Shown: in pieces, positions 1 through 64,000 of the stretch | Position numbering within the stretch: position 1 is the stretch's first letter | Layout of the letters: the number at the start of each line of letters is the position of its first letter | Virus record (IMG/VR): IMGVR_UViG_3300046005_000547 | Coordinates: 124,001-188,000 of that record | Length of the DNA stretch: 64,000 nt | Strand: one strand, 5' to 3' | Translations under genes and position numbers: made by a program | Notes under the pieces: model-generated | Seen by the model: the letters and a program-made list of their open reading frames with translations, nothing else | What the model was told of the DNA's origin: nothing | The model's database searches: none

Positions 1-2025
1 CATTGGTGAAATACCATACACATCTTCATAAACATCATTTGCCAATAATGCGATTGCCGCAGGTACAGCAGTGGCAACTGAACCTAAACCAGATACGGCA
101 GCCAATCCTGCTCCAGCGATATCTCCTTTTACCAATCTACTGATACCTTCCCCAACACCTAATGCAGCACCAATCAATGGAATAGATTTACCCAACATCC
201 CGCCCATGGCAGCAGGTAATCTTTTGGCAATAGAGGTTCCAATCAATGCAGAAGCACTTCCTTTCAATTTATTTCCAACACCGCCCAATACTTTACCGCC
301 AACAGATTTAACTACTCCACCCATCTTACCAACAACTGTTGATTCCTTTACTCCATTAACAACATTAGACGCTAAATTTCCAATAGAAGAACCAGCAACC
401 ATGGCAGCAGTAGCTCCACCAATCGCCTTTACTCCAGTTGATAATGGTTTGAATTTACCTCCGATTTTGGAGGCAATATCTTTTGTTGATTTTCCAAAGG
501 ATTTAGCTTTGTTCTTTAATTTACCACCTTCTTTCTTAGCGTTACCACCAAACAACCCACCCAATAATGATGTATCGGATTCTTCTTTCTCATTGACCCC
601 AAATTTACCCATTTTCAACAATTTGAAAATTTCTGTTTGAACATTCAATTGATTTTGTAATACATCAAATGTTTTGGATTTCTGTAAATTATCTTCAATT
701 TGAGATTCGGAAACTTCATTCGATATATTAGTTGATTCTTTAGAGGTTTCTTTAATTGAATCAGATAACGATTTGATTTCATCTTGTGTATTGGAAACGA
801 CAGTTGTTATCTTAGAGGACTCTTTAATTGAATCAGATAACGATTTGATTTCATCTTGTGTATTGGAAACGACAGTTGTTATCTTAGAGGTTTCTTTAAT
901 TGAATCAGATAATGATTTATTTTCATCTTGAACTTTAGATTCAACAGTTGTTATCTTAGAGGACTCTTTAATTGAATCAGATAATGATTTGATTTCATCT
1001 TGAACTTTAGATTCAACAGTTTCCTTTTTAATTGGAGATTCAACTGGAGTCGATTGAGATGGAATATCTTTAACTGGCTCTTCTTTGACAAATGTTTTAT
1101 CCGTATCCTCTATCTGTTTTCTTAGAGAGGAAAGTTCTTCAGATAATGTTTTAAACACTTCATTGGATTCATCCGTTTTTGGTAAATCTTTAAATGTATT
1201 AAGTTTATCAAACAATTCATTGTATGATTGTTTCATATTCAATAACATTTTGGATTCTTTAATTAGATCTTTCTCAACATCAGAACGTTTTTTATCTTTC
1301 AATAATTCTGGATTTTGTTCTATTGCTTGTTGTGCATATTCTAAATGAGTTTCTTTTACATTTTGTGATTGTAATAATACATCTTTCAAACCAACAATGT
1401 CCGCAAGTTTCTGTATATTTTCATTGGACCCAAACGACAATCCTTTTGTACCAATTTGTTTTATCACAGAAGAGGTTTTGAATTCATTATATCTTGGATC
1501 TTCTTTTACATTATACTTTGGGTTGATTCGTTTAGCTTCTTTAATGTAATCTTTGAACGATTCTCTATTGGATAGATATTTTCCTAATTTTGAATCTTCT
1601 TTTACACCAATAACATTTGTTGCGAATTTCTTTAATGAAGAAAGATTACCAATTGCTGATTTTTTAAACAATGATGAGATTACATTATCCGATTTATCAA
1701 CATCATATTTACCAGAAGGTTTATTTGTTGGTTGTTCTTTTGGTTTTGATTCTGGTGCGTTATCTTTCAAAACGGGTTTCGATTCAATTCTATCTTTAAT
1801 CTCAGATAACAAATCTATCATCTTCATGGAATTGTTGAATTGTTTCTCTTCCGCGAACCTTTCTTCAAATTGAATTTCTTTATCGGATTTACCGCCTGAA
1901 AATCTATTTGTTTCGTTTAATGAGATTTCTATATATTGTATCGCATCGGCAATAGTCGTTGTGTTATCATCTAATGACGATAAATGTTGTAATTGTTTCT
2001 TTAGTATGGAATCGATACTAGACAT
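1..2025 (-). CDS. Baseplate hub / tape-measure-like protein (T4 gp29-like), 3' end outside window
   Basis: Minus frame starts MSSIDSILKKQLQHL at 2025, overlapping the gp51 stop; coiled-coil then Gly/Ala-rich composition; position after gp26-gp51. Absent from ORF track because it runs off the edge. Confidence 0.65.
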   Translation of the reverse strand, partial: MSSIDSILKKQLQHLSSLDDNTTTIADAIQYIEISLNETNRFSGGKSDKEIQFEERFAEEKQFNNSMKMIDLLSEIKDRIESKPVLKDNAPESKPKEQPTNKPSGKYDVDKSDNVISSLFKKSAIGNLSSLKKFATNVIGVKEDSKLGKYLSNRESFKDYIKEAKRINPKYNVKEDPRYNEFKTSSVIKQIGTKGLSFGSNENIQKLADIVGLKDVLLQSQNVKETHLEYAQQAIEQNPELLKDKKRSDVEKDLIKESKMLLNMKQSYNELFDKLNTFKDLPKTDESNEVFKTLSEELSSLRKQIEDTDKTFVKEEPVKDIPSQSTPVESPIKKETVESKVQDEIKSLSDSIKESSKITTVESKVQDENKSLSDSIKETSKITTVVSNTQDEIKSLSDSIKESSKITTVVSNTQDEIKSLSDSIKETSKESTNISNEVSESQIEDNLQKSKTFDVLQNQLNVQTEIFKLLKMGKFGVNEKEESDTSLLGGLFGGNAKKEGGKLKNKAKSFGKSTKDIASKIGGKFKPLSTGVKAIGGATAAMVAGSSIGNLASNVVNGVKESTVVGKMGGVVKSVGGKVLGGVGNKLKGSASALIGTSIAKRLPAAMGGMLGKSIPLIGAALGVGEGISRLVKGDIAGAGLAAVSGLGSVATAVPAAIALLANDVYEDVYGISPM
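749..1022. repeat. 72-bp (24-codon) tandem repeat, ~4 copies, inside the gp29-like gene
   Basis: TCTTTAATTGAATCAGATAA recurs at 749, 821, 893, 965. Confidence 0.95.
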
Positions 2026-2206
2026 TATTCTTTCCTTTCTTTAATCGGTCTTGTTCTTCTTTTAAATGATTCATCAATAAAGAAACATACACTTCGCGTT
2101 CAAATGGTAACATTGTCTCTATGTCATATAGACTATAATTATGATGTTGCATTAAAGAGAAATTCATCTTATAATGATTCATCAAATTATCATGACATAG
2201 AGCCAT
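2018..2206 (-). CDS. gp51: Baseplate hub assembly protein, short gp51-like
   Basis: NLMNHYKMNFSLMQHHNYSLYDIETMLPFEREVY signature; directly after gp26. Confidence 0.85.
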   Translation of the reverse strand: MALCHDNLMNHYKMNFSLMQHHNYSLYDIETMLPFEREVYVSLLMNHLKEEQDRLKKGKNNV

Positions 2207-2925
2207 TAAAAAAAATGTTCAATACCTTCCATAACTTTATCATGAACCAATCCACATTTAGGGCATGTATATTTCACTGATTGTGATAGTTTAGGCATCG
2301 TCTGGAAGAATAACATAATCTTTGTTAACATATCATCAGTCATATCTTCAACAAATTGAGATAATTCAATTTTCCATTTATCATCTGGTGTATTTTCTTG
2401 TCTGTATAATTCAGAATCATCATAGATATAATCAATGGAATCGATAATCATATCAAACGCTAATTGATAATCTTCTGTTTCCAAATCATTGAATTTCTTT
2501 AAGATAGCGAATGATGGATACTTCATTACGATACCAACATCATCAAATAATGGGATACGTTTTGAATGATTTTCATTTTTAACAATTTTGATATTTGTTA
2601 AATTAAATGAAACCTTCACTCTGGCTTTCTCATCATCACATTCATCACAAGCAAAAATCAATTCCGATATTTCACCAACACTCTTAGATCTTATCTGTAA
2701 AAATAAGTATTCAACATCAAAGATTGCCAATTTATAATCTAACTTGGTTACAAGGCAATTATCGACGATATCCGTAATTGTATCCAACATAACATCTTGG
2801 TCTTCAGATTGTTGAGCCAATAATAGATTCTTCTCGTCCTTCACGGTAAATGGTTTGAATTTAACGGTTTCTTCTGTTGAAGGTAAGATTGTTGTATAAA
2901 TTGGTAAATTAACTTTTGGTAACAT
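2206..2925 (-). CDS. gp26: Baseplate hub subunit gp26
   Basis: LPKVNLPIY..KFKPFTVKDEK, DVEYLFLQIRSKSVGE, two CxxC pairs, C-terminal EGIEHFF. Confidence 0.9.
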   Translation of the reverse strand: MLPKVNLPIYTTILPSTEETVKFKPFTVKDEKNLLLAQQSEDQDVMLDTITDIVDNCLVTKLDYKLAIFDVEYLFLQIRSKSVGEISELIFACDECDDEKARVKVSFNLTNIKIVKNENHSKRIPLFDDVGIVMKYPSFAILKKFNDLETEDYQLAFDMIIDSIDYIYDDSELYRQENTPDDKWKIELSQFVEDMTDDMLTKIMLFFQTMPKLSQSVKYTCPKCGLVHDKVMEGIEHFF

Positions 2926-3385
2926 TTTTCATTCCCATTTGTTCAATGATATTATTCAAGTCGGCTGTAGTGCCGACAAACATAGTGTTATTCGTAACGG
3001 TTGCTGCTGGAGTATTAGTTGGTTGAGACACTTCTTTCTTCTTGACACTATCGTCCAAGTATTGGCGTTTTTGATGAAGACTTAAAATCTGTGAATTCAT
3101 CTCAGTCAATTGTTTCATAATGGTTGCAGCAACTTCAAATGATTTTGGTTGTTCAGATTCCCTTGCTATATGAATTGCGTCTTCTAATAGGTCAGTTCCT
3201 TGACTTAACAATTCATACATGTTGCGTCTGACTTGGTCAAAATCTTTCTCTTTTTGTTCTTCTGTTCCTAATTCAACAATTGGAACAATAGATGATTCCT
3301 TATATTCCACTGTTGTGATTTCACCTTCAATAGGTTCTTCTTCTAAATTGAATATCTTGGACATATTATCACTCAATTTACTCAT
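2909..3385 (-). CDS. gp16: Terminase small subunit (gp16-like)
   Basis: DFDQVRRNM..ARESEQPKSFEVAAT..TNNTMFVGTTADL, typical of T4-type TerS. Confidence 0.8.
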   Translation of the reverse strand: MSKLSDNMSKIFNLEEEPIEGEITTVEYKESSIVPIVELGTEEQKEKDFDQVRRNMYELLSQGTDLLEDAIHIARESEQPKSFEVAATIMKQLTEMNSQILSLHQKRQYLDDSVKKKEVSQPTNTPAATVTNNTMFVGTTADLNNIIEQMGMKNVTKS

Positions 3386-3397
3386 GTTGTAATATCC

Positions 3398-4009
3398 TTA
3401 TCGTTTAGACGCATCCGAAATTGGATCTATTGTATAGTATTTGTATGTCATTGTGACGGGCATCTCCGCGAATCCTTCTGAATCATAAGATAACGTCATT
3501 TCACCTAATGTCTTAGGATAACATTCATGTAACGTCAATTTAAATCGTTCATTGGTTGTCCTACCTAAACGTTCCATTGAAGATTTAGACGCACCATCAT
3601 TTACGGTGATAGTTATTGTTGCGATATAATTATCATAGTATTCTTGTACTCTGGTTTTAGTGTTGATTATACCACCAATCCAGTTTTCAAAGAATCGTTT
3701 AATCTTTAAATCAATATCCATCATAAATGTTAATGTTAAATTATCAAATGCTCTTTGATACGGAACTTCTCTGTTCTCACCAAACGTGGCAACTTCATTA
3801 GTCAATAAATTAGTGCCTGGTAAAGACGTTGCTTTACAGTACATCATATATTTCCCATCCAATGGATCCGCAATTTGTTTAACATTACCGCCTGGATCTT
3901 TAAAGATTTTCGGGGGATTTACAATATCAACATCATAATGACTTGATTTACTCAACCCTTCATTTTTGGTCAATGAAATGAATTCGTCTAATGTATTTCT
4001 AGATGACAT
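3398..4009 (-). CDS. gp54: Baseplate-tail tube initiator (gp54-like, tube fold)
   Basis: SLPG..PYQRAFDNLTLTF..FENW..YPKTLGEMTLSY..VTMTYKYY; module context. Confidence 0.7.
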   Translation of the reverse strand: MSSRNTLDEFISLTKNEGLSKSSHYDVDIVNPPKIFKDPGGNVKQIADPLDGKYMMYCKATSLPGTNLLTNEVATFGENREVPYQRAFDNLTLTFMMDIDLKIKRFFENWIGGIINTKTRVQEYYDNYIATITITVNDGASKSSMERLGRTTNERFKLTLHECYPKTLGEMTLSYDSEGFAEMPVTMTYKYYTIDPISDASKR

Positions 4010-4825
4010 TTAGTAACTCCATACTTGTTTTGCCGTAGCTCCCGTAAATAGCTCGTTTGGTAAGAGTACCGAGACTATCCAATTATCAGAATGAATCTTT
4101 TTCAACGGAGTTCTTAAATGTGAATACAAATATCTATGTACACATTTTTCAAATTTCTTATGATGTGCCATTTTTTGTAATAGATTATATGATAATTTCA
4201 ATTTGGTACTAACATCTGTTCTTTTACTTACAGCAATAGATTGTAATTCATCAAGTAAGATTATCCTGTCTTTATAATGGACGTAATGGAAGTTGATGCC
4301 GATAAATCCATCTGGTAGGATTCTGAACGGAAATACCAACGGAAATTTATCCCAGTAAGGTAAAATGTCTTTATGTTTGGCATCATAATAGAAAGAATAC
4401 ATAACACCAATTTCTGGTTTTAATGTGGTAGTGCCTCTTACGGACGCATCATTAGAACTTGCCAATTTTTTAACTTCAGAATTGAACCAAGCCTTTGATT
4501 GTTTTCTTAATTCAGAAATCTCGTATGAACTTGCTCTGGACAATTTATCTTTAATTGTTCTTTGTTGTTCTTTACGTTCTGGTGTTGGTTTCTTTTCAAC
4601 AGGTTTGATTGGTTCTTCTTTTGGAAGTTCCTTAGTTGGTTTTAATCTAACTTTGACTTTCTTTGCTGGTATTGATTTTGGTGTTTCTTTGGGTTCTTCT
4701 TTTGGAACCTTTAATCTAACTTTTAATTTTGGAGTAGGAGGAACTTGTTTTGGTTCTTCTTTTGGAGTTTCCTTCGGTGTCTTTAATTTGATTTTTAATT
4801 TTGGTTTTGTTTCTTGTTCGTTCAT
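4010..4825 (-). CDS. gp2: DNA end protector protein gp2 with K/P/E-rich N-terminal extension
   Basis: YYDAKHKDILPYWDKFPLVF..GINFHY..HRYL. Confidence 0.9.
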   Translation of the reverse strand: MNEQETKPKLKIKLKTPKETPKEEPKQVPPTPKLKVRLKVPKEEPKETPKSIPAKKVKVRLKPTKELPKEEPIKPVEKKPTPERKEQQRTIKDKLSRASSYEISELRKQSKAWFNSEVKKLASSNDASVRGTTTLKPEIGVMYSFYYDAKHKDILPYWDKFPLVFPFRILPDGFIGINFHYVHYKDRIILLDELQSIAVSKRTDVSTKLKLSYNLLQKMAHHKKFEKCVHRYLYSHLRTPLKKIHSDNWIVSVLLPNELFTGATAKQVWSY

Positions 4826-5262
4826 TTGATTCCCAATTCATATTCTGTTAAGACAATAAATTCGTATCCTCTAACTTTACACCATTTATCCGCAGCTTCC
4901 CATTTAGACATATTCACCGCGTACACTTCCGTTTCTCGAATAAACGTCTTTCTTCTTCTACTGTTTGATGGATTTGCTTGAGAATGTGGTTTAATTTCAA
5001 CAAGGTAGGTTTTAACACCTTCTTTTGTTTTAATTGTCATTAGATTGTCTGGAAAATATCTATGCATCTTACCGTCTAATGGTGAAATATAGGGTATACA
5101 AAATGATTCAGACGACCAACTAATTACATTTGGATTTGAATCTACCCATTTACAAAAACGTCGTTCCCAAGAAGACCTTAAAATAATGGTAGACGGATCT
5201 CCAGCGTATTTTTCTGGATGTATTGGATTCCATTTAACTGGTTTAGGATATTTCTTTGCCAT
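4822..5262 (-). CDS. gp4: Head completion nuclease gp4 (TnsA-like PD-(D/E)xK)
   Basis: PEKYAGD..RSSWE..WSSE..IPYISPLDGKMHRYFPD..EIKP. Confidence 0.92.
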   Translation of the reverse strand: MAKKYPKPVKWNPIHPEKYAGDPSTIILRSSWERRFCKWVDSNPNVISWSSESFCIPYISPLDGKMHRYFPDNLMTIKTKEGVKTYLVEIKPHSQANPSNSRRRKTFIRETEVYAVNMSKWEAADKWCKVRGYEFIVLTEYELGIK

Positions 5263-5285
5263 TGATTCTTCCTTGTTTTATTGTT

Positions 5286-5301
5286 ATTTATGTATTAAAT
5301 A
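5286..5301. promoter_or_regulatory. Divergent T4-type late promoters (CATAAATA minus, ATTAAATA plus)
   Basis: TATAAATA variants back to back between gp4 and gp48. Confidence 0.6.
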
Positions 5302-5325
5302 ATACAAAACAAGAGGATATAACGA

Positions 5326-6354
5326 ATGCCGACATTACAACAGAGACGTTCCAATAAACAGTATTCAACTATTGGTTCCAAGACACAATTAATTGGTACA
5401 GAAGGTTCTAAATATAACATATCTTCTTATGTATATCCAATGGACATGCAGAATCCAGAAGAATATGGTGATAATTACGTTGTATTTTATGTTAATGTAC
5501 AAGAGAATTCTAAATTTGTACAAACAAAAAACATAGTGGAAGATGCGTTGAGAGTTCCAAAAACTATATCTCAAATTGCTAATTCTAGTATCGCAAGAGA
5601 TATTCTAAAGGCAATTAATCTATTGGACGCAAATACGCCAAAGGAAGAAGAAAAAACTACATCAGCTGATGCATCCAAAGATACAAAGGCTGCCGTTGAT
5701 GGGGTTCAAGCCAGTAACACAAAAGATAAGACTAATACAACAAAACGTATATCGGATGCTGTAATTTTACATATGCCCGTAGCTTTACAAGTTAGATACT
5801 CCGTGAATTATGACGAGATTGATTTAACTAAATTGACATTTGGATTGAATTTGATAGATCCTAACAGAGCAAATTCAATGGCAGGTACTGTTTCCACGGC
5901 AAAGGATATGTATTTGTTGAATAAGGATGATAAATTTAAAGCAGTGATGAATACCACCGTCAATCCAAAAACAGAATTGATTTTCAAATCTGTTGATTTA
6001 CGTCAATTTTCATTTTCATATAGATTTGCTCCGAAAAATGAAGCAGAAGCAGAAAATGTATTACGTATCATTGATTTATTCAAGACTCATATGCATCCAT
6101 CATATAAAGATGCTGATGGGTTCTTGTATATATTCCCTTCCGAATTTGATGTACAGTATTATTCAGGAACAGGTGAAAACACTGCATTACATAAACATAC
6201 ATCTTGCGTCTTGACTGGTATGACTGTTGATTATACACCAAATGGTTCTTTCAGTACATTTGCGGACGGAACTCCAACTCAGATTAACCTTACTTTGGAT
6301 TTCAAAGAATTAACAACTTTGGATAGCGGTTCAATTTCAGATTACGGATTCTAA
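5326..6354 (+). CDS. gp48: Baseplate tail tube cap gp48
   Basis: VNPKTELIFKSVDLRQFSFSYRFAPKNEAEA..IIDLFK..LDFKE. Confidence 0.88.
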   Translation: MPTLQQRRSNKQYSTIGSKTQLIGTEGSKYNISSYVYPMDMQNPEEYGDNYVVFYVNVQENSKFVQTKNIVEDALRVPKTISQIANSSIARDILKAINLLDANTPKEEEKTTSADASKDTKAAVDGVQASNTKDKTNTTKRISDAVILHMPVALQVRYSVNYDEIDLTKLTFGLNLIDPNRANSMAGTVSTAKDMYLLNKDDKFKAVMNTTVNPKTELIFKSVDLRQFSFSYRFAPKNEAEAENVLRIIDLFKTHMHPSYKDADGFLYIFPSEFDVQYYSGTGENTALHKHTSCVLTGMTVDYTPNGSFSTFADGTPTQINLTLDFKELTTLDSGSISDYGF

Positions 6355-6355
6355 A

Positions 6356-6937
6356 ATGTATTTTACAAATTTCAACAAAATAGATTATCCGTTTGTTAAT
6401 CCAGACGGAACAGTCAAAACAATTAACATTATTGATATATCAAAAAATGTTAGAATACGAAAATTGATGGAAGCTAATGTAACTACGTTCGAAGACTATA
6501 CAATCCAGAACGACGATACACCAGAAATTGTTTCCGAGAAATTATATGGATCTCCTTATTACCATTGGGTATTGATGTTGGTCAATTTCAAATTTCATTA
6601 TCTAAACGATTTCCCGATTTCATCAAAATCATTATTCAAATACGTAACGGATACATATGGTTCTGGTAAAGAATACGACACGCATCATTATGAACAAACA
6701 ATCAATGACATTAGATTAATCATAGATCCACCAGAAGAAGTCATCAAACCAATTGATGAGAATTCCCCGACGTATCAAGAAGATTTACAAAATTATAATT
6801 TGTATATTGATTTCATATCGAATCATAGAGTGACCAATTTAGACCACGAAACATTCTTAAACGATGAAAAAAGGAAAATCAAAGTGATTCCAAAAGTCGT
6901 TATTGATTCGATTATACAAGAGATGAATGCATTATGA
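6356..6937 (+). CDS. gp53: Baseplate wedge protein gp53
   Basis: MYFTNFNKIDY..DTPEIVSEKLYGSPYYHWVLM..NDEKRKIKV. Confidence 0.92.
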   Translation: MYFTNFNKIDYPFVNPDGTVKTINIIDISKNVRIRKLMEANVTTFEDYTIQNDDTPEIVSEKLYGSPYYHWVLMLVNFKFHYLNDFPISSKSLFKYVTDTYGSGKEYDTHHYEQTINDIRLIIDPPEEVIKPIDENSPTYQEDLQNYNLYIDFISNHRVTNLDHETFLNDEKRKIKVIPKVVIDSIIQEMNAL

Positions 6938-8274
6938 TTAGTAATCATGAATTAAAAAGTGCGGGTGAGATTCAGGTCAAGAAATCTTATCTGATTACAA
7001 AAGATAATGATTTTGTTGATATACAGAATCAAGTGATTTCATATAACATTTACGAGGATCTATTTTCTCCATTTATAACTGGTAATATCGTTATCCAAGA
7101 TCCTCTTAGTATGATTGCTAATTTACCAATCATCGGCGAAGAGTTCTTGGAATTACTATTTGTTACGCCTGAATTAGACCAGAAGAAAGATTCCATATCT
7201 GGTAAATTTGCGATCTATAAGATAACAGATTATGAATATCTTCAGAATAGATTAGTTGGATATGTTATACATTTTGTATCCAAAGAAGCAATCATCGATC
7301 TTAATGTTAAGATATCTAAGAAATTTGATGATAAATCTATATCACATATTGCTTCTGATATTCTAAAGATGTATTCGACGTTCCAAGGTAAACCAGACGA
7401 AGTTACAGAAGAACAATTGAGTAGATTCAACATAGAAGAAACCCAAAATGGACATACGTATATTTCAAATTATTGGAGTCCAGTTAAGAATCTTAATTAC
7501 CTCGCGGAACACGCTATAACCAAAAATAGAACATTACCAGATGGAACTGTTGTTCCTGGAACTCCTTCTTATCTATTCTTTGAAAATAAAAATGGATTGA
7601 ATTTTATATCGTTGGAATCATTGTATATGGGGGATTCAACCAGAACATTCACATATAATGATTTCAATAGAAATTTCTCGTCAGACGGTAGTTCCACTAG
7701 AGATATTGAACGTAATTATTCAAATGTAATTGAGTTGAAAATCATTGAAGCATTTAATTACATGGATAGAATTAGAGGTGGTGCATTTACATCAAATTTG
7801 AATGTATATAATCTTACAACGAAAACGTATAAATCTTTCAATTATGATTACAAAGACCATTATGATGAAAGTATTCGATTGAATCCGTTTTCTTCTGTAT
7901 CCAAAAAGGTAATATCAACCAATCAATCTTGTATGATTAATGTTCCTAAGATGAATGGAATATATTCGGGTAGTCTTCATAACATTTCTAATTCTAATGT
8001 TATACAAAAACGAATGTCTATAATGTCATTGGCGCATTCCATGAGAGTTCAGATTACCGTTTATGGTAGAACTGATTACACCGTTGGACAGAAAGTTACA
8101 TTAGATCTATATAGAGAAGAACCAACATATCAAGACGATATGGATCTGAAAGATAATACATTAAGTGGTAATTATATTATAGGATCGTTGAGGCATTTCA
8201 TCGATAGAACATATCATGAATGTGTAATGGAATTGATTAAAGATTCATCAATTGTAAATTTGAATAGAGGATAG
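6934..8274 (+). CDS. Baseplate hub protein (gp27-like)
   Basis: IYEDLFSPFITG..LPIIGEE..YLFFEN..LSGNYII; between gp53 and gp5. Confidence 0.75.
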   Translation: MISNHELKSAGEIQVKKSYLITKDNDFVDIQNQVISYNIYEDLFSPFITGNIVIQDPLSMIANLPIIGEEFLELLFVTPELDQKKDSISGKFAIYKITDYEYLQNRLVGYVIHFVSKEAIIDLNVKISKKFDDKSISHIASDILKMYSTFQGKPDEVTEEQLSRFNIEETQNGHTYISNYWSPVKNLNYLAEHAITKNRTLPDGTVVPGTPSYLFFENKNGLNFISLESLYMGDSTRTFTYNDFNRNFSSDGSSTRDIERNYSNVIELKIIEAFNYMDRIRGGAFTSNLNVYNLTTKTYKSFNYDYKDHYDESIRLNPFSSVSKKVISTNQSCMINVPKMNGIYSGSLHNISNSNVIQKRMSIMSLAHSMRVQITVYGRTDYTVGQKVTLDLYREEPTYQDDMDLKDNTLSGNYIIGSLRHFIDRTYHECVMELIKDSSIVNLNRG

Positions 8275-8277
8275 ATT

Positions 8278-9081
8278 GTGGGAAGATTATATACTGGAGT
8301 TGTTGAGGATAGACTAGATCCTCTTCAATTAGGTAGGGTGAGAGTAAGGATTCATGGTAATATGACATCCAATAAGAAAGAATTATCAACAGAAGATTTA
8401 CCTTGGAGTCCTGTGATGGGATCCGTCTATTCGGCTTCTATATCAGGATTAGGGCATGCTCCAGTTGGTATTGTACCTGGAACTACAATTGTCGGTCAAT
8501 ACTTGGATGATTATGAACAACAATTTCTGGTGATGGGAACATTATATGGAATATCCATGACCAAATCTGCTGAATCTATTTCTGAGATGACAGGAGGTGT
8601 TGTATTTACAGACGGAGAAGGATTATTGGATTCAACTATTGGTATCGTTGGATCTGCGTTGGATTTAATGATAGATTCGTCTGCTGCCGAAAATCTAGGT
8701 ATACCAAAAAATGATGAACAATCAAATGAGACTCTTCTTGAATTCTATAAAATGGTACAAGTTCCTATAACAGAATTAGATACCATATACGAAATAAGAG
8801 CAACATCCGATTTAGATAATTCTGGTGTAGTTTATTTTACTGGTAAATTCGATACCAATTTGAATAAATTTATATTCTATATGAACGAACCGTCGAAATG
8901 GGATAATGTTGATTCTGAAATGTTCTCAAATATAAATCCATCCGATGAAACAGATACCAAAAAATATATGTACTTTTTGTATTCAGAAAATCCACCGTTA
9001 GTTACAGACCATCCTGAATCTGATGTTGCATTGAATTTCTTCGATACAAATTTACCACCGAATAAAATGGTACAAGGATAA
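8278..9081 (+). CDS. gp5: gp5 N-terminal OB-fold part (split gene, part A)
   Basis: GVVEDRLDPLQLGRVRVRIHG..LPWS..SGLG motif of gp5/VgrG OB domain. Confidence 0.85.
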   Translation: MGRLYTGVVEDRLDPLQLGRVRVRIHGNMTSNKKELSTEDLPWSPVMGSVYSASISGLGHAPVGIVPGTTIVGQYLDDYEQQFLVMGTLYGISMTKSAESISEMTGGVVFTDGEGLLDSTIGIVGSALDLMIDSSAAENLGIPKNDEQSNETLLEFYKMVQVPITELDTIYEIRATSDLDNSGVVYFTGKFDTNLNKFIFYMNEPSKWDNVDSEMFSNINPSDETDTKKYMYFLYSENPPLVTDHPESDVALNFFDTNLPPNKMVQG

Positions 9082-9084
9082 TCC

Positions 9085-11853
9085 ATGACAATAAACACAG
9101 ATACTTTACCAAAAGGATTGTATGTACCAAAACGATATGCAAAACAATCTAATATCAAACAGATTCAATTAGCCAATGTCAAAAGATTAGTTATTGCGTT
9201 AGAGGAAGCTGGTGTAACAAATGATGTATGTCAAGCTGCTGTATTAGGGATTTGTTCTGTTGAATCGGGATTTCTTCCTATTGAAGAATTGTATTCTGGT
9301 AACGATAAACAAGCGTATTTTACTCAACAATATTGTACAAGGAAAGGATTACCTGCGTCTCAATGGATTTACTATGGTAAAGGTATTATACAATTAACGG
9401 GTCTGGCTACATATAAAGATACAACAAAATGGTACAAGATAATCTACAAGGAAGATCCAGGAATTATCGAGGATCCGTTTAAAGTAATGAAAGATGATAT
9501 GATGATGAAAATTGTTGTATCTTTCCTATTCATGAAATTACCAAAATTAAGAGATATCCAATCATCACCCGATATTTTCACTATCATACAACAAAAGGTT
9601 AATAGTGGAACCAAAGATAAACATTTCTCCGAGAAACGTCAACGATATGAATTCTTCAAGTCGTTAGGTTCCGGATCAAAACCGACAACAGAAGGTCTTG
9701 CTTCTTTACCTCAAGTTAAAGAAGCATCAATGCCTCCAGAATATTCTCCTGTTACGCCTAAACCATCATACAAAGATTCTGGTAACACCGAACCCCAAAG
9801 AACTGATTCTGAAATATCAAAAGAACCTGCTCATAAACAAGAAGCATTCAGGGAAAATAGAGATGCCAATTTTTCTGAAATTGGATTTACAGATCCACAA
9901 GGTAAATATCCTCTAAGAGAATACATGAATGAATCTGACGTCAATAGATTATCAAGAGGTGTGTTAAGAAGGACTTGTATTGAATTTAAAGATTCAATTA
10001 GAAATGTTGGTATAGATCTACCATTTGGGAAGGAATATGAACAACCAAAATGTCCTATTTCGGCTCAATATCCATTTAATAAAGTAACGGAAACAGAATC
10101 TGGACATGTAATTGAATTAGATGATACACCAGGTAATGAACGTACACATTATTTCCATAGATCTGGTACATTCACCGAAATTGATGCCAATGGTACTACA
10201 GTTAATCAAATCATTGGTGATAATTATTCTATAATGGAAAGGAATGGATATGTTTATGTCAAAGGATCTTGTAATCTAACGGTAGAAGGACAAATTAACA
10301 TTAAATGTAATTCAGATGTTAATTTAGAAGTCAATGGTGATGCAAATTGCGCTTTCCATAATGATGTCACGGTTGGTGTAGCAAACGATTTAAATTTTAA
10401 TGTTGGTAACAATTTCAATCTTTCTATTGGTGGAGATTATAACCTAGAAACTGGAACTGTTGATAACAATCCAAAAGATACCAAAGAAGAAGATAAAGTG
10501 TATGGTGGATTTACGTATCGTTCGAAAGGTATACTCGGATTTGAATCTTCCGCTGGTATTTTCTTTAAATCTGGTAAAGATATAACATCATCTTCTTCTG
10601 GCGTGACATCGATAAGTTCTGGTGACAATTTGATTTTGTCTACGGGTAAAAGTTATTATCTTACTGCTTCATCTAATGTAACATTATCAAGTGGGTCCGA
10701 TATATTCTTATCGGCGTCATCTACTAACATATCAGGAGATTTACCATTAGAAGGATTCGTGACAAATAATCATGATACTGGTAATAGAACTGGTGCGAGT
10801 AATTCAGCACCAAAATCTCCAGACAATTCCCCTAAGATAGAGGAATTAGATATTTCGTTCAATCCTGTTTCCACTGTTAAAGTTGGCGATGAAGACGAAA
10901 GTAAGAATTTAGTTTCGGAAAATAGTAATTTCAAACGTAAATCTTTCAACAGGAAGTATCCAGAAGTGTTATCTTCTAATCAATCCATATTGGAACAATT
11001 ACAACCACCGGAGAGATCCGTCAGAGAAAATTCTAAATTCGAAAATGAAGATAATATGTCAAGAGAATTTAAAGAATATGATGAACGTAAATCTGCTGCT
11101 TTCCCAGATTTAAAAGATAAAGAAAAAGAACCAACTCCTCCACCAAACCCAGAAGCAAAACCAGATGAAAAAGTGGACGAAGATAAAGGTATGTCCGATA
11201 CGCATAAATCTCCTGAAGAAGTTTCCAAACCAACATCTAATCCTGAGATTCATAAAACTATTAGGAATAGTAAAGATTTTCCTTTGTCATTTAAAATCAG
11301 TAAGAATTTCACGTTGGGATCTTTTGTACCATTGAATGCGATGCCGCAGGATATACAATTACCAAAAGGATTAACGGATACTGGACCATCTCATATATTA
11401 TACAAACGAGAAGATCTAGTGGATAATCTAGCGTATCTAGCTGAAAATGTTGCTGAGGTATTATATGAAATGTTAGGTCCATCTAGAGGTAAGTATTCTT
11501 GTCAATCTCAAACTGGGGTATGGTGTGTGAATGATGGGTTGAGAACTAAGGCATCCGAGAATGGTAAGATTACTGGGTCAGACCATTTCAAAGGTAGGGC
11601 AATGGATATGAGATTGGATCCTAAGAAATCAAGATCTCAGATGTATAATCTTGTTCTTGATATTAAGAAGGCTTTACCTACATGGAAGCATTTGATATTG
11701 GAATATAGGGGAAGTGACCAGAATTGGATTCATATTTCATACGGAACTGAAACTGTTATGTCCACTGGTCAATCTGATGGTTCGTCAAACGAAAAAAGAA
11801 CATACACTTACGTAAATGATAAGAAAGTGTCCGAGAAGTTTGTATTGTATTAA
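9085..11853 (+). CDS. gp5: gp5 part B: GH19-like lysozyme, spike beta-helix, C-terminal M15-like peptidase
   Basis: YYGKGIIQLTG (GH19-like); YPFNKVTETESGHVIELDDTPGNER (gp5); SDHFKGRAMD and WIHIS (LAS/M15). Confidence 0.8.
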   Translation: MTINTDTLPKGLYVPKRYAKQSNIKQIQLANVKRLVIALEEAGVTNDVCQAAVLGICSVESGFLPIEELYSGNDKQAYFTQQYCTRKGLPASQWIYYGKGIIQLTGLATYKDTTKWYKIIYKEDPGIIEDPFKVMKDDMMMKIVVSFLFMKLPKLRDIQSSPDIFTIIQQKVNSGTKDKHFSEKRQRYEFFKSLGSGSKPTTEGLASLPQVKEASMPPEYSPVTPKPSYKDSGNTEPQRTDSEISKEPAHKQEAFRENRDANFSEIGFTDPQGKYPLREYMNESDVNRLSRGVLRRTCIEFKDSIRNVGIDLPFGKEYEQPKCPISAQYPFNKVTETESGHVIELDDTPGNERTHYFHRSGTFTEIDANGTTVNQIIGDNYSIMERNGYVYVKGSCNLTVEGQINIKCNSDVNLEVNGDANCAFHNDVTVGVANDLNFNVGNNFNLSIGGDYNLETGTVDNNPKDTKEEDKVYGGFTYRSKGILGFESSAGIFFKSGKDITSSSSGVTSISSGDNLILSTGKSYYLTASSNVTLSSGSDIFLSASSTNISGDLPLEGFVTNNHDTGNRTGASNSAPKSPDNSPKIEELDISFNPVSTVKVGDEDESKNLVSENSNFKRKSFNRKYPEVLSSNQSILEQLQPPERSVRENSKFENEDNMSREFKEYDERKSAAFPDLKDKEKEPTPPPNPEAKPDEKVDEDKGMSDTHKSPEEVSKPTSNPEIHKTIRNSKDFPLSFKISKNFTLGSFVPLNAMPQDIQLPKGLTDTGPSHILYKREDLVDNLAYLAENVAEVLYEMLGPSRGKYSCQSQTGVWCVNDGLRTKASENGKITGSDHFKGRAMDMRLDPKKSRSQMYNLVLDIKKALPTWKHLILEYRGSDQNWIHISYGTETVMSTGQSDGSSNEKRTYTYVNDKKVSEKFVLY

Positions 11854-11857
11854 TTGA

Positions 11858-11897
11858 AAAATCCCGATAGATGAAAATGTCTATCGGGATTCGTTTT
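11858..11897. terminator. Bidirectional intrinsic terminator
   Basis: AATCCCGATAGA..TCTATCGGGATT between convergent genes. Confidence 0.85.
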
Positions 11898-12303
11898 ATT
11901 TGTAATTTAATCTAACATCAGATAAATCATTCAATTGTAAAGGATCTACTTTAAGTGTCTTCTTGAATCTATCAAATTCATCATCATCCCAATTATCACC
12001 TTCTTTCCAAAATTTGATAATCTTAGACGAGTTCAATTCAACATATCTAATAACAATTTTCTTTTCTTTATCAGACATTTTAGTTTTATCTACCACTATT
12101 CTGAGTTGAGGAACAGATATTGTTAATTGTTCTTGTTTATCAGGGAAATTTGGATAGTATTTCACTCTACATCCATGAGACCCTTGTTCTGTTGAAATAT
12201 ATACAACACCTTTAGATAATCCAGTTTTAGATGGACCCAAATTTGCCATTTCAAACATTGTTGAATCTTCTATTTCTTCGCGTCATTCTTTAAATGTTTT
12301 CAT
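11896..12303 (-). pseudogene. Hypothetical protein with in-frame TGA at codon 7 (downstream part open 11896-12258)
   Basis: GGAGG RBS, then ATG AAA ACA TTT AAA GAA TGA CGC GAA in frame with MFEMANLG. Confidence 0.55.
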
Positions 12304-12335
12304 TTTTATTACCTCCAAATACATATTTTTATTCT

Positions 12336-12363
12336 ATTATAATGATTTTTAGATTCATCGAAA
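12336..12363 (-). promoter_or_regulatory. Early/middle promoter TTTCGA-N16-TATAAT
   Basis: Same architecture at 13340, 36367, 63723. Confidence 0.75.
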
Positions 12364-12382
12364 GACTTTTCTTTACGCAATA

Positions 12383-12420
12383 AAAACCATTAGACTTTTA
12401 CATCTAATGGGATTTTTATT
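12383..12420. terminator. Intrinsic terminator
   Basis: CCATTAGA..TCTAATGG stem flanked by A/T tracts. Confidence 0.75.
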
Positions 12421-12900
12421 TTAATTTTCTTCAGGTAATCGTTTAGGATAGAATGAAATTGATACATATCCTTTATTTGGTACAACTTCAGCGGGTTGTA
12501 CATATTCATGTTTAGAACACATACCAGATACATGAGATTGTAATTGTTTGAATTTAGATAGTTCCATGATGGTAGTATTATCATCAACCATTGTTTTATT
12601 TGGCGGTGTTACGATAAATGGATATGTGATTACAATTTTACCACCCGTTTTCTTAACATATGATTCTGTATTAGAATCATCAACATAGTCTTCGATAACA
12701 CCAATCAATCTACCAAGATCGTTACCAGATCTTGGATCTTTCTTTTTCAAATCGGTTAATACGGATCCTCCGAATTTTTCACCAAATTTGGTTGGGTCTA
12801 ATTTCTTATCTTTCATTTTAAATGATGTCATCGGATCTACGGCAATCTCGTTGACAAATTGTTCCATGACGATTGCTTGGAATTGTTTAAATGTACTCAT
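12421..12900 (-). CDS. Hypothetical, possible internal head protein
   Basis: N-terminus MSTFKQF..E resembles T4 capsid targeting sequence; ACTAAATA late promoter ~12936. Confidence 0.6.
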   Translation of the reverse strand: MSTFKQFQAIVMEQFVNEIAVDPMTSFKMKDKKLDPTKFGEKFGGSVLTDLKKKDPRSGNDLGRLIGVIEDYVDDSNTESYVKKTGGKIVITYPFIVTPPNKTMVDDNTTIMELSKFKQLQSHVSGMCSKHEYVQPAEVVPNKGYVSISFYPKRLPEEN

Positions 12901-12992
12901 TGTTTTGTTTCCCTATATTATATGTTATTATATGTTATTTAGTGTTTCAATAACAAAAATGCCGAAACAACCTAAGTCATTTCGGCATTTTA

Positions 12993-13199
12993 TTAACCAA
13001 CGTTTGCTTCGATAATAAGTTTAGAAGCTAACAACGCTTGACCAATTTTCAAATCAAGACCAATTCTGTGTAACAATTCAATAATAAGGAATTGGAAATT
13101 TACATTACAATTTTCGGTCATCACTAGATCCATAATTGAATCTAATTGAGTTTCTGTTAATTGGTCTTCAAATTCTTTTAAAGTAGCGAAAATGTTCAT
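12993..13199 (-). CDS. Hypothetical protein
   Basis: ORF with AGGA RBS, own promoter and downstream hairpin at ~12956-12992. Confidence 0.6.
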   Translation of the reverse strand: MNIFATLKEFEDQLTETQLDSIMDLVMTENCNVNFQFLIIELLHRIGLDLKIGQALLASKLIIEANVG

Positions 13200-13311
13200 T
13201 TTAACATCCTATAAGATAAAGTTTAAGCTCAAACGAGCGATTAAGTTTAATTTATAAGAATTAACCTATAATCAACCGATTTTAGTCGGGATATAGATTA
13301 GGAACTTATCC

Positions 13312-13326
13312 AAATTGTTAAAGAGC
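13312..13326 (-). promoter_or_regulatory. rrn-type boxA antitermination element
   Basis: Minus strand GCTCTTTAACAATTT just downstream of promoter 13340-13367. Confidence 0.65.
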
Positions 13327-13339
13327 TAACTTAAAATCT

Positions 13340-13367
13340 ATTATAAATGTTTTCTTTAACATCGAAA
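13340..13367 (-). promoter_or_regulatory. Early/middle promoter TTTCGA-N16-TATAAT
   Basis: Matches recurrent motif. Confidence 0.7.
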
Positions 13368-13426
13368 GAAATATCTTATAATCGTCGTGTTAAATAATAA
13401 CATCAAACACATTAAAGGAAATTCCA

Positions 13427-13783
13427 ATGAATTCAAAAATGCCACAACTAATTGCTTTATTATTCGACGCAAGAAATAAAGCCCATTATGCTCATCTTCA
13501 GACGACATCTTACGCACAACACATTGCATTAGGAAGTTATTATGAATCAATTGTAGGATTAGCTGATTCTTTAGTTGAAAATCATCAAGGTCGATACGGT
13601 ATCATTCAACAATATCCTACGGTCAATAATCCAACAGATCCAATTTTGTTGATTACAACTGTTCGTTCTTGGATTGACGCAAATAGAGCAGAATGTTCAG
13701 AGTTCTCAGAAATCCAAAACATCATCGATGAAGTTCAATCGTTAAACAATTCTACATTGTATAAATTGAACACTTTAAAATAA
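13427..13783 (+). CDS. Ferritin/Dps-like protein (DUF5856-type)
   Basis: AHYAHLQTTSYAQHIALGSYYE..DSLVE..QGRYG..NIIDE..TLYKL. Confidence 0.75.
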   Translation: MNSKMPQLIALLFDARNKAHYAHLQTTSYAQHIALGSYYESIVGLADSLVENHQGRYGIIQQYPTVNNPTDPILLITTVRSWIDANRAECSEFSEIQNIIDEVQSLNNSTLYKLNTLK

Positions 13784-13792
13784 GGGGTAATT

Positions 13793-14057
13793 ATGAAGAA
13801 AGTTTTTCTTAAAAAATCAATCGACAACTAATGGCCAAGAGATAACCCAATTCTTCGGAGGTGCAGCTTCCGCTATCCAAGTGAATGGTACAGGAACTTA
13901 TAACGTGTCACTATATGGATCTTTAGACGGTGTGTTCTATTCTCATATGATTACGGTTACTTCTAATGAAATCTATCAATTAGATTCTTTATCTGACGCA
14001 CATTTCAAATTAGTTGTTAATTCTAACAACGGTCTTCTTACGGTTATAATTTCATGA
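13793..14057 (+). pseudogene. Small beta-rich virion-like gene with one extra A in an A6 run
   Basis: AAGGGG RBS; removing one A at 13811-13816 gives an 87-aa ORF MKKVFLKNQSTTNG..LTVIIS whose TGA overlaps the next ATG. Confidence 0.6.
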
Positions 14058-14731
14058 TTACTTTAAGTGATTTAAAAGTGCTCACTTGGGCAGAGCGTCC
14101 AGTTGCAACAAGCGTTAAACCGTATGTTGATAGATTATTTTTTACGGATATCGGTGTGGGTGGCTCGGAATGGTATAGCGATGGTACTAGATGGTGCGCG
14201 GTTGGTGGTCAAGTTATTTTAAAATCACTTAAAACAACCGTTTCAATTCCAACTGTAAGCTGGTCAGCGAGTACAGGCACAAAAGATTTTGCACTCGACT
14301 ATAGTATTCCAGCGGGTTTATTAAACGCTGGCGATATTATCGAGTGCGAAGCGTTGGTGAATTGCTCTGAGGGAACATCCGTACAAGGGTTATATTTAAA
14401 TTTTTTTGTCGCAGGTTCGATTCAAATATCACAAATATCAAACGCGACACTGACATATAACGCTAATGCAAATACTAATATCAACACAAATTCACGAGCG
14501 TGCATGATTGGCGCAGCGCGATTAGATTCTAGCACGCTAATTTCAGGGGTAAGACCTGCATCACCTGCTGGTTTTGGTGTTCAAGCTAACTCAATGGTGC
14601 TTAGACAAGCTGTAATAAGCAACGTCAGTACAAACGCACTACCGATTACCGCAAAAGCAACTGCGACTACAGCATCGACAGGAACGTTAGCCATTGAATC
14701 GTACACAATTACACTCAAAACCTGCGGATAA
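14054..14731 (+). CDS. Putative virion/tail-fibre-associated protein
   Basis: S/T/A-rich beta protein; FFTDIGVGGSEWYSDGTRW; GC-richer than flanks. Confidence 0.55.
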   Translation: MITLSDLKVLTWAERPVATSVKPYVDRLFFTDIGVGGSEWYSDGTRWCAVGGQVILKSLKTTVSIPTVSWSASTGTKDFALDYSIPAGLLNAGDIIECEALVNCSEGTSVQGLYLNFFVAGSIQISQISNATLTYNANANTNINTNSRACMIGAARLDSSTLISGVRPASPAGFGVQANSMVLRQAVISNVSTNALPITAKATATTASTGTLAIESYTITLKTCG

Positions 14732-14847
14732 GGATAAGCTCGAACTGTTAGCTGTTTTGGAAGAACGCACATTACGTCAACGTAAGATTTTGTCGTATCT
14801 AACCGACATTGAGTTTTCTCTAATGTAGTTTTAACCGAATGTCAAAG

Positions 14848-14882
14848 AAATCCCAGACAATTTAACGTTGTCTGGGATTCTT
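14848..14882. terminator. Intrinsic terminator
   Basis: AATCCCAGACAA..TTGTCTGGGATT. Confidence 0.8.
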
Positions 14883-14901
14883 CTATAATTGGTATCTATG
14901 T

Positions 14902-15165
14902 TTAAATCTTCTTAAATTTGGTTGGTTTGAATGGTTCACTTGTTACGATTCTAACGGAATAACTATGAAATGATTTGTATACATCAACTCCGATAATACA
15001 TCGTTTGTTGTCCGTTTCCATCGGCAATAAACCGGATTCCCATAATTGTTCTATCTTACCATTCAATCGTTTTTCAAGTTCAGGTTGACAATTTCCATAA
15101 TAATCAGATTCAGGAAAATGACAACATCTCCAAATCTTATCAAATATAAATTGAACATTTTTCAT
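14902..15165 (-). CDS. Hypothetical protein
   Basis: Part of a tightly packed minus-strand run. Confidence 0.65.
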   Translation of the reverse strand: MKNVQFIFDKIWRCCHFPESDYYGNCQPELEKRLNGKIEQLWESGLLPMETDNKRCIIGVDVYKSFHSYSVRIVTSEPFKPTKFKKI

Positions 15166-15729
15166 TTAGATTACCATTCTATCAACATTAACTGATTCAA
15201 TCCTTTCGAAATATCCACTCCAAGGAAACGTATTAAATACAATTTCTTGTCCATCTTCTGCTCTGTATGTAATAATCCACGAATTAGACCAATCAGAATA
15301 ATGTTTATCATTATCTTTTAAATTGATTTCAACATTATCAAATTGTGGATACTCCGATTTAAATTTATCTCTCAATTCAGTTAATGATATTTTGGTTCTA
15401 TTACATCTAAACAATTCTTCAATATCTTTTGTTTCCTCGATAAATTCACTGAATCTATCGGCAATCTTCTCATCTAAGAATACACCTAGTCCTTCTGTTT
15501 GTCCGCAATACGAATACCCAAACGAATCTCCTGTTGAATATTCTATCCAGACAACATATAATCTATCACCAGATTGAATATCCAATGATGTTACGATATC
15601 CGGTTGTTGATTGACAAATTTAATTGATTTTAATTTGTTTTTATAACTTTCATGCCATTCGCCATATAGTTCTTCCGCTACTCTGGAATCTGTTAAATTA
15701 GAACTAATTACACATTCAATACCTTTCAT
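15166..15729 (-). CDS. Hypothetical protein
   Basis: 187-aa ORF abutting neighbours. Confidence 0.7.
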   Translation of the reverse strand: MKGIECVISSNLTDSRVAEELYGEWHESYKNKLKSIKFVNQQPDIVTSLDIQSGDRLYVVWIEYSTGDSFGYSYCGQTEGLGVFLDEKIADRFSEFIEETKDIEELFRCNRTKISLTELRDKFKSEYPQFDNVEINLKDNDKHYSDWSNSWIITYRAEDGQEIVFNTFPWSGYFERIESVNVDRMVI

Positions 15730-15732
15730 ATC

Positions 15733-16083
15733 TCACCATTCAACAATAATTCTAATGCCATCATCTTCCTTCTTAGAGGAAACCTTATACCCTAATTCAA
15801 TCAATTTATCTAAAGATCGTTTTTGATAACAATAAGAACCTTTATAGAAGTATTTGAATGAACATTTGAACTCACCTTTAGCTGCTTTCTTTTTGATTTG
15901 GAATAACCAATTATCAACAAACATTTGTAATTTGTTCTGTTGACGTTTAGAGATCCAATGAGCCCGTTTTGCTGTAAATATAGAATCCCAAGGTTCATTA
16001 TCGCAATAATCGAATCCTGGATCTATAATTTCATTTGTGTCTTCAAACATTCCTGAATCTTTAATACCTTTTAAACTATACAT
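15733..16083 (-). CDS. Hypothetical protein
   Basis: AGGAG RBS; first gene downstream of repeat-array promoter 1. Confidence 0.7.
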   Translation of the reverse strand: MYSLKGIKDSGMFEDTNEIIDPGFDYCDNEPWDSIFTAKRAHWISKRQQNKLQMFVDNWLFQIKKKAAKGEFKCSFKYFYKGSYCYQKRSLDKLIELGYKVSSKKEDDGIRIIVEW

Positions 16084-16139
16084 TTGCTTTCTCCTAAGTT
16101 GAAATTATTATATGTTAAATTGATAAAATATAAAAGTCG

Positions 16140-17820
16140 AGGAAGATACTATAAGAATATTAAAAACCATTAATAACTCTAGCTGAAACATCGACATAGT
16201 CTAGTATACGCTTGTTTTATCGATTTCGAAAGGAGTTTCTCGATGATTGTAATTTACACATTCGATTAACATTTCATCTTAAAGGCTCTTTCGATACATG
16301 GTATCTATTGATTCGATGTTATCGTTTAATTTAACAGTCCATATTGTTGATTTAAGATGGATTGATTATATCTTGTAGAGTTGATTGACATAATACAGGA
16401 AGATTCCACTAGGATGGATTATTGGACAAATAATGGATGTTAACAATTCAACATAGAACTATTATAATGTAAATTCCAAACAATAAAAATCCCGAAAGAA
16501 CTTTTGATTCAATCGGGATCTGAATGGCAGAGATTTTATGTTGAATAATTGATTAAATTAATACTCGATAAAGACATATTATTGTTCTTGTAGTAATATA
16601 AAAGACATTAAAGAATACTAAAACGTATTAATAGAACTAACTCAAACCGTCGACATAGTCTAGTATACGCTCGTTTTATCGAAAAGTCAAGAGAAAACTT
16701 TAACTTGTAATAATCATATTCGATGTCTAAGATTATCTTTCGATACGTTTAAGACTCTTTCGATGTTTGATTATAGTTGATTCGATACCCTCACTTAATT
16801 TAACATGGAAATTTGTTGATTTAAGATGGATTGGTTATATCCTGTAGAGTTGAATGATGTATATTGGAAAGATTCCACTAGGATGGATTATTGGACAAAT
16901 AACGGTTGTTATGTGAATGATTTGGAATAGGTATATTGTAAATTTTAAACAATAAAAATCCCACTCAGAATAAATCTGGTGGGATCTGATACGCAGAGAT
17001 TTTAATGTTGAATTATTGTATAGAATATACTCGATAAAGAGTCTTGTAGTAATATAGAAGAACACTTAATGAAAGTAAAGGTAATAACTGAAACGTCGAC
17101 ATAGTCTACTATACTACATTTTCTAGGATTTCGAAAGGAGTATTCTTATCCTGTAATAATCATATTCGATATGTCGTACATCGAAAGGATTATCTTAAGA
17201 TGTCCTCGATACATGATGATTACAGTTTCGATGTTCTTGTTTAATATAGACATCCATATTTGGATTTTAAGATGGATTGATTATATGACATAGAGTTGAT
17301 TGGTATATATTGTTTAAACTCCATTAGGATGGAATAACGAGCAAATAATGATTGTTATCAAACCAATATGGAATTGATATATTGTAAATTGAATCCAATA
17401 AAAATCCTGATGGAGTGGTTGGTTCTCATCAGGATTTGGAAGTAGAGATTTTAATGTTGAATTATAGTAATATAATAATGTCGATAAAGAATCTTGTAGT
17501 AATATAGAAGACATTAAAGAATATAAAAATGACCTTAAAGGCAATAACTGAAACGTCGACATAGTCTAGTATACCCGAGTTTCTAACATTTCGAAAGGAG
17601 TAATTAGACTCTGTAATAATCATATTCGATACCATATACATCGAAATACTATCTTAAGATGTCCTCGATACATGATTATAATTGATTCGATGTTAACATT
17701 AAATCCTGTCCAGAAATTTGCCAATATAAGATGGATTCAATATATCCTGTAGAGTTTCTTGTTTATTATACAAAGATTCCATTAACATGGAGTATTAACC
17801 AAACAATGACGATATTATAC
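16140..17820. repeat. Tandem array of four ~455-bp degenerate non-coding units (cluster 1)
   Basis: TCGACATAGTCTA at 16191, 16650, 17096, 17556; AAGATGGATT-N10-TGTAGAGTT block in each; hairpins at ~16485, ~16954, ~17400. Confidence 0.95.
16662..16690 (-). promoter_or_regulatory. sigma70-type promoter TTGACT-N17-TATACT inside repeat unit 2
   Basis: Near-consensus; other units have TTTCGA-N17-TATACT/TATAGT/TATGCT at the same place. Confidence 0.75.
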
Positions 17821-17829
17821 AATGGATAC

Positions 17830-17837
17830 TATAAATA
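17830..17837 (+). promoter_or_regulatory. T4-type late promoter TATAAATA
   Basis: Exact consensus upstream of GAGGAG RBS of 17862. Confidence 0.8.
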
Positions 17838-17861
17838 AATTAAAATTAGAGGAGAAAAATA

Positions 17862-18827
17862 ATGTGCGTTATTGCTTGTAAGTATTTGACTGGTATCGGA
17901 TGGGTTGGTGTAAAGGATAGAGATAGAAATTACAAACCAGTGATTTCCATTATCCAAGACGCAAGAGAAGGTGTTGAATCTATCTTCATAAAAGATTCTG
18001 TCACCAAATACTCTGAAGGTATAAATGAATTCGGTGTTGGTATTTTGAATGCAGCCACTTCCGTTAGAAACGATGAAAGTGCAGCAGCAGCCGCAAGAAG
18101 ATATGAGAGAGAACGTAAGAAATCCAAAGGAACTTACATTGAACCAGATGGCATTAAAATTAGACATGCATTAAGATTCAAAACTCCGAAGGAATCTGCT
18201 GAGTATTTGGCATCTGTTGAATTGAGAGGTCACACTTTGGTATTCAACAAAGAAGAATGTTATATCTTAGAGGGAACTGATAAGAAATTGGATTTTGATT
18301 ATAATAAAAAGATGGCAGCGGAGAACCCAGACCATGAATGGGAACCGATGGAATATGAATTTGTAATTAAAAAAATTCAAAAAGATAGATTTGTTGTAAG
18401 AACAAATCACGGCAATTTCCTACCATGGTCTGGATACCAAAAAGACTCTGATGATTCAAAACAAATGTTTTCTAGAATGTCTTCTGAAACCAGACATAAC
18501 ACAGTCATCAAGAATTTACAAAATGTTGATTCCATCGAAGGTATGTTAGATGCGATTTCGGATACATCTAATGAAGATAAACAATTGAATCCAGTTAGAA
18601 CAGGCGATTATCAAGATAGAACTAAATTGAAAACAACCGGTCAATTATGTTTAATACCAGATAAATGTACGTTGATTTACAGACCTATCTGGTGTGAAAT
18701 GGATTTATCTTATGTTGATAAAATCAATTCATTAACAACTAAAACATTCTTTGAATTGAAACCTTTTAGATTAACTGAAAACATCATGATGTCTTTCAAA
18801 GATTACCAATTCAATTACAATTTGTAA
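17862..18827 (+). CDS. Ntn-hydrolase-like protein (N-terminal Cys; NRDE/C45-like)
   Basis: MCVIAC..VKDRDR..EGINEFGVGILN..RTNHG. Confidence 0.65.
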   Translation: MCVIACKYLTGIGWVGVKDRDRNYKPVISIIQDAREGVESIFIKDSVTKYSEGINEFGVGILNAATSVRNDESAAAAARRYERERKKSKGTYIEPDGIKIRHALRFKTPKESAEYLASVELRGHTLVFNKEECYILEGTDKKLDFDYNKKMAAENPDHEWEPMEYEFVIKKIQKDRFVVRTNHGNFLPWSGYQKDSDDSKQMFSRMSSETRHNTVIKNLQNVDSIEGMLDAISDTSNEDKQLNPVRTGDYQDRTKLKTTGQLCLIPDKCTLIYRPIWCEMDLSYVDKINSLTTKTFFELKPFRLTENIMMSFKDYQFNYNL

Positions 18828-18840
18828 ATCCCAAACAATA

Positions 18841-18876
18841 AAAATCCCGTAAGACATATCATCTTACGGGATCTTT
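18841..18876. terminator. Intrinsic terminator
   Basis: ATCCCGTAAGA..TCTTACGGGAT. Confidence 0.85.
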
Positions 18877-19178
18877 TATTTCAATAAAATGTTGAGAAAT
18901 CCATCCTCAAGTATATTTGGTTGGTAAATCAGTTCCTTTGTTTTCATCCAATTATCGAATTCCTTGATATCAAATTTGGATAATTCATTTTTATGGATAT
19001 CTGTCTTTATAATAACAAATGTTGTTTCCTTATTGTAACTGATACGAAAGGAAACAACTCGCATTATACAATTTTCTATTACATTTAAGATATGTTCGTT
19101 ATTTGGCATATATTTGGATTTTAAGATGGATTCAGGATATCCTGTAGAGTTGATTGACATATAACGTAAAGATTCCAA
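18876..19178 (-). CDS. Hypothetical protein (5' part overlaps a repeat fragment; start uncertain)
   Basis: 100-aa ORF ending at terminator. Confidence 0.4.
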   Translation of the reverse strand: MESLRYMSINSTGYPESILKSKYMPNNEHILNVIENCIMRVVSFRISYNKETTFVIIKTDIHKNELSKFDIKEFDNWMKTKELIYQPNILEDGFLNILLK

Positions 19179-19192
19179 TATGGTTGATTAAT
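19108..19192. repeat. Isolated partial copy of the repeat-unit core block
   Basis: CATATTTGGATTTTAAGATGGATT-N10-TGTAGAGTTGATTGACATA..AAGATTCCA. Confidence 0.85.
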
Positions 19193-19237
19193 GTTCAAAT
19201 TACGATACATTAACGAATCTGTAATTTTGTATAACAA

Positions 19238-19245
19238 TATAAATA
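19238..19245 (+). promoter_or_regulatory. Late promoter TATAAATA
   Basis: Exact consensus upstream of 19276. Confidence 0.75.
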
Positions 19246-19275
19246 ATTCTATACAATAACGAAAGGAAACAATAG

Positions 19276-20901
19276 ATGACAACATATAAATTATTTGCGG
19301 ATAAATTAGGCGGAACAAATCCAAATGAATTTATAGGAAATAAAGGTGATTTATTTTACGATCCAGACACAGGTAAATTGAGATTATCGGATGGAGTTGC
19401 CGGCGGAAAGAATATAGACATTTTATCAGATAGACCGAAATTATTAGTTTTCGGTAATTCAATCGCTTCAACGCACGCATATAATGCAATATACACAGGA
19501 CAAACCGTAACTGCATTTAATGCAGGCGTAAATACTATAACTTTGTCTGCGGGTGGTGTCGCTGCCGGTGGATATGTTGTTGGGGATACAATAGCCATTG
19601 GTTTAGCAAATATATCACATTTAATTGCTAAAATAACAACTATCGTTGGTGAGGTATTGACTTTAGACAAGTTTACTCCATTACCTTCGAGAACAACAGG
19701 TTCCACTTGCGTTAAATTGACAGCGTCTACTCAATTTAATTTAACGCAAATTAGAGATAATTCTGGATTCTTTTCTATTGCCAATTCGTTATTAGGTTCA
19801 CCATGTAAAACAGTTGGTGCATTTGGATGGGGTGGATCGTGTTTTATAAACAATATCTCACATTTGGGAAATTTCTTGGATTATTATAAACCCAACTATG
19901 TTGCATTTATAGTGTTAGAAAATGATATTGGAGCAGGTCAATCTTCGGATTCATTAATTCGTGCGATAAATCAAGCGGCATTGATGTGCACGTCAAAAGG
20001 AATAACACCAATTTTTAATTATTGTTTACCATCAAATTCAATTGATGATGTAGGTAAATCTACAATTTTTGACACGGTTAATGCATATTTGGAAAATATT
20101 AAAAATGTAATTCCAGGAGCAAAAAGTGTCGATTTTGGTGTAGGTTTGTATTTAGATACATCAGTTAGTGCATCAAGACGACCTTTATCTGGTTGGTCTG
20201 ATGGAGTTCATCCAAATGGAAATAGATATTTATCAATGGCGAAATATGCGTTACCTGAATTATCAAAAATTATTGGAATCAGAGATACAAATACGTCATT
20301 TAATCTCATTTCATCTAACCCGTTATTAACGGGAATCGGTGGAACACAATCTGGTTTGCAAGCAAATTCAATTAGTCCGGCATCTACGTCGATTACTGCT
20401 CCAGCTGGTGTAACGTGTACAACAAGTCGAGATGCGAATGGGTTTTTGAAAGTTGATTTTACAATATCAGGCGCGTCAGATATTTTGAACACTCAAATTA
20501 CAGTTTCACAAACATTAACCAATTTACACACACAAGTGAGTGGGGAAAAATCTCCATGTAGCGCAAATACGTTAATTAGAGGTATTGTGGTATTGGATAA
20601 CGTTTCTATGCATAACGTATCAATGTTACAACTAAGCGTAACTAGTGGTTCGATGGTCGCGGATGTTAGGAACACAGCAAATTATGGTAACGGACTAACA
20701 CAAGTTAACGATTTAATCGATGACGTATTTGTTATTGAAACACCCCCTCTATTGTTATCTGATTCAACTGCAACAAATGTTAGTATAAAGTTATCGATAC
20801 GACCATTAACTTTATCATCACCTTCTGGAGTGACTGGAAGTTTTGTAATCAAGGAGTTTGGATTACAAATTAGTGATGACGTATTACCATTATACAAATA
20901 A
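19276..20901 (+). CDS. Virion/tailspike-like protein with SGNH/GDSL esterase domain
   Basis: N-terminal GDLFYDPDTGKLRLSDG attachment-type motif; LVFGNSI, GWGG, END, DGVHPN SGNH blocks. Confidence 0.7.
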   Translation: MTTYKLFADKLGGTNPNEFIGNKGDLFYDPDTGKLRLSDGVAGGKNIDILSDRPKLLVFGNSIASTHAYNAIYTGQTVTAFNAGVNTITLSAGGVAAGGYVVGDTIAIGLANISHLIAKITTIVGEVLTLDKFTPLPSRTTGSTCVKLTASTQFNLTQIRDNSGFFSIANSLLGSPCKTVGAFGWGGSCFINNISHLGNFLDYYKPNYVAFIVLENDIGAGQSSDSLIRAINQAALMCTSKGITPIFNYCLPSNSIDDVGKSTIFDTVNAYLENIKNVIPGAKSVDFGVGLYLDTSVSASRRPLSGWSDGVHPNGNRYLSMAKYALPELSKIIGIRDTNTSFNLISSNPLLTGIGGTQSGLQANSISPASTSITAPAGVTCTTSRDANGFLKVDFTISGASDILNTQITVSQTLTNLHTQVSGEKSPCSANTLIRGIVVLDNVSMHNVSMLQLSVTSGSMVADVRNTANYGNGLTQVNDLIDDVFVIETPPLLLSDSTATNVSIKLSIRPLTLSSPSGVTGSFVIKEFGLQISDDVLPLYK

Positions 20902-20918
20902 GATTTCTTTACTCAATA

Positions 20919-20956
20919 AAAATCCCATCAGACTTTTACATCTAATGGGATTCTTT
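20919..20956. terminator. Bidirectional intrinsic terminator
   Basis: AATCCCATCAGA..TCTAATGGGATT, near copy of 12383. Confidence 0.8.
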
Positions 20957-22011
20957 TATTTCATTTTCAACAATAATTGTTCATATACATTTGTAGCAAC
21001 GTTTGCCATCATAACAGGAGGTACAGACATACCACAAGCATAATCTGGTTTTACCTTACCAAAATTGAAATCCAATGGAAACGAACTAGCCAATATGAAT
21101 TCTTTATCAGTCATTGTTCTTGGAATAAAATGATGATAACAAGATTTACCAGAAGTCAATGTATTACAAGGTTTATCTGGGTGTAATTTCTTATATGAAA
21201 AGAAATTACCATTCGATAATTCTGATTTATCAAATCCAGATCCAGGTTCCACTGATGGATATATATCACGAATCGAAGGTGGTAATTCTTTATCTGGAAA
21301 TACATCATCTTCAGATATATCTTTAAATGGAATAATCGGTTCATTAAATTCCATTTGTATTCTTGGTAATAATTCTAATCCTTTATATTCCAAGAATTGT
21401 TCGCCTAGATCCTTCCTCACACAAATAAAGAACACCCGTTCCCTTTTTTGCGGTAATCCCATCTTAGAACCATCTAATAAGAAATGTTGACAGTAATATC
21501 CAGCTTCATCAAATTCCTTGTATATTCTATCAACATATTTCATTGCCTTACCGAGAATCAACCCTTTGACATTTTCTGCCACGACAATCTTCGGTTGAAG
21601 TTTCTTTGCCAAATCAATGAAATCAAAGAACAATGTATCCAAGACTTGTTTTGCTTGACCTTCCGAGAAGACTTTTTCCTTACCCCAATCTTTATCTCTA
21701 TTACCATTCATGGAAAAAGAAGAGCAGGGTGGACTACCATCAAGGATATCCAAGTTGTATAATTCTTCAGGAATATCATCTCTCTTGACGAATTCCCGTA
21801 TATCCTGAATGAAGGAATACTTTGGATTATGATTCAGATTGTAAATTTCATTCATTCTTGGATCTATCTCAACGCAACCTAAGACATTACCTCCAGCTAG
21901 TTTATATCCCATTGTAGAACCACCACAACAAGCGAAACAACTGAATACGGTAAATTTATCTTTGGTGAATGTCGTTTCCGATAAATTCCATTCATATGGG
22001 AATTTATGCAT
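20956..22011 (-). CDS. DNA (cytosine-5) methyltransferase
   Basis: FACCGG (motif I), GSPPC (IV), ENV (VI), QKRERVF (VIII), GMSVPP (X). Confidence 0.93.
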   Translation of the reverse strand: MHKFPYEWNLSETTFTKDKFTVFSCFACCGGSTMGYKLAGGNVLGCVEIDPRMNEIYNLNHNPKYSFIQDIREFVKRDDIPEELYNLDILDGSPPCSSFSMNGNRDKDWGKEKVFSEGQAKQVLDTLFFDFIDLAKKLQPKIVVAENVKGLILGKAMKYVDRIYKEFDEAGYYCQHFLLDGSKMGLPQKRERVFFICVRKDLGEQFLEYKGLELLPRIQMEFNEPIIPFKDISEDDVFPDKELPPSIRDIYPSVEPGSGFDKSELSNGNFFSYKKLHPDKPCNTLTSGKSCYHHFIPRTMTDKEFILASSFPLDFNFGKVKPDYACGMSVPPVMMANVATNVYEQLLLKMK

Positions 22012-22174
22012 ATTCAGATTTAACCATTTTCTGGAAGATATGCGTAATCAACGCATAATCATCTTTGTGTTCATCGCCGACAGCAGATTTAGCTTTATCC
22101 CAGATACGTTCAACATCATCCACTGGTTTACCATATTTCTGTGCCACTTTTTCAATGTATGGGGTTGGCATCAT
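22004..22174 (-). CDS. Small hypothetical protein (56 aa)
   Basis: Own translation MMPTPYIEKVAQKYGKPVDDVERIWDKAK; AGGA RBS; overlaps MTase start. Confidence 0.6.
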   Translation of the reverse strand: MMPTPYIEKVAQKYGKPVDDVERIWDKAKSAVGDEHKDDYALITHIFQKMVKSEYA

Positions 22175-22362
22175 ATTCCTATAACAATTCTTTCAATTTA
22201 TCGGATACACCAGTCTTTCTGATTTCATCCAAGAATGCTTGTCGTAACATTTCTTCTTCGACTTTATTGCTGGTAAGGAATTCAATGAGTTCTTGGACAT
22301 CCTTACGAATTCTGTTGAGATATAATTCTTTATAATCAATAATGTTTTCCATTGATTATTCT

Positions 22363-22725
22363 CTATACAAAATTTGTTAAATCTGGTTTGAAATAAGATT
22401 CTGGTTTCTGTACTTTACCGTATTCATTTTTGATACATTTACCAGTTTCTTTATCAATTTTAGACATATTAGATGAAGCAACTTCATTCCATGCTCCATT
22501 AAAATCTAATCCAGCAGCTTTACAATAACAGACTAGACACCAAATTGTATCAACAACTCCGTCTAATGTTTCAATTCTATCATTGTTTTTAATACCTTCA
22601 ACAAATTCTTTATATTCTTCTTCAATCAATTTAACATATAATTCAGATGTTTCTTGATTTGAAGGTTGGTCGCAAGCATCCATGAATAATGAGATGTCGT
22701 TAAAAAGATTTGGATGATTTGTCAT
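22363..22725 (-). CDS. MazG-like / PRA-PH NTP pyrophosphohydrolase
   Basis: LIEEEYKE..ETLDGVVD..EVASSNMSK..GKVQKP. Confidence 0.85.
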   Translation of the reverse strand: MTNHPNLFNDISLFMDACDQPSNQETSELYVKLIEEEYKEFVEGIKNNDRIETLDGVVDTIWCLVCYCKAAGLDFNGAWNEVASSNMSKIDKETGKCIKNEYGKVQKPESYFKPDLTNFV

Positions 22726-22734
22726 AATATATTC

Positions 22735-22917
22735 CTATTTTAAAGATTTATGAATTTTTACTGCATCTAAGAAAGATCCTTTGGTAGGATCGTAATAAAC
22801 TACTTTGTTATTGACATCTCTAAACGGTCCGTCAAATTGTGGAACTTTACCATATCCGTCCATTACAACGGCTTCCGATATAATTGTTTTAACTTTATGG
22901 TAATGAAATTGAGTCAC
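22735..22917 (-). CDS. Hypothetical protein
   Basis: GPF..VVYYDPTKG small phage-type ORF. Confidence 0.5.
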   Translation of the reverse strand: MTQFHYHKVKTIISEAVVMDGYGKVPQFDGPFRDVNNKVVYYDPTKGSFLDAVKIHKSLK

Positions 22918-23077
22918 ACCAAATCCCTTTCAAGTCAAAATAACATTTCAAACAATATCGATAATGGAAAATACAACAACCAATATCCGATTCCATATAG
23001 AATGAACAAGACGACAAATAACACAAGAAGATAGAACAGAACCAATAATGTTACAGTCAGACCAATGTAAAATATAC

Positions 23078-23905
23078 TCATAATATGAATGTTTTCAATT
23101 CAAATTGTTCATGATATTCTTCCACAGGATATCCATATACATTTAACAAGATATTGGTTTCTCCTATTTTATAATTTCTTGGAACATCATGAACATGACC
23201 ATGGATCCAATAATTTATCCGTTCATTCTGAATTATATAGTCATCAAAATGATTTGTGAATAAATCGTTCCAGAAATTACCTTTAAATTTATCTGGAATA
23301 CCTTGTGGAGTGGGACAATGATGCGATATTACAATAACATTATCTACATCAGTTGATTCAATCTGTTTAGATACGTAATAGATGAAATTGTCACATTTCA
23401 TTGAAGTGTCGGATGGCAACAATTTCCCTAATTTATTGGTATAATATCCAGTTGTATTTCTATCCGAATTTGAAATGTAAATGTAATCAGAGAATCTGTT
23501 TAATGCTTCTACTTCCAATACAGGATCTTTTATCTTTGTCCAACAAGTACCACCAATGAATAGATTATTATCTATTGTAATGGATTCATTCTCAAGGATA
23601 TGAAGATTTGTATATTGTTTAAGAGTTTTACGTAAAACGGAAACATCGTTTATATCTGAATCATAAAATTCATGATTACCTAATACGTAAATGATATGTT
23701 CAAATTGATTTGTTATGTTATCGAAGAATTCTGTAATGTAATTTGATTCACCATTCATCTTCAAATCATTGAATGCAAGACGTGTATATTTTATTGGTAT
23801 AATATCACCAGCAAGGATTAACATATCAGCATTATTTGTATTGAACAACGATAGATCTTTATTATGTTCTAAATGTAAATCTGAACAATAATTTACAATC
23901 ATCAA
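23078..23905 (-). CDS. Calcineurin-like metallophosphoesterase
   Basis: SDLH, AGD, GNHE, SHH, HGHVH motifs. Confidence 0.92.
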   Translation of the reverse strand: MMIVNYCSDLHLEHNKDLSLFNTNNADMLILAGDIIPIKYTRLAFNDLKMNGESNYITEFFDNITNQFEHIIYVLGNHEFYDSDINDVSVLRKTLKQYTNLHILENESITIDNNLFIGGTCWTKIKDPVLEVEALNRFSDYIYISNSDRNTTGYYTNKLGKLLPSDTSMKCDNFIYYVSKQIESTDVDNVIVISHHCPTPQGIPDKFKGNFWNDLFTNHFDDYIIQNERINYWIHGHVHDVPRNYKIGETNILLNVYGYPVEEYHEQFELKTFIL

Positions 23906-24099
23906 ACATCTCCGTTAATGGAAATCTCAAACAATAACATCATTATGGAAAATAACATCATAGATAATCCAACCAATAAAATGATGAATTCCCCAGTTGA
24001 AAGAAACAGACATAATCCAAAGACTGTGATACATACACCAATGATGGATTCTGTATCAATCATTGATTCGTTAAAATGTTTCATAATAATTACCAACAT
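23902..24099 (-). CDS. Small membrane protein
   Basis: Two hydrophobic segments; overlaps both neighbours. Confidence 0.5.
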   Translation of the reverse strand: MLVIIMKHFNESMIDTESIIGVCITVFGLCLFLSTGEFIILLVGLSMMLFSIMMLLFEISINGDV

Positions 24100-24970
24100 T
24101 TAATAATTTACAACCCAAGTCAGTCCATAACCTGACAACTTGTTTTCTATCGTCTATTACAACTTCAACATTCCAATTATCCGATACATGATTAAAGAAC
24201 AGTTCCTGTTTGGCAATTCTATCTTTACGAGTATCACCTTCTGCTCTCATGTACAATAGATAATTCCCACCAAAATGTTTATTCAACCATTCTGTTGTAA
24301 CATCTCTGGAAATTGAATCTCTACCCGATAAAAAGATAATCTTGAAACCATCTCGTCTGTACATGTCGATGATGTTTAAGATTTCCTTGATAGGTTCATC
24401 AGTTCCTGCTTTCCCGAAGTCGTATGGATTTCTATTTACCATTTTAGCGACTGTTCCATCAATATCACAGACAACTGCTTTTGGTTTAGATGTATCTTTG
24501 ATATATTCGGGAATCTCAATACAATCTCTTGGGAATTGTAACCACTGGAACCATTGTTTATCAATTACATCAATACCAACTGATTCTGTACGTTTCTTAT
24601 CTCGTTGGATAGCAGTTTCATAATCAACTGGAAAGTATTTTAATTTAGTTGTATATCCATGAGATTCCATTTCCTTGATATTTTTATCAAGATACTTCTT
24701 ATTGAGATTTGTATTGGAGAAGATGATGTCTTTACCTTCAGATACGTATTTTTCAAGTAGAGTGTCTATTCTTTTGTCAACAATATGTTCATTTTTGAAA
24801 TTCCATATCTTCCATAGAAATCCTTCCTTGTAGATATTTTCTTCTTGTAATATCTGTTTACGAATCTGGTCGCGTTCGATGATAACGTAATTTGGATTTT
24901 CTTTAACAAAATGTTCAGCCCAGTAAGATTTACCAGAAGCAGAAACCCCAATTGTGAAAATTGTTTTCAT
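24071..24970 (-). CDS. pseT: Polynucleotide 5'-kinase / 3'-phosphatase
   Basis: GVSASGKS P-loop; DIDGT, SGR, DDR HAD motifs. Confidence 0.93.
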   Translation of the reverse strand: MKTIFTIGVSASGKSYWAEHFVKENPNYVIIERDQIRKQILQEENIYKEGFLWKIWNFKNEHIVDKRIDTLLEKYVSEGKDIIFSNTNLNKKYLDKNIKEMESHGYTTKLKYFPVDYETAIQRDKKRTESVGIDVIDKQWFQWLQFPRDCIEIPEYIKDTSKPKAVVCDIDGTVAKMVNRNPYDFGKAGTDEPIKEILNIIDMYRRDGFKIIFLSGRDSISRDVTTEWLNKHFGGNYLLYMRAEGDTRKDRIAKQELFFNHVSDNWNVEVVIDDRKQVVRLWTDLGCKLLNVGNYYETF

Positions 24971-25258
24971 TTTATTTTTTTCCCATAAAATAACCGAAAT
25001 AGAATCATACCCTATTTCGGTTCTAGAATCAATACATTTTATTCAGATTCATGTAAGATATTCATTGAATCTTGGTCAAAATCGACTTCATTCAATTTTT
25101 GTTTCTTAGGTTTCTTTTCGTCTTTCTTACCGAAGATTCTATCCCAATTTTCATTATATTTTTCTACATCCGTTGGTCTAGTCGAAGACCCTTTACCACC
25201 ATGCCATTTTTCGCTCATTTATTTTCTCTAATGTTATTACAATACAACTTTATTTAAT

Positions 25259-25681
25259 TCAAATTTGTTCAATCAATACACCACATTTTTTAAAGAAATC
25301 GATACTGGAATCATCTCTATACATGTGTCTGTAATAAACAGCTTTGAATCCAGCGGCAACCACTAATCTAGCGCATTTGATGCACGGCAATACGTTACAG
25401 AACAAGATGGCATCCTTAGATGATTCATTGTTTCTTGCTAGATATGCAATCAAGTTTTCCTCTGAATGTAATACAGTGGATTTTGTAATCAATTCGCCAT
25501 CAATAATATCTTCACATTCATCTAGGTCTAATTCGATGTTATTTCCATTATATCCGCAACCAATAATTCGTCCATCCTTTACCGCAACAGAACCAACTTT
25601 CAATTTATTTGCATGAGATAATCTGGAAGTCAATTCAGCAACTTCCATGAAATACATTTTGAATTTATCTTTCATTATCAT
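25259..25681 (-). CDS. cd: dCMP deaminase
   Basis: KVG..GYNG..HSEEN..PCIKC. Confidence 0.9.
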   Translation of the reverse strand: MIMKDKFKMYFMEVAELTSRLSHANKLKVGSVAVKDGRIIGCGYNGNNIELDLDECEDIIDGELITKSTVLHSEENLIAYLARNNESSKDAILFCNVLPCIKCARLVVAAGFKAVYYRHMYRDDSSIDFFKKCGVLIEQI

Positions 25682-26030
25682 TCATTACACCTTCAATATA
25701 ACCAAGACATTCTAATTCAATAGATTCATCAACAAATTTGATATGATTCTTTAGATATTCTTTATTGAATCCCATTCTAACTAGACCTCCAAAACATTCT
25801 TCCAACCAATTAGAAGCAATCCCATTACATGATTCAAAATCCACGATAATGTAAATCTGAGATACCAATAATGGAACCAAATACATATCTCTAAATTTGA
25901 TTGCGTTGTATTCTCCATCTTCGGTTGTTCTTCCAAGGGGATTTTTAGAATAAACATTACCAACATCAATTCCTGTATAGATTAACAATGTTTCATTATC
26001 ATATACAATTTTAGATTCTAATTCAATCAT
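25665..26030 (-). CDS. STAS-like protein (DUF4325-type)
   Basis: GR..DGEYNAIKFR..VDFE..SNWLEECFGGLV. Confidence 0.65.
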   Translation of the reverse strand: MIELESKIVYDNETLLIYTGIDVGNVYSKNPLGRTTEDGEYNAIKFRDMYLVPLLVSQIYIIVDFESCNGIASNWLEECFGGLVRMGFNKEYLKNHIKFVDESIELECLGYIEGVMNDNER

Positions 26031-26452
26031 TTTAAAATTCCAGGTCTAGTGTAAATGGAACAACTTGGATTTGGATGTTTGTATGTAATGTGTGATTCTT
26101 TGTTGAAATCATCACCATTTTCTAATTCGTAACCATTGAACATCCATTCTTCGTCATCATAATGAATAGTGTCAACATTAAACGAATTCCAACCACCATT
26201 GCCATCCATTCTCAAATGGTCATATTTGATGTTAGACCAATCTGGTTGCCATTCTTCTTTAAACGATTCAACTCCATTCAAACATAACTTTAACACATTA
26301 TTAAACATAATCTCGCCATGTTTTCTTGTTTCAATTAAGAATTTTTGATATTCCTCTTCAATCAATAGTAATCGAGCATTTTCTTTTTCAAGATCATTGT
26401 TGCGTTCAACGAGTTGTTGTATCTCAGCAACTAACGACAATAAATTATTCAT
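26027..26452 (-). CDS. Hypothetical protein
   Basis: ATGA-coupled ORF. Confidence 0.65.
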   Translation of the reverse strand: MNNLLSLVAEIQQLVERNNDLEKENARLLLIEEEYQKFLIETRKHGEIMFNNVLKLCLNGVESFKEEWQPDWSNIKYDHLRMDGNGGWNSFNVDTIHYDDEEWMFNGYELENGDDFNKESHITYKHPNPSCSIYTRPGILK

Positions 26453-26715
26453 TTCAATTCCTTCAATGGTTTAAACGCTTCAGACATTAGGTAAACAGTA
26501 TTATTCATTCCAGATGCAGTAAATTGAATATCAAATCCTCTTTCATTAAGATATTCAATGGCAACATCAAAGATTTGAGAATGAGTACTACCATAATCAA
26601 TTACAACAGATTGTTCATATCGTTCCGATGTAATCTTTACTCTACTACCTTTGGTGTCGGTTGGTCCAATATACTTGATTTTAAATGTGTGTAAATTTTT
26701 CATAATAATTCTCAA
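26449..26715 (-). CDS. Hypothetical protein
   Basis: KYIGPTDTKGSRVK phage-type motif. Confidence 0.65.
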   Translation of the reverse strand: MRIIMKNLHTFKIKYIGPTDTKGSRVKITSERYEQSVVIDYGSTHSQIFDVAIEYLNERGFDIQFTASGMNNTVYLMSEAFKPLKELK

Positions 26716-26929
26716 ATGATTTATCTAATGTTCGTTTATGACAAGCAATATAATACCGTTTTAAATCATCTAAAGAAACCATATACAATTCAGAAGTTTC
26801 TTTCATCAAACGTTCATGTTGATTGAAAAACCAATCCATTGGTCTATCTGTTGGGATCTTACAAACCTTTCTTCTAAAGGAAAGACAAGCAAAGAATACA
26901 TTTCCTGTTAACATAATTACCCTTTCCAT
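26681..26929 (-). CDS. Hypothetical protein
   Basis: Overlaps both neighbours in the operon. Confidence 0.5.
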   Translation of the reverse strand: MERVIMLTGNVFFACLSFRRKVCKIPTDRPMDWFFNQHERLMKETSELYMVSLDDLKRYYIACHKRTLDKSFENYYEKFTHI

Positions 26930-27369
26930 ACAAAATATGGATTTAAAATTTTATCATTATTTTTAATTGGATACCCATAGTGTTTGTACCAATCAACTTT
27001 CATGTCAATCTTTTGTTTAATGCGTTCGACGTTTATCTTAAGAGCATTTTCATCTGGTGTCCAATCGTTGTATAGATTATGTTGTTTGAATATATCAAAA
27101 TCAACTTCTCTATTTTCATCAAGATTGTATCCTCTATGTTTCAATTCAACAATTAATGCTTGATAACGACGTTCCAAGAATTTACCCAGAGTATAAAAAT
27201 AGGTAACATGACCGGCGTTTAACGTATATTGTTTTGGGATCTTTGGTAATCCATTTTTAGAACGCAAAGAACGTTTCAACGCAGATCCAACCATCGGCAA
27301 TTCTCTATACTCTGCCATGAGATGTTGGTCTGTTAATACTTCTGGTTCAACTACATTAATTCTGGTCAT
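26917..27369 (-). CDS. denV: Pyrimidine dimer DNA glycosylase / endonuclease V
   Basis: MTRINVV..LTDQHLMAEYRELP..GHVTYFY. Confidence 0.95.
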   Translation of the reverse strand: MTRINVVEPEVLTDQHLMAEYRELPMVGSALKRSLRSKNGLPKIPKQYTLNAGHVTYFYTLGKFLERRYQALIVELKHRGYNLDENREVDFDIFKQHNLYNDWTPDENALKINVERIKQKIDMKVDWYKHYGYPIKNNDKILNPYFVWKG

Positions 27370-27379
27370 GTTATATTCC

Positions 27380-27613
27380 TCAATGATAAAATAAAGTCAC
27401 TTTGATGCCAAGATAATCATTGTCATCAAAAATGGTATACTCTTCAGAAATGTATCTATCAAGTTCGTGTTTCAATTCATTTATTGAAACAGAATTGTAT
27501 AATACATTCTTACATCTAATTGAATATCCTTTGTCGATATATTCAACATTTGTATCTATTGTCCTGTTTAATTTAGAACTTACGATACATTTAATCTGAT
27601 ATGAATCAATCAT
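27380..27613 (-). CDS. Hypothetical protein
   Basis: ORF downstream of promoter-like TATAAT at ~27633. Confidence 0.55.
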   Translation of the reverse strand: MIDSYQIKCIVSSKLNRTIDTNVEYIDKGYSIRCKNVLYNSVSINELKHELDRYISEEYTIFDDNDYLGIKVTLFYH

Positions 27614-27670
27614 ATCTCAACTCCATGAAATCTATTATACCTAAGATCCCTCTAAAATAAAAGAATTAAA

Positions 27671-27988
27671 TTAGAATGGAACTGTATGAATTTTGAATTT
27701 GAATTGTTCCGAAGAGTAAATTTTGATTCGTTCTTCAAAATGATTCAATGTATGATTCCTCCAGCTCTTGTGTGATAGATTATCTGCAATATCAAATAAT
27801 TTACAGACCGTCTTACCTTCTTTTAAACGTAATCCACGACCAATAGATTGTAATGCTCTAATCTTTGATTTGGATGGACTGGCAAAAATGATATTGGAAA
27901 TGCTTGGGATAGATACACCAGTGGATAATGTAGCAAATGATGCAACTAGAATTGGTTCTGGTTGTCGTTCAACTTTGGTTGGTTTCAT
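27671..27988 (-). CDS. uvsW: C-terminal fragment of UvsW-type SF2 helicase
   Basis: ILVASFATLSTGVSIP..IIFASPSKSKIRALQSIGRGLR..DIADNL (motifs V-VI); AAGGA RBS before ATG 27988; motifs I-IV absent. Confidence 0.8.
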   Translation of the reverse strand: MKPTKVERQPEPILVASFATLSTGVSIPSISNIIFASPSKSKIRALQSIGRGLRLKEGKTVCKLFDIADNLSHKSWRNHTLNHFEERIKIYSSEQFKFKIHTVPF

Positions 27989-28006
27989 GTCATTCCTTAA
28001 AGAGAA

Positions 28007-28040
28007 AAACCTTGACGCCATATTCTGATGTCAAGGTTTC
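28007..28040. terminator. Intrinsic terminator
   Basis: AAACCTTGACG..TGTCAAGGTTT. Confidence 0.75.
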
Positions 28041-28043
28041 TTA

Positions 28044-28208
28044 TCAATCTAAATCGGTGTCTTGTTTGACTTTAGATTCTTTGGTTTCATCTTCGGAGTC
28101 TTCTTCAGTTTTGGTTTCATCTTCCTTAGACGTTTCCTTCTTTGCTTCAGTTAATTTACCAGAAAATTCTTCCATTACAGATTGTTTGAATTTTTCAAAA
28201 TCACTCAT
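28044..28208 (-). CDS. Small acidic protein (54 aa), possible head core/internal protein
   Basis: Own translation MSDFEKFKQSVMEEFSGKLTEAKKETSKEDE; AAGGA RBS. Confidence 0.55.
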   Translation of the reverse strand: MSDFEKFKQSVMEEFSGKLTEAKKETSKEDETKTEEDSEDETKESKVKQDTDLD

Positions 28209-28777
28209 TATTGTTTCCTTTTTGGCCTTCCACCTTTATTCTTAGGTGGTTCTGGTTGTTGAATTTGTTCTTCTGAAGATTCTGTTGATGAATCTTCTTG
28301 TTTTTCTAAAAAACTTGGTTTGACAACTTCTGGTTCATAGAACTTCCATCCTTCTGGGATCCACGGCATTACATAAAATCCAGCTTCAACAGTTAATTCT
28401 AATGTGATGTTAGGATACAATCTGCGTAAGTTCTGGTCTTTAATACAGATTAAAACTTCAGATTCAGATGGATGAAGATCTTCAAGTAATTGAATAAACA
28501 ATTTCTCAAGATGAACTCGTTTCATGTCAGTTCGCAAGAACGTCTGAAACTTTCTCACTTCTTGATTGAAGTTAGACGCTGTTGTCCCAATTGGATTAGA
28601 TGATGGTTTATATGGTGGTATTCCCTCAGGTAGTAAAAATTTACACTTCGGAAAAAACCCCCATGCAAAAACCAATTTTAATGTTTCATCATCAAGATAT
28701 CCTTTTAATGCTTCCAATACATTAGGTGCATCATTGATTTCTTGTAAAATTTCTGGAATAAACTTCTTAGCTGCCAT
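28208..28777 (-). CDS. Conserved T4-like hypothetical (DUF6433-type)
   Basis: LPEGIPPYKP..EKLFIQLLEDLHPSESEVL..KD..YP. Confidence 0.75.
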   Translation of the reverse strand: MAAKKFIPEILQEINDAPNVLEALKGYLDDETLKLVFAWGFFPKCKFLLPEGIPPYKPSSNPIGTTASNFNQEVRKFQTFLRTDMKRVHLEKLFIQLLEDLHPSESEVLICIKDQNLRRLYPNITLELTVEAGFYVMPWIPEGWKFYEPEVVKPSFLEKQEDSSTESSEEQIQQPEPPKNKGGRPKRKQ

Positions 28778-29066
28778 TATATAATCTCTCTTTCAATGCG
28801 TACCCTTCAAGACTCCAAATTTTATTTACAGCAGATTTTCTGGCAATCTTTTCGCCAAGTTCTTTGTCGAAGTTTTCAATACTCGCGCAAGCACTTTCCC
28901 CTGTTACATTAAATCCATTCTTTAACGTAAGACAACAGACCGTTAAACATGTTCCTGGAAATACATAATAATCTTCTTTGACAATAACAGATTCAATATG
29001 CTCTGCGATAACGCGAGGAGCAGTTAATCCTTTCTCTTGGATCTCATTTTCAATTTCGCCTTTCAT
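28767..29066 (-). CDS. Phage gp49_66 family protein (Acb4-like nucleotide sponge candidate)
   Basis: APRV..LTVCCLTLKNGFNVTGESAC..NFDKELGEKIA..IWSLEGY. Confidence 0.8.
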   Translation of the reverse strand: MKGEIENEIQEKGLTAPRVIAEHIESVIVKEDYYVFPGTCLTVCCLTLKNGFNVTGESACASIENFDKELGEKIARKSAVNKIWSLEGYALKERLYNGS

Positions 29067-29088
29067 TCAATTTTCCTATGATAAAATT

Positions 29089-29430
29089 TTATTTAATGGA
29101 TAAAACAACGTTGATGAACAATCTATCCTTGATTTGTTGATATTCTGATAATTCATCAAATGGAATCAGACAAGGATGAGTTTTCAACACTTCGTCTTTA
29201 ATGGATCCATATTTCCATCCATTGTTTAGTTTATCATTCATCCATTGAATATGCATCATTTCATCTGTAATGTTATCATGATTATCTAATACAAATTTCA
29301 CATTTTCGATAGCCGATTGTTTCTGCCAATCAGGACATTCATCCCAATGTAAATTAGTTAATTCAGTGGATACATCACAGAATGATTTGATAGTTTCATG
29401 AGCAACTTGAGCTATCTGTTCAACATTCAT
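29089..29430 (-). CDS. Stand-alone RyR-domain protein
   Basis: HIQWM..GWKYG..KTHPCLIPFDEL..KD. Confidence 0.85.
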   Translation of the reverse strand: MNVEQIAQVAHETIKSFCDVSTELTNLHWDECPDWQKQSAIENVKFVLDNHDNITDEMMHIQWMNDKLNNGWKYGSIKDEVLKTHPCLIPFDELSEYQQIKDRLFINVVLSIK

Positions 29431-29753
29431 TCGGCAACAAGAGCATTGATTGTTTTATCTTTACGTAAATACGCGGCAGCTAATCTATGCCAACCATCAA
29501 TCACAGTCAAATCATCATCACCATAATCTTGTAATAAAATTGGAGGTGATGTTTTAGGATCCATATTAGAATACATATCAACTTTAATCTTATCTTGTTG
29601 ATTCATATTGTAATTATTTTTAATCCATCCTTCAATTTTTGTTTTTAACTTAATTAATTCGATACGTTGTTCCTTTGCGTTAGGGTGTTTCGATTTAAAT
29701 CGACTTAACATATCAGATTGAACGCTTTCTCTAAATTCTTTAAATGTTTTCAT
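29427..29753 (-). CDS. ParB/Srx-like domain protein with capsid-targeting-like N-terminus
   Basis: MKTFKEFRE; PPILL..VIDGWHRLAA. Confidence 0.7.
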   Translation of the reverse strand: MKTFKEFRESVQSDMLSRFKSKHPNAKEQRIELIKLKTKIEGWIKNNYNMNQQDKIKVDMYSNMDPKTSPPILLQDYGDDDLTVIDGWHRLAAAYLRKDKTINALVAE

Positions 29754-29853
29754 TTTTCTTTAGTTCCTTCGATTTGTTTATGATTGTCTGCGATATAATG
29801 AAATGCATACGACAATCCTAATCCAGCAACAACTGTAAAAAGTAATAATGGCA

Positions 29854-30750
29854 TTATTTCCAATCCTGTAATGTTTCTAATAACAAACGACATTTGTTCT
29901 TCATGAAGTATTCCATAATGAGGTTCAAATCCTTAACAGGTTTGGCATTATGATATTCTTTTAAGATTTCATCTTTCACTCTCTGAGGAACAAAATCGAA
30001 ATCGACTAACATTTGATTACGTTGATAATTCCGCCGCTCTGTATCATTTTTACACGCATCAATCCCTTTCTCAAAGAATTCATCTAATCGTTTTTGGGAT
30101 ACAGGAGTCTGTCTAATTTTATCTACAAAAACATTATCACCACTGAACATATTGGGTACGCCGTCGTTCGCGTCACCTTTGACGATATGAGTCATTCGTT
30201 TTTCATGAATTTCTTTTTTGTTGAATTTAACGAGTTTCTTTTTAAATGGTGAAAACTGTTCAACATTACTATACTTTTGTAATTGTCCGAAATCTCCATC
30301 CGAAGAAATAATAATCATTGGTCTTGGTTCAGACACTAGAATTTCTTCAATCAAATCGTTGTCTTGACTGTACTCAATTAATGATGCGATTGCGTCATCC
30401 GCCTCAGCTTCATTAACAAAGATTACCTTGAAAGGAAAGAATGCTTTGAGTTCATCTCTAATCTGATTAAGACAATCATATACAATTTGCCAATCAACCA
30501 TTTCATCTTTGGTCTTCTTTCTGTTGGATTTGTAATTAGGAAATTCCTGTTTGCGCCAGTAATTTCTTCCATCCAAACAGATTACCATTTCGCCATATTT
30601 TTGTTCATACTTCTTTTTGTATACAAGCAATTGAGATAAAATTGTATGTCTACATAGATCCAAGATACGTTCTTTATCATTTGTTCTAAGATCTGCTTGG
30701 AATGCAGTGACGTGCGGCATTGTAACGCCATTAAAATCAATTAAAATCAT
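29854..30750 (-). CDS. rnh: T4-type RNase H (5'-3' exonuclease)
   Basis: ILIDFN..YWRK..YKSNR..EADD..SSDGDFGQL..GDANDGVPN. Confidence 0.93.
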   Translation of the reverse strand: MILIDFNGVTMPHVTAFQADLRTNDKERILDLCRHTILSQLLVYKKKYEQKYGEMVICLDGRNYWRKQEFPNYKSNRKKTKDEMVDWQIVYDCLNQIRDELKAFFPFKVIFVNEAEADDAIASLIEYSQDNDLIEEILVSEPRPMIIISSDGDFGQLQKYSNVEQFSPFKKKLVKFNKKEIHEKRMTHIVKGDANDGVPNMFSGDNVFVDKIRQTPVSQKRLDEFFEKGIDACKNDTERRNYQRNQMLVDFDFVPQRVKDEILKEYHNAKPVKDLNLIMEYFMKNKCRLLLETLQDWK

Positions 30751-32853
30751 TTAAACTCCGTATCGTGTAATTAAACCATGTAACAATGTTTGAACATCGT
30801 CAATGGAATTTGCGTCTTTTGTATATTCAACCAAGAACGATTTGTCTTTACCAATTCGAACTACCAATGGATTGACCGTGTATCCATGTTCATCTTTATA
30901 TTCAATGAAAATTGATGCACATATATCATAATTTGGATTTATATTTGTTTTAATCTCATACCCAGATTCTTTTAATGATTCTTGGATCTTTGAGATATGA
31001 ATATCAAACCATTCATCTAGTTTTTGTTTGGGAAATTCTTGTTTTATTGAATTGACGATATCCGTTACATTATCAGTTTTAAATGATACTCGTCTTTCAT
31101 CTTCTGGGAATACAATTTCATATGCATCTTCCGTTACATTAATTTCGACTTCCAACGTTTCGTGATACATATCGTAAAATGAATTACATGTAATACACAC
31201 TTGATGTTGAATTGTATAATCATCGTTTATGATAGTGTCTACATTCCAGATATTGAATTTCTGAATTTCGGGATGTTTACATAATTCTTTTAATTTATTC
31301 ATTATAAATCTTCATTTTCAAAATATGAATAATAAATGGTATCAACATCATGATTATGCATAATGTTTAGGAACTTCTTATTATTGATAATGTATTTCAT
31401 GCCAACAGAATCAATTTCCTTTCTGCTTACATATTCAACATGATATAATCCATCAACAGGCACTAACTTTACCCATTGTTCTTCTACTTTCATTGTAATT
31501 GTCCTATAATAAAATTCATCTGTCTAGTGGTAAGGAATTTACCACCTAACAATTCAACTGGTTTACCATCTCCAAAATCATAATCGCAATCCAATAACGA
31601 AACCAATTCTCCATTTTCAATTTTAGCTGAAACATAATATATTTCAGTAGTTCGTCTTGGGTCTATCACTTCATGCCACCCATCTGGTCTCATCTTATTT
31701 CCCAATTCTCATTATATATCACAAGAAGTTCTTCTCTTGTAAATTCAGTTGTAATCAATTCGTCTTTGTTTGAATTTAAACAGGATCTACCAACTCTAAT
31801 CAATTTATTGTTTGGATTATCCAATAAGATAAACGAATTGATAACATCAATGGATTGAGTTGATACAATCCAGTCTTTATCGTCAGTGAATCTATCAAAT
31901 GAGATATCCTTGTAATACATATCATGTCCGAAATTCTTAAAATGAATCTTTTCGTGATGATTCAAATCAATCCATTCATCAATTAGTTCTGGTCTTCCTA
32001 TGTATAATGTAATCATTTATTGTTTCCCTTTTGAGATTCAAGTTCAACAAATTCATCAATAAATGAAAGTTCTCTGTAATCTTTACACCCAGAGAACTTA
32101 AAGTAGGTGAATGTTTCATTACATCCTTCCAATTCTTGTCTAATCTTATTTTGTAGGTATACGATTGCATCGTTAGCAAATCTTGATTTAATGCATTCAA
32201 CGTCAACACGTTCCCAATTTCTTTCAGATTTACTTTTATCGAAGACTGTAACTAAAGTGACGATATAATAATTCATAATATATTCACCTCTTCAATATAC
32301 ATATCAATCATCACCAACCCCATCATACCAATATATAATAGACCCAAATCCATGAATGTACCAACTAAAAATGAATACCATATAAACAATAAATATAGAT
32401 AATAATTTAATTCATCATAATCATATTTCGCAGTTTTACTCATTATCCTTTCATCCTGTTAATTGAATCAATACATTTAGTATGAAGATCCCATAATAAC
32501 TTCTGTCTTTGGATGTTCCACACAGTTTGGTCTGTTTTCAACATATCAACTTGTTTCATCATATTAAATTGTCGTTTGGTTGATTGTCTTGTCCATTTTA
32601 ATTGAGATTCAATCTTGTATATCTTAGCTCGATTTATCTCTTTATCAAAATGACAATCATCCATCAAATACATTTTATTGCGTTTCTGAATCAGACAATT
32701 CAGCTTGTTGTTTAGGTTGATGATTCGTTTTGTATTGTTTCTAACGTAATTAGTTCTTGTGAATACTTCTTCATAATTTGTATCATACAATTCATGTATA
32801 TCGAGATACAAATTTAAAATTTTAATATCTAATAAGTCTTTAGACCATTTCAT
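30751..32853 (-). CDS. Run of hypothetical genes (30751-31302, 31302-31493, 31490-31705, 31690-32016, 32013-32276, 32443-32853)
   Basis: Abutting/overlapping minus-strand ORFs; no recognisable motifs. Confidence 0.6.
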
Positions 32854-32861
32854 AACAACCT

Positions 32862-33779
32862 CTAAAATCTAGTTAAATGACATTCTTTAACGAAATCATC
32901 CCAAAACGTTCTGTCAACAGTTTCTGGATAATCAGATTTGTTTGCCAGCATAGTGACTTCTTCCACCAGAGCAGATAACATTGGTTCAACTTCATTGAAA
33001 TCTATTTTACCTTGTTTGACATCTAAAAGAAACTTCGATTCTACCAATGGATATTCAAATCCTCCCTTGGTATAGATATCTCTAGCCTGGTAGCCGGCTC
33101 TTAGGGAATGTCCGATGGCCTTCCAGTCCACGTTCATATTCAATTTAGCTAATTTAGAACGTTCTCCATACGTATCATAATGTTTCCGTAAAGAATCTTT
33201 AAGATGGAACAATTTCAGATTGTCCTGATACTTACTACCACAAATCTCCAAGTATCGATTATCCTTATAATCAACCCATTTTACGACATCAGATTCATCT
33301 AATACAATTTCAGATACAGTTTGATTGTCCGACATTTTTAAGATGATATTCAACACTCGTTCAATCTCACCTAATCGACTACCTTTGGAACCATATTTGG
33401 CTGCTTGTTTTCTTACGTAACCAATATAAGATTTCATTGATTTGGTATAGAATCGATGTCTGTTTGATACAAGGAATTCCCATATCTCTGAAGTATGAAT
33501 CCATTTATCGGAACTACCAGCTAAAAGATCTAGACAGACCGTTTCTCCAGAACAAGCCATGTTAATGAAATACTGTAAAGAGTAATATGTTCTATCAACA
33601 TCTTCTTTTGAATTCTTGATGGCAGATGTATTGGTTGATTTATCGATATGGTAAGATGTTTTACCTAGTAAGATTTCATCTCTGGTTGGTAATACAATTC
33701 CCTTATAATCATAATCTGATTCAGGAGTTTCCAAACCATATAGTCTTGAACCAAATAAAGATTCACATAAAATAACCAT
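32862..33779 (-). CDS. Pol-beta superfamily nucleotidyltransferase (T4 NrdC.11 / RlaP-like)
   Basis: FGSRLYGLETPESDYDYKG; GYVRKQAAKY; DWKAIGH; start taken at ATG 33779 (ORF open to 33848). Confidence 0.85.
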   Translation of the reverse strand: MVILCESLFGSRLYGLETPESDYDYKGIVLPTRDEILLGKTSYHIDKSTNTSAIKNSKEDVDRTYYSLQYFINMACSGETVCLDLLAGSSDKWIHTSEIWEFLVSNRHRFYTKSMKSYIGYVRKQAAKYGSKGSRLGEIERVLNIILKMSDNQTVSEIVLDESDVVKWVDYKDNRYLEICGSKYQDNLKLFHLKDSLRKHYDTYGERSKLAKLNMNVDWKAIGHSLRAGYQARDIYTKGGFEYPLVESKFLLDVKQGKIDFNEVEPMLSALVEEVTMLANKSDYPETVDRTFWDDFVKECHLTRF

Positions 33780-33881
33780 GTAATTGCTCTCTAATGTTGT
33801 TTTAATATGTTTGCTGTGTAGTTGATTGTCATTTATATAAACAATCAACTACGTCCATTTTAGATGGACTATACAATGAAT

Positions 33882-34076
33882 TTAAACCTTATACCACACT
33901 GGTCTTTCATATCTACCAGTGTCGGATCTATAGATGGAGATTAGATGACCATCTTCTGATATCATTCGAACAGTCTGCCCATAAGAAATGTTAAGACCAA
34001 GTTTCCATTTATCAACTAGATTTTCAGACTCTAATGCTGCATTTAATGTTTCGAAATAAGATTGTTTAATTGACAT
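33882..34076 (-). CDS. Hypothetical protein
   Basis: GGAG RBS, promoter-like TATAAT at ~34111. Confidence 0.65.
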   Translation of the reverse strand: MSIKQSYFETLNAALESENLVDKWKLGLNISYGQTVRMISEDGHLISIYRSDTGRYERPVWYKV

Positions 34077-34209
34077 TTAATACTCTCCATGTGATATATA
34101 AGATGATTCTATTATAATGTATTCTGGTCTAATCTAAAGAATTATTTTAGATGAAGTATTAATGTATATAGATGACAACCTAAGAATGACTATGTATAAT
34201 TGAATCCAA

Positions 34210-34247
34210 TAAAAATCCCACTCAGATTAAATTTCTGGTGGGATTTG
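34210..34247. terminator. Terminator of the type found in the repeat units
   Basis: AAAATCCCACTCAGA..TCTGGTGGGATTT, as at 16954, 37881, 38693. Confidence 0.8.
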
Positions 34248-34341
34248 GATTATTCTATCTTCTTAACATGTTTAAACTAAATAAAATGACAACCGCGAAG
34301 CGCGAACTTCCGTTGTCTCTAATCACATCTAAAGGAATTTT

Positions 34342-35463
34342 ATGACCAGCAATAATATCTATATCGATAAAATAATCGAATTATGTTCAGATAATGAACA
34401 AACAGCAGAGTATATCTCCATCGTATCCAATGCTCGAATTCGATCATCTAATAAAAAAGAAGCAAAGGTGATTTTGGGATACACCGAAGAACACCATATA
34501 TTACCCAAATCGTTTAAGATGGGTGGAGAAACAGATAAATTAAATTACGCTTATCTATCTGCAAGAGAACATTATCGCGTCCATCAATTGTTAATAGAAA
34601 TGGGATTGAAACGTAATTTACACGAGAAGATGATTCATGCGTTTTGGTTGTTAAGTGTGTTGGACAAACACAAGTCCATATCCGAAGAAGAATATCAAGA
34701 GTTGAAGATTTTAAGAAGCAAATATCATAATTGGAAAGATCCCGAATGTATTCAAAAATGTAGAGATACGTATTTCGAGAAAACTGGATTCACCCATAAT
34801 ATGAAAGATCCAGAATGTAAAGAAAAAAGTAGAGATACACATTTTGAGAAAACTGGATATACTCATTATATGAAAGATCCCGAATGTATCCAAAAGTGTA
34901 AAGATACTCTTTTTGAAAGAACTGGATACACACATCATATGAAAGATCCAGAATGTATCCAAAAGGGTAAAGATACCAATTTTGAGAAAACTGGATACGA
35001 CAATCCTATGAAAAATCCAGAATGTAAAGAAAAGAATAAACGAGCCTTGGAAATAAAATATGCTAGACCATTAGTCTTACAGATTCTACAAGACGTAGAA
35101 AAATATAATATTATTAATCCAAGAAAAATTATGGGAATCAATGACCCTAATTGGAGACACGTCGATGATGAAAAACTGGAAGAAGGATCTATCAAGTTCT
35201 ATAAACATTTAGATGAACGTAAAATCAAGATAAAGGAATACGAATGTAGGATAAACGAGATTAGTTCCACATTTAAATCAATAGATGATAAACGATCCTT
35301 GATTTCATATATCAAAGAAATCAAGGATTTTTATAATATAACAAATTATACTGGTATAATGGAAGTGGATAGAAAGTGGAAAAGGGGTTTAAATGTGCTA
35401 GAATTACAAATTGCATTAGAAAAATTATTGAAACATACCGTTGATAAATTCTATATGAATTAG
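34342..35463 (+). CDS. Free-standing HNH-type homing endonuclease with 23-aa repeats
   Basis: YTEEHHILPKS..GG..N..LSAREHYRVHQLL; ACTAAATA late promoter and hairpin leader. Confidence 0.85.
   Translation: MTSNNIYIDKIIELCSDNEQTAEYISIVSNARIRSSNKKEAKVILGYTEEHHILPKSFKMGGETDKLNYAYLSAREHYRVHQLLIEMGLKRNLHEKMIHAFWLLSVLDKHKSISEEEYQELKILRSKYHNWKDPECIQKCRDTYFEKTGFTHNMKDPECKEKSRDTHFEKTGYTHYMKDPECIQKCKDTLFERTGYTHHMKDPECIQKGKDTNFEKTGYDNPMKNPECKEKNKRALEIKYARPLVLQILQDVEKYNIINPRKIMGINDPNWRHVDDEKLEEGSIKFYKHLDERKIKIKEYECRINEISSTFKSIDDKRSLISYIKEIKDFYNITNYTGIMEVDRKWKRGLNVLELQIALEKLLKHTVDKFYMN
34735..35035 (+). repeat. 69-bp coding repeat, ~4.4 copies (KDPECxxKxxDTxFEKTGYTHxM)
   Basis: Unit starts at 34735, 34804, 34873, 34942, 35011. 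Confidence 0.92.
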
Positions 35464-35895
35464 ATTCACGTATATGGATTCCTTCCAGGTGAATTACATG
35501 AAAAGATTGAACCCTATTATCAACCAATCAAAGACATATTATACGCTCGATTAGGTAAGAGTCAAACAGAGTATTATATTAAGAGGAACATTATTGAATT
35601 CAGACCATTAGAATTCATGAGGGGGTCGACGTTTGATGATTGTATTATAGTTGCGGATGAATTTCAGAATACAACCAAAGAACAATGTTATATGTTCCTT
35701 TCGAGAATTGGTAATAACAGTAAGGTTATTATCACGGGAGATACCAAACAAACTGATTTAAAAGGTCAATCCGGTTTGGCTGATGCTGTATATAGATTAC
35801 GAGGAGTGAGGAGAATTGGTGTCACTGAATTTACAATTGATGATTGCGTTAGATCTGGTATCTGTAAAGATATATTGATTGCATATTCTGATTAA
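35464..35895 (+). pseudogene. phoH: PhoH C-terminal part lacking N-terminus/Walker A
   Basis: Frame open from 35464: GFLPGELHEKIEPY..PLEFMRGSTF..DEFQN..LSRIG..GDTKQTDL. Confidence 0.85.
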
Positions 35896-35897
35896 AA

Positions 35898-35932
35898 CAA
35901 AACCGATACAGAACTTAATCTGTATCGGTTTT
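35898..35932. terminator. Bidirectional intrinsic terminator
   Basis: AAAACCGATACAGA..TCTGTATCGGTTTT. Confidence 0.85.
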
Positions 35933-35939
35933 CGATTGT

Positions 35940-36332
35940 TCAATGGTTGTAATCTAATGTTCTCAACACTTTATCAATATCCAATTCAGGATGATACGAG
36001 ATTGTTTTGATGTTGAAATATGCATCTTCAAATTTGTTTTGTTGTCTTGATTTGTATTCAGAGAATTTTATTCCATAATCATCTGTAACTTTATCTTTAT
36101 AAAATCTACTCAAGAAATCAACAAATCTGGATCTGTATAGAATTGTTTTGATTGCATTTCTATCTTCTAACAACCAAATAACAGGATTATATAAACCAGT
36201 TAATATGTTATCAACATCGCCAAAAGAATCGTAATTTCTACAATTACAGTTTACGACGATTTTACCAGAATCATATTTGTTTAATAATTCCAACAATGAA
36301 ATGTTATCATTGTATATAGTCAAATTTTCCAT
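35940..36332 (-). CDS. Hypothetical protein
   Basis: GAGGA RBS; promoter 36367-36394. Confidence 0.65.
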   Translation of the reverse strand: MENLTIYNDNISLLELLNKYDSGKIVVNCNCRNYDSFGDVDNILTGLYNPVIWLLEDRNAIKTILYRSRFVDFLSRFYKDKVTDDYGIKFSEYKSRQQNKFEDAYFNIKTISYHPELDIDKVLRTLDYNH

Positions 36333-36366
36333 TATATCCTCTCACATTAAAAATTCATTGAAATCT

Positions 36367-36394
36367 ATTATAATGAATTTGGTTAACATCGAAA
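36367..36394 (-). promoter_or_regulatory. Early/middle promoter TTTCGA-N16-TATAAT
   Basis: Matches recurrent motif. Confidence 0.72.
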
Positions 36395-36402
36395 GAATTA
36401 TT

Positions 36403-36888
36403 TTATTTCTTCTTGAAGATAATGTAATCACCGTTTGTATGTGTTTCTACGAATCCTAATTTGCATGCTAATGTTATAGACGAACCGTTACATTTCCTGG
36501 ATGTCCAAACCTTAATGACATCAGGATATGATGAGAAGAATTGTTGACAAGCAAGATATCCTATATTTTTGTTCCTGTAATTTTCATCAACAAAAATGGC
36601 ACCAACTTTTATACATGGGATAGATTCTTTATAGAATAATTGGTCTATTCCATTTGGATTTGTATATCTTGGGAAACTCATACCAACTAATTTATCATCC
36701 ATGTAAATCAACATTATATCCAGTAGATTATCGGTGACGGATATATGATGTAAAATTTGTTTAAGATGTTTCTTGATTCTCCGAGTAGACTTAGATTTTG
36801 AACATCCAACATATCTGGCTTGTCTCATCTTGGTGTATATGTAAAGTAATTCATCTGAGTAGATGTTTGTGAATTGTATTTGTACCAT
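36403..36888 (-). CDS. GNAT-family acetyltransferase-like protein
   Basis: IFVDENYRNKNIG (motif A), N..S..LACKLGF (motif B). Confidence 0.75.
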   Translation of the reverse strand: MVQIQFTNIYSDELLYIYTKMRQARYVGCSKSKSTRRIKKHLKQILHHISVTDNLLDIMLIYMDDKLVGMSFPRYTNPNGIDQLFYKESIPCIKVGAIFVDENYRNKNIGYLACQQFFSSYPDVIKVWTSRKCNGSSITLACKLGFVETHTNGDYIIFKKK

Positions 36889-36950
36889 TCCTTTGTAATC
36901 TCATGAAATTTATATTGTATATGTATTATTTACAATCATCGAGAAAACTC

Positions 36951-36979
36951 TTGACTTTTTAATTAAAATAGTTTATACT
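36951..36979 (+). promoter_or_regulatory. sigma70-type promoter TTGACT-N17-TATACT
   Basis: Near-consensus, pointing into a long region with no credible plus-strand ORF. Confidence 0.8.
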
Positions 36980-36985
36980 AGATAA

Positions 36986-37620
36986 GAACCAAAACTTTTA
37001 ACTAAATAAGATTGAACAATTAAAAACTTTGAAACGCACGAAACTCCATATAAAACGAACAAAAATATAAATAAATTTAAAAAATATAAAATTGAATACG
37101 TAGAAACATCATAAAGTAAAAATCTAGTTCCAAAGCTGAATAGAAGTCCAACGAAAGAGGTCCGTCGAATAGTTGGCACACATTGAAAGGTTCCTCCCAA
37201 ATAATTGTAAACAATTAGATAACTATTGACTTATAGGTAAGTATAGCGATGTCTACGGGGTATGCAAACGTCAAATTGTGTGATAAAAGTCTTTATTTTT
37301 AAAGACAGGATGTGGGTGACTATAAGTTTGACCACACCATTGTTGAAGTCGCTAGAATTGGCTCAACAATGCCCCGTTTGAATCGCGAGATTGTAGACAG
37401 TCGTAAAAGGAAACCGGCAAACCCTCCTTACTTTTTCAGAAGTTGACTAATTCTAGAGTGCCTTTCGGAAGAAGCACACTTTACTCTGGTAGGGTAAGAA
37501 GTGCCTTTCGGGTTGCACTCGATGCAACATCTATATACAAAAAGCGACAGATAATCTGCGTAAGCGCAGCGTCGTAGATTATTAAACGAGCGAAGCGAGT
37601 TTATGGCTTTTGCTTTTTAC
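36986..37620 (+). ncRNA. Candidate large structured non-coding RNA (family unassigned)
   Basis: Promoter, locally raised GC, many nested stems, several loop-to-distal complementarities, U-rich end. Confidence 0.7.
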
Positions 37621-37859
37621 TAATACTCTTCCTCGATCTTCTCCGACCTCATCCGAAATTCATTAGAATCATCTTATGTTAAATGTATCGATAAAGACAT
37701 CTTAAAATCAATATACAGATTAATCTTTAAATGACACTTAACAAAAATCAAAAGCAATGGTTTAGATGAACAAAAAAATGTTCATCTAAACTGCTTCGCA
37801 AGGTTTCTGTTAACATTATTATATTAAGATGACCTTTAAATGGAGAATAGAATATACAT

Positions 37860-39275
37860 TAAAGATATTCTATATCAAATAAAAATCCCACTCAGAAATT
37901 TATCTGGTGGGATTTTAAGATTAATATACATTAGAATGATTCTAGTTAAATTTAACATTGATATTTGTTGTTTTAAGACAGATTCATTACATCCTGTAGA
38001 GTTTCTTGTCATATTATACAAAGATTCAATTAAGATGGATTATTGGACAAATAATGGATGTATTATAATACATTTAAAACATCCTATATGAATTTAAACA
38101 TATTAAATGAATCTCTATCGCATTCGATACATTAAATGTGTCTTAAGATGTTCTTGTTAAATTTAACATGGAAATTTGTTGATTTAAGATAGATTTATAA
38201 TATGACATAGAGTTGATTGACATATATTGTTGAAATTCCACTAGAGTGGATTATTGGACAAATTATGATGGAATTAAATGATGTTTAGAATCATATTAAA
38301 TGAAATTAATGATTTATATTATGTCTATAAAGACTCTTGAAGTAATATAATAAACTCTTAAAAACCATTAATAACTCTACCTGAAACATCGACATAGTCT
38401 AGTATACTGTCTTTTCTACCATTTCGAAAGGAGTATTCTTATACTGTAATATACAGACTCGATATCTAGTTTATCGAATGACATCTTAAGACTCTTTTCG
38501 ATACATGATTATTACTCATTCGATGTTAATGTTTAATTCTATACAGTTATTTGTTGATTTAAGGTGGATTCATTATAACCTGTAGAGTTGATTGATGTAT
38601 ATTGGAAAGATTCCATTAAGATGGATTAACGAACAAATAATGGATGTTATCAAAGTTGTATACAATTCATAATCTGTAAATTTAAAACAATAAAAATCCC
38701 ACTCAGAAATTCATCTGGTGGGATTTTAAATTATACTCGACTCCAATAAAATGTATATCGATAATCAGAAACATCTGATGAATCATAAAGATGCCCTCTT
38801 CCGATATACCCCATTACGATTCTATCGTCGAATAATCCATAATATTGATTCTTAAACATATTCATAATAGATCTATAGAGAATGATTACTATTATTTATT
38901 CTGTAGTAATATATTAATGTCTATAAAGAATCTAAGTTAAAAACTAATAACAATAGATACATTAACTGAAACGTCGACATAGTCTAGCATATCCGAGTTT
39001 CTGACATTTCGAAAGGAGTAATTAGACTCTGTAATAATCATATTCGATATGTCTTACATCGAAAGACTATCTTAAGATGTTCTCGATACATGATTACAGT
39101 TTCGATGTTATTGTTTATTATAGACATCCATATTTGGATTTTAAGATGGATTAGAATTATGATGTAGAGTTGATTGACATATTACAAGAAGATTCCATTA
39201 AAATGGATTATTGGACAAATAAAAGATGAATTAAGAATGGTTTGAAATGTTAATTCTGTAAATTTTATCCAATAA
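37860..39275. repeat. Second cluster of the same repeat (2 full + 2 partial units), same orientation
   Basis: TCGACATAGTCTA at 38389, 38974; core block at ~37974, ~38185, ~38560, ~39141; hairpins at 37881, 38693. Confidence 0.92.
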
Positions 39276-39309
39276 AAAGCCGAATGTCCTTTTCAAGACA
39301 TTCGGCTTC
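39276..39309. terminator. Terminator after recQ
   Basis: AAGCCGAATGTC..GACATTCGGCTT. Confidence 0.85.
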
Positions 39310-39311
39310 GA

Positions 39312-40523
39312 TTATCTACAATTGTCGCATTTACCACATTTCTTAAAATTAGGATGTTCATCGAAATACTTCAACAATGACACTCTTCTACATGTATATT
39401 GTTCAGCAAAACTAACCATGGCATCTAATTTATTATTTTCAATACGTTTTTGATCTGGATGGGAATTGGTTTCATTTATCCATCTTCTTAACATAGTAAC
39501 ATCTGATTGAGACCATAATAATAAAGAACTCGCACTTTGTGAACTCCTTCCACCCCTTCCCGAACTCTGATAATATTCTTCAATGGTTTTTGGTAATCCA
39601 ATGTTAATAACAAAATCGATATAAGGGTGGTCAATACCAACTCCAAATGATGCCAATGTAGCAACAATCACTTTATATTGACCGCCGATGAACTTACGTT
39701 GAATATCATTACGTTCTTCTGGTTTAAATCCAGCGTGATATGCAACTGAATTGATTCCATTATCTTGTAGATGTTGATTAATTTCTTCCGTGGATTTTCG
39801 TGACATACAATAAACGATACCATTACTTTGTCTATGATTACGTTTGATGTAATCCAATGTTTGTTTCAATTCAGAACCTTTGGATTTAGTTTTCACTTCA
39901 TAATAGATATTTGGTCTATCAAAACTTGTTACAAATACTTTATCATTTTCCATTTTCAACGTTCTTAAGATATCTGCTTTTACAGCCGAATCCGCCGTTG
40001 CTGTCATTCCCAAAATGGGAACATCAGGGAAATGTTCAGGAATTACATGTAATTTCATATAATCTTCTCTGAATGAATGACCAAATTGTGAAATAGAATG
40101 AACTTCATCAATAGTGAACAATGAAATCTTTAATGTCTTAAGAAAATTGATTGTCCCTCGTTTATTGAGGCGTTCTGGTGAGATATACAATAAATCAATT
40201 TCATTATTTTGTAATGCATATTCAATACGTTCGATTTCATTTGATTTCAATGATGAATTTAAGAACTCTGCTCTGACTCCGCGTTTCTTAAGATTATCCA
40301 CTTGGTCTTGCATCAATGATATTAAAGGGGAAATAACAATACCAACTCCATCCATAACAATAGAGGGGATCTGGAAGCATAAACTTTTGCCAGCACCGGT
40401 TGGGAATAATACTAGAGCATTCTTACCAGATACGACGTGTTCAATGACTTCTCTTTGTAATTGTCTGAAATTCAAGTAACCAAAGTTTTCTTTTAGAGTA
40501 ACTAATAATGGATCTGTTGACAT
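39312..40523 (-). CDS. recQ: RecQ-family helicase (core + Zn domain; no WH/HRDC)
   Basis: PTGAGKSLCFQIP, SPLISLMQDQV, DEVH..GHSFR, TATA, YYQSSGRGGR, CRR..CGKCDNC. Confidence 0.95.
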   Translation of the reverse strand: MSTDPLLVTLKENFGYLNFRQLQREVIEHVVSGKNALVLFPTGAGKSLCFQIPSIVMDGVGIVISPLISLMQDQVDNLKKRGVRAEFLNSSLKSNEIERIEYALQNNEIDLLYISPERLNKRGTINFLKTLKISLFTIDEVHSISQFGHSFREDYMKLHVIPEHFPDVPILGMTATADSAVKADILRTLKMENDKVFVTSFDRPNIYYEVKTKSKGSELKQTLDYIKRNHRQSNGIVYCMSRKSTEEINQHLQDNGINSVAYHAGFKPEERNDIQRKFIGGQYKVIVATLASFGVGIDHPYIDFVINIGLPKTIEEYYQSSGRGGRSSQSASSLLLWSQSDVTMLRRWINETNSHPDQKRIENNKLDAMVSFAEQYTCRRVSLLKYFDEHPNFKKCGKCDNCR

Positions 40524-42971
40524 TTAATACCTTATGTGTTTTAATAATTCATCTAATGAACTATCTACCATGATTTGTCTTTCGACTGAGAGTAGATATC
40601 CGTTCTGGTAATCTTTAATTTGTTTCAATTCATAATTATTTTGTATCAAATAACAATCAATTATATCAGCTCGTTGAATATCATCTGAAGATTCAACGCA
40701 AACTGCTTCATATACATTGAAAGGAAATACATCACATATGAATAATCTATCCTTCCAAATTTTAACTTGTAAAATCATTGTATGAATCCCATTAACGATT
40801 CATACAATTCCTTTTCATGTTTGTCTGGTTTGTAATTCTTCAACAATTCAGATAATCCAGATGTTTTATCTTTTGTGGTTCTTGGTTTCCTTTCTGACAT
40901 CCCAAACATTTCCTTCATTGATGTATAATGTCTATCCGATTCAACCTTATCTTTCATGATAATATCAACGCAATACACTTTGTCGCCATACTCTTCACTA
41001 TTATACCAATTCAACTGGTAATCGGGAATCATCTCTTTGGATAATACATTAAACTCCATACATTTCTTCTTTGAATAAAATGTACATGTGAATCCAGTCA
41101 ATGTTTTCTTGTATCCTCTAACAACTTTATTGGCATTGAATCTATCTGGGCTAAAATAATCAATTAAACATTTATCATATAGAGGATCTGTTGTATCGGA
41201 TAACCATTCATACGTTTTAATGTTTATATGTTTACCAGTCGATACAAATAACGCTCTGGTGGATCCGTCTAATGAATAACCAATATCCTCAAATTTATCT
41301 AAAATGTTAATAATCTTTCTTGTGTGATATAGATAATTGCGTCTATCTTTAAAGTAGAATCTATACCAACTTGATTTAGGATACATGTCAATACAATAAT
41401 CCCTTGCTGATTTATTATACCCTTGTTCCAAATTACAATCATCAAGATATTGATTAACCAATTTCAATGATTGATATAAAACAACAGATTGCATTGGAAG
41501 ATAGTGTCTAAAATGTTCATCTATCTTATCCATAGAAATATTCCAACAAATATCGAATGGAATTATACATAAACCCACCGAAAATAATTAAAATTGTTAA
41601 ATGTATGATAAATTCATTTGTTTTCATTAGAAACTAATCCATCCTGATAATAAATTGACTGGAATTTCTGTATAAGAACTTAAACCATTATCGTATTGTT
41701 TTTCAATTGTATGTCCTTTAGAATCTTCATTCAACATTGTTTCCAAACTTTTAATAACATCTTCCTTGGAATCAGTTGTCCTAAATTTTCCAATAGAACA
41801 ATCGGATGTATCGCAATCAAACCAGAAGAATATAAAATGATTCATATTAGATAATTCTTTATATTCATCATCTTCGTATTCCCAATCATTATATTTAAAA
41901 TCATATTCGGCAAGAATGATACAATCATCATCAAACATTTTTAAATTTGTATGTGAGAATTTTAATTCACCGTCGATGAAACTTTTAATTGCTTCTCGTT
42001 TGGTGTATCGACCTAATGCAGTTTCATCTAATGAATCAATTTCCCAATCAAGATTAGTGTATCTATCTAATGCATACCATTTAATTGGTTTAACATAATT
42101 GATGAATGCATTTAAAATATCACTTGAAACATAATTCCACATTTCGTTAATTGGTAACGGATTGTGGATAATATCACTCGGATAATCAATATGTTCTTCA
42201 AAATATTTGTTGAAAAAATCCGTCATTTTGTAATTTCCTGTTTAAAATCAATAAGATGTTGGATGAATTCATTTAATTTATATACTGGGAATTCAATATC
42301 ATGTGAATTTTCCATGAATGTAATTGTTTTATCCGACGCGGTATAAAACAATTCAACGGGTTCATAATCCTTTGTTCCATTAAACAATAACAATCGAATA
42401 TCCGTTAATTGGTTTGAATGGATAAAATTGTCAACTAGAATACCAATTACGTTATCAATTTGTTCTAATGGTATATAGATTCTATCGATGTAATTCTTAA
42501 ACAACCAACTCCATTTACGTAATTTTAAATCATTATAACCAAATGATTCACTAATGTAAATTCTATCTAAATTATCGAATTCATGAAATAAAATTCTCAT
42601 GGACGTTCCCTCAATGTATCTTTGAACAATTTATCACCAAGATATACATTCGAGAATCCTACATGTTCTTCATCAGAAGAAGCGTCATCCATCCATAAAT
42701 TACCATCACCGTAATAATTTTGAAATTTTGGTTCTTTAGTGAATAACCAGATAGTTGGACCTTTACCTTTTACGTAAATATCAACGGCGGAGTATTGATA
42801 TTCAGGATCTATTCCTTCCCATAATTCTTCATCTGAAATATCAAAGTAATTTACTCTAAGATTACCATATACATCTCTCATCTTCAGATAATCGTTACAG
42901 AATTTAAAGATTTCAACATCTGTATATTGTTCTTTCTTCAACAACGATTCAATTTGCCCTTCTAATACCAT
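40524..42971 (-). CDS. Run of hypothetical genes (40524-40778, 40775-41578, 41627-42226, 42223-42600, 42597-42971)
   Basis: ATGA-coupled minus-strand ORFs; no recognisable motifs. Confidence 0.65.
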
Positions 42972-43058
42972 GATATAATCCTCTAATTAAAAACAACATT
43001 ATAACCTAATCAATACATCTTTAAAACTTATTTGTTAGATATCTTCTTACACTTTACA

Positions 43059-43607
43059 TTATAAAATCAATCGAAGATATTCATCCACTTTATTATCTGA
43101 TTCATCAAATTGGTAGATAGACGGTTCTGGTACATCGAAATCTGTACAACCAACCACTTTTAAGAACACCGTACGATTTGGATGATACCTCCAATACTTT
43201 CTAATATCAGATCCATGTGTTTGATATTCATACACATTACCATCAAAATCCAATAGACATTCTAAGGCAGAAGCCGCTCCAGCGGATCTTGAGATACCAG
43301 CGGAACAATGGACGGCAAATCGTTTATCTTTGTTGTTAAAAATGAATCGTCTAATTGTCCTGGAGATTTCATCTGATATAATCTTGTCAGATCCATTATC
43401 CTTTGTTATATCCCAGAATTGAACATTTAAACATTCTGAATATTGTTGTCTGATTGATTCATCAATGTAATCAGTTCCAGGTTCTGTGATTGAAATCAAT
43501 ACAGAGTTCTCTTTGTCTTCTACTTGTACATGTTCGATTTCGTTCTTACCGACGATGGCAATAATTCTATCTGTGACAATAGAAGGTAATGTAGGATGTA
43601 TTTTCAT
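43059..43607 (-). CDS. Protein-tyrosine/dual-specificity phosphatase-like protein
   Basis: VHCSAGISRS (CX5R). Confidence 0.85.
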   Translation of the reverse strand: MKIHPTLPSIVTDRIIAIVGKNEIEHVQVEDKENSVLISITEPGTDYIDESIRQQYSECLNVQFWDITKDNGSDKIISDEISRTIRRFIFNNKDKRFAVHCSAGISRSAGAASALECLLDFDGNVYEYQTHGSDIRKYWRYHPNRTVFLKVVGCTDFDVPEPSIYQFDESDNKVDEYLRLIL

Positions 43608-43759
43608 GTATTAAAAATCCATAATGTGGATAATAAGATTACTCCGTAAATCAACGGATAATTTAGTTCTAACGGTTGTACAACCCGTTTCTTCTGATTT
43701 CTAGTTGGTGGTATACCAAGAAGGATAAATTGTATTCTTATTGAATTTAACTTTACTTG

Positions 43760-44434
43760 TCATTTTCTATTCCTAAAACTTTGTTTAATATCAAATCCAT
43801 GACCAACAATCTTATCTTTATCAGAGATTTCAACTGGTGGTAAGATATCCGCATTTTCAACCATAACATTACTGATGAATTGTGATATTTCCTGATAGAT
43901 TTGTTCTGGTGAATATAATCGACCAATACCAAGTTCGCCTAAATTTACAGTCCAATAATCAGAATCTAATAATGTCCTGTTATTATAAAACATGAATACG
44001 GGAACATTCAACATTTTATGTAATTCAATTAGATAATCTTTAGGTTGGTGTCTTCCGATACAATCATCATATAATGGATCTCTATCATATTTACTTTGTT
44101 TCCATCCCATTTCGCGATAATCTTGTATGGTAATTAGATGAAATTTATCATTTTTATCATATACATTTTTCACTATTGTATGTAATCTACCACAAATCGA
44201 AACGTAATAAATTTCATATTCGTATTCTTTATATCTAGAATGGAACATTCGCTTGTCACCAACATATCTATTATGTCGTTCTGCGTCAGGGATTGTATAT
44301 TCCATTTTCTCTATTCGACGATGTTGTTCTTTGGTTAATTGTCTACATGCTCGCTTGAAGATAACTTTCTCATCAACTCCGTACAAATATGAGATATGGT
44401 CGTAGTAATCTTTAAATTTAGAAATAATTAACAT
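43760..44434 (-). CDS. Conserved phage hypothetical
   Basis: MLIISKFKDYYD..DKDKIVGHGFDIKQSFR; AGAGGA RBS before 44434. Confidence 0.7.
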   Translation of the reverse strand: MLIISKFKDYYDHISYLYGVDEKVIFKRACRQLTKEQHRRIEKMEYTIPDAERHNRYVGDKRMFHSRYKEYEYEIYYVSICGRLHTIVKNVYDKNDKFHLITIQDYREMGWKQSKYDRDPLYDDCIGRHQPKDYLIELHKMLNVPVFMFYNNRTLLDSDYWTVNLGELGIGRLYSPEQIYQEISQFISNVMVENADILPPVEISDKDKIVGHGFDIKQSFRNRK

Positions 44435-44687
44435 CTTCATTCCTCTGTAATATAAAACGTTTCTTTTTAAAAATGTCAATCTCTACAATCCGACCATCTA
44501 ACAAATCGTTAAATGCTTTGATGTATTCGGATTTGTACGGTTCATTATAACTTGAAATTGGATTTATTAAAAATAAATTTTCAATTTCGTTGTATGTTGG
44601 TTTGTCGTTGTATTCTCTGACTATATGTTTAATACCATCAGAATCCACTTTATACAACAACCATTTAAAATTTGACTTGTATATCAT
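44418..44687 (-). CDS. Hypothetical protein
   Basis: ORF overlapping next gene. Confidence 0.55.
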   Translation of the reverse strand: MIYKSNFKWLLYKVDSDGIKHIVREYNDKPTYNEIENLFLINPISSYNEPYKSEYIKAFNDLLDGRIVEIDIFKKKRFILQRNEDVNYF

Positions 44688-44771
44688 ATTCTAGAACTCA
44701 CATAAAAAAACAATTAAATAATTATATGATGTTTGAGAGAACTAATCAATTTAATTTTATAGGATGACAAA

Positions 44772-44951
44772 ATGTTAACAACACTAGGTGAAATAGAAGA
44801 ATCGTTATTGGAAAAAGAAATTATCGAAAATGAGAATGGTAATGAGATTTCTAAAGTTACGATTTATAAATTTGAAGGTGAAATTGTAAAACGCGATGTT
44901 GATTTAATTATCAAACCAATTACATCTTCTTCAGAAATCGGTAAATTTTAA
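44772..44951 (+). CDS. Small hypothetical protein (59 aa), first of late cassette
   Basis: Own translation MLTTLGEIEESLLEK..EIVKRDV; AGGA RBS; TTAAATA upstream. Confidence 0.6.
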   Translation: MLTTLGEIEESLLEKEIIENENGNEISKVTIYKFEGEIVKRDVDLIIKPITSSSEIGKF

Positions 44952-44989
44952 TTTACCACATTTAACAATTATCAAAAAGGAAAATTCAT

Positions 44990-45448
44990 ATGGCCAACGT
45001 ACAATCAATGTGCACTTCATTTAAACAAGATTTAATGAACGGATTACATGCATTCGGAACATCTGTTGTTAGAGGTACAACAACTCCAGATACATTTAAA
45101 GCTGCGTTGTATCTAGCGTCAGCGTCTTTGGGTGCAGGGACAACTGCTTATTCGACAACTGGTGAAGTTTCTGGTACAGGATACACTGCTGGTGGTGTTG
45201 CTGTCACATTCGGAACTGCTCCTGCTACAGCAAATGGTACTGCTTATGTCACCCCATCTGCTTCTATTGTATTCAGTGGTGTTACATTATCTACAGCGTT
45301 TGATGCTGTGTTAATTTATAATAATACATCAACTGGTAAAAATGCGGTATCTGTTCACACGTTTGGTAGTCAAATTGTGACGGCTGGAACATTCACTTTG
45401 ACTATGCCAGTAAATAATGACACCACTGGTTTAATTAGATTGTCTTAA
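44990..45448 (+). CDS. Putative virion structural protein
   Basis: SFKQDLM..FKAALY..TTAYSTTGEVSGTGYTAGG..LIYN..GTFT. Confidence 0.7.
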   Translation: MANVQSMCTSFKQDLMNGLHAFGTSVVRGTTTPDTFKAALYLASASLGAGTTAYSTTGEVSGTGYTAGGVAVTFGTAPATANGTAYVTPSASIVFSGVTLSTAFDAVLIYNNTSTGKNAVSVHTFGSQIVTAGTFTLTMPVNNDTTGLIRLS

Positions 45449-45497
45449 TATGAATGAGGAATTTTTTTAATTCCTCATTTATCACAAGGAGAAGAAT

Positions 45498-45908
45498 ATG
45501 TCATTATTGACTGAAATACAAAATGTAGGTTTATCGGATGATGCTGCGATTGTGGAGTATTTCAACACGCCGTCAGTTGCCGCAAAGGGTAGCATTGAAA
45601 CCAAGTTAATCAAGCAGTATTTGATTCTTAGAGATTTGAGAGTTGCAATTAAAAACGGCACAAGTGTAGCGTGCCAGCAAGTGAATTTATCACTCGATGA
45701 TTTTGAAACGTTTGATTGTTCTAATCCAATGATTTTAGCGAAATTGAGTCAAGTGTTAGATGATTTGATTGCGGATAATTTAGTTCCTGCATTCGTTCAA
45801 GCTGATAAAGATTATATTTTATCTATGGCTGACACATTGATTACACCTGCACAGTCACTGGGTTTAACTGTGAATTTTGAAACCGTCAACACTGCTTTGA
45901 GAGGTTAG
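45498..45908 (+). CDS. Hypothetical protein in virion cassette
   Basis: AAGGAG RBS. Confidence 0.7.
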   Translation: MSLLTEIQNVGLSDDAAIVEYFNTPSVAAKGSIETKLIKQYLILRDLRVAIKNGTSVACQQVNLSLDDFETFDCSNPMILAKLSQVLDDLIADNLVPAFVQADKDYILSMADTLITPAQSLGLTVNFETVNTALRG

Positions 45909-45911
45909 AAA

Positions 45912-46373
45912 ATGGGAACAATGAAATCGGAGCAATCTGCACCCGTACCACTAACAGCAACAGGTTTAGCCACTTTAGCGGCTGCAACGTATTGTGTGTC
46001 GGACACCAAAACCAATACAACTAACCAACCGTATGACGTGATTTTAAATGTCAACGTTAAATGTGCAACAGGCGGTACGCTTGCAAATCGTCAAGTCGTC
46101 GTGTTTGGTCAAGCAAGTTTGGATGGTACGACGTGGCAAACAGGCGCAACAAGCGGCACATCAACGGTTAATGAAGGTGACTTAACGTTTTTAGGAACAG
46201 TATCGGTTGCTGAACAAAACGTTAGCCACATTAGAAATTTTAGTGTATTGCAAGCGTTTGGCTTCGTCCCTGCTCATGTGCGATTTGTGATTAAAAATGA
46301 CATCGGTACAGGTACCTTGCCGCTTGTGGAAGGCACATTATCAACGTCTGAAATCACAATGACGTATGCCTAG
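45912..46373 (+). CDS. Putative virion beta-sandwich protein
   Basis: T/G/A-rich; ASLDGTTW. Confidence 0.6.
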   Translation: MGTMKSEQSAPVPLTATGLATLAAATYCVSDTKTNTTNQPYDVILNVNVKCATGGTLANRQVVVFGQASLDGTTWQTGATSGTSTVNEGDLTFLGTVSVAEQNVSHIRNFSVLQAFGFVPAHVRFVIKNDIGTGTLPLVEGTLSTSEITMTYA

Positions 46374-48651
46374 CGTTAGCCAGCGAACTGTCCGTACCAC
46401 ACAACCGCAAACCGCAGTCGGAATTGATTGGTCAAATCCGATAACACGCGGTTTAGTTGCGTGTCTTGATGCGAATAGACGGGTATTGATAAACGGTAGT
46501 GAAACCCGACCGCTAACGCTAACTAATCCCGTCCGTCGTGCGTCACAACAAGAATATGGCTCGACGACATATCAAGGAACAATGCAAGCAATTAAAGCAC
46601 CGCCTGCTGCGTCGTCAAACGTTACCATGTTGTCGCTTTTCATTCCATCGACCGAAGTTGCAGAAAGAACTTACGGACAGTTAGGGCAAACCGCATCGGG
46701 TAATATGTTTTCTGTTGCGTCTGGGGACGGCACAACGGCTGGTGTTGTTAGGTTTAAAATTTATCTTGGTAGTACGCGAATAATTGGCGCATCGCAAGCT
46801 AATGCAGGTGTACCGAACCTTGCTATCGCACGTCATATCAATGGACAGTCGCAGAATTTGTGGTTGAACGGTGTAAAAGATACCTCAGGTGGTGCATTTA
46901 CAGGCAATAGTGTTGGTTTTGGGTATTACGGATTTAATCATAGTAGCGGTACAGGCGCGTCTATTCTTAACGCTGTTTGGAATCGCGCATTAACTGATAC
47001 TGAAATCAAATCGTTATCTGAAAATCCTTGGCAAATTTTCGTGCCTGAACGTCGTATTGTTGCGTTTGATGCGGCTGTTGTTAGTGGGGTGATTGATTTA
47101 CCTATTTTTGGTGTAGAAATAGATTCTAATGTTGAATCCCCAATTATTTCAACATTAGAATCCCCAATTAATTCTGTATTGAGCGTATGTTCTGCAGAAA
47201 ATGTAATACATTCATCTTTTAATGATTTATCCAATACTCAATCGATTTCATTTATTGGTATTCCAAATGTAATTGGTTCATTTAATTTATCTTCGATTGG
47301 TTTGACCGGTGGTGTAGGGAATGTATCTGTTTCCGTAAATGAATCGTCTTCGATAGAATTATCAGGGATCTCATCAGGATTCGGAGATGGATTCGTTACA
47401 AAATTGATAAATGTGTCGTTGAATGGATTATCTTCTAATGTTGGAATTGGTGATATTTTTAAAAATGTACAGAAATCTATCACCAATATACAATCTAATG
47501 GATTATTAAATTCATTTAATGTATTAAATGATGGTTTCGTAATAGGTTCATCAGCGAATGTATATATTGGATTAACATCAAGTCTAATAAATAAACAAAT
47601 TTCTGATGTAAATTCTATTTCTGATGTAAATGATTTGTTGAATACAAGAAGTAATTTATTGAATGGGATATCGTTAAATTCGAGTTCTGGAACCATGAGT
47701 AACGGATCGCTGAAAATTATTCAATCTTTATATTCAAACGTTTCATTAGGTAATATCGCAAACGATACAAATAAAATTATTGTTGGTAATAATTCAACAC
47801 ACAACGTTGGAATTTTACAAATTTTAGCAGCCAATGATATATCTTCAACAATTTCCTCTGTAATGGGATTATTGAATTTAGGATTATTGCCGTCATCTAG
47901 TTCTTCTGTTGTATCATTGACAAATAATGCATCTATTTTAAATTTTGGAATTATTAATAAATCTATATCAAGAAACGTATTATCAAATAATGTAAATGTT
48001 TATTCTGGTAATCTAGATAAATCGTTTAACAAAATTGTTAATGGAATTTTGATTAGTTCTAATGTAAATGGATTATCTTCTAAATTCGAAAAACAAATTA
48101 TACAAAACGTATCTTCTGTTTTAATCAATGGATTAAATGTTTCTTCAAATTTTGATATATCTTCGAATTTGATTACAAATAATCTATCATTTTTAGGTAA
48201 GAATGTAACTAAAATTATTCAACAAAATTCTATAAACGGATATGTTAATACGATGTATCCAGAATTGTTGGGATATTTTCAAGAATTAGTTGGTATATCC
48301 TCATCATTATATCAAGGAAATTTCAATAAAAATACCTCAAAAATGATTGATTCAATTTCTGGGTATTCTGAATTAGGGTTTATTGATGTGAATCTATTGT
48401 TTGGTTTGACGTCAGACAATATAAATGTATCGTTGAATGATTTAGATGATTTGTTTCGAGATAATGTTTTGTTACCAATTCTATTGAATTCTGAAATAGA
48501 TGGAATGTATACGTCTAAACAATTTTTGAAAATCTTGGCAACCGTCATTTATTTCAATTCCATAAAAGATAGTAAATTGAATTTCAACACAATAACAGAT
48601 ATTAATAGATTAAATTTTAATACCATAATAGACAAAAAGGGGAAATTTTAA
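46366..48651 (+). CDS. Fibre-like protein with LamG/ConA-like N-terminal domain and S/N/I-rich stalk
   Basis: LWLNG..AVWNRALTDTEI (LamG-like end motif). Confidence 0.65.
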   Translation: MPSVSQRTVRTTQPQTAVGIDWSNPITRGLVACLDANRRVLINGSETRPLTLTNPVRRASQQEYGSTTYQGTMQAIKAPPAASSNVTMLSLFIPSTEVAERTYGQLGQTASGNMFSVASGDGTTAGVVRFKIYLGSTRIIGASQANAGVPNLAIARHINGQSQNLWLNGVKDTSGGAFTGNSVGFGYYGFNHSSGTGASILNAVWNRALTDTEIKSLSENPWQIFVPERRIVAFDAAVVSGVIDLPIFGVEIDSNVESPIISTLESPINSVLSVCSAENVIHSSFNDLSNTQSISFIGIPNVIGSFNLSSIGLTGGVGNVSVSVNESSSIELSGISSGFGDGFVTKLINVSLNGLSSNVGIGDIFKNVQKSITNIQSNGLLNSFNVLNDGFVIGSSANVYIGLTSSLINKQISDVNSISDVNDLLNTRSNLLNGISLNSSSGTMSNGSLKIIQSLYSNVSLGNIANDTNKIIVGNNSTHNVGILQILAANDISSTISSVMGLLNLGLLPSSSSSVVSLTNNASILNFGIINKSISRNVLSNNVNVYSGNLDKSFNKIVNGILISSNVNGLSSKFEKQIIQNVSSVLINGLNVSSNFDISSNLITNNLSFLGKNVTKIIQQNSINGYVNTMYPELLGYFQELVGISSSLYQGNFNKNTSKMIDSISGYSELGFIDVNLLFGLTSDNINVSLNDLDDLFRDNVLLPILLNSEIDGMYTSKQFLKILATVIYFNSIKDSKLNFNTITDINRLNFNTIIDKKGKF

Positions 48652-48959
48652 TGGCAAACTTTGTCGAAGGAGATACAGAATCCGCGTTACGCGTCACTTG
48701 TATGGACAATAATAATTCTTCCATAATAAACCTTAATGGAACTTCTGTTAAGATACGTTGGAAGAATAAATCGAATGTTATTAAATTGAAAGAAATGACG
48801 ATAATTGATGCACCTAAGGGTGTCGTTCAATATCAATTTGATGTTGGTGAATTAGAACCACCAGAAATGTATTTTGATATTATAATAACAAATCTTTCTT
48901 CTGGAAGAACCGTCACATGCGAAAATGTAGTGAAGATTATTGTAAGACATCATATTTGA
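48651..48959 (+). CDS. BppU-N-like Ig-fold adaptor protein
   Basis: GDT..INLNGTSV..IIDAPKGVVQYQF. Confidence 0.6.
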   Translation: MANFVEGDTESALRVTCMDNNNSSIINLNGTSVKIRWKNKSNVIKLKEMTIIDAPKGVVQYQFDVGELEPPEMYFDIIITNLSSGRTVTCENVVKIIVRHHI

Positions 48960-48969
48960 ATCCAATAAA

Positions 48970-49003
48970 GAATCCCGTAAGACTAATCATCTTATGGGAT
49001 TCT
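48970..49003. terminator. Bidirectional terminator
   Basis: GAATCCCGTAAGA..TCTTATGGGATTC, near copy of 18841. Confidence 0.82.
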
Positions 49004-49465
49004 TTATTTCAAACTTTTCAACAATTTTGGATATTCAACATTCCAATTGTTTAAGAAAACATGTTGAGCTTGTTTTAATGTAATCTTACCAGAACATAAC
49101 AATTTATGTACAGCATGTTCGATTACATCTTTTTGTTTGGCATTATCTAATGATTCGGGCCATAAATTATGTGGATCTGTTGGATGACCGGAAACGCTTA
49201 ACGGAATCCTATGGTCTTCTTGATAATGTTTAGGATTTGTATCTGAATATCCATACTCATGAATCTGTTGGATTTTCAATTTATTGGTATAATTTGATGA
49301 TGGTCTAATCTTAGTGGTAAATCCTGGAACACAAACTGTCTGATTCAAATTTTCCTGCGATACGTTTGTATTTAACGATCCTGGAGTTAATTCTCTGTTT
49401 GGTTCAACAGTATCCGCTGATACATTAGTTGTAATTAAAAGGAATAACATAAACAGTAATTTCAT
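49004..49465 (-). CDS. Signal-peptide-bearing HNH-like protein
   Basis: MKLLFMLFLLITTNVSA; LTPG..VC..YQEDHRIPLSVSG..NLWPE. Confidence 0.7.
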   Translation of the reverse strand: MKLLFMLFLLITTNVSADTVEPNRELTPGSLNTNVSQENLNQTVCVPGFTTKIRPSSNYTNKLKIQQIHEYGYSDTNPKHYQEDHRIPLSVSGHPTDPHNLWPESLDNAKQKDVIEHAVHKLLCSGKITLKQAQHVFLNNWNVEYPKLLKSLK

Positions 49466-49881
49466 AATTTCACGTGTAATTGATGGACTCTACATTGTAT
49501 CTGGCGATTCAAGTATTCATCAGATTCCAACACTCTACGATCCATTTGTTCCCTTGCTTCCAAATAAGACATAGTCCCTAGATTACCACATAAATGTAAT
49601 ATCTCTCTGATGTAATTATCTTCACCTAATTGTTCTATTTCCAATTTCAAATCATCAGAACTTGAAAAGTAAGTCTTCCAATCAGATTCAGATTTCTTCT
49701 TCACTCGTTTCTTCTTTTTGGTTCCATTTTTCAATGTAACAGTTTTCATTGAAGAAGTGAATGAATAGAATTGTTTCTTACCAACGTATTTTCTGTTGTT
49801 AGATTTATTTGTGATAAGATATACAAATCCTATTTTACCTTCTGGTATATCTGTTAATTCGATTCCTTGATACAACCACAT
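49462..49881 (-). CDS. GIY-YIG family endonuclease
   Basis: GFVYLITN..KYVGKK..SDWKTY..REIL..E..YLN. Confidence 0.85.
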   Translation of the reverse strand: MWLYQGIELTDIPEGKIGFVYLITNKSNNRKYVGKKQFYSFTSSMKTVTLKNGTKKKKRVKKKSESDWKTYFSSSDDLKLEIEQLGEDNYIREILHLCGNLGTMSYLEAREQMDRRVLESDEYLNRQIQCRVHQLHVKL

Positions 49882-49934
49882 ATTTGATTCTCCATAGTAT
49901 GATATTATTACATATGAAGAATTTAATGATGGGT

Positions 49935-50597
49935 TTATTTGTGTGCAATTAAAACAAATCTTCTACCTTTACTGTTTGGTAACCAAATCTTATCGTCAGC
50001 CAAATTCTTTGTATCATAATTGATTACTTTACCAGAATCATCCTTTATGAAATCATGTTCTATTGTATCATAAACAAATACATTTAATGAAGGAACTATT
50101 GATAACTTCTTCCATAATCTTTTACCGCCTTCATATTGAACGTTATCGGAAACAATAACGTATCCATCATCCATCAATGCTTGGTATATAGAAGAAGCTA
50201 ATCCAAGTCCTTCTAAGTTGGGAACTGTTGCTACAATTGATATTTGTAATTGTTTCTTATGTTCCAATTCCGCTGGTAAATTATCAATCAAAGGGTGTTT
50301 AAAATGAACTAGACACGCAACATAATATATTTTAGCTCCGTCTTCTTGCCGTATAGTTGGTATATAAACGCCAGCCATCCCTTTTGTTTTTGTCAATAAA
50401 ATTGTATAATCACCAATAACACTCGAATTTTTTACAGTTTTAATCAAATCAAATCTTCTTTGAACTGTTTCATCTGTTATATATCTACCAGCATCACCTT
50501 CGGCCGATATTGTAATCCAAGCAGACTGGTCTTTCGTTTCTGGTCTATGTTCAGGCATTTCTAATATCATCTTTCTAATTTCTGCAAATGTTTTCAT
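49935..50597 (-). CDS. Hypothetical, possible GNAT-like fold, capsid-targeting-like N-terminus
   Basis: MKTFAEIRKMILE; EGLGLASSIY..SDNVQYEGGKRLWKKL. Confidence 0.6.
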   Translation of the reverse strand: MKTFAEIRKMILEMPEHRPETKDQSAWITISAEGDAGRYITDETVQRRFDLIKTVKNSSVIGDYTILLTKTKGMAGVYIPTIRQEDGAKIYYVACLVHFKHPLIDNLPAELEHKKQLQISIVATVPNLEGLGLASSIYQALMDDGYVIVSDNVQYEGGKRLWKKLSIVPSLNVFVYDTIEHDFIKDDSGKVINYDTKNLADDKIWLPNSKGRRFVLIAHK

Positions 50598-50691
50598 GTT
50601 ATATTTCCCCTTTAAATTTTATTATAGATTTATTTAATCCAAAAAGAAACCCGTTAGAGCATTCAATCTCTAACGGGTTTGGTATCACAAT

Positions 50692-50844
50692 CTATTCTTC
50701 ATCTTCTTCAATATCATCCAATAACGGCGTTCCGCAAATTGGACAACTTCTAATGTCATTTTCCGAAAAATCCTTTGATTTAATTGTAATAGATCCTTGC
50801 GCATCACAATGGTCGCAAGCGAAGTTCTTTTTTACTGATGCCAT
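50692..50844 (-). CDS. Small zinc-ribbon protein (50 aa)
   Basis: Own translation with CDHC..CPICG; AAGGA RBS. Confidence 0.65.
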   Translation of the reverse strand: MASVKKNFACDHCDAQGSITIKSKDFSENDIRSCPICGTPLLDDIEEDEE

Positions 50845-50983
50845 TTTAATTCCTTTTAATGTGTTATTGTATATTCATTTAATTGTATTTAATATGAAAT
50901 TATTCATGTCATTAGATAATTCTTCTATCTTTTTGAATAATAAATTTTTATTTTTAATTTCAAAATCCCAGATTACCAATACA

Positions 50984-51952
50984 TTATAACCAGACATCAC
51001 CCCAAGAACCAGTTAATGCACCTTTTGAATAATCCGTAATTGTAGTTTCAAAGAAATTTCCATGAATTGGCGCATTAATCATTTCGTCAATCCAATTCAA
51101 TGGGTTTTTCTTAATTTTATAAATTCCTTTCAATCCCATGGAAATCAATCTTCTATCGCAAAGGTATCTAATGTATTGTTTAATATCACCTGCGGATAAA
51201 TTTTCCATGTCACCCATACTGAACGACAAATCAATGAATTTGTCTTCTAGTTCAACCATTTTTTCTGCGATAGAATATAATTCGGATTTTAATTTATCGT
51301 TCCAGATATGTCTATTTTCTTCGATATGAGTTCTAAACAGTTTAATCATACCTTCGCAATGCATTGATTCATCAACTAAACTCCAAGAAACTAATTGACC
51401 CATACCTTTCAATTTACCATGTCTAGGAAAATTTAATAACATAGCAAATGATGAGAATAATTGTAATCCTTCTGTGAATGCGCTGAATACTGCAATTTGC
51501 TGAGCAATAGTGGTGTTATCCATATGAGTGAATCTATCAACATAATCATGTTTTTCTTTCATCTCAGAATATTCATTAAATTCGTTGTATATTCTTTCTG
51601 GCATCCCAAGAGTTTCAATTAAATGCGAATATGCAGCAATATGAATTGATTCTCTTGCAGCAAATCCTAATAACATCATTCTTATTTCTGGTTGAGGGAA
51701 TGTTGGTAAATAATTTTTAACATATCCTCCAGCAACATCGATATCACCTTGAGTGAAGAATCTAAACAAATTTGTTAAAAAATGTTTGCTGGATTCATCT
51801 AATTTCGACCAATCTTTAATATCGTCTTGCATAGACACTTCAGTGAACATCCAATGACTTTGTTCATGAGTCAACCAATAATCATACGCCCATCCATATC
51901 TATGCGGTTTGTAATATGGTCTTTCGTCAGTTAATTTTAAATTTTTACTCAT
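50984..51952 (-). CDS. nrdB: Ribonucleotide reductase class Ia beta subunit
   Basis: FFTQGD, ESIH..Y, EGLQLFSSF, DESMH, NFFE; start at MSKNLK. Confidence 0.96.
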   Translation of the reverse strand: MSKNLKLTDERPYYKPHRYGWAYDYWLTHEQSHWMFTEVSMQDDIKDWSKLDESSKHFLTNLFRFFTQGDIDVAGGYVKNYLPTFPQPEIRMMLLGFAARESIHIAAYSHLIETLGMPERIYNEFNEYSEMKEKHDYVDRFTHMDNTTIAQQIAVFSAFTEGLQLFSSFAMLLNFPRHGKLKGMGQLVSWSLVDESMHCEGMIKLFRTHIEENRHIWNDKLKSELYSIAEKMVELEDKFIDLSFSMGDMENLSAGDIKQYIRYLCDRRLISMGLKGIYKIKKNPLNWIDEMINAPIHGNFFETTITDYSKGALTGSWGDVWL

Positions 51953-51959
51953 TTTATAG

Positions 51960-53756
51960 TTACCCTTCACAAGCCAAACAAGAATTTCCCTCGGCAACAG
52001 ACATCATATTCATTTCTTCAATAATATGTCGTTGAATTTGTTGTGACACTTTATCAGCCTTTCCGACTTTATTAGATCTCAAATAATACAAACTTTTTAA
52101 TCCGCGTTTCCACGCACTAAAATGGACGGCATGTAAGTATTTTATATGTGCATCTGGTCTGAAAAATACATTTATAGATTGTCCTTGGTCAATAATAGCT
52201 GCTCTATCCGCAGCTAAATCGATAATCCATCTTTGGTCAATCTCCATAGACGTTTTAAACACATCCTTTTCATCTTGAGATAAAATATCTAAATGTTGAA
52301 CAGATCCTTCATTTGCAATAACGCTTTTCCAAATATCGTCTAATTTTGATTCTGTTAATGATTTATTAGATAATAATTTTTCTAATTGTTTGTTTTTGTA
52401 AATTGAAAATCCTGAAAGTGTATCTTGTCTATATGCATTTGCTCTAAATGGTTCAACACTTGGTGATGTATTTCCGACCAAAATAGACGTAGATGCATTA
52501 GGTGCGATTGCCTGCATATGAGCAAATCTTTTACCATAACCAATTCCATCTGGACATTCCCCTCGTTCTAATGCCAATTCAGAATTACACTTATCTAAAT
52601 GAACTTTGATACTTTTAAAGATACGCAAATTTGTACTTTTTGCTAATGCGCATTCGAATGGTATATTTTTTTGTTGAAAATAATCGTGTAATCCTAATAC
52701 ACCTATACCAATAGAACGTTCATTCTTTGCGGATTCAACTGCTCTACGTAATTCTGGCGGAGCATTTTCGATAAAATGGGTTAAAACATTATCCAACATT
52801 TCGGCAACATCTCTATGAAATTGATAATCATCTTTCCATTCATCATAATAATTTAAGTTTAATGACGATAAACAACAAACCGCAGTTCTATCTTCAGAAG
52901 TTGCGAGTTCTACCTCTACGCAGAGATTCGAGCCATTGATTTTTAAGCCTTTTTTTCTTTGAAATTCTGGTAATGCTCTATTTGCCGTATCAATAAAATG
53001 CAAATATGGTTCACCGCGTTGAACTCTAGTTTCAATCAATAATTGCCAAACTTCTTTTGCCGAAACAGTTTGTGTTATTTCTTTGGTTGCTGGATCTATT
53101 AAATTCCAAGAATCGTCAAAATCTGGTTCAATCATACATTTTTCAATGATTTGCATAAAATCATCTGTTATATTTACACCATGATTCAAATTTGGACATC
53201 GGATATTTGGATCTCCAGTCGCCTTTCTCATTTCAATAAATGGTATAATTTCAGGATGAGAAATATCCAAGAATGCCGCGTAACTACCTCTTCGAGTAGA
53301 ACCTTGTTTATACGCTAAAGAAGACGCATCATATGTTTTTAAATGCGGGATGATTCCAGTTGATTTATCGCCAGCAGAACGAATATCCATATGGATACCA
53401 ACACCCCCACCTAACATGGATAATGTATTGACTTCAGATAATGTATCAATAAGGCCCTTTGATGTATCTGGTAAGTAAGACAAAAAACAAGAAATTGGTA
53501 ATCCTTTTTTATTTCTACCGAATGATAAAATCGGAGTCGAATAACTCAACCAATGCTTAGATGCATAATCATATAATCTTTGTGAATGTTCTTTATTAGT
53601 ACCAAACGCATTAGAAACATATGCATATCTTTGCTGAGGTGATGATTCATCAGACATCATGTACGATTCCTTAAATCGTTTATGTCCTAATTCATCTATC
53701 AAATTGTCTCGCGAATAATCAACATTTATTCCTAAATACAATTCCGTTATACTCAT
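51960..53756 (-). CDS. nrdA: Ribonucleotide reductase class Ia alpha subunit
   Basis: PISCF, SNLCVE, VCCLSS, APNASTS, KSLYY, CLACEG. Confidence 0.96.
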   Translation of the reverse strand: MSITELYLGINVDYSRDNLIDELGHKRFKESYMMSDESSPQQRYAYVSNAFGTNKEHSQRLYDYASKHWLSYSTPILSFGRNKKGLPISCFLSYLPDTSKGLIDTLSEVNTLSMLGGGVGIHMDIRSAGDKSTGIIPHLKTYDASSLAYKQGSTRRGSYAAFLDISHPEIIPFIEMRKATGDPNIRCPNLNHGVNITDDFMQIIEKCMIEPDFDDSWNLIDPATKEITQTVSAKEVWQLLIETRVQRGEPYLHFIDTANRALPEFQRKKGLKINGSNLCVEVELATSEDRTAVCCLSSLNLNYYDEWKDDYQFHRDVAEMLDNVLTHFIENAPPELRRAVESAKNERSIGIGVLGLHDYFQQKNIPFECALAKSTNLRIFKSIKVHLDKCNSELALERGECPDGIGYGKRFAHMQAIAPNASTSILVGNTSPSVEPFRANAYRQDTLSGFSIYKNKQLEKLLSNKSLTESKLDDIWKSVIANEGSVQHLDILSQDEKDVFKTSMEIDQRWIIDLAADRAAIIDQGQSINVFFRPDAHIKYLHAVHFSAWKRGLKSLYYLRSNKVGKADKVSQQIQRHIIEEMNMMSVAEGNSCLACEG

Positions 53757-53765
53757 ATAATTTCC

Positions 53766-53975
53766 TTATGGTTTTTCTTTCAAGATAAAAACACCATCTG
53801 CCGCGCAGGTCATATATTCATTCATGATATAATCTTCACAATTGAATACAGTTGCCAAAGATGGAACAATTTTACATATTTCTTGAAATGATGGTTTATG
53901 ATTGAATTCTGTAATGATTTCAGTTTTAAAATCATTACCAGATTCGTTATAGATTTTATGTAATTGATACGTCAT
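53766..53975 (-). CDS. Hypothetical protein
   Basis: ORF between thyX and nrdA. Confidence 0.55.
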   Translation of the reverse strand: MTYQLHKIYNESGNDFKTEIITEFNHKPSFQEICKIVPSLATVFNCEDYIMNEYMTCAADGVFILKEKP

Positions 53976-53983
53976 GATATAAT

Positions 53984-54565
53984 TTAGTTGAAAAGATTTG
54001 GAGCAACTTCTGTCATTTGACGTTCAATTTCCTGCGCAACTAATCTGATTTCATATTGAGCTTCTTTTGTGTTGCGCAATTTAATGAAATCCAACCATGC
54101 TTGGAAATTACCAACAACATTTAATGAGGTCGGCGAGAAATTCGGAAGCACCATTCTAGCGTCTTCTTTCTTTGCACCTAATGATAATAATTTATCATAT
54201 TGTTCATAAGAATGTTCTAATGATTCTTTTAATACAATAGATGCTTCTTCAGATGTTTCAAAAAATGGCGGAACTTCTAATTCCAAGAGTTCGGATACAT
54301 CTGATTTGGTGTAACGTTGACTCTTTTGAAGGAAGTCAAGATGTTTGGAACGAACCATTTGATGAGAACAGACTCTTGAGATGTCAGAGATTCTGAAGAC
54401 AGCATGAGCAAAACGTAATACCGCAAGATGACCTTTTGATGAACAATGTTTGGCACGTTTTACATTTTTATCAGGATCTGATATATCGGCACCATAACAT
54501 TCTCCTGCTACAATACCTAAGAATTCTTCTGCGTTTGGTGTAACAAATAACAATTCAACTTTCAT
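53984..54565 (-). CDS. thyX: Flavin-dependent thymidylate synthase
   Basis: GH..ISRVCSHQMVR..QKSQRY..EDARMVLP..R..AQYEIR. Confidence 0.92.
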   Translation of the reverse strand: MKVELLFVTPNAEEFLGIVAGECYGADISDPDKNVKRAKHCSSKGHLAVLRFAHAVFRISDISRVCSHQMVRSKHLDFLQKSQRYTKSDVSELLELEVPPFFETSEEASIVLKESLEHSYEQYDKLLSLGAKKEDARMVLPNFSPTSLNVVGNFQAWLDFIKLRNTKEAQYEIRLVAQEIERQMTEVAPNLFN

Positions 54566-54572
54566 ATTTCCC

Positions 54573-55124
54573 TTATTTTATTTCTTTAATTTTAGTCTTC
54601 TCTACGAATCCATAAAATTGTAAATCGATTAGTTTATCAGTTTCTTTACCAGTACAAATACATTCACCATTCATAAAACAAACTTTTTTGTTTTTAATGG
54701 ATTCATTATATTTCGCTTGGAATAAGAATTTCATTGGTATGTATATCGTTCCTCTTTTGGAATTATACGGATATTTCAATACATAATTTTTCAACCATTC
54801 AGACCACCATGGTATTTTAATTTCATATAATGTTTCAATACCTTGTTTGATGTATTTACCAGTACATTCAAATTCACCATTAAGATGTTGATGGTATCCC
54901 CCTGTTATACTTACTCGAGTTCCAATTCTACAATCCATTGTTTTATTATATTTGATTGGAATTAATTCATTATTCCATACAAATCGTTTTTCATAATCAA
55001 TTTGATATTTTCTGAAAAATAGAAATTTTGATATGAATTTATTTGTTTTCTCCGTTTGTACCACTATATTCCTGAACGGATCCGTTTTGAATAGGTAATT
55101 CATTTTGAACCTTATTTGTATCAA
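54573..55124 (-). CDS. Hypothetical protein
   Basis: ORF in operon; start uncertain. Confidence 0.55.
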   Translation of the reverse strand: MIQIRFKMNYLFKTDPFRNIVVQTEKTNKFISKFLFFRKYQIDYEKRFVWNNELIPIKYNKTMDCRIGTRVSITGGYHQHLNGEFECTGKYIKQGIETLYEIKIPWWSEWLKNYVLKYPYNSKRGTIYIPMKFLFQAKYNESIKNKKVCFMNGECICTGKETDKLIDLQFYGFVEKTKIKEIK

Positions 55125-55239
55125 TTAAAGCGTTGATGATGTGTAATTCATTTTCATCATATTTCAATTTCATTAGATCTTTCAATTCTTTATCAACATC
55201 AAATTTACAAGGTTTATCTTCTTTCAACATTTCCTCCAA
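55039..55239 (-). CDS. Hypothetical protein
   Basis: Overlaps primase end. Confidence 0.4.
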   Translation of the reverse strand: MEEMLKEDKPCKFDVDKELKDLMKLKYDENELHIINALIDTNKVQNELPIQNGSVQEYSGTNGENK

Positions 55240-56237
55240 GTGATATATTTCATGAGAGCGGATGCTCCGACGAATGTATTATTATCTATAATACTTTTTG
55301 CGTCTATACCATTCAAATACATATCATTGATGTCTTTTTGTTTTATCTTGGAATCCCAAATACAAACCGAATATCCAAATTTGATACTGTTTTCGAGTAA
55401 TCTCATTATTTCAATTGCTCTGGGTTCATTATCATAAACCAAGACAACATTGTCTTTATGTTCCTTAATGAACACATTACTGTTAAATGACGAACCAGAA
55501 ACAGCTATACAATTATCTATAAACAATGAATCAATTGGACCTTCAACAACGTATATCTTCTTAGAAGTATCAATTCTTTCTAAACCATATACAGGATAAT
55601 CCGTATCCATCAATTTGATATTAGAATATCTCATGAAGTTGTTATCAATTGCTCTACCCGTTAATTGGAATATATATCCTTCTGGATTGAAATATGGAAT
55701 AACAATTCTAGGTGAATCAATTACAGAATCAAACTTTTCTGGGATGATCGAATTGATTAACTTTTTGTATTCTGTTGTATAATACAATAGTTTCCATTTA
55801 TCCTCTGGTATATTTCTTCTTGAGAGAAATTCAATTGCTTCTTTAGATTCAGATGCTGGAATCAATTGAGATAGAATTTTGTTATTGTAAATTGATGATT
55901 CAGAAAATGATGGTTTTGAATCAGGAAGTTCAATTGTTTTGTTTGCTCTATGTTTATTGATTCCTTGTTTGTATCGTTCGACAACATAATCTGAATATAA
56001 CAAAGAATTGACTTCTTTTAGGAATGTACCAAACGATACAGAATACTGGCAATTGAAACATCTATAGAACATATCATTTTTAACGGTATAGATGAATCCT
56101 CTGGCTTTTCTGGTATTCTTTTTTGAATCCCCACAAATTGGACAACTCATCTTCCATGTTTCTTCATTTATCTTTCTGAAGTTGCGCATGGAAGATGAGA
56201 ACAAATGGATGTATTTCTTATCGATGTATAATGACAT
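55224..56237 (-). CDS. gp61: DNA primase gp61
   Basis: CPICGDSKKN..CFNC; VVEGPIDSLF; YDNEPR; KDINDM. Confidence 0.95.
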   Translation of the reverse strand: MSLYIDKKYIHLFSSSMRNFRKINEETWKMSCPICGDSKKNTRKARGFIYTVKNDMFYRCFNCQYSVSFGTFLKEVNSLLYSDYVVERYKQGINKHRANKTIELPDSKPSFSESSIYNNKILSQLIPASESKEAIEFLSRRNIPEDKWKLLYYTTEYKKLINSIIPEKFDSVIDSPRIVIPYFNPEGYIFQLTGRAIDNNFMRYSNIKLMDTDYPVYGLERIDTSKKIYVVEGPIDSLFIDNCIAVSGSSFNSNVFIKEHKDNVVLVYDNEPRAIEIMRLLENSIKFGYSVCIWDSKIKQKDINDMYLNGIDAKSIIDNNTFVGASALMKYITWRKC

Positions 56238-56559
56238 ACTTTACCATTTCTTTTGATTCTTGTTGTTATATTGTTTAGGAGGATGCGTCTGTTTTCCTGT
56301 CTTTGGAATTTCAATGTATCGTACATTAGCATCCACTCCATTACATGTTAATATAAACATTTCATCTTTTTGGATACCACCTAACATAATTCCTTCCAAT
56401 TCATTTATCATAATAATTTCATTCCAATTAAACCACTATACATAATCAAACAAATTCCAATGTAAAACAATTTGAACACTTCATGTAGTTTTAATCTACC
56501 AGAAAATAACATATCCATACAAAAATAAACCCCGATTAGATTTAATAAAATCAATAAAT

Positions 56560-57107
56560 TCATAATTCACCTTTAATGTAAGAAATGATTGAATCGAACG
56601 GTATATCTTCAACAGAATTGTATCTTGTATATCCAATATCGTTATATTCAATCCATATTAAAATGTCATCATTATTAACATTTATTTCAATGTAACAAGT
56701 CTCAGATTCATTATCCAATTCTATCTTAACTGATTTAAAATCTTCGGAAATATCCACGGTTTTGATATTCTGTTTTATATCATCTAATTCATATAGAATC
56801 CTTTTTGAATTAGAAATTATAACAAATGATGGATTATCCAATGAATCTAAATTATCTATTTCCTCTAAAAAAGAATCAATGTGAGACATTATTCTAATCC
56901 ATCAGAATTCAAATTGTAAATTTGGTCAATAAACATTTGGAAATTCGATTCATTTAATTCATTACTTCTAATGCCTTTATAATAAACAGAAGATCCTTTT
57001 GAATGTAGAACCTCAATTTTGTTTTCATGAACGTCGAAATATGTAACATTGTCTACAATCAAAACTCGAACTACATTGTTGTTAAATTCAATCTTAATGG
57101 CTCTCAT
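56560..57107 (-). CDS. Two hypothetical genes (56560-56889, 56889-57107)
   Basis: AGGAG RBS, TAATG coupling, promoter-like TATAAT at ~57132. Confidence 0.6.
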
Positions 57108-57323
57108 ATTTTCTCCTAGTTGAAAAACTATATTATAATCTATTATATCAGAAACGAAAGAATAAAGATATAATACATCTTATTTGTTGAATACACAACG
57201 AAAACAATACATCCTGTATGATATATTGTTCTAATCATTAACATTGTTTAAACGACAAATAAGATGTATTATAACTGATATTTTATCCAAAAGAAATCCC
57301 ATCATTTTATTGATGGGATTATC

Positions 57324-57770
57324 TTAAGGTTTTGACGCAAATACATTAAAATGTTCAATATAATAACCGATTGCGCCAGCTATACCAACAATAAACCATT
57401 TCCATTGTTCAATCTTAGAAATACGTTCTTCTAATTCTTCAATTTTATCTACAGTGTCTTCCAATTTATCTTTGTGAGCTTCAGCAAATTTTGAACCAAA
57501 TTCAGCAACGCTTTTATTGATTTGTTTATCAGATTCATCCACTTTAGAAGATACGGCTTTAACATCTTGAACTAGAGATTTATGTTGTTCTTCAAATTTA
57601 ATAATTTTTTCTTCATGTACAGCAACCATTTTATTCATGGTGATTGTATTTTCAGCAACCTTTTCAACAACTTTTTCTAATCTGTCGATTGTTCTTTGTT
57701 GGGATGCCAATTCAATATCGGCGACGTGGTCGGATGCTCTTCTTTTAACAATCTGCTCTTCCATATGCAT
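57324..57770 (-). CDS. Coiled-coil protein with C-terminal membrane anchor
   Basis: VAVHEEKI..RISKIEQWKWFIVGIAGAIG. Confidence 0.7.
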   Translation of the reverse strand: MHMEEQIVKRRASDHVADIELASQQRTIDRLEKVVEKVAENTITMNKMVAVHEEKIIKFEEQHKSLVQDVKAVSSKVDESDKQINKSVAEFGSKFAEAHKDKLEDTVDKIEELEERISKIEQWKWFIVGIAGAIGYYIEHFNVFASKP

Positions 57771-58155
57771 TTTCCGTTAAAGTTAAAAAATCAATCACTT
57801 GAATTTCTTCTTGTAATCGTTTATTTGATGAGACAATATCTAAAAATTGTTCAGAAATTATATTCTCATCCATGTTGTTCTTGTATGATTCTTTGATTAA
57901 GAACATAGCAGCAGCTAAATTTTTAATTCTAGTGTCACCTCCAGGCAACATATTCATCATACGTTTTAAATTAAAAACTAATCTTTTTAGATAATTGACT
58001 GAATCTTTCTCTTCAGATGTTTTTAATGTATTGTATTTTTTCAACACTTTACCATTCTCATCAATGATGCCTAATTTAAAAGCATCAGTTTGATTAAATG
58101 GTGTGGTCAATAATGACAATATACGTAAAGCAATAAGATTATCGATAATTTTCAT
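57745..58155 (-). CDS. Conserved T4-like hypothetical
   Basis: LLTTPF..DAFKLGIIDENGK..RLVFNLKR. Confidence 0.75.
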   Translation of the reverse strand: MKIIDNLIALRILSLLTTPFNQTDAFKLGIIDENGKVLKKYNTLKTSEEKDSVNYLKRLVFNLKRMMNMLPGGDTRIKNLAAAMFLIKESYKNNMDENIISEQFLDIVSSNKRLQEEIQVIDFLTLTENAYGRADC

Positions 58156-58496
58156 TACATTCCTCTTAACATGTTAAATGTTTTTTCATCATATTCCATT
58201 CCTTCATCTATATCATAATTAAGAAACATTACAACAGAAGCAATTACACCCCAATGTTTCTTATCTATTTTATTGTAGAGGAATTCTGTTGTATTAACAC
58301 CAAAAACATTATATAGAATTATGATATGATTGACTATCAATTTAATACAAGATTCTTCATTGTTTGTATATCTGACAAGCAATTTCCTCAATAAATTAAA
58401 TCTTGCATAATCATATTTGAATTCAAAGATATTATTACATTGAAGATTATTATAAGAATTTTTTGCTTTATCGAAGAAATCATTGTCGTCATTCAT
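58155..58496 (-). CDS. Conserved T4-like hypothetical
   Basis: EFKYD..LIVNHIIILYNVFG. Confidence 0.75.
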   Translation of the reverse strand: MNDDNDFFDKAKNSYNNLQCNNIFEFKYDYARFNLLRKLLVRYTNNEESCIKLIVNHIIILYNVFGVNTTEFLYNKIDKKHWGVIASVVMFLNYDIDEGMEYDEKTFNMLRGM

Positions 58497-58498
58497 TT

Positions 58499-59368
58499 TT
58501 ACACCACAGTCAACGTTGCAGCTGTTGTTAATTTAGGTGTAGCATTTGTTGCCGTCACATTACACGTATACTTTTTACCATTCAAACCAGTTGTATTTGA
58601 AATGGTCAATGTCGCGGTCGTTGTGCCGGTATAAACACCCACGTTTGTTAAATCAACGCCATCGACTTTCCATTGGTAACTTAATGTACCACCACCAGCC
58701 GAAATTGTAGCAGTCGTCGCAAATGTTGTTCCAGCAGGAGCAGTAATTGTTCTATTTGTTGGAGCAGACGCTGAAATTACAAATGGATCTTTCATTCGCA
58801 ATTCGCCAAATTTAGTAGTCACAGTATCAGCATTAGCTGCAGTTACAATACAACGATATTTCTTACCAATCAAACCAGTCGTAGAAGAAATAGATAACGT
58901 ATTTGTCGTCGCTCCTAAATAAACACCAGTATTGGATACGTTGGCGAATGTTTTATTCGAAGCAGAAACTTGCCATTGGTAACTTAATGCACCACCACCA
59001 ACCGAAATAGTCGCTGTTGTTGAAACGGTTGCTGCAGTTCCTTCGAAGATTACACTTGATGCTGGATCTGTAGCTGAAATTACATAAGTTTGAGTCGCAG
59101 TTAAATTGGCATCCACTGCTCTGGTGACACCAATTGAATATCCAGAATTCGATGCTGGATTTAACAATTCAGCTTTATGTCGAGTTGTTCCAGCGGAATC
59201 TTTATACGTAAAGTATTTCCAATATCCTGAACATGTAATCCCTTTCAATTTAGTGTCTGGATCGTCAGCTTCCGCTTGAGATACAAAAATTACATTTCTT
59301 CTATCATCTTCCGATAGAAATGACGGTAAATTGGTTTCCGTATCTGTTCCAAATTTCCATGTACCCAT
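58499..59368 (-). CDS. Ig-domain (Hoc-like) virion decoration protein
   Basis: Two LSYQW..GxTTxTLxIS..KYxCxVT Ig repeats; TATAAATA at 59407-59414. Confidence 0.8.
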   Translation of the reverse strand: MGTWKFGTDTETNLPSFLSEDDRRNVIFVSQAEADDPDTKLKGITCSGYWKYFTYKDSAGTTRHKAELLNPASNSGYSIGVTRAVDANLTATQTYVISATDPASSVIFEGTAATVSTTATISVGGGALSYQWQVSASNKTFANVSNTGVYLGATTNTLSISSTTGLIGKKYRCIVTAANADTVTTKFGELRMKDPFVISASAPTNRTITAPAGTTFATTATISAGGGTLSYQWKVDGVDLTNVGVYTGTTTATLTISNTTGLNGKKYTCNVTATNATPKLTTAATLTVV

Positions 59369-59423
59369 TTTGTTTGTTCCTTATAAAAATAATAGTGGTA
59401 TGGAATTATTTATATGGATGTAT

Positions 59424-60356
59424 CTAACGATGCGCAGATAATCTCGCAGATTCAATTTTCTTGATTTTTGGTAACAATTTATTTGCCAATTTTGTGATAG
59501 TTGCTCGTTTCTTCTGAACCATCTTTTCCAATCTTTCTTTTTCAGGAATCGATAATGTATTCAGAGGTTTCTTAGCCATTTTTGTTTTAAACGCAATAAT
59601 GGCAGCATGTCTTGCTCTGGAAGCAATTTTAGCTGGAGATGATTTTGTATGTAATGCCAATTTCATTTTAGCGGTTCGTTTCGATTGAGATTGATGAAAT
59701 TTAACAGCCATTTTCAATCGAGCCATTCTACTTAACATTTCATCAAGACGTTCCACAGATTCATTAGTTGGTACATAAGGATCTACAATACCTGGATGAA
59801 TATACCCCATATGATTATCTTCATCATCAACAATATGTAATTCATCGTCGTCATATACATCCATACCAATTAAATCTTCTAAATCTCCGATACTGTCGTA
59901 AATATCATCAACAACATCATCGTTAATTCCAATTAAATTCCCGAAAATATCTTCTGTTGTTGTATCGTCTTCTAAATCATATTCTAATTCTTCAACTTTA
60001 CCGTCATTGTCGATATCTCCATCAATCTTACCATCTTTATTCTTATCTTGTAAATGATCTGGAATATCATCATCATTGAAATCTGTATAAGATTTTCTTG
60101 GTACATTATATAATGAATCCATTGTACCACTAGATGTGGCTTCATTTACTCGTTTTCTTAATTCTTTGAATGTTTGCATTGGTTTAACCGATTCTGATAC
60201 TGTTGAAATAATGACATTCGATGCCGTCTTTTTAAGAGCATCGGGGATTGTCTTGTCGTCTTTTAATCTTACCATCATTTTCTTCTTAAAATCTTTATCT
60301 TTTGGATTTAAGTCAAATGTATCGGCAAGCATCTGTAATAATTGTTCGTCTTTCAT
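59424..60356 (-). CDS. Acidic/basic bipartite protein, possible head-internal
   Basis: Internal MQTFKELRKRVNE; D-rich middle with EF-hand-like DKNKDGKID; K/R-rich C-terminus. Confidence 0.65.
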   Translation of the reverse strand: MKDEQLLQMLADTFDLNPKDKDFKKKMMVRLKDDKTIPDALKKTASNVIISTVSESVKPMQTFKELRKRVNEATSSGTMDSLYNVPRKSYTDFNDDDIPDHLQDKNKDGKIDGDIDNDGKVEELEYDLEDDTTTEDIFGNLIGINDDVVDDIYDSIGDLEDLIGMDVYDDDELHIVDDEDNHMGYIHPGIVDPYVPTNESVERLDEMLSRMARLKMAVKFHQSQSKRTAKMKLALHTKSSPAKIASRARHAAIIAFKTKMAKKPLNTLSIPEKERLEKMVQKKRATITKLANKLLPKIKKIESARLSAHR

Positions 60357-60380
60357 GAGATTCCTCTATTCAATATGTTA

Positions 60381-60926
60381 TTATTTATGTATTAAACATT
60401 CCCATATTTCAAGAGCTTCCCTATAATGACATTCATGGGGTAACATTTTATAGAAAGAATTGTAATCATTATTTTCAACATATTCTCTCATTTTAGAACT
60501 GGAATAGGATGACGGTCCAATACCAAATCTTTCACCTCTTGATACAATTTCAACAGATTTGAATTCAAAATAATCTCTTGTATTTAAAAACAAATCGAAT
60601 CGAGTTTTATATTCATCAAATCTATCTTCACCGCATACCACTATTACTTTTTCATATTGATTTTGATGTGCGTAATGTAATAGATTGATTGGTTGTTTTA
60701 CTTTTTTATCATAATCAATCTTAACAAGTCCGTCTGTCCATTTGTTCATCAACAACGATTTAATCTCATATGGTAAAGGATTTTTGTTATTGTCTTCTGT
60801 GTGAGATAAGAACATAGCAGAATCAGCATTGTATTTCTTAGCCAACTCCTTGATTTTAGAAATCAATAAGAAATGTCCTTTATGTGGTGGATTGCATCTG
60901 GCAAATGAACAGACTAATGTTTTCAT
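60381..60926 (-). CDS. Cytidylyltransferase-like HxGH nucleotidyltransferase
   Basis: FARCNPPHKGH, NPLPY..K, CGEDR, SSSKMR. Confidence 0.88.
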   Translation of the reverse strand: MKTLVCSFARCNPPHKGHFLLISKIKELAKKYNADSAMFLSHTEDNNKNPLPYEIKSLLMNKWTDGLVKIDYDKKVKQPINLLHYAHQNQYEKVIVVCGEDRFDEYKTRFDLFLNTRDYFEFKSVEIVSRGERFGIGPSSYSSSKMREYVENNDYNSFYKMLPHECHYREALEIWECLIHK

Positions 60927-61774
60927 TGTTTCATCAACTCCTTAAATTCTAATGTTGTAACTTTATACCATGTATCGTTAATCTTAAACATAATACCTTC
61001 AAACATTTCTCCCATTAAATTGGTTCCGACAACCTGAGATAAAATATATTCAGAAAACAAATCTTTACGTTCTTGTAATACATGTTTGATTGATTCTTTT
61101 TGAACCTTATCTATTTTCTTTCTTGATGTTAAAATTTGTTCAACATTTGGTATGTCCAATACTTTGAACACCCATTCTAATTCTTTCAGAATATTGACAT
61201 TTTTGAATGAGATGAACGGATTAATGAATTTGTAATTATTATTTGATTCCATTAACAAACCATCAATTATTTGTTTTGATTCAGGATGTTCTTCATTATA
61301 CACTGAATCTAAGACAGTGTGTGGGAATAATGTAGCAACTTGCCCCAATAATGGACAAGGATATGCGATATGTACAAATTTGATTGTATTCATTCGCATT
61401 GGAGTCAATCCATTTTTGTACATTAGAACTTCCATACAAACTTCTGTATCACAAGGAATACACAAAAATCCATTCAAATATGAATCAGCCAAATCTCTAT
61501 ACATTTCTGCTCGTTTGATTTGTAAAGGATCTGTAATTCCTTTCAATTCGATATAATCAATGAATTCTTGACCTCTGTAAATTTCACCAGAATTGCTTGT
61601 TTTAACATAAAGTTTTCCTGATAATTCTTTACCAATTCTGAATCCAAATCCATCAATTTTTAACATGACTGGAATATCAGAAAGGATGTCCCCTTTTTGT
61701 TTAATTGTTTTTAACATATTGATGAATTCAATATCTTTCATCTTATGTACATGTTGAACAGATTTTCTAGTCAT
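60923..61774 (-). CDS. ATP-dependent ligase-fold protein (putative)
   Basis: LKIDG (motif I), EVL, FEGIMF (IV), YKV (V). Confidence 0.55.
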   Translation of the reverse strand: MTRKSVQHVHKMKDIEFINMLKTIKQKGDILSDIPVMLKIDGFGFRIGKELSGKLYVKTSNSGEIYRGQEFIDYIELKGITDPLQIKRAEMYRDLADSYLNGFLCIPCDTEVCMEVLMYKNGLTPMRMNTIKFVHIAYPCPLLGQVATLFPHTVLDSVYNEEHPESKQIIDGLLMESNNNYKFINPFISFKNVNILKELEWVFKVLDIPNVEQILTSRKKIDKVQKESIKHVLQERKDLFSEYILSQVVGTNLMGEMFEGIMFKINDTWYKVTTLEFKELMKQ

Positions 61775-62831
61775 TGTTTAATCCTCTTGAATAATAATCA
61801 GATATTATCTTACTATAATTTACATCTAAATCAATATCTAATTTTTCGCATATAAACATCAATCCTGTAACTTTTTCATCATAATCTTTAACAGGATTAT
61901 CTCTTACAATCATCTGAGAGTTGACACTAAACATCCTACCAACATAATCATCTACAATCGATTTAATATGTTCTGGTAGGAATCGTTGAATCAATCTAAT
62001 ACATCCATTGAATGATTTTATTTCATTCTTATACATCAATGATTTTACTCCAAACAATATCTCAAGGATACTATCCAAATCTGTATGGAATATCGATTCA
62101 TCAGATGTCAGTTCATTAAATACAGGAATTCCATTATCAAACAATTCAGTTGGTATGTATCGCCAACGTAATCCTCGTTGAACAGAAAATGCTAATTGAC
62201 TTTTTTCAACAATTTTTGGTTTCTTTGTTTTTCCTGTTAACAATACAATTCGTTCTTTTGTCCTTGAAGCGGCAATAGATTGTAACATGTATTTGTGATG
62301 GAATCCTTTAATGTCTTGAATTATATCATCCCATGAACTAGAATGTGAAAATTTACTCCATTCAGTGGGTTCTCCGTTTTCAAATTCAACCAGTTCAAAA
62401 TCAATCTGAATGTTGAGATTAAATTGATTGAAATGCCATAATGTGATGTATTGACCAGCAGATGTCTTATATCCAATTAGTTTCCATTTTTCAAAATCAA
62501 CATATCCAGTCAGACTATCAAGCATTCTTCTGATTGAATCTTTCGTGTTAATATCAACCATCAAATCAATATCACCAACTGTATCCTTTTTCAATACAAA
62601 TTGATATGTTGGTATATCATCTACGTTGAATAGATGATATGATGAACCAGAAAGGAATTGTTTGGAATTGAATAATGAATCATTCCAAATTTGTCGTTTA
62701 TTGAACGTATTATGTAATTGATTCAATGTTGATAACAATTCATCAACTTCTTGGACTAGGGTATCTCTGTCAACATGTAATAAATCAATCCTGTCTGCTT
62801 TGATACCATCAATTATAACATTTCCACCCAT
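61767..62831 (-). CDS. Pol-beta-like nucleotidyltransferase (putative)
   Basis: MGGN start; LSGSS..GDIDLMVD..QIDFE acidic triad. Confidence 0.65.
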   Translation of the reverse strand: MGGNVIIDGIKADRIDLLHVDRDTLVQEVDELLSTLNQLHNTFNKRQIWNDSLFNSKQFLSGSSYHLFNVDDIPTYQFVLKKDTVGDIDLMVDINTKDSIRRMLDSLTGYVDFEKWKLIGYKTSAGQYITLWHFNQFNLNIQIDFELVEFENGEPTEWSKFSHSSSWDDIIQDIKGFHHKYMLQSIAASRTKERIVLLTGKTKKPKIVEKSQLAFSVQRGLRWRYIPTELFDNGIPVFNELTSDESIFHTDLDSILEILFGVKSLMYKNEIKSFNGCIRLIQRFLPEHIKSIVDDYVGRMFSVNSQMIVRDNPVKDYDEKVTGLMFICEKLDIDLDVNYSKIISDYYSRGLNND

Positions 62832-63687
62832 TAGATTTTACCTTTACGTTCTTCAAATGCATATGACTGTATTTTATCCACTAAATCTGGTCTACGTTTT
62901 TTATAGAATACATCGGTACAACGTTCATCAATCGCAGAGTAAATTTGTTTTATCACATTAAAAGGATCTTCTCCTTTACGGATATGATTTTTTAATATGA
63001 TGTTCAATAACCATTTTTCTAATCTATTCATTTTTAAATACCTGATGGAAGAAACGTTCGTCGGATAATTTGAAACCTAATTCAACGCAATTCAAATATA
63101 CATCTATATCAGAATCAATGATATTGTCATTGGTGTTGACATATTTCATGATTGATTTATACACTGATGTTGAACTTCTGCTACCAGAATAAAATCCAGT
63201 TAACATCTGTTTGAATTGCTTGGAGTTGATATATTCAGAAATTGATAACATTTGAGTTCCTTTAAGATTCATGACGTAAAGAGTTTTTCTTTACTTTACC
63301 AGTTGATGTTAATGAGACATTCCATAAAATACCAGTATCAGAATTGATATGGAACCAGACATATTTCTGAGTTTGGTCAACAATTTTGATTTCATCTGAT
63401 TCCAGTAAATCCGCTTCTTTTTTGATTTGTGTTGTTAAATCAGAAACGGTATTTTCTACATATAAAATTTTAATCAAAGCTGTTTGGATGTGATTGTCAT
63501 CAAGGTATTCATAAAACGTATCAGACAATGTATAATTTTCTAATTTATTGATGTGATGGAAGATTCTCCATGCTTGTTGGACTCTTGATTGGTCAGAAAC
63601 CAAAGACAATGGTAATTTGAACTCTGAGATACCATGCATTTCAATAGCAGTTTTCAACATTGTTTGATGTTCAGATGTCATTTTCAT
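62831..63687 (-). CDS. Three hypothetical genes (62831-63031, 63024-63272, 63262-63687)
   Basis: Overlapping ORFs; GGAGG RBS at ~63696. Confidence 0.6.
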
Positions 63688-63722
63688 TTTTAATTCCTCC
63701 GATATAATTCAACATGAAATCT

Positions 63723-63750
63723 ATTATAATGTTTTTTAGATTCATCGAAA
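63723..63750 (-). promoter_or_regulatory. Early/middle promoter TTTCGA-N16-TATAAT
   Basis: Near-identical ~40 bp to 12334-12375. Confidence 0.78.
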
Positions 63751-63771
63751 GACTTTTCTTTATCTAAAAAG

Positions 63772-63804
63772 AAACCCGATAGAGATTTTCGCTCTATCGG
63801 GTTT
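63772..63804. terminator. Intrinsic terminator
   Basis: AAACCCGATAGAG..CTCTATCGGGTTT. Confidence 0.85.
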
Positions 63805-64000
63805 GGTGTCATGAAATTTTGTAGAACACAGAACTAAAATGATTTTGTTTCTTAGAGGATAAACATAACATCTTTAATGTTTCTCTCATGTTAGTTTGTT
63901 CTAAACAATATAAGAAATGTAATAACACAAGACATCTTTTAATTGTATATTGATTATCAGGTTCTTCAGTTTCCAACGTTTGAATGTCAATGAATACAAA

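What the first reader, a model, noticed from the sequence alone, without database searches (positions are those of the whole stretch)
16140..17820. Tandem array of ~455-bp promoter-to-terminator units with fixed-spacing conserved blocks
Seen: four units (spacing 459, 446, 460). Short blocks are conserved while spacers vary in sequence but not length: AAGATGGATT-N10-(TG/CA)TAGAGTT in every unit, and on the minus strand TTTCGA (TTGACT in unit 2)-exactly N17-TATACT/TATAGT followed by AGACTATGTCGA (16203-31, 16662-90, 17108-36, 17568-96). For units 2-4, about 150-175 nt downstream on minus lies a hairpin plus U-tract (~16485, ~16954, ~17400). Inference: each unit is a small transcription unit making a variable ~150-175-nt RNA with a constant 5' end, preceded by ~250 bp of phased protein-binding sites. 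Options: array of small RNAs (decoy, guide or antitoxin-like), multiple T4-style promoter plus unwinding-element origins, or a DNA sponge for a host or phage protein. It is not a CRISPR array.
Basis: partly seen in the sequence, partly recalled or inferred. Interest (0 to 1): 0.85.

Follow-up and report, generated by a model that had tools for sequence, protein, structure and literature searches.

The report
Tandem gene-less phage transcription cassettes
A large T4-like phage stacks 2-6 copies of a ~455-bp gene-less promoter-leader-terminator unit in front of its early operons; this fills about 5% of the genome and is conserved in a sister phage, but its purpose is unknown.

Summary

All signals read on the minus strand. 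Each unit has:
- an intrinsic terminator;
- a conserved block A;
- a cluster of TCGA boxes;
- promoter P1 (TTTCGA or TTGACT, N17, TATACT or TATAGT) with the invariant start AGACTATGTCGA;
- a U-rich 140-200-nt leader.

Unit 1 reads into the ORF at 16083. Units 2-4 end at terminators.

This array is one of seven in the 235-kb genome. A second lies at window 37920-39311. A sister phage of 249 kb, with a ligase 75% identical, has eight arrays, one of them syntenic before the ligase gene.

I found no conserved ORF, no conserved RNA fold apart from the terminators, and no Rfam, Pfam or PHROG match.

Best reading: these are iterated gene-less early transcription cassettes that make short leader RNAs and concentrate regulator sites. 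They are an enlarged, tandem relative of PeSL promoter-terminator cassettes.

The role of the stacking is unresolved. Candidates are a promoter stack, a regulator sponge or timer, replication origins, or selfish amplification.

The parts
16085..17861 (-). Array 1: four ~455-bp gene-less units. It lies between ORF 15733-16083 (-) and ORF 17862-18827 (+).
16191..16231 (-). P1 of unit 1: TTTCGA, N17, TATACT, then the invariant AGACTATGTCGA. It reads through a 119-nt leader into ORF 16083-15733.
16650..16690 (-). P1 of unit 2: TTGACT, N17, TATACT, plus the invariant start.
17096..17136 (-). P1 of unit 3: TTTCGA, N17, TATAGT, plus the invariant start.
17556..17596 (-). P1 of unit 4: TTTCGA, N17, TATACT, plus the invariant start.
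16482..16520 (-). Intrinsic terminator that ends the unit-2 transcript (-15.1 kcal/mol, followed by a U5 tail).
16951..16986 (-). Intrinsic terminator that ends the unit-3 transcript (-17.1 kcal/mol).
17397..17436 (-). Intrinsic terminator that ends the unit-4 transcript (-13.3 kcal/mol).
16521..16661 (-). U-rich, unstructured leader-like transcribed segment of unit 2. The equivalent segments of units 3 and 4 are 16987-17107 and 17437-17567.
16354..16388 (-). Further copies are at 16823-16857, 17269-17303 and 17728-17762.
16402..16440 (-). Block A: two ATCCAT repeats 21 bp apart plus a short inverted repeat. It is the best conserved block across the two phages. Further copies are at about 16871-16909, 17317-17355 and 17777-17812.
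   Evidence: (family D5)
16210..16330 (.). TCGA-box cluster between P2 and P1, made of TTCGAT/ATCGAA/TTTCGAAA motifs. The same cluster occurs at 16691-16800, 17137-17245 and 17597-17705.
15733..16083 (-). First ORF (116 aa, no family match) of the short operon driven by unit 1.
37920..39311 (-). Array 2 of the same unit family: two nearly full units with P1 boxes at 38389 and 38974, plus two partial P2 modules.
18840..19204 (-). Ordinary cassette built from the same parts: a solitary P2 module (19109-19204), a 77-aa ORF (19109-18876) and a terminator (18876-18840).

Best explanation
The array is a stack of gene-less early transcription cassettes of a divergent T4-like phage.

Read on the minus strand, each ~455-bp unit is a complete regulatory region without a gene. 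It runs: terminator, block A, promoter-like module P2, a cluster of TCGA boxes, promoter P1 with an invariant transcription-start box, a U-rich leader of 140-200 nt, and the next terminator.

Shown or directly readable:
- the geometry of the signals;
- their conservation in 23 copies here and 24 in a sister phage;
- the compensatory changes in the terminator stems;
- the absence of coding potential and of RNA structure;
- the position of the arrays at the head of leftward operons.

Inferred:
- Host RNA polymerase starts at every P1, and probably at P2.
- The internal units release short terminated leader RNAs: about 140-200 nt from P1 and about 330-380 nt from P2.
- Only the last unit, or read-through polymerases, enter the operon.
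- The TTTCGAAA/TCGAAAG boxes and block A are sites for a DNA-binding regulator that sets early timing.

Stacking would multiply promoter and operator dosage at each early operon. The terminators would insulate the operon from upstream transcription.
For: P1 geometry:
- N17 spacing and a TATACT, TATAGT or TATGCT hexamer occur in 23 of 23 own copies.
- 23 of 24 copies in the relative keep a -10-like hexamer, mostly TATGAT.
- 5 of 5 single copies in distant T4-like contigs have TTGACT-N17.

Terminators: 17 of 18 distinct sequences fold at -12 to -18.6 kcal/mol and carry a U5 tail. The stems differ in sequence and show compensatory pairs. The same terminator type follows ordinary genes.

The unit next to the operon reads into real genes: ORF 16083, DNA ligase and an HNH endonuclease.

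Internal leaders are homologous to those 5'UTRs.

P2 alone sits just before ORFs in four places.

There is no conserved ORF and no family match. There is no RNA fold apart from the terminator and no Rfam match.

The genome has seven arrays and the 249-kb relative has eight, one of them syntenic before the ligase gene.

Paralogues are only 69% identical, and units from the two phages are 59% identical. Even so, the blocks and the unit length (426-501 bp) are kept, which argues for selection on each unit.

TCGA occurs at 14.5 per kb in the arrays against 2.8 per kb elsewhere. The TTTCGA box is also the -35 element of other promoters of this phage.
Against: - There are no transcript data. Promoter and terminator function is inferred from consensus and conservation only.
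- The sigma-70 scan as a whole is not enriched in this AT-rich region: 31 sites found against 28 expected.
- TTTCGA matches TTGACA at only 3 of 6 positions, so most P1 copies may need a phage factor.
- P2 lacks a -35 element, and its downstream box AATCCATCTT is not kept in the relative.
- A reason for stacking terminated promoters is not evident from sequence.
- The unit family was found only in two phage genomes from related samples.
- The host is unknown.
Confidence: 0.55

Rival explanations
1. The arrays are replication origins of the T4 R-loop type. A P1 transcript stays annealed in the A+T-rich leader and primes leading-strand synthesis. The TCGA boxes and block A would act as iteron-like sites, as at T4 oriE.
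For: - T4 origins consist of a promoter plus an A+T-rich unwinding element, or an early promoter plus iterons at oriE. Several lie where transcription switches strand (PMC3016281).
- Array 1 sits at a strand switch and at a local minimum of cumulative GC skew.
- There are 7-8 arrays, mostly 20-40 kb apart.
- In distant T4-like contigs the single P1 box lies next to uvsY/uvsW, which is the region of T4 oriF.
Against: - The leader is only 72% A+T, against about 69% for the window. Its RNA is U-rich and G-poor (12% G), which from general knowledge is unfavourable for stable R-loops.
- Each transcript meets a strong terminator.
- Up to six tandem copies per locus are not needed for an origin.
- GC skew here follows gene strand.
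- T4 origins share no sequence motif.
Confidence: 0.15
2. The arrays act as a DNA sponge or timer. With about 3 TTTCGA/TCGAAA boxes per unit, they hold more sites for a box-binding regulator, or for RNA polymerase holoenzyme, than the promoters in front of ordinary genes. They would titrate that factor and set the early-to-middle switch.
For: - The arrays hold 67 TTTCGA/TCGAAA boxes in about 9.5 kb (16-fold enrichment). Only about 5 box-bearing promoters lie outside the arrays in 60 kb.
- TTTCGAAA is an 8-bp palindrome that overlaps the -35 position of P1.
- The boxes and block A are conserved across the two phages.
Against: - No binding protein has been identified.
- The boxes are not regularly phased.
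- This idea does not explain the conserved leader and terminator.
- It overlaps with the best explanation rather than excluding it.
Confidence: 0.12
3. The arrays are a selfish or neutral by-product. Recombination between repeated regulatory cassettes, as in PeSL mini-circle formation and re-integration or unequal crossing-over, amplified an empty cassette. It persists without a function of its own.
For: - PeSL cassettes recombine into mini-circles and re-insert in T4-type phages (PMC2839356, PMC4122927).
- The units are mosaics of shared variants.
- Unit number differs between the syntenic ligase arrays: 5 here and 4 in the relative.
- A gene is inserted inside a unit at the 196-kb array, and an HNH gene lies between units at the 73-kb array.
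Against: - Paralogues are old (63-79% identical), yet every copy keeps intact boxes, spacing and a working hairpin. The spacers drift.
- The system persists in two species with similar copy number and placement.
- Dispersed direct repeats are costly in a highly recombinogenic phage.
Confidence: 0.12
4. The arrays encode sibling base-pairing or protein-sponging small RNAs, for example guides, antitoxin-like RNAs or Hfq titrators. The leader body would be the active part.
For: - Each unit has its own promoter and terminator and makes an unstructured U-rich body plus a terminator hairpin with a U-tail.
- Many diverged copies exist.
Against: - No seed-like segment is conserved between the two phages apart from the 5' start box and TAAAATCT.
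- No antisense match of 15 nt or more to non-array sequence was found, other than shared terminators.
- The body is homologous to mRNA leaders.
- There is no Rfam match.
Confidence: 0.05
5. The units are decayed copies of a protein-coding gene family.
For: ORFs of up to 82 aa occur in single units.
Against: - ORF frames and lengths are not conserved among 20 units, and there is no ribosome-binding site.
- The ORF pieces have no Pfam or PHROG match.
- Conservation lies in short blocks at fixed spacing, not in a reading frame.
Confidence: 0.01

Closest known systems
PeSL / PmSL composite promoter-terminator cassettes of T4-type phages (Arbiol 2010, PMC2839356; Comeau 2014, PMC4122927)
   Same: Both are repeated, conserved intergenic regulatory cassettes of T4-like phages. 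Both combine a stem-loop terminator with a sigma-70-like early (or middle-type) promoter, are dispersed through early regions, and are mosaic and prone to recombination. Compact terminator-plus-promoter elements of this kind also exist in this window, for example 34244-34110.
   Different: A PeSL, as the two papers depict it, is a compact intergenic element: the stem-loop lies just upstream of the promoter, and a ribosome-binding site and an ORF follow. Here the unit is about 455 bp and the terminator lies about 290 bp upstream of P1. The unit also carries a second promoter-like module, block A and a TCGA-box cluster. The internal units have no ORF at all, and the units stand head to tail in arrays of 2-6.
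Lambda pR'-tR' unit (short '6S' transcript released until Q antitermination); from my own knowledge, not tested here
   Same: A strong promoter fires a short terminated transcript of about 150-200 nt in front of an operon. A conserved initial transcribed region lies next to the -10 element.
   Different: No Q-like gene has been identified, and a pause signal was not tested. Lambda has one such unit, not 27.
T4 replication origins oriE, oriF and oriG (PMC3016281)
   Same: They combine a promoter with downstream A+T-rich DNA, and oriE has repeated short boxes. There are several per genome, and some lie at transcription strand switches.
   Different: T4 origins share no sequence and are single-copy. 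Here one family is iterated, each transcript is terminated, and the leader is not markedly more A+T-rich than the genome.
Long repeat regions of Campylobacter group II T4-related phages (PMC4546147)
   Same: These are non-coding repeat regions that separate large genome modules in T4-related myoviruses. Unit number varies between phages.
   Different: Their units are 72-86 bp, up to 18 per arm, and direct or inverted. No promoter-leader-terminator anatomy is described for them.
Tandem sibling sRNA genes such as Listeria LhrC1-4; from my own knowledge
   Same: Several short RNA genes stand in tandem, each with its own promoter and terminator.
   Different: Those are host genes with defined seed motifs. 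No conserved seed or target was found here.

Membership tests
PeSL (promoter-early stem-loop cassette) | A stem-loop or terminator lies just upstream of a sigma-70-like early promoter within one short intergenic element. | tested here: not met
   The terminator lies about 290 bp upstream of P1, and about 100 bp upstream of the -10-like hexamer of P2. Compact terminator-promoter elements do exist elsewhere in the window.
PeSL (promoter-early stem-loop cassette) | The promoter is followed by a Shine-Dalgarno sequence and the start codon of a downstream ORF. | tested here: not met
   This holds only for the operon-proximal unit. Internal units have no conserved ORF or ribosome-binding site.
PeSL (promoter-early stem-loop cassette) | The cassettes are associated with insertions, deletions and gene swaps between close relatives. 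| tested here: inconclusive
   Unit number differs at the syntenic ligase array (5 against 4), and genes are inserted within or between units. Sister strains are nearly identical.
Sigma-70-type promoter (P1) | A -35-like and a -10-like hexamer are separated by 16-18 bp. | tested here: met
   TTGACT or TTTCGA, N17, TATACT or TATAGT in 23 of 23 copies. The TTGACT form is also kept in distant phages. Activity was not tested.
Intrinsic (Rho-independent) terminator | A G+C-rich hairpin is followed by a U-tract, and the stem is kept by compensatory change. | tested here: met
   17 of 18 distinct sequences fold at -12 to -18.6 kcal/mol and carry UUUUUAUU. Three stem pairs show changes on both sides.
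T4-type R-loop origin | A promoter lies immediately upstream of an A+T-rich DNA unwinding element. | tested here: inconclusive
   The promoter is present. The leader is 72% A+T against about 69% for the window, and its RNA is only 12% G.
T4-type R-loop origin | It drives replication initiation or autonomous replication during infection. | not testable with these tools
   This needs infected-cell DNA analysis.
CRISPR array | Short (24-48 bp) identical repeats are separated by unique spacers of similar length. | tested here: not met
   The period is about 455 bp, the whole unit is homologous between copies, and there is no short repeat-spacer pattern.
Described RNA families (Rfam 15) | A match to a covariance model. 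| tested here: not met
   There are no hits at gathering threshold. With the E-value threshold the array gave only one chance-level match (SNORD19B, E 0.21); the terminator-like matches belong to the array-2 scan.
Structured non-coding RNA | A conserved secondary structure supported by covariation. | tested here: not met
   RNAalifold finds only the terminator helix in P1 transcripts and in P2-to-terminator RNAs.

The most novel reading that the evidence does not exclude
The gene-less units are a dedicated genome element of this phage lineage, not debris. About 27 live promoter-operator-terminator units are spread over 7-8 loci. They would work together as a genome-wide control device. It could be a titration sponge or timer for a regulator that binds the TTTCGAAA box, or for host RNA polymerase. 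It could be a set of antitermination-gated promoter amplifiers. Or it could be the phage's replication origins.
Probability: 0.25. Interest if true: 0.8.

Novelty: new variant of a known kind. Interest (0 to 1): 0.6.

Why it matters
About 5% of a 235-kb phage genome is spent on non-coding units. Each unit keeps intact promoter, operator-like and terminator signals although the copies are only about 70% identical. A second phage species has the same layout.

That is hard to explain as debris. It points to a regulatory or replicative use of iterated gene-less transcription units that has not been described for T4-like phages. It also extends the PeSL idea from short linkers to large autonomous cassettes.

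The invariant 12-nt start box AGACTATGTCGA is shared with distant T4-like phages, where it sits next to uvsY. It is a ready handle for finding the factor that reads it.

If the arrays turn out to be origins, sponges or antitermination-gated promoter stacks, they would give a simple sequence marker for early control regions in uncultured large phages.

Tried and rejected
**Searches that led nowhere**
- Tandem Repeats Finder did not report the array, because the copies are too diverged.
- blastn of the array against GenBank phages found nothing.
- tblastn with neighbouring proteins showed only 24-30% relatives and no synteny with Chryseobacterium phage MA9V-2.
- Protein-pattern scans with the 321-aa neighbour and with the ligase found only the same phage.
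- The scan for AAGATGGATT-N12-TAGAGTT in viral contigs returned mostly chance hits. nhmmer confirmed only the same phage.
- The metagenome scan for the P1 box returned mostly chance-level 18-mers. It added copies of the uvsY-linked locus and one further T4-like contig, L056, but no new arrays.

**Readings I rejected**
- The AAGATGGATT..TAGAGTT block as a plus-strand promoter for genes 17862 and 19276. The module also occurs directly before minus-strand ORFs, is missing before the plus-strand flank gene of the ligase array, and the plus-strand genes have their own TATAAATA.
- A long-range RNA helix between the TCGA region and the leader. It is not kept in unit 4, and alifold does not find it.
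- A leaderless peptide starting at the ATG inside the start box. Its length ranges from 4 to 40 codons.
- A 20-codon plus-strand ORF present in 12 of 17 units. It has no ribosome-binding site and is not kept in the relative (with the sequence).
- TAGACT as a repeated pause element. Its count roughly equals the number of units.
- IHF or DnaA boxes, checked by eye. They fit poorly or are not conserved.
Full report
**Context**

The window is positions 124001-188000 of IMG/VR contig IMGVR_UViG_3300046005_000547, which is 234,735 bp long. The contig is a divergent T4-like myovirus of about 31% G+C. It encodes:
- a gp48-like tail-tube cap, a tail protein and a gp5-like hub;
- RNR, PNK, a RecQ-like helicase and a C5 methylase.

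The best GenBank phage matches are only 24-30% identical at protein level. The window has no tRNA genes and no Rfam hit at gathering threshold.

**The observation**

Window 16085-17861 is an ORF-poor gap between ORF 15733-16083 (minus strand) and ORF 17862-18827 (plus strand). It holds four units with start-to-start spacing of 459, 446 and 460 bp. The units align over their whole length at 73% mean column identity. A profile built from them finds each unit at E = 1e-110 to 1e-118.

- The 19-nt box gives 6 matches at up to 3 mismatches, against 0.01 expected.
- AAGATGGATT-N12-TAGAGTT gives 9 matches, against 0.52 expected.

The same searches showed that the array is not unique. A second array lies at 37920-39311, and a solitary module lies at 19109-19204.

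**Anatomy of a unit, read on the minus strand**

1. *P1.* The -35-like hexamer is TTTCGA (18 copies) or TTGACT (5 copies). Exactly 17 nt separate it from TATACT, TATAGT or TATGCT, and the invariant AGACTATGTCGA follows directly. This holds in all 23 distinct copies recovered from this genome.
2. *Leader.* It is 139-203 nt long, with 42% U and 12% G. It has a constant 5' end, one to three copies of a short sub-repeat, and a conserved TAAAATCT just before the terminator.
3. *Terminator.* It is an intrinsic terminator. 17 of 18 distinct sequences from the two phages fold at -12 to -18.6 kcal/mol and are followed by UUUUUAUU. Many different stem sequences occur, and the pairs change on both sides. 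The same terminator type ends ordinary genes at 18840-18876, 20914-20941 and 34207-34244.
4. *Block A.* It lies about 55 nt downstream of the terminator and holds two ATCCAT repeats 21 bp apart plus a short inverted repeat.
5. *P2.* The block CAATCAACTCTAC is followed after 4-5 nt by a TATAAT-like hexamer (TATAAT, TATAAC, TATATT, TATTAT).
6. *TCGA-box cluster.* It lies between P2 and P1. TCGA occurs at 14.5 per kb in the arrays against 2.8 per kb elsewhere, and 64% of array CpGs lie in TCGA against 12% elsewhere.

**Why the minus strand**

- P1 of unit 1 reads through a 119-nt leader into ORF 16083-15733.
- In other arrays the operon-proximal unit reads into DNA ligase, an HNH endonuclease or small ORFs, through leaders of 119-185 nt.
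- The internal leaders are homologous to these 5'UTRs.
- The P2 module stands alone directly before ORFs in four places:
  - window 19109-18876, a 77-aa ORF with its own terminator;
  - an HD-domain gene in L013;
  - a 101-aa gene inserted within a unit of the 196-kb array;
  - a gene in the relative.
- The plus-strand genes 17862 and 19276 carry their own TATAAATA, the T4 late-promoter consensus, 25-35 nt before the start codon.

**What the units are not**

- *Not coding.* ORF frames and lengths are not conserved among 20 units and lack ribosome-binding sites. The ORF pieces match no Pfam or PHROG family.
- *Not a structured RNA.* RNAalifold on 15 P1 transcripts and on 11 P2-to-terminator RNAs finds only the terminator helix. 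Rfam gives nothing on the array beyond one chance-level match; the terminator-like matches are in the array-2 scan.
- *No antisense targets in the window.* The only matches are shared terminators.

**Genome-wide picture**

The unit family forms seven arrays in this genome, at about 42, 73, 105, 141 (the finding), 162, 196 and 229 kb. Each has 2-6 units, and there are at least 23 P1 copies in all. That is roughly 12 kb, or 5% of the genome.

Five of the seven arrays are in the same orientation. Each sits at the head of genes transcribed in the P1 direction. Some arrays lie at a divergent junction (arrays at 141 and 105 kb). Others lie between co-directional clusters (arrays at 42, 162 and 196 kb).

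Canonical TTGACW-type promoters are otherwise rare in the window. Ordinary early or middle genes use a third class, TTTCGATG-N13-CAT-TATAAT-AGATTT, sometimes right after a terminator. The TTTCGA box is therefore a genuine promoter element of this phage.

**Comparative evidence**

A ligase search found a 75%-identical ligase on a 249,362-bp contig (IMGVR_UViG_3300046008_000242, also Ga0485183_000008). That phage has a syntenic four-unit array before its ligase operon. It has eight arrays in all, at about 10, 40, 44, 77, 97, 138, 176 and 210 kb, with 24 P1 copies.

Units are 69% identical within each genome and 59% identical between genomes. Unit length stays within 426-501 bp.

These blocks are conserved across both genomes:
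- block A;
- CAATCAACTCTA;
- the ATCGAAAG boxes;
- the P1 -35 box;
- the -10 element plus start box;
- TAAAATCT;
- the terminator ends.

The spacers drift, and AATCCATCTT is not kept. Old, diverged copies that all keep intact signals argue for selection on each unit.

The P1 box, as TTGACT-N17-TATACT or TATGAT followed by AGACTATGTCGA, also occurs once in more distant T4-like contigs. There it lies next to uvsY and uvsW. It occurs once more in L056, where it directly drives a gene. Many of the single 18-mer hits in the metagenome scan are at chance level, and I disregarded them.

Four of the other arrays recur near-identically in contigs from sister samples, and the 229-kb array differs by one substitution in about 1.7 kb. 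The finding's own array was recovered only from the window's contig.

**Interpretation**

The descriptive conclusion is solid. The finding is a tandem stack of gene-less regulatory cassettes, each a full early control region closed by a terminator.

The mechanism I commit to, at confidence 0.55, has four parts:
- Polymerase starts at every P1, and probably at P2.
- The internal units release short leader RNAs.
- The last unit feeds the operon.
- The box clusters are regulator sites, so stacking multiplies promoter and operator dosage and insulates the operon.

What the stacking achieves is not shown. The rivals are:
- *R-loop origins.* They are suggested by the strand switch, the mostly 20-40-kb spacing, the uvsY link and the T4 precedent. 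They are weakened by terminated, G-poor transcripts and a leader no more A+T-rich than the genome.
- *A regulator or polymerase sponge*.
- *Selfish amplification of PeSL type*.
- *Base-pairing sRNAs.*
- *Decayed genes*, which the evidence effectively excludes.

**Comparison with known systems**

The closest described kind is the PeSL/PmSL cassette of T4-type phages (PMC2839356, PMC4122927). The units share its ingredients and its recombinogenic, mosaic character. They fail two of its defining features: the stem-loop is not adjacent to the promoter, and no ORF follows.

The repeat regions of Campylobacter phages have 72-86-bp units without this anatomy (PMC4546147).

I therefore rate the finding as a new variant of a known kind.

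Noticed in passing
window 36951-37800 (+): A G+C-richer non-coding stretch of about 500 nt (37100-37640) is full of tetraloop-like hairpins. A P1-like promoter (TTGACT-N17-TATACT at 36951) and a TATAAATA at 37066 both point into it. The plus strand folds better than shuffles (z -2.66), while the minus strand gives z -1.09. It has no significant Rfam match (best E 0.21, below gathering) and no homologue in the fetched loci. It may be a new large structured phage RNA.
   Followed up: partly
window 63750, 36394, 13367, 12363 and about 34150 (all minus strand): A third, highly stereotyped promoter class, TTTCGATG-N13-CAT-TATAAT-AGATTT, stands before ordinary minus-strand genes. At 34244-34110 it directly follows a terminator, forming a compact PeSL-like element.
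   Followed up: partly
L006 1388-1956 (also L008, L015, L016, L046, L051, L057, L068, L075): In more distant T4-like contigs the same promoter and start box occurs once. It lies in the gap before uvsY-uvsW and points away from uvsY into the 3' end of the preceding gene. This region corresponds to T4 ori(uvsY).
   Followed up: partly
window 20956-22011 (-); L066 7-6290: A C5 cytosine methylase lies 3 kb from the array. The relative carries two Tet/JBP dioxygenases, a GATase and an ADDT gene upstream of its ligase array. The DNA is therefore probably hypermodified, and TCGA, which is 5-fold enriched in the arrays, could be a modification motif.
   Followed up: no
L007 617-1258; L003+L004 joined 11731-12036: An HNH_3 endonuclease gene sits between two units of the 73-kb array. 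A 101-aa ORF is inserted inside a unit of the 196-kb array, between P2 and the TCGA boxes. The arrays therefore accept gene insertions.
   Followed up: partly
window 740-1002 and 34726-35033: There is a 72-bp tandem repeat of 3.7 copies (90% match). There is also a 69-bp repeat of 4.5 copies inside ORF 34342-35463 (DUF7487).
   Followed up: no
window 45000-47000: A local G+C peak reaches 0.46, against about 0.31 for the window. It lies in a plus-strand gene block (44990-48959) and may be recently acquired DNA.
   Followed up: no
window 17830 and 19238 (+): TATAAATA, the T4 late-promoter consensus, occurs only four times in 64 kb. Two copies lie 25-35 nt before the plus-strand genes that flank the array.
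   Followed up: partly

What the first reader, a model, noticed from the sequence alone, without database searches (positions are those of the whole stretch)
36951..37620. Candidate novel ~600-nt ornate, pseudoknotted phage ncRNA
Seen: TTGACT-N17-TATACT promoter, no credible sense ORF, GC visibly above the flanks, and dense complementarity: 37164-74/37221-30; GTCTAC 37251-56/GTAGAC 37393-98; GGGGT 37257-61/GCCCC 37371-75; GTCTTTA 37289-95/TAAAGAC 37300-06; TGTGG 37311-15/CCACA 37332-36; CATTGTTGA 37338-46/TCAACAATG 37363-71; AATC-GCGA-GATT GNRA hairpin; twin GTGCCTTTCGG..GCAC hairpins (37458, 37501); long-range 37241-52/37527-38. Crossing (pseudoknot-type) pairings: CTTATAG 37230-36/CTATAAG 37320-26, CTAGAATT 37352-59/AATTCTAG 37449-56, GTCGCT 37348-53/AGCGAC 37543-48, CACACA 37177-82/TGTGTG 37277-82. 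U-rich end ~37620. Known: size and complexity recall phage-associated GOLLD/ROOL RNAs, but I see no RNase P, tmRNA, group I or group II signature. Inference: an undescribed large structured RNA, or a replication primer RNA for the adjacent repeat cluster.
Basis: partly seen in the sequence, partly recalled or inferred. Interest (0 to 1): 0.88.

Follow-up and report, generated by a model that had tools for sequence, protein, structure and literature searches.

The report
Phage copy of orphan marine RNA
A non-coding stretch in a T4-like jumbo phage is most likely a real structured RNA gene, and rather than a wholly new class it is a divergent relative of the little-studied "Methylobacterium-1" RNA motif, which here looks like the core of a much larger RNA.

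Summary
Statistics support only some of them. The local hairpin clusters at 37240-37400 and 37456-37520 fold better than shuffled sequence. The long-range and "pseudoknot" pairings are at chance level. The first ~250 nt are unstructured. The "twin hairpins" form one long hairpin.

The region is a 729-bp promoter-carrying insertion (36939-37667) that the sister phage lacks. It sits in a region full of dispersed promoter/terminator repeat units. No frame shows coding signal.

Exact-word scans of the viral, metagenome and genome collections found no homologue. The only Rfam match is Methylobacterium-1 (RF01712): 24.3 bits against a gathering score of 40, E=0.04, + strand, full model length, exactly on the three central hairpins.

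The published seed alignment with flanks shows that the resemblance continues outside the Rfam model. A consensus built from the family's flanks (AAAGGARAYCGGNNNACCCNCC) hits the window once, 25 nt downstream of the Rfam match, with 0 hits expected by chance. An enclosing helix, three further helices and an apical hairpin occur in the same order with different sequences.

Verdict: a real structured ncRNA gene, a reduced variant of an orphan family mostly known from marine metagenomes. Its function is unknown. My guess is a trans-acting RNA made early in infection.

The parts
36939..37667 (.). 729-bp insertion/deletion relative to the sister phage; the whole candidate lies inside it
   Evidence: Shared flank ends at ...tattatttacaat (about 36938). 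Repeat-unit sequence resumes at about 37668. L005, L006 and L003 lack the segment.
36951..36979 (+). sigma-70-type promoter TTGACT-N17-TATACT
   Evidence: It shares the words AAAACTCTTGACTTT and TATACTAGA with copies of the - strand promoter of the dispersed repeat units.
36986..37140 (+). A-rich 5' part of the transcript, predicted unstructured
   Evidence: GC 0.23, AT skew +0.38. MFE z +1.9; 199 of 200 shuffles fold better.
37141..37254 (+). weakly structured 5' region, including the bulged helix 37164-74/37221-30
   Evidence: z +0.8; pair probability about 0.3.
37255..37377 (+). enclosing helix ACGGGG (37255-60) / CCCCGU (37372-77) around the three-hairpin core
   Evidence: Pair probability 1.0 for GGGG/CCCC. 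Family members have ACGG/CCGU, ACGGU/ACCGU or GGUA/UACC at the same place, compared by eye.
37286..37381 (+). match to Rfam RF01712 Methylobacterium-1: AAAG, H1 (37289-37306), linker CAGGAUG, H2 (37311-37336), H3 (37338-37371), CCCGU
   Evidence: 24.3 bits, gathering 40, E 0.042, model 1-103 of 103. The family pattern AAAG-N(14-34)-CAGGAYGNGGG occurs once in the window. Pair probabilities: H1 1.0, H2 0.99, H3 0.6-0.8.
37381..37392 (+). short hairpin AAUC-GCGA-GAUU directly after CCCGU
   Evidence: Each family lineage has a hairpin here with a different sequence.
37399..37448 (+). helix AGUCG (37399-37403) / UGACU (37444-37448), enclosing the conserved-loop hairpin and a small variable hairpin (37430-37443)
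   Evidence: The unconstrained MFE of 37250-37450 gives this arrangement. Family lineages have AGAGGAA/UUUCUCU, GAGAG/CUCUC or UUACG/CGUAA at the same place.
37406..37429 (+). hairpin AAGGA/UCCUU with conserved 12-nt loop ACCGGCAAACCC
   Evidence: The family-flank consensus AAAGGARAYCGGNNNACCCNCC matches only at 37406-37427 on + (0 mismatches, 0.00 expected). Stem predicted.
37456..37520 (+). 65-nt imperfect hairpin that contains both copies of AGUGCCUUUCGG
   Evidence: -28.8 kcal/mol, z -3.1. Its apex CACACUUUACUCU-GGU-AGGGUAAGAAGUG parallels CACACUUCACCU...AGGUGAAGUGUG in two family members.
37550..37583 (+). 3' hairpin GAUAAUCUGCG...CGUAGAUUAUU
   Evidence: Pair probability 0.96.
37584..37625 (+). 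weak 3' hairpin and U-rich stretch; the end of the RNA is not defined
   Evidence: No canonical + strand terminator before the hairpin at 37881-37913.
37760..37791 (-). 13-bp terminator for - strand transcripts coming from the repeat units; it would shield the RNA from antisense read-through

Best explanation
The segment is an independently transcribed, non-coding, structured RNA gene carried as accessory cargo in a hyperplastic region of a T4-like jumbo phage.

Host RNA polymerase starts at the sigma-70-type promoter at 36951-36979. The transcript begins with about 250 nt of A-rich, largely unstructured RNA. A core of about 385 nt (37255-37625) follows.

That core is a reduced, AT-rich variant of the RNA family whose central ~100 nt are known as the Methylobacterium-1 motif (Rfam RF01712). 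Its elements, in order:
- an enclosing helix;
- three hairpins joined by the conserved linkers AAAG, CAGGAUG and CCGU;
- a short hairpin;
- a second enclosing helix around a hairpin with a conserved 12-nt loop;
- a long hairpin;
- a 3' hairpin.

Shown: the promoter consensus, the absence of coding signal, the local fold signal, the insertion status and the homology to the family.

Inferred: the RNA acts in trans through a compact fold whose conserved loops and linkers bind a protein or other partner early in infection (decoy, sponge or scaffold). It is dispensable for the basic lytic cycle, because the sister phage lacks it.
For: - Promoter. It shares the words AAAACTCTTGACTTT and TATACTAGA with copies of the promoter of the dispersed cassettes.
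- No ORF and no Pfam or PHROG hit for any stop-free piece of 28 aa or more in six frames. No tblastx similarity to the rest of the phage group.
- GC island unique among ORF-free regions in the window and about 200 kb of related loci.
- Fold signal z -4.1 on + against -1.6 on - for 37240-37625. 37241-37400 is at about the 1st percentile of the genome's 160-nt windows.
- The only Rfam match covers the whole Methylobacterium-1 model on the promoter's strand and coincides with the three predicted hairpins.
- A flank consensus taken from published family members, outside the Rfam model, matches once in 128 kb of both strands, 25 nt downstream of that hit.
- Four further helices (enclosing helix, short hairpin, second enclosing helix, conserved-loop hairpin) and the apex of the long hairpin occur in the same order as in family members, with different or compensated sequences, compared by eye.
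- The family itself has published covariation support: NUM_COV 19, rated 'Y' as an RNA.
Against: - The Rfam score is below the gathering threshold (24.3 vs 40).
- The copy lacks the family's conserved H1 apical loop (GGUG..UAAA..AUU) and its pseudoknot partner.
- The comparison of the flanks is by eye plus one pattern test, not a formal alignment or R-scape run.
- Seven exact-word scans of the viral, metagenome and genome collections and BLAST of the phage and plasmid collections found no relative, so no close homologues are available.
- No expression data and no defined 3' end.
- The closest phage lacks the segment, so it could be recently acquired and decaying.
- The proposed mode of action has no direct evidence.
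Confidence: 0.6

Rival explanations
1. Non-functional cargo. The 729 bp were acquired from elsewhere by recombination between promoter/terminator cassettes. They are a decaying remnant whose higher GC content and hairpins reflect their origin, not selection for an RNA.
For: - Absent from the sister phage, and no close relative found anywhere.
- The flanks are cassette sequence of the PeSL kind, which is known to mediate such indels in T4-type phages (PMC2839356, PMC4122927).
- Long-range pairings are at chance level.
- It has lost the family's H1 apical loop.
Against: - The family's linkers, the 12-nt loop and all helices are intact.
- A consensus promoter is retained.
- The fold is strand-asymmetric in the promoter's direction.
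- There is no trace of a decayed ORF.
Confidence: 0.13
2. A novel structured RNA unrelated to Methylobacterium-1, whose resemblance to that family is coincidental.
For: - The score is below Rfam's gathering threshold and E is only 0.04.
- The conserved H1 loop is missing.
- Several short shared words (CAGAUAAUCU, CUCGAUCUUCU, GUAUGCAAAC) are not individually significant.
Against: An independent 22-nt flank consensus with 17 fixed positions matches at the expected place and strand, with 0.00 expected in the whole window. The order of helices is the same over about 200 nt.
Confidence: 0.1
3. A cis- or antisense-acting element. The + transcript is antisense to a 75-codon hydrophobic - strand ORF (36973-37200) in a type I toxin-antitoxin-like arrangement, or it interferes with leftward transcription toward the GNAT gene.
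For: - The open frame is long for its base composition, and a GGGAGG sits upstream of in-frame starts.
- A - strand promoter-like site lies at 37268-37240.
- Neighbouring cassettes carry small - strand genes, for example 38731-38865.
Against: - The codon-usage score is -0.24 against 0.26+-0.12 for real genes.
- No homologue among 1.84 billion representative proteins apart from a spurious repeat hit, and no Pfam or PHROG hit.
- The gene caller of the source record did not call it.
- It does not explain the conserved core.
Confidence: 0.07
4. A replication-origin transcript: a structured primer RNA like ColE1 RNA II, or like the T4 oriF/oriG promoter-plus-unwinding-element origins, serving the adjacent repeats.
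For: - A strong promoter is followed by a 150-bp AT-rich stretch.
- It lies next to a RecQ helicase and repeats with iteron-like short motifs.
Against: - The repeats are dispersed cassettes at at least 7 loci per genome, and none of the other loci has this RNA.
- The sister phage keeps the repeats without the RNA.
- Family members sit among unrelated small ORFs in marine scaffolds.
- An A-rich transcript makes a weak RNA-DNA hybrid (established knowledge).
Confidence: 0.04

Closest known systems
Methylobacterium-1 RNA motif (Rfam RF01712; Weinberg et al. 2010, PMC2864571)
   Same: - Three hairpins in the same order and of similar sizes.
- Conserved unpaired AAAG, CAGGA(C/U)G and CCGU.
- Purine-rich 5' strand of H2.
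- The same strand as the promoter.
- Downstream flank with the hairpin carrying the loop AYCGG...ACCC.
- Enclosing ACGG/CCGU helix.
- An independent RNA gene rather than a leader of one gene family.
   Different: - Scores 24.3 bits, below the gathering score of 40.
- H1 is a plain 7-bp hairpin with a UUUU loop, lacking the conserved GGUG..UAAA..AUU loop and the pseudoknot it appears to form with the 5' flank.
- Much more AT-rich.
- Has an extra ~300 nt 5' extension.
- Sits in a T4-like jumbo phage, whereas the family was known from marine metagenome scaffolds and one Methylobacterium draft contig.
GOLLD and ROOL large ornate phage-associated RNAs
   Same: A large (400-800 nt) non-coding RNA with many helices, carried by phages, of unknown function.
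   Different: No sequence or structure match to either Rfam model even at E<=10. No demonstrated pseudoknots or multimer-forming features here. The host phage is a T4-like myovirus, not the phages and prophages of Lactobacillales and related bacteria that I recall carrying GOLLD (from memory, not checked here).
PeSL cassettes (promoter-early stem-loop) of T4-type phages (PMC2839356, PMC4122927)
   Same: A strong sigma-70-like promoter and terminator hairpins are repeated through hyperplastic regions. They flank insertions and deletions that distinguish sister phages. The candidate is one such indel and uses the cassette-type promoter.
   Different: The repeat units here are 450-580 bp, with a ~250-bp conserved block of unknown role. 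The cargo here is an RNA gene, not an ORFan.
ColE1 RNA II / T4 origin transcripts
   Same: A promoter-driven structured RNA of several hundred nt next to repeats and replication genes.
   Different: No evidence of origin function. The repeats are not origin-specific. The RNA is absent from a sister phage that must still replicate.

Membership tests
Methylobacterium-1 RNA (RF01712) | Score at or above Rfam's gathering threshold (40 bits) | tested here: not met
   24.3 bits; E 0.085 for a 1-kb search and 0.042 for a 0.5-kb search. No hit at gathering level.
Methylobacterium-1 RNA (RF01712) | Three consecutive hairpins H1-H2-H3 over about 100 nt | tested here: met
   The alignment spans model positions 1-103. 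The hairpins at 37289-37306, 37311-37336 and 37338-37371 have pair probabilities of 0.6-1.0.
Methylobacterium-1 RNA (RF01712) | Conserved unpaired linkers: 5' AAAG, CAGGA(C/U)G before H2, CCGU after H3 | tested here: met
   The pattern AAAG-N(14-34)-CAGGAYGNGGG is unique in the window at 37286-37316, with 0.00 expected. CCCCGU lies at 37372-37377. Seed alignment.
Methylobacterium-1 RNA (RF01712) | Conserved H1 apical loop GGUGnnUAAAnAUU | tested here: not met
   H1 here is GUCUUUA-UUUU-UAAAGAC. The loop is present in nearly all seed sequences except the Methylobacterium sp. 4-46 copy.
Methylobacterium-1 RNA (extended RNA seen in the published flanks) | Downstream hairpin with the loop AYCGGnnnACCC, preceded by AAAGGA | tested here: met
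   The consensus AAAGGARAYCGGNNNACCCNCC, taken from three family lineages, matches only at 37406-37427 on +. Family flanks.
Methylobacterium-1 RNA (extended RNA seen in the published flanks) | Collinear helices outside the Rfam model (enclosing helix, short hairpin after CCGU, second enclosing helix, apical hairpin of the 3' domain), with covariation | tested here: inconclusive
   Seen by eye, and reproduced by the unconstrained MFE. The supplement sequences could not be passed to the alignment tools, so no formal count was made.
GOLLD (RF01998) / ROOL (RF03087) | Match to the family covariance model | tested here: not met
   No match even at E<=10 with permissive filters.
Group I / group II introns, RNase P, tmRNA, tRNA | Match to the family models, or flanking exons | tested here: not met
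   cmscan found none. ARAGORN found none. No exon-like ORF pieces flank the region. The order of helices is not that of the group I P3-P8 core (inference).
PeSL-type mobile regulatory cassette cargo | Indel between sister phages, bounded by repeated promoter/terminator sequence | tested here: met
   The 729-bp indel is shown. The promoter words shared with repeat units are shown. The repeat units are dispersed.

The most novel reading that the evidence does not exclude
The ~100-nt Methylobacterium-1 motif is only the core of a previously unrecognised large (~450-500 nt) RNA class carried by T4-like phages. That class would have an unannotated pseudoknot, two enclosing helices and a hairpin with an invariant 12-nt loop, making it another large phage RNA of the GOLLD/ROOL kind. 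This window would hold a reduced variant of it, giving the family its first complete genomic and promoter context.
Probability: 0.45. Interest if true: 0.7.

Novelty: new variant of a known kind. Interest (0 to 1): 0.5.

Why it matters
Methylobacterium-1 has been an orphan motif since 2010. It is known almost only from anonymous marine scaffolds, with no function and no host context.

A copy inside a near-complete T4-like jumbo phage genome gives the family a concrete biological setting. The copy has its own early-type promoter and sits in a swappable cassette that a sister phage lacks. That pair of phages is a natural with/without comparison.

The agreement between this copy and the published flanks also suggests that the real RNA is four to five times larger than the Rfam model. 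If so, the model should be rebuilt, and the family would join the short list of large structured phage RNAs whose roles are open questions.

Tried and rejected
- **Rfam at gathering level**, on the window and on 194 kb of related loci: nothing relevant, only a tRNA elsewhere.
- **BLAST of the region** against GenBank phages and PLSDB plasmids: no match.
- **Exact-word scans.** Five words from the RNA in IMG/VR returned only the window's own contig. The twin-hairpin pattern returned unrelated coding repeats. The metagenome 20-mer hit only a high-GC kinase-like gene by chance. The genome 21-mer gave nothing, and the 19-mer gave 23 chance hits with no extension.
- **Neighbour-gene route.** The GNAT gene has one homologue in 5.8 billion proteins. 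Its locus in the sister phage lacks the RNA.
- **Pseudogene idea.** No Pfam, PHROG or tblastx signal.
- **The - strand 75-aa ORF.** Poor codon score and no homologues.
- **Group I intron idea.** It was prompted by CGTCAAATTG and by a nearby homing-endonuclease ORF. I rejected it because there is no model hit, there are no exons, and the helix order is wrong. The phoH piece is not split by an intron; it follows the endonuclease ORF in frame.
- **RNase P resemblance recalled from memory.** Not supported by any model hit.
- **Repeat units as RNA genes.** There is no consensus fold on either strand in 41 copies.
- **Antisense targets in the window.** None of 15 nt or more.
- **BLAST of three typed 59-60-nt family segments** (two against phages; one against both phages and plasmids), to obtain referenceable relatives: no match.

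Full report
**Setting**

The window is part of IMGVR_UViG_3300046005_000547, a 234.7-kb phage contig with about 32% GC. Its genes include a baseplate hub/lysozyme, a tail-tube cap, ribonucleotide reductase, a primase and RecQ. Together they mark it as a T4-like myovirus.

The finding lies in a 2.4-kb stretch without long ORFs (36889-39311). A - strand GNAT-like gene lies on one side and a - strand recQ on the other.

**Observation check**

These features are present as described:
- the promoter TTGACT-N17-TATACT;
- the absence of a credible + strand ORF;
- the GC rise;
- every listed complementary pair.

Their weight differs.

- Over 37140-37625, the number of perfectly complementary 6- to 9-mers at any distance is what dinucleotide shuffles give. 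Only pairs within 60 nt of each other are modestly enriched. The four crossing pairings and the 37241/37527 pairing are therefore not evidence of pseudoknots.
- Folding energies show the first 250 nt of the presumed transcript to be less structured than shuffles (z +1.9 and +0.8).
- The fold signal sits in 37240-37400 (z -4.2) and 37445-37525 (z -3.3).
- The core 37240-37625 gives z -4.1 on the + strand and -1.6 on the - strand, which agrees with the promoter's direction.
- Against the genome's own background, the whole 480-nt candidate is unremarkable (background mean z -1.06, sd 1.5). The 160-nt domain 37241-37400 is at about the first percentile.
- The two "twin" hairpins are unstable alone. 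They pair with each other in one 65-nt hairpin.
- No canonical + strand terminator follows. A 13-bp - strand terminator at 37760-37791 would stop antisense transcripts arriving from the right.

**Not coding, not a known large RNA**

- No stop-free piece of 28 aa or more in any frame hits Pfam or PHROGs.
- tblastx finds nothing in the rest of the phage group.
- A 75-codon hydrophobic - strand frame opposite the A-rich leader has a poor codon score. It has no homologue among 1.84 billion representative proteins.
- Rfam gives nothing at gathering level. ARAGORN gives nothing.

**Context**

The sister phage IMGVR_UViG_3300046008_000242 has RecQ at 86% and GNAT at 63% identity. It keeps the order RlaP, endonuclease/PhoH, 130-aa gene, GNAT. 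Directly upstream of its GNAT gene the repeat cluster begins.

Alignment places the difference at window 36939-37667. This 729-bp segment carries the promoter and the whole candidate.

The adjacent repeats are not a local array. They are units of 450-580 bp, anchored by TCGACATAGTCTA and TAGAGTTGATTG, found at:
- at least 7 loci in this phage;
- at least 8 loci in the sister phage;
- three more IMG/VR contigs;
- a second cluster in the window itself, at 16100-17830.

Each unit has a - strand sigma-70-like promoter and a - strand terminator hairpin whose stem differs between units. Forty-one distinct copies show no consensus RNA fold on either strand.

The candidate's promoter shares the words AAAACTCTTGACTTT and TATACTAGA with copies of the unit promoter, but it points the other way.

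This matches the PeSL picture described for T4-type phages, in which repeated promoter/terminator cassettes in hyperplastic regions mediate indels between sister phages (PMC2839356, PMC4122927). The units here are much longer, and this cargo is not an ORF.

None of the other repeat loci holds a relative of the candidate, or any other ORF-free GC-rich island.

**Homologue search**

- BLAST of the region against GenBank phages and PLSDB plasmids found nothing.
- Five exact words from different parts of the RNA found only the window's own contig in IMG/VR (twin pattern).

No close relative could therefore be fetched for a covariation test.

**The lead that changed the picture**

With permissive filters, the only Rfam match in the region is Methylobacterium-1 (RF01712):
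- 24.3 bits against a gathering score of 40;
- E=0.042 for the 501-nt search;
- on the + strand;
- covering the whole model (1-103) at 37286-37381, which is exactly the three hairpins that have the highest pair probabilities.

On its own this is borderline.

The motif was published by Weinberg et al. 2010 as three hairpins. It was found almost only in marine metagenome scaffolds, plus one Methylobacterium sp. 4-46 contig. It was rated a likely RNA and has no known function (PMC2864571). I found no later literature on it.

The paper's supplementary Stockholm files are held as text. The clean seed shows the conserved unpaired AAAG, CAGGA(C/U)G and CCGU that the window copy shares. It also shows a conserved H1 apical loop that the window copy lacks.

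The version with flanks shows that the similarity continues outside the Rfam model:

1. Downstream of the motif, several family lineages have AAAGGA(G/A)A(C/U)CGG...ACCC.CC. The window has AAAGGAAACCGGCAAACCCUCC at 37406-37427.
   - A consensus written from three family lineages (AAAGGARAYCGGNNNACCCNCC) matches the 64-kb window once. The match is on the + strand, 25 nt after the Rfam hit, with 0.00 matches in shuffles.
   - This is a test independent of the Rfam model.
2. The stem around that conserved loop (AAGGA/UCCUU here) changes in a compensated way between lineages.
3. A short hairpin follows CCGU in every lineage, each time with a different sequence. Here it is AAUC-GCGA-GAUU.
4. A helix encloses the conserved-loop hairpin plus a small variable hairpin. 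Here it is AGUCG/UGACU. Elsewhere it is AGAGGAA/UUUCUCU, GAGAG/CUCUC or UUACG/CGUAA. The unconstrained MFE of 37250-37450 reproduces this arrangement.
6. The apex of the 65-nt hairpin parallels CACACUUCACCU...AGGUGAAGUGUG in two family members, with C-G replaced by U-A.

Some further short shared words are collinear but not individually significant.

I could not pass the supplement sequences to the alignment or covariance tools. Points 2-6 therefore rest on reading the published alignment, not on a computed statistic.

**Interpretation**

The candidate is best explained as a real structured RNA gene that belongs, as a reduced and AT-rich variant, to the family containing the Methylobacterium-1 motif.

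By Rfam's own criterion it is not a member. It is below the gathering score, and it lacks the H1 loop.

In the published alignment that loop is complementary, with clear covariation, to the five nucleotides just upstream of the motif:

| H1 loop | 5' flank |
|---|---|
| GGUGC | GCACC |
| GGUUC | GAACC |
| GGCGU | ACGCC |
| GGUAG | CUACC |
| GCCAC | GUGGC |

This looks like an unannotated pseudoknot. The window copy and the Methylobacterium sp. 4-46 copy both lack it.

The family's flanks suggest that the real RNA is about 450-500 nt, similar in size to the candidate's core.

**Function**

Function remains unknown for the whole family. My working mechanism is a trans-acting RNA that host polymerase makes early from the cassette promoter. 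It would fold into a compact structure whose conserved loops bind a partner. This is inference from its independence from any one downstream gene, its conserved loops and its accessory status.

I regard the rivals as less likely, for the reasons given under each: decaying cargo, a chance resemblance, an antisense partner of a small - strand ORF, and an origin primer.

**Novelty and interest**

It is a new variant of an orphan motif, found for the first time (as far as I could find) in a near-complete phage genome. It hints that the motif is the core of a much larger phage RNA. I score it as moderately interesting.

Noticed in passing
window 16100-17830 and 37660-39300; loci L003, L005, L017-L037: A family of 450-580-bp repeat units is dispersed at many loci of this phage, its sister and three other IMG/VR contigs (41 distinct copies). 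Each unit has a - strand sigma-70-like promoter, a ~250-bp conserved block with TTCGAT and AAGATGGATT motifs, and a - strand terminator hairpin. There is no consensus RNA fold. The units resemble PeSL cassettes but are much longer.
   Followed up: partly
window 38731-38865 (-): A 44-aa ORF inside the 'ORF-free' gap has a gene-like codon score. It is conserved in the sister phage (L003, about 8700-8830): reading the two sequences by eye, the first ~40 residues are about three-quarters identical. It is probably a real small gene carried as cassette cargo.
   Followed up: partly
window 34342-35895 (+); L005 9142-10626: A PhoH C-terminal piece (GFLPGEL... onward) starts in frame right after the stop codon of a 373-aa homing-endonuclease-like ORF (DUF7487). 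No N-terminal PhoH half lies upstream. The sister phage has the same layout. No intron model matches.
   Followed up: partly
window 57165-57275: A long inverted repeat (about 18 bp arms, ATAATACATCTTATTTGT / ACAAATAAGATGTATTAT) gives the strongest fold signal of the whole window (z -10.7 and -7.0 on the two strands). It lies in an intergenic region next to a terminator.
   Followed up: no
window 16954, 34211, 37881, 38692 (+ coordinates): Four near-identical copies of the hairpin AAAAATCCCACTCAG...CTGGTGGGAT. On the - strand each is followed by a T run (TTTTTATT) in the copies whose flanks I read.
   Followed up: partly
window 36973-37200 (-): A 75-codon hydrophobic open frame lies opposite the A-rich leader of the candidate, with GGGAGG upstream of in-frame GTG/TTG starts. 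Its codon score is poor and it has no homologues. It is probably a by-product of strand composition.
   Followed up: yes
PMC2864571 supplementary files 58 and 180 (published Methylobacterium-1 alignment): The H1 apical loop of the motif is complementary to the 5 nt immediately upstream of the motif's AAAG, and the two sides change together across lineages. This pseudoknot is not in the published consensus structure. The downstream flanks are also conserved across lineages, so the RNA appears much larger than the Rfam model.
   Followed up: partly
L017 2944-3016 (-): A tRNA gene (55 bits) elsewhere in the same phage genome, near another repeat-unit cluster.
   Followed up: no
Metagenome-contig collection: A 20-mer taken from the window did not return the window's own contig (IMG 3300046005). 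That sample is apparently not in the scanned metagenome collection, so the negative result there is weaker than it looks.
   Followed up: no

What the first reader, a model, noticed from the sequence alone, without database searches (positions are those of the whole stretch)
37860..39275. Second cluster of the same repeat, between the candidate ncRNA and recQ
Seen: same orientation, 20 kb away; two full units keep TTTCGA-N17-TATACT/TATGCT (38401-29, 38986-39014) and two extra core blocks lie at ~37974 and ~38185. Units look mosaic: unit 5 shares TAAAAACCATTAATAACTCTA with unit 1, and unit 6 shares CCGAGTTTCT..GGAGTAATTAGACTCTGTAATAATCATATTCGAT with unit 4. Its promoters converge on the candidate ncRNA. 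Inference: ongoing recombination/gene conversion between clusters, and ncRNA + repeats + RecQ may form one functional locus such as an origin.
Basis: partly seen in the sequence, partly recalled or inferred. Interest (0 to 1): 0.7.

Follow-up and report, generated by a model that had tools for sequence, protein, structure and literature searches.

The report
Repeat arrays that shuffle phage modules
The repeat is real: it is one of seven evenly spaced arrays of ~460-bp promoter-plus-terminator units in a 235-kb T4-like lake phage, and in a related phage the genome blocks between the arrays are inverted and reordered, with every breakpoint inside an array.

Summary
Observation confirmed. Window 37,860-39,310 holds two full and two partial copies of a ~460-nt unit. 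The complete 234,735-bp genome, a T4-like myovirus from lake water, has 24 full units in seven arrays. Read on the window's minus strand, each unit is: promoter (TTTCGA or TTGACT, N17, TATAcT, then AGACTATGTCGA), ~165 nt of AT-rich, poorly conserved transcript, a hairpin + TTTTTATT terminator, then ~270 nt of conserved untranscribed DNA rich in TCGA boxes. The promoter belongs to a phage-wide class found upstream of 21 ordinary genes. Most cassettes are empty. Two carry cargo: an HNH endonuclease, and a 44-aa ORF in this cluster.

A 249-kb relative also has seven main arrays plus a small extra one. Its seven inter-array blocks are collinear with ours but inverted or reordered, and every breakpoint falls in an array. 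Units group by genome (concerted evolution) and are mosaic (PHI p<0.001).

The "ncRNA + repeats + RecQ locus" is not: the relative lacks the ncRNA and has a different block on that side. The closest known things are PeSL cassettes of T4-like phages and the repeat regions of Campylobacter group II phages, so this is a new variant of a known kind. A T4 oriF/oriG-like origin role is neither shown nor excluded.

The parts
39312..40523 (-). RecQ-family helicase gene (403 aa). Its operon runs into the array.
   Evidence: Pfam DEAD, Helicase_C and RecQ_Zn_bind. 86% aa identity to the copy in the relative G001.
39270..39307 (-). Terminator T1: hairpin GCCGAATGTC..GACATTCGGC followed by TTTTTATTGG. It ends the RecQ operon and is the first element of the array.
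   Evidence: Sequence. Fold dG -19.0 with T-run.
39015..39269 (-). Conserved untranscribed terminator-to-promoter region of unit 6. It holds AATTTACA, CATCCATTATTTGTCCAATAATCCA, CAATCAACTCTA at 39176-39165, and ATCGAA/TCGAT boxes.
   Evidence: Alignment of 32 copies from two genomes. Regular spacing: terminator, 102 nt, CAATCAACTCT, 162-168 nt, promoter. No consensus RNA fold on either strand.
38974..39014 (-). Unit-6 promoter: TTTCGA (39014-39009), N17, TATGCT (38991-38986), then AGACTATGTCGA.
   Evidence: Same class as 21 gene-linked TTTCGA-N16-TATAAT-AGA promoters.
38731..38865 (-). Cargo of cassette 6: 44-aa ORF MNMFKNQYYGLFDDR... between the promoter and the next terminator.
   Evidence: 75% aa identity to an ORF in the RecQ-side array of G001. 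No Pfam hit.
38689..38729 (-). Terminator T2: CCCACCAGATGAATTTCTGAGTGGG followed by ATTTTTATTG.
   Evidence: family D16; dG -15.0.
38430..38688 (-). Conserved terminator-to-promoter region of unit 5 (CAATCAACTCTA at 38594-38583).
38389..38429 (-). Unit-5 promoter: TTTCGA (38429-38424), N17, TATACT (38406-38401), then AGACTATGTCGA.
38158..38333 (-). Promoter-less partial copy of the terminator-to-promoter region, lying in the path of the unit-5 transcript.
   Evidence: D1, D2. nhmmer profile positions 216-396.
37947..38122 (-). Second promoter-less partial copy of the terminator-to-promoter region.
   Evidence: nhmmer profile positions 250-390.
37878..37918 (-). Terminator T3, a near-identical copy of T2. 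It closes the array on the ncRNA side.
   Evidence: D16, 98% identity. (dG -15.0).
37760..37791 (-). Extra 13-bp hairpin with a weak T tail on the minus strand, between the array and the candidate ncRNA.
36951..37625 (+). Neighbour, not part of the repeat: candidate ncRNA with its own TTGACT-N17-TATACT-AGA promoter (36951-36979).
   Evidence: Fold z-score -3.1. A 308-nt metatranscriptome contig covers 37155-37462. No Rfam family. Absent from G001.
16104..17933 (-). Sister array in the window: four units, same orientation. Its last promoter leads into the minus-strand gene at 15733-16083.
19109..19259 (-). Solitary copy of the terminator-to-promoter region without a promoter core.

Best explanation
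The cluster is one of seven arrays of self-contained, mostly empty transcription cassettes in a T4-like jumbo phage. On the window's minus strand, each ~460-bp unit has a promoter of the phage's own gene-promoter class: TTTCGA, or in a minority TTGACT, then N17, TATAcT and AGA. About 165 nt of AT-rich, non-coding, unstructured transcript follows, then an intrinsic terminator. About 270 bp of conserved, untranscribed DNA packed with TCGA-containing boxes follows, probably protein-binding. In five of the seven arrays the last promoter feeds the downstream operon. Two cassettes carry cargo genes. Because the units are homologous and lie in both orientations around the genome, the phage's homologous recombination system exchanges sequence among them. 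That produces concerted evolution and mosaic units. Now and then it crosses over between arrays, which inverts or moves the ~20-47-kb blocks between them. Shown: the anatomy, the promoter-class membership, the conserved terminator hairpins, the lack of a conserved ORF or RNA fold, concerted evolution, mosaicism, and breakpoints in arrays. Inferred: that the promoters fire, that the terminator-to-promoter region binds protein, and that homologous rather than site-specific recombination did the shuffling.
For: There are 24 cores in 7 arrays. The spacing is regular: promoter, ~200 nt, terminator, 102 nt, CAATCAACTCT, ~166 nt, next promoter. The T-run follows the hairpin only on the promoter's strand, and stems differ between units yet all fold at -11 to -19 kcal/mol. 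TTTCGA-N16-TATAAT-AGA occurs 21 times in each genome and 0 times in shuffles. In the window's genome, 15 of the 21 lie 53-105 nt upstream of the next co-oriented ORF. The ATG near +1 gives a 4-aa ORF in many units and in the G001 consensus. There is no consensus RNA structure apart from the terminator. Cargo: an HNH_3 endonuclease and a 44-aa ORF, both kept at the orthologous array flank in the relative. T4-like gene set including UvsY. Synteny: seven collinear blocks, ordered a, b(inverted), c, e(inv), f(inv), d(inv), g in the relative. All breakpoints fall in arrays, and array orientation relative to all 14 block ends is kept. Units form genome-specific clades with 100% support. PHI test p<0.001. 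Exact tracts reach 92 nt between arrays. No serine or tyrosine recombinase was found. Identical arrays appear in independent assemblies.
Against: There is no transcript evidence for the units. The only RNA contig lies on the neighbouring ncRNA. Nothing explains why multi-unit arrays are kept in all seven main places in both species. Nothing explains why they are so evenly spaced (CV 0.22, P=4e-4). Nothing explains why the ~270-bp untranscribed part is the best-conserved part. These points suggest a selected function beyond 'promoter plus recombination substrate'. No alternative genome isomers were seen within the population. Only two species-level genomes carry the unit.
Confidence: 0.6

Rival explanations
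1. The arrays are replication origins of the T4 oriF/oriG type. A phage promoter fires into an AT-rich unwinding element, the RNA stays as an R-loop, and it primes leading-strand synthesis. Tandem copies and even spacing would give seven strong initiation zones. Recombination hot-spot behaviour would come with origin function.
For: [quoted passage not shown] T4 has at least five such origins, several at points of divergent transcription (PMC3016281). Here the transcribed spacer has 21-23% GC against 28% for intergenic DNA, and it is the least conserved part. Arrays are evenly spaced. At least three sit at divergent transcription. The same -10 + AGACTATGTCGA core sits beside uvsY in about 40 smaller T4-like contigs, and uvsY is linked with oriF in the T4 replication literature (the map position is recalled, not read here).
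Against: After allowing for gene orientation there is no fork-direction signal in GC or AT skew (68 and 100 of 234 rotations do as well). A strong terminator 200 nt downstream is not a feature of the T4 origins. The best-conserved part lies upstream of the promoter, not in the putative unwinding element. In the small phages the promoter points away from uvsY. No replication data exist.
Confidence: 0.18
2. Each unit is a gene for a trans-acting small RNA, and the arrays exist to raise its dosage.
For: Promoter and terminator bracket ~165-200 nt. The first ~25 nt of the transcript are conserved in both phages.
Against: The transcript body is the least conserved part and has no consensus fold beyond the terminator. 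No Rfam family matches. No RNA contig covers it. Cargo-bearing cassettes show that the space is used as a gene slot.
Confidence: 0.08
3. The arrays are binding platforms. They could titrate the factor that reads the TTTCGA box, or serve a genome-organising protein. On this view the transcription units are secondary.
For: In arrays TCGA is 5-fold, TTTCGA 10.5-fold and GTCGAC 46-fold enriched. The composite box TCGA(A/G)-N2-3-TGTAA occurs 20 of 24 times inside arrays. The untranscribed 270 bp is the best-conserved part. Spacing is even.
Against: No binding protein has been identified. No MotA or AsiA homologue was found, although that search had no positive control. Box positions show no clear periodicity.
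Confidence: 0.1
4. One reading: the ncRNA, the repeats and RecQ form one functional locus.
For: They are adjacent in this genome. RecQ is still about 1 kb from an array in the relative.
Against: The ncRNA has no homologue in the relative. There its left-flank genes abut an array directly, and the array near RecQ borders a different block. Six other arrays have neither RecQ nor the ncRNA nearby.
Confidence: 0.03
5. A site-specific inversion system (shufflon or Gin/Hin-like) acts on the near-palindromic core.
For: The core TAGAC-TAT-GTCGA is a near-palindrome. Blocks are inverted exactly at arrays.
Against: The complete genome has no serine or tyrosine recombinase, and the controls were positive. 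Mosaicism spreads over the whole unit rather than sitting at one crossover site.
Confidence: 0.03

Closest known systems
PeSL cassettes (promoter-early stem-loop) of T4-like phages RB49/phi1, PST, nt-1 (PMC2839356, PMC4122927)
   Same: Repeated intergenic composites of a terminator hairpin and a sigma70-type phage promoter in T4-like myoviruses. They bracket small ORFan or homing-endonuclease cargo. They serve as patches for homologous recombination that reshuffles the genome. A few ordinary promoters of this phage even have the PeSL layout, with a hairpin and T-run 16 nt upstream of the -35.
   Different: Here terminator and promoter are separated by ~270 bp of conserved DNA. Units are ~460 bp and stand head to tail in arrays of 2-5, mostly without cargo. 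The arrays lie at seven evenly spaced points instead of filling hyperplastic regions. The outcome is inversion and transposition of 20-47-kb blocks that include core genes, not indels of single ORFans. Most promoters carry TTTCGA instead of a sigma70 -35.
Repeat regions RR1-RR4 of Campylobacter group II phages CP21, CP220, CPt10 (PMC4546147)
   Same: These are T4-related myoviruses whose genomes are large modules separated by long arrays of similar repeat units. Modules are inverted between related phages. Unit number and orientation vary. Single units lie elsewhere in the genome, and some arrays enclose genes.
   Different: The Campylobacter units are 72-86 bp with a 13-bp core, up to 18 per arm, and there are four modules. 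The passages read describe no promoter or terminator anatomy. Here the units are 460 bp with defined promoter, terminator and upstream blocks, there are seven modules, and there is no sequence similarity to the Campylobacter units.
T4 replication origins oriF(uvsY) and oriG(34) (PMC3016281)
   Same: A phage-type promoter followed by an A+T-rich stretch whose sequence does not matter. Several per genome, some at divergent transcription.
   Different: T4 origins are single ~100-bp elements without terminators, arrays or a conserved upstream block. No replication evidence exists here, and skew is silent.

Membership tests
PeSL (promoter-early stem-loop) cassettes | Repeated intergenic motif in a T4-like phage that contains a sigma70-like early promoter | tested here: met
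   T4-like gene set. 24 unit promoters, 5 with TTGACT-N17-TATAGT/TATACT and 19 with TTTCGA at the -35 place. Promoter activity itself was not tested.
PeSL (promoter-early stem-loop) cassettes | Stable stem-loop terminator adjacent to the promoter, forming one small composite | tested here: not met
   A hairpin + T-run is present in every full unit, but it lies ~270 bp upstream of the next promoter. Only 2-4 of the 21 ordinary promoters have the adjacent layout.
PeSL (promoter-early stem-loop) cassettes | Flank ORFan cargo, and recombination between copies reshuffles the genome | tested here: met
   HNH endonuclease and 44-aa ORF cargo. All rearrangement breakpoints against the relative fall in arrays. 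Mini-circles were not testable.
Campylobacter group II phage repeat regions | Long arrays of related units that separate large genome modules, with modules inverted between related phages | tested here: met
   Seven arrays and seven modules. Four modules are inverted and the order is changed in the relative.
Campylobacter group II phage repeat regions | Units of 72-86 bp that share the 13-bp core of that group | tested here: not met
   Units here are ~460 bp with an 18-20-bp core, GTCGACATAGTCTAGTATAC. The unit-size difference alone fails this feature. The Campylobacter core sequence was not retrieved, so it was not compared directly.
T4 oriF/oriG-type origin | Phage-type promoter followed by an A+T-rich unwinding element | tested here: met
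   A promoter of the phage's own class, then a spacer of 21-23% GC.
T4 oriF/oriG-type origin | Persistent R-loop and initiation of replication at the site | not testable with these tools
   Only indirect: skew regression shows no fork signal, and no usable depth data were obtained.
Known RNA family (Rfam) or structured small RNA | Match to a covariance model, or a conserved secondary structure with covariation | tested here: not met
   No match reaches the gathering score, and the best sub-threshold hits are only terminator look-alikes. RNAalifold finds 0 pairs in the terminator-to-promoter region on both strands, and only the terminator in the transcript.
Site-specific inversion system (Gin/Hin, shufflon) | A serine or tyrosine recombinase encoded with the sites | tested here: not met
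   PF00239 and PF00589 are absent from the complete genome, with positive controls ringing.

The most novel reading that the evidence does not exclude
The seven evenly spaced arrays are a selected genome-architecture device of this jumbo T4-like lineage. They would be multi-copy R-loop origins, or factor-loading zones, built from promoter + AT-rich cassettes. Their homology also lets the phage invert and permute whole 20-47-kb modules. On this reading replication initiation, recombination hot spots and module shuffling are one system, and the conserved 270-bp TCGA-box region is its protein-binding part.
Probability: 0.15. Interest if true: 0.8.

Novelty: new variant of a known kind. Interest (0 to 1): 0.5.

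Why it matters
The finding shows, with breakpoint-level evidence, how a 235-kb virulent phage genome can be cut into seven blocks and reshuffled without a dedicated recombinase. It extends the PeSL idea from single-gene indels to inversion and relocation of core-gene modules. It gives the Campylobacter-phage 'repeat region' phenomenon a defined anatomy of promoter, terminator and conserved upstream block. It also defines a phage promoter class with an unusual -35 box (TTTCGA). The even spacing and the conserved untranscribed block are not explained by recombination alone. They make an origin or organiser role testable by standard 5'-end RNA mapping, long-read junction counting and marker-frequency analysis. 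Practically, these arrays break short-read assemblies and could cause mis-joined jumbo-phage genomes.

Tried and rejected
- **Known RNA genes.** tRNA/tmRNA and Rfam scans of the window and the locus gave nothing at gathering score.
- **Coding potential of the transcript.** Rejected. The ATG near +1 stops after 4 codons in many units and in the G001 consensus, and indels break the frame between units.
- **Structured RNA in the conserved 270 nt.** Rejected on both strands.
- **A second promoter at AATTTACA just after the terminator (true PeSL layout).** Rejected: no -10 at a workable distance.
- **A forward-strand promoter (CTGAAA-N16-TATAC).** Rejected. It has a weak -35, and the terminators have no T-run on that strand.
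- **The forward-strand AAAGGAG as a ribosome-binding site.** Rejected: no start codon follows. It is the complement of the TCC that precedes the -35 box.
- **Origin signal in GC/AT skew.** None.
- **Site-specific recombinase.** None. MotA and AsiA: none found, but that search had no positive control.
- **The core as a host regulon site.** Rejected. There are only 11 scattered hits in 185,579 species genomes.
- **Alternative genome isomers.** The IMG/VR copies and the contigs carrying RecQ all show the same arrangement, or break at the array.
- **More relatives.** The upstream-block pattern occurs only in the two lineages in IMG/VR. The single JGI metagenome hit is unrelated.
- **DNA similarity to deposited phages.** None useful.
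- **RNA reads.** The second showed RNA only over the neighbouring ncRNA.

Full report
**What the window is.** The window is bases 124,001-188,000 of a single 234,735-bp contig with direct terminal repeats, 31.5% GC, assembled from lake water. PHROG and Pfam hits show a T4-like myovirus: tail sheath, portal, gp6-like baseplate wedge, gp5-like hub/lysozyme, large terminase, topoisomerase II, DNA ligase, UvsY, ribonucleotide reductase and a RecQ-family helicase. By sheath protein, the nearest cultured phages are only 40-48% identical. They are T4-like phages of Alpha-, Beta- and Gammaproteobacteria: Sinorhizobium phiM12, Ochrobactrum vB_OspM_OC, Stenotrophomonas DLP_6, Pelagibacter Mosig and Methylophilales Melnitz.

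**The observation.**
- The finding's region holds two full units. nhmmer matches them at genome 162,314-162,775 and 162,885-163,360.
- It also holds two promoter-less partial copies, at window 37947-38122 and 38158-38333.
- A scan of the whole genome for the core GTCGACATAGTCTAGTATAC finds 24 copies in seven arrays, near 42, 73, 105, 141, 162.5, 197 and 229 kb.
- Five arrays have one orientation and two the other. A few solitary partial copies lie elsewhere.
- Identical arrays occur in independent assemblies from other samples, so they are not assembly artefacts.

**Anatomy and strand.** An alignment of all units and a motif-by-motif map give a very regular unit. For this cluster the transcription direction is the window's minus strand.
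- A -35 box comes first: TTTCGA in 19 units, TTGACT in 5.
- Then come 17 nt, TATAcT (TATAGT in some units) and the invariant AGACTATGTCGA.
- About 200 nt after the -35 comes a hairpin of -11 to -19 kcal/mol followed by TTTTTATT.
- 102 nt further on is the motif CAATCAACTCT, and about 166 nt after that the next -35.
- The T-run follows the hairpin only on this strand. The stems differ in sequence from unit to unit yet always pair.

**The promoter class.** The unit promoter is not peculiar to the repeat.
- TTTCGA-N16-TATAAT-AGA occurs 21 times in this genome and 21 times in the relative. Dinucleotide-preserving shuffles give none.
- In this genome, 15 of the 21 lie 53-105 nt upstream of the next co-oriented ORF.
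- The unit promoters are therefore members of a genuine phage promoter class with an unusual -35 box.
- No MotA or AsiA homologue was found, but that search lacked a positive control.

**What the unit does not contain.**
- The ATG that falls at about +1 opens a 4-codon ORF in many units and in the relative's consensus. The longer ORFs in other units are not frame-conserved.
- RNAalifold finds no consensus pairs on either strand of the ~270-nt terminator-to-promoter region. In the transcribed part it finds only the terminator.
- There is no Rfam match.
- Between the two phages the transcribed spacer is the least conserved part and the most AT-rich: 21-23% GC, against 29-30% for the terminator-to-promoter region.
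- The best-conserved parts are the promoter, the first ~25 transcribed nt, the terminator and several blocks of the terminator-to-promoter region.
- That region is dense in TCGA boxes. In the arrays TCGA is 5-fold, TTTCGA 10.5-fold and GTCGAC 46-fold enriched. The composite TCGA(A/G)-N2-3-TGTAA is almost confined to arrays.
- I read this region as protein-binding DNA. That is an inference.

**Cassettes and their context.** Most cassettes are empty, but two hold genes between promoter and terminator.
- One is a 213-aa HNH_3 endonuclease, at genome 72,942.
- The other lies in the cluster under review: a 44-aa ORF at window 38865-38731. This is why unit 6 is 585 nt long rather than 460.
- Both are conserved in the relative at the orthologous array flank.
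- In five of the seven arrays the last promoter leads into a co-oriented gene or operon, for example DNA ligase.
- In four arrays the other end abuts structural or other genes that carry T4-type NATAAATA late-promoter motifs, for example the tail sheath.
- In this cluster the RecQ operon ends in the array's first terminator (39270-39307). Two promoters then fire towards the candidate ncRNA and are stopped by the terminator at 37878-37918.

**The relative and the rearrangements.** IMGVR_UViG_3300046008_000242 is 249,362 bp, 98% complete, and 65-87% identical in nucleotides over aligned blocks. It carries 24 cores in seven main arrays plus one small extra array. I fetched it whole.
- blastn shows that the seven inter-array blocks of our genome are each collinear with it.
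- Their order there is a, b(inverted), c, e(inverted), f(inverted), d(inverted), g.
- Every breakpoint lies in an array.
- For all 14 block ends, the orientation of the adjoining array relative to the block is the same in both genomes.
- This is what crossing-over inside homologous arrays predicts: inversion between inverted arrays, and excision with reinsertion (or successive inversions) between direct ones.
- The complete genome has no serine or tyrosine recombinase and it has UvsY, so homologous recombination is the likely agent. That is an inference.

**Concerted evolution and mosaicism.**
- In a maximum-likelihood tree all units of each genome form one clade with 100% support, rather than pairing by position.
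- Mean identity is 65% both within and between arrays of one genome, and 55% between genomes. The aligned blocks between the arrays are 65-87% identical.
- A PHI test gives 0 of 1000 permutations as low as observed, in either genome. The nearest neighbour of each of the two units in the finding changes several times along its length.
- Exact tracts shared between arrays reach 92 nt, and 57 and 46 nt for the two units here. The PeSL paper, citing Singer 1982, says T4 recombination needs homology patches of under 50 bp.
- 'Ongoing' is not shown. All population samples that span an array have the same arrangement.

**The proposed ncRNA-repeat-RecQ locus.** This is not supported.
- In the relative, RecQ (86% aa identity) still lies beside an array, about 1 kb from it, but the far side of that array is block d.
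- The genes to the left of our ncRNA abut a different array directly.
- The ~950-nt ncRNA region has no homologue there.
- The ncRNA candidate itself looks real. It has a TTGACT-N17-TATACT-AGA promoter, a fold z-score of -3.1, and a 308-nt metatranscriptome contig over 37155-37462. It is, however, an independent insertion next to the array.

**Function.** What is shown is a promoter-terminator cassette array that acts as a recombination substrate. Three facts argue for an additional selected role.
- Multi-unit arrays are kept at all seven main sites in both species.
- Their spacing is much more even than chance: CV 0.22, P=4e-4. The two genomes are not independent samples for this test.
- The untranscribed 270 bp is the most conserved part.

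The most interesting candidate is a T4 oriF/oriG-like origin. Those origins are a phage-type promoter plus an A+T-rich unwinding element of arbitrary sequence (PMC3016281), which is what promoter-plus-spacer looks like here. But skew analysis shows no fork signal, and T4 origins have neither terminators nor arrays. I give this reading about 0.18. Small-RNA genes and a factor-binding platform are lesser rivals.

**Comparison with known systems.** The closest are the following.
- PeSL cassettes of T4-like phages are repeated promoter + stem-loop composites that flank ORFans and mediate shuffling (PMC2839356, PMC4122927).
- The repeat regions of Campylobacter group II phages separate four modules that are inverted between CP21 and CP220 (PMC4546147).

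This case shares the logic of both. It differs in unit size and anatomy, in being tandem and mostly empty, in its even spacing, in its unusual -35 box, and in moving core-gene modules. It fails the PeSL criterion of an adjacent promoter and stem-loop, and it fails the Campylobacter unit definition. I therefore class it as a new variant of a known kind, not as a member of either family.

**Limits.** My ORF calls are crude (ATG starts, at least 50 aa). Only two species-level genomes carry the unit. No transcription, binding or replication data exist for the units.

Noticed in passing
loci L002-L053 (e.g. L038:1181-1198); window 38389-38406 and 38974-38991: The 18-mer TCGACATAGTCTANTATA (the -10 plus AGACTATGTCGA) also occurs once each in about 40 IMG/VR contigs of 35-43% GC that lack the repeat unit. 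There it reads TTGAC(T/A)-N17-TATAAT-AGACTATGTCGA. In the contig examined (L038) it sits between a tail-tube/gp3-like gene and uvsY and points antisense into the tail gene; the alike flanks suggest the same place in many others. Two such contigs carry a betaproteobacterial-type tmRNA. The motif is at chance level in 185,579 species genomes.
   Followed up: partly
window 36951-37625 (+): Candidate ~600-nt ncRNA with a consensus-like promoter (TTGACT-N17-TATACT-AGA). Fold z-score is -3.1, with UUCG-capped hairpins. A 308-nt metatranscriptome contig (97% identical) covers 37155-37462. There is no Rfam family and no homologue in the 249-kb relative.
   Followed up: partly
whole genome; in the window e.g. 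36394-36366 (-), 12363-12335 (-), 13367-13339 (-), 63750-63722 (-): A phage-wide promoter class, tC-TTTCGA-N16-TATAAT-AGA, occurs 21 times in each of the two genomes and 0 times in shuffles. Several are followed by a shared leader, AGATTTCAAGTTGGAAGAATCCAATGAACT, that has a small hairpin.
   Followed up: partly
genome 42, 73, 105, 141, 162.5, 197 and 229 kb (window 16.1-17.9 kb and 37.9-39.3 kb): The seven arrays are far more evenly spaced than chance (intervals 22-48 kb, CV 0.22, P=4e-4). The relative shows the same (CV 0.25, P=1e-3). Both genomes hold exactly 24 cores.
   Followed up: partly
relative G001 135,850-136,950 (locus L060): The terminator after RecQ is duplicated (AAATTTCATCCAATC[G/A]AAAGCCGACTATCCTATTAAGATAGTCGGCTT) on both sides of a ~1-kb insert that our genome lacks. 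This looks like a cassette insertion between repeated terminators.
   Followed up: no
genome 46,842-49,727 (L069:6842-9727) and 74,002-75,981 (L070:14002-15981): The portal protein has an HNH-endonuclease-like stretch in its middle (aa 436-518). The large terminase matches its family in two separated parts. Both suggest inserted mobile elements (intein or homing endonuclease).
   Followed up: no
window 658-1089 and 34725-35069: In-frame-length tandem repeats of 72 nt (about 5 copies) and 69 nt (about 4.5 copies). The second lies inside the DUF7487 protein gene at 34342-35463.
   Followed up: no
window 20956-22011 (-): A C-5 cytosine DNA methylase gene. TCGA is at its expected frequency outside the arrays, so there is no sign that the phage avoids this site.
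   Followed up: no
genome 73,890 (+) towards 74,002-75,981 (-): The last promoter of array 2 fires antisense into the 3' end of the large terminase gene. The small T4-like contigs show the same arrangement, with the promoter firing antisense into a late tail gene.
   Followed up: no

Follow-up and report, generated by a model that had tools for sequence, protein, structure and literature searches.

Why would a phage carry enzymes of three different nucleotidyl-transfer folds in one coupled string of genes, and what might they do together? An earlier note, drawn up from the sequence alone, had read part of a 64,000-nucleotide stretch of viral DNA (the window) as overlapping genes for a Pol-beta-like nucleotidyltransferase (GS..DID..D), a ligase-like protein (KIDG..EG..K) and an HxGH transferase, followed by an acidic/basic protein. 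All four open reading frames (NT354, LIG283, HIGH181 and AB310) are present on the minus strand where that note had placed them; its three fold calls were correct, and the enzyme motifs it named are present and conserved well above chance. The features of the locus are as follows.

57295-57320: second terminator-like hairpin, which ends the unit
58499..59368, minus strand: Hoc-like Ig-domain head decoration protein, adjoining the module but not a member of it
59407..59414, minus strand: T4-type late promoter TATAAATA, preceding the Hoc-like head decoration gene
59424..60356, minus strand: AB310, putative non-enzymatic protein (charge profile, PHROG 23027)
60381..60926, minus strand: HIGH181, HxGH (HIGH-superfamily) nucleotidylyltransferase (motifs, PHROG 3041, PDB profile matches)
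60923..61774, minus strand: LIG283, predicted to be a covalent (lysine) nucleotidyltransferase, ATP-dependent ligase superfamily (fold, motifs)
61767..62831, minus strand: NT354, Pol-beta-superfamily nucleotidyltransferase (fold, motifs, PHROG 19290)
63772..63804, minus strand: terminator-like hairpin with a 13 bp stem, upstream of the string formed by a small ORF, NT354, LIG283 and HIGH181

The overlaps noted previously are real: NT354 (61767-62831) shares 8 bases with LIG283 (60923-61774) at the junction ATGACTAG, and LIG283 shares 4 with HIGH181 (60381-60926) at ATGA, so that the three genes are translationally coupled. The small upstream ORF meets NT354 at TAATG, with an overlap of 1 base, while HIGH181 and AB310 are 24 bases apart, an AGAGGAA ribosome-binding site lying in the gap. 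The late promoter TATAAATA occurs 4 times in the window, where 13.8 copies would be expected, and the copy at 59407..59414 is the downstream limit of the module's transcription context. A Hoc-like gene likewise lies beside the module in phage Moby.

AB310 is probably a neighbour outside the enzymatic pathway rather than a catalytic member of it. An acidic middle (about residues 90-190) precedes a very basic, conserved C-terminal stretch of 150 residues, as had been claimed, but the capsid-targeting-like internal motif proposed alongside could not be confirmed as such. The C-terminus is conserved in lineages L006 and L007, where the L007 ortholog has the N-terminus MKTYQ, and in two other phages the AB310 homologue comes after HIGH. 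No Pfam family matched the protein, and a near-late-promoter, CATAAATA, precedes its ATG by 25 nt. AB310 is probably a nucleic-acid-binding virion protein, basic and DNA-binding-like, and possibly capsid-internal.

NT354 consists of a palm and thumb like those of family X polymerases and TdT, then a C-terminal helical domain (AlphaFold pLDDT 94.5). It has the hG[GS] and [DE]h[DE]h motifs and third palm-sheet carboxylate of the Pol-beta superfamily, and G62 S63, D87-I-D89, D144, K175 and K180 are invariant among 55 homologues. Best matches in both Foldseek and VIA were exclusively Pol-beta superfamily enzymes, which points to a Pol-beta-type palm fold: pol lambda and pol beta topped the Foldseek search (E 4e-4), and VIA gave TUT7 the highest Z (7.7), followed by TdT (7.5 over 176 residues), pol beta (7.3 over 181 residues) and ASFV PolX (6.7), all scores at or below 7.7 and within the range that VIA calls common. 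Atlas neighbours were named nucleotidyltransferases. No Pfam family matched NT354, its profile found nothing among PDB sequences, and the RlaP model PF10127 missed it, the sole match to that model in the genome being at 32862-33848 of the window. The family X enzymes (pol beta, pol lambda, TdT and ASFV Pol X) share with NT354 the GS, DxD and third-Asp catalytic set and a palm and thumb that superpose over 164-184 residues, but at a TM of only ~0.33 and without a sequence-level match; the 8-kDa/helix-hairpin-helix fingers are missing and the C-terminal helical domain is extra. Structural alignments start at pol beta residue 135-142 and cover palm and thumb only, NT354 beginning directly at the palm. 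NT354 thus does not show the signatures of a true family X DNA polymerase: it lacks the N-terminal 8-kDa/HhH DNA-binding domains and matches neither Pfam DNA_pol_B_palm nor thumb.

LIG283 carries ligase motifs I, III, IIIa, IV and V in order, 97-100% kept across 136 relatives. Their residues (K39-I-D41-G42, E115, F133/Y138, E259-G260 and K271) are mostly invariant in a 44-sequence alignment, with E115 and F133 at 90% or more, and K39 is the predicted active-site lysine. All 283 residues of LIG283 are accounted for by the nucleotidyltransferase domain; there is no OB domain, and the next gene begins 4 bases ahead of the LIG283 stop. Foldseek, VIA and Atlas agreed in modelling this middle ORF as a ligase fold, even at a pLDDT of only 78.5. 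All 50 of the 50 best Foldseek matches in the PDB were RNA or DNA ligases, and the first 38 rows of the exhaustive VIA search were all ligases or capping enzymes, led by Naegleria RNA ligase (Z 7.5, the highest, over 188 residues), REL1 (6.8) and T4 Rnl2 (6.6). As Z-scores do not exceed 7.7, the fold assignments of NT354 and LIG283 rest on motifs and consistent hit lists rather than on close relatives.

Among the solved ligases, Naegleria/Deinococcus Rnl5, trypanosome REL1 and T4 Rnl2 share with LIG283 the nucleotidyltransferase fold, the five motifs and the lack of an OB domain. They differ from it in sequence (about 10-14% identity), in its single motif V lysine and in some 110 residues inserted between motifs IIIa and IV, among them a conserved basic helix (helical insert, residues 211-246); the flanking domains that Rnl2 or Rnl5 have are missing from LIG283 as well. 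Its profile found nothing among PDB sequences, and neither the Rnl1 (PF09511) nor the Rnl2-type (PF09414) Pfam model matched it. A distant relative, P0186, was the only one to match PF09414, with a sub-threshold E of 1.2e-3. In Atlas, LIG283 matched DUF6267 (TM 0.70) and a PF09414 RNA_ligase cluster (TM 0.53). Profile-profile homology to DUF6267 is clear (hhalign probability 94%, E 1.3e-7), but the Pfam model (PF19782) misses both LIG283 and its genome locus, so LIG283 represents a sister family of DUF6267 rather than a member. DUF6267 (PHROG 455, cyanophage 'similar to gp183') is a remote homologue with its own KWDG, EG and K motifs, and the cyanophage gene that follows it, annotated 'cytidyltransferase', matches the HIGH181 family (E 4e-36), giving the same LIG-like-then-HIGH order. 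No NT354 homologue was detected beside DUF6267 in S-CAM8.

HIGH181 has H15-K-G17-H18 near its N-terminus and S-S-S-K-M-R147 (S-x-x-x-x-R) near its C-terminus, with G17, H18 and R147 invariant among 16 homologues. It matches PHROG 3041 'cytidyltransferase' at E 1.8e-40, and Pfam CTP_transf_like (PF01467) at E 0.016 and 15.9 bits, below the cut-off of 21. A profile of the 16 homologues found, in the PDB, archaeal NMNAT 1ej2/1f9a (E 7.5e-6, mainly over the ATP-binding N-terminal 60 residues), NadM 2qjt and, as the sole full-length match, NaMNAT 2h29 (E 1.3e-5). Judged from sequence, NMN/NaMN adenylyltransferases are its nearest solved relatives; the archaeal/NadM-type enzymes share GRxxPxHxGH and SxTxxR motifs and a size of about 170-180 aa. 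Many HIGH181 relatives, however, are fused to a ligase domain, as no NMNAT is known to be.

Such fusions tie the three genes together. Among 151 representatives of the LIG family, NT is fused upstream of LIG in 49 and HIGH downstream in 54, comprising 43 NT-LIG-HIGH proteins (with or without tails), 6 NT-LIG and 11 LIG-HIGH, and the domain order is always the gene order of the window. The three-domain core was found in each of five giant fusions scanned. NT lies upstream of LIG in eight lineages (the genome studied here, L006, L007, L008, L020, L022, BUDD and Moby), with HIGH downstream in 6 of these; L022 has a metallophosphoesterase gene between NT and LIG, which suggests an end-healing flavour, and L020 a Fic-domain gene. 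Cultured carriers recovered with both queries were Stenotrophomonas, Campylobacter, Vibrio and Xanthomonas phages (39 NT and 38 LIG-HIGH records). Wherever a cultured phage group has NT, it has LIG and HIGH as well, even where they are unlinked, as in CP220, in which 66 kb separate the genes. The genes are thus co-conserved, and since many other phages keep or fuse them together, we regard NT354, LIG283 and HIGH181 as one conserved machine, the split form, to judge by these comparisons, of a three-enzyme module of large T4-like phages. The fused relatives (0.9-2.1 thousand residues, 3-6 domains, also including ParB_N, Amidoligase_2 and a second NTase) resemble phage polyvalent proteins (Iyer et al. 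2017, PMC5512222) in joining several unrelated enzymatic domains and lying near virion genes, whereas the window's module is split into single-domain genes. For the published polyvalent set, neither RNA-ligase nor HIGH domains were reported, and its Pol-beta NTases were confined to the versions from conjugative elements (PMC5512222); the polyvalent hub domains (zincin peptidase, ArdC) were not found in the fused relatives.

The earlier note's interpretation is supported in part. Neither outcome that it named as a refutation came about, since the middle ORF has a ligase fold and the genes are co-conserved; a counter-defence role, as it proposed, would be conjecture. It had left RNA repair, NAD-type cofactor rescue and DNA or protein nucleotidylation side by side, and had pointed to other window genes, all of which are real; the second NTase is RlaP.

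23078-23905: metallophosphoesterase
24071-24970: Pnkp/PseT
32862-33848: RlaP (PF10127), the second NTase

On balance the evidence favours repair of polynucleotide (RNA) ends. Our preferred reading, a tentative one, is that the module is a conserved three-enzyme relay for polynucleotide ends, most likely acting on RNA. The substrate would be tRNA or mRNA cut by host nucleases. NT354 would add one or a few nucleotides at a recessed or trimmed 3'-OH, as the unrelated RlaP family does, and LIG283 would self-adenylylate on K39, pass the AMP to a 5'-phosphate and seal the break. HIGH181 would catalyse an NMNAT-like reaction, in which ATP and a phospho-acceptor yield an A-5'-pp-5'-N compound, and might either provide an NAD-like adenylyl donor or cofactor or act directly on the 5'-phosphorylated end. 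This step is the least certain of the three and a conjecture, because we know of no RNA repair system that uses a HIGH-type transferase. RNA is preferred to DNA because LIG283 lacks an OB domain and has RNA ligases as its best structural matches, because P0186 weakly matches Pfam RNA_ligase, and because the best Z for NT354 is to a terminal uridylyltransferase. A close parallel is the predicted pairing of RlaP with RNA ligase (PMC7824862), known from phages and bacteria, in which the genome links an NTase of the Pol-beta superfamily with an ATP-dependent enzyme of RNA-ligase fold (Rnl1/Rnl2), and lost 3' nucleotides would likewise be restored before sealing; 3'-nucleotide addition to damaged RNA has been shown (bioRxiv 10.64898/2025.12.29.696909). 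In the module, by contrast, the partners are often fused and a HIGH-type third enzyme is a constant member. The genome already holds the full canonical Pnkp/RlaP/Rnl2 set, with PF09414 matching a gene other than LIG283, which leaves a second RNA repair system to be accounted for; the NT-LIG-HIGH module is distinct from and additional to that kit.

A different substrate is unlikely but must be weighed, namely DNA: NT354 as a mini family-X polymerase and LIG283 as a DNA nick ligase would fill gaps and seal nicks in a minimal base-excision-type repair that maintains a hypermodified genome. The longest structural alignments of the NT354 model are to TdT, pol beta, pol lambda, pol mu and ASFV PolX (164-184 residues, Z 6.7-7.5) and fit DNA gap filling equally well; LIG283 scores nearly the same against DNA ligases (Z 6.6-5.5) as against RNA ligases, and primase and helicase genes lie near the module. 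Hypermodification genes occur in every carrier examined (ADDT here; DpdA/QueC/QueE in Moby, BUDD and CP220), although such genes are common in large myophages and do not adjoin the module in this genome. DNA ligases, however, require the OB domain that LIG283 lacks, NT354 has no visible 8-kDa/HhH domains or Pfam DNA_pol_B_palm/thumb match, and no known form of DNA repair gives a HIGH partner a part to play.

We consider it quite unlikely that the module is instead a novel nucleotidyl relay, in which HIGH makes an A-5'-pp-5'-N compound, the ligase-like domain uses or installs it and the Pol-beta enzyme extends the other end; candidates for the compound are a donor resembling NAD and a polynucleotide end that is adenylylated or bears an NAD-type cap. 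Were this true, phages would mark or re-activate RNA (or DNA) ends by a chemistry outside the described repair and capping pathways, and its conservation would extend from T4-like cyanophages, with their DUF6267 and 'cytidyltransferase' genes, to phages of Campylobacter, Vibrio and Stenotrophomonas.

The NMNAT/NaMNAT matches of HIGH181 also raise nucleotide cofactor or signal metabolism, which we think distinctly unlikely. HIGH181 would restore NAD+ as an NMNAT working with NadV, and NT354 and LIG283 would synthesise or break down small molecules derived from nucleotides (dinucleoside polyphosphates, oligoadenylate-like signals), blunting NAD-depleting or nucleotide-signalling defences. This genome and that of L006 have NadV and no other NMNAT-like gene, the sole other HIGH protein here being PPAT/DPCK-like, and OAS2 and cGAS-like receptors are among the structural matches of NT354. 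Yet Moby and BUDD have, besides the module's HIGH, a separate NMNAT-sized HIGH gene (352-355 aa) adjoining NadV, and CP220 and Va1 carry the module without NadV; simple NAD salvage with NadV is therefore unlikely as the module's conserved role. Free NAD synthesis would also leave the constant HIGH-ligase fusion unexplained, and the motifs of LIG283 are those of polynucleotide-joining enzymes.

Decoration of RNA ends rather than their repair appears very unlikely. Phage transcripts or small RNAs would receive a 5' cap-like dinucleotide (NAD-type or App-type) and a 3' tail, much as large eukaryotic DNA viruses pair a capping enzyme with a poly(A) polymerase. An N-pp-A linkage is the exact product type of an NMNAT-like enzyme, terminal uridylyl- and poly(A) polymerases are among the best matches of NT354, and capping guanylyltransferases have the fold and motifs of LIG283, but these score lower (Z 4.4-5.0) than RNA ligases, OB domain, triphosphatase and methyltransferase partners are lacking, and no phage precedent is known. 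Nucleotidylation (AMPylation) of host or virion proteins by the three transferases is highly improbable: protein AMPylators are known among both Pol-beta NTases and Fic enzymes, and virion genes neighbour the module in several phages, but the Fic insert of L020 was found once only, and both the set of ligase motifs and the PolX/TUTase-like thumb indicate that the substrates are nucleic acids.

The linkage of NT, LIG and HIGH is new here, and a literature search found no paper describing such a module. The module is widespread: the LIG family comprises 326 representative clusters at 50% identity, and DUF6267 at least 499 clusters at 90% identity, with 313 sequenced phages, mostly marine T4-like cyanophages. 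PHROG 19290, the sister family of DUF6267 and PHROG 3041/395 are families without assigned function, and the 'cytidyltransferase' next to DUF6267 is a conserved cyanophage gene long unexplained; the fusions allow three orphan annotations to be read as a single testable hypothesis, in which the catalytic residues are named. Moby, BUDD, CP220 and Va1 offer culturable carriers as model phages, and OB-less ligases and a terminal transferase are possible reagents. If RNA repair is correct, the module would be a second, independently assembled Pol-beta and ligase system and the first with a HIGH-type transferase; if it performs cap-like marking, DNA gap repair or NAD-linked chemistry instead, that too would be new phage biology.

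The source virus record is a complete genome of 234,735 bp with direct terminal repeats (the window, with ~31% G+C, spans bases 124001-188000 of it), which we identify as a T4-like myophage from, among other evidence, its gp61-type primase, RNase H, ribonucleotide reductase, Hoc-like protein and TATAAATA late promoters. Two further IMG/VR contigs (L004 and L005) are identical copies of this phage, and sequenced phages gave no megablast match to the region, none being close at the DNA level. The four ORFs placed here by the earlier note are all present on the minus strand, with every sequence motif that it listed for the three enzyme genes.

Gene string and associated signals (window coordinates)
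61767-62831, minus strand: NT354, Pol-beta-type nucleotidyltransferase (NTase)
60923-61774, minus strand: LIG283, ligase-fold protein
60381-60926, minus strand: HIGH181, HxGH transferase
59424-60356, minus strand: AB310, the next ORF downstream
63804-63772 and 57320-57295: terminator-like hairpins flanking the gene string at both ends
17830-17837 (+), 19238-19245 (+), 37066-37073 (+) and 59407-59414 (-): copies of TATAAATA

An overlap of 8 bases (ATGACTAG) joins NT354 to LIG283 and one of 4 (ATGA) joins LIG283 to HIGH181, and a small ORF upstream of NT354 shares 1 base with it (TAATG). AB310 follows HIGH181 after a gap of 24 bases and has its own ribosome-binding site, with CATAAATA 25 nt upstream. 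One TATAAATA copy, at 59407-59414 between AB310 and the Hoc-like gene, matches the T4 late promoter perfectly. Chance would give 13.8 copies in the window, against only four observed, of which at least three (17830, 19238 and 59407) stand directly upstream of gene starts, and use of the word seems restricted to T4-type late promoters.

The main new result of our analysis is the linkage of the NT, LIG and HIGH families represented by the first three genes. HMM scans over 151 retrieved LIG-family proteins resolved 85 stand-alone proteins, 43 NT-LIG-HIGH fusions, 6 NT-LIG, 11 LIG-HIGH and 6 LIG domains with another tail, and domain order in the fusions always followed gene order in the window. 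Long tails were found on 29 of the 43 triple fusions (whole proteins of up to 2078 aa), the domains on fusion tails being ParB_N, Amidoligase_2, a second NTP_transf_2 and DUF6934. Unfused NT genes lie upstream of LIG in the source genome, five further loci (L006, L007, L008, L020 and L022), the Xanthomonas phages BUDD/X1 and Menderaviruses of Stenotrophomonas such as Moby, with HIGH downstream in six of these eight. Phages of the same four cultured groups (Stenotrophomonas, Campylobacter, Vibrio and Xanthomonas) match both NT (39 records) and a ligase-like-HIGH protein (38 records). In Va1 (Vibrio) and CP220 (Campylobacter) this protein, of ~480-500 aa, joins a divergent ligase-like domain, with KTDG/KYDG, E, EG and K in register, to a HIGH domain, its gene in CP220 lying 66 kb from NT. 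T4-like cyanophages carry a DUF6267 gene followed by a 'cytidyltransferase' matching the HIGH family (4e-36). Fusions, gene strings, joint occurrence in cultured groups and the cyanophage pair thus bear out the co-conservation on which the earlier note had staked its proposal. The literature searched on DUF6267, 'cytidyltransferase' and HIGH NTase plus RNA ligase left the module undescribed, with a mention in the RNA-repair survey of Burroughs & Aravind 2016 possible.

Several linked loci carry additional genes. A calcineurin-type metallophosphoesterase gene (L022:3490-4029) and a Fic-domain protein gene (L020:1735-2064) each separate NT from LIG, whilst the inserts in Moby, BUDD and L006 encode 314-388-aa proteins unrelated to one another or to NT and LIG; direct comparison likewise showed the 333-aa BUDD insert to be no relative of NT354. 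CP220 gp101 (823 aa), adjoining the NT homologue, was tested as a LIG/HIGH/AB fusion and is unrelated. In L007 a DUF6321 protein (4970-5398) stands between LIG and HIGH; a C-terminal domain of this type also terminates many longer PHROG families and could be a common element for docking or targeting. On two metagenomic phage contigs, a few genes separate the giant NT-LIG-HIGH fusion gene (L009:2340-5554 and L012:473-3553) from phage-encoded chaperone genes of DnaJ and ClpB type that precede it; downstream of the fusion, L009 has a ParB_N plus chitinase-19-type lysozyme protein.

NT354 had no match in Pfam or NCBIfam, but matched PHROG 19290 (unknown function; 6.6e-32), and a word-index search recovered 98 homologous clusters, every one unnamed. 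Across 55 of the homologues, an N-terminal GGN and K175/K180 were invariant, as were G62 S63, D87, D89 and D144, the catalytic residues typical of Pol-beta NTases. Using the AlphaFold model (pLDDT 94.5), Foldseek placed pol lambda and pol beta on top (E 4e-4, TM ~0.33). An exhaustive VIA search gave moderate Z-scores, matching the palm only in TUT7 (7.7) and OAS2 (7.5), and palm plus thumb over 164-184 residues in TdT (7.5), pol beta (7.3), pol lambda (7.0) and ASFV PolX (6.7). Single-sequence and profile HMM searches of PDB sequences found nothing meaningful for either NT354 or LIG283. The catalytic set, model and structural matches together define NT354 as a predicted new Pol-beta NTase family, whose palm and thumb resemble those of family X and are joined by an additional helical domain at the C-terminus. 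RlaP is a different protein, encoded by a separate gene of this genome that accounts for the 'second NTase' of the earlier note; the PseT (Pnkp) and metallophosphoesterase genes that it named are also present. All three belong to a canonical RNA repair kit.

RNA repair kit and other HIGH protein of the source genome (G000, whole-genome coordinates)
Window 24071-24970: Pnkp (kinase plus HAD phosphatase)
Window 23078-23905: metallophosphoesterase
Window 32862-33848: RlaP
G000 19365-20657: Rnl2-type RNA ligase with PHA02142 OB domain
G000 62037-63575 (L013:38-1576), plus strand, outside the window: 512-aa HIGH protein

A homing-endonuclease-like ORF (34342-35463, +) adjoins the RlaP gene on the opposite strand within a minus-strand gene block. 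Elsewhere in the window, a 761-aa ORF without a PHROG match (46366-48651, +) occupies the most G+C-rich 2 kb (0.377 versus ~0.31).

Library scans and word search gave three matches for LIG283 and left its identity open, and we therefore ran an exhaustive profile search, which recovered 326 representative proteins, 146 of them below 1e-30. Across 136 domain sequences, K39, D41 and G42 (motif I), E115 (III), F133/Y138 (IIIa), E259-G260 (IV) and K271 (V) were kept in 97-100%. The middle ORF models as a ligase fold (pLDDT 78.5), as the earlier note had anticipated: the Foldseek top 50 were exclusively ATP-dependent RNA and DNA ligases, and the top 38 rows of VIA, which is independent of Foldseek, were ligases or capping enzymes without exception. 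RNA ligases came first at moderate Z (Naegleria 7.5 over 188 residues, REL1 6.8, T4 Rnl2 6.6), with capping enzymes at 4.4-5.0, and LIG283 lacks an OB domain. An ESM Atlas shape search returned DUF6267 (TM 0.70), a PF09414 RNA_ligase cluster (TM 0.53) and 750-990-residue proteins with CTP_transf_like. DUF6267, a family in which KWDG, EG and K are invariant, aligned with the LIG family in hhalign (probability 94%, E 1.3e-7, 213 columns) and was ruled out as a divergent NT354 (probability 0.1). Complex prediction for NT354 and LIG283 scored 0.01, which weighs neither way.

HIGH181 matched the 'cytidyltransferase' PHROGs 3041/395 (1.8e-40 and 8.7e-21), scored under the cut-off for Pfam CTP_transf_like and conserves HxGH and SxxxxR motifs. 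A profile of 16 homologues reached archaeal NMNAT (7.5e-6) and NadM, as well as NaMNAT 2h29 at full length (1.3e-5). Since NadV is present and the sole other HIGH protein of the genome is of dephospho-CoA-kinase/PPAT type, HIGH181 could serve as an NMNAT in the source phage as well. The 512-aa protein, ruled out as a LIG-HIGH fusion, has a P-loop of dephospho-CoA-kinase type (GITGPVASGKS) at its N-terminus and a HIGH domain of PPAT type (GSFNPFTIGH ... ISSSFVRG) at its C-terminus. It is apparently a phage-borne fusion of the enzymes for the two final steps of CoA synthesis.

The centre of AB310 is acidic, and its basic C-terminal 150 residues are conserved in L006 and L007. Family libraries gave no annotation and an Atlas feature search only sub-threshold leads; its C-terminal profile had no match in the fused proteins or other loci, which argues that it is not a module domain. 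The L007 ortholog (562 aa, L007:6047-7735, N-terminus MKTYQSLF) starts with MKTYQ, which resembles the opening of the capsid targeting sequence (CTS) of T4 IPII/IPIII, and its residues 22-24 form an L-I-E site like those that the T4 prohead protease cleaves. PMC9026906 describes the concept of the CTS. AB310 is best read as a neighbouring nucleic-acid-binding protein, possibly capsid-internal.

In three lineages (BUDD, Moby and CP220) the module has queuosine-type genes (QueE/DpdA) as neighbours, but the source genome has no TGT or QueC, and 7-deazaguanine DNA modification is therefore ruled out as a module requirement. The genome also holds two ADDT/aGPT-Pplase (amino acid:DNA transferase) genes (G000 190678-191595 and 198168-199373) and, in the window, a short thymidylate-synthase-like ORF (53984-54565) and a C5 cytosine methylase (20956-22011); thymidine in the phage DNA is probably hypermodified.

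We tentatively propose that the module, its functions all predicted, would act as an RNA (polynucleotide) end-repair relay. Its combination of Pol-beta NTase and RNA-ligase-fold enzyme has a parallel in RlaP plus Rnl, a pairing predicted to restore lost 3' nucleotides ahead of sealing (PMC7824862), and RlaP was recently demonstrated to extend damaged 3' ends of RNA by one or two nucleotides (bioRxiv 10.64898/2025.12.29.696909). RNA is favoured as the substrate because LIG283 has no OB domain, RNA ligases lead its matches and a phosphoesterase is inserted in L022; DNA gap repair, which the matches to DNA ligases and family X polymerases would also suit, is unlikely. A role in NAD or nucleotide metabolism is less likely again: Moby and BUDD have an additional 352-355-aa HIGH gene adjoining NadV, separate from the module HIGH, and CP220 and Va1 lack NadV, which weakens HIGH181 as a simple NadV partner and argues that NAD salvage is not the conserved role. 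Decoration of RNA ends is more doubtful still, and protein nucleotidylation very improbable. In the proposed end-repair relay, the HIGH enzyme would, on chemical grounds, yield an A-pp-N linkage, the type present in NAD and likewise in adenylylated 5' ends.
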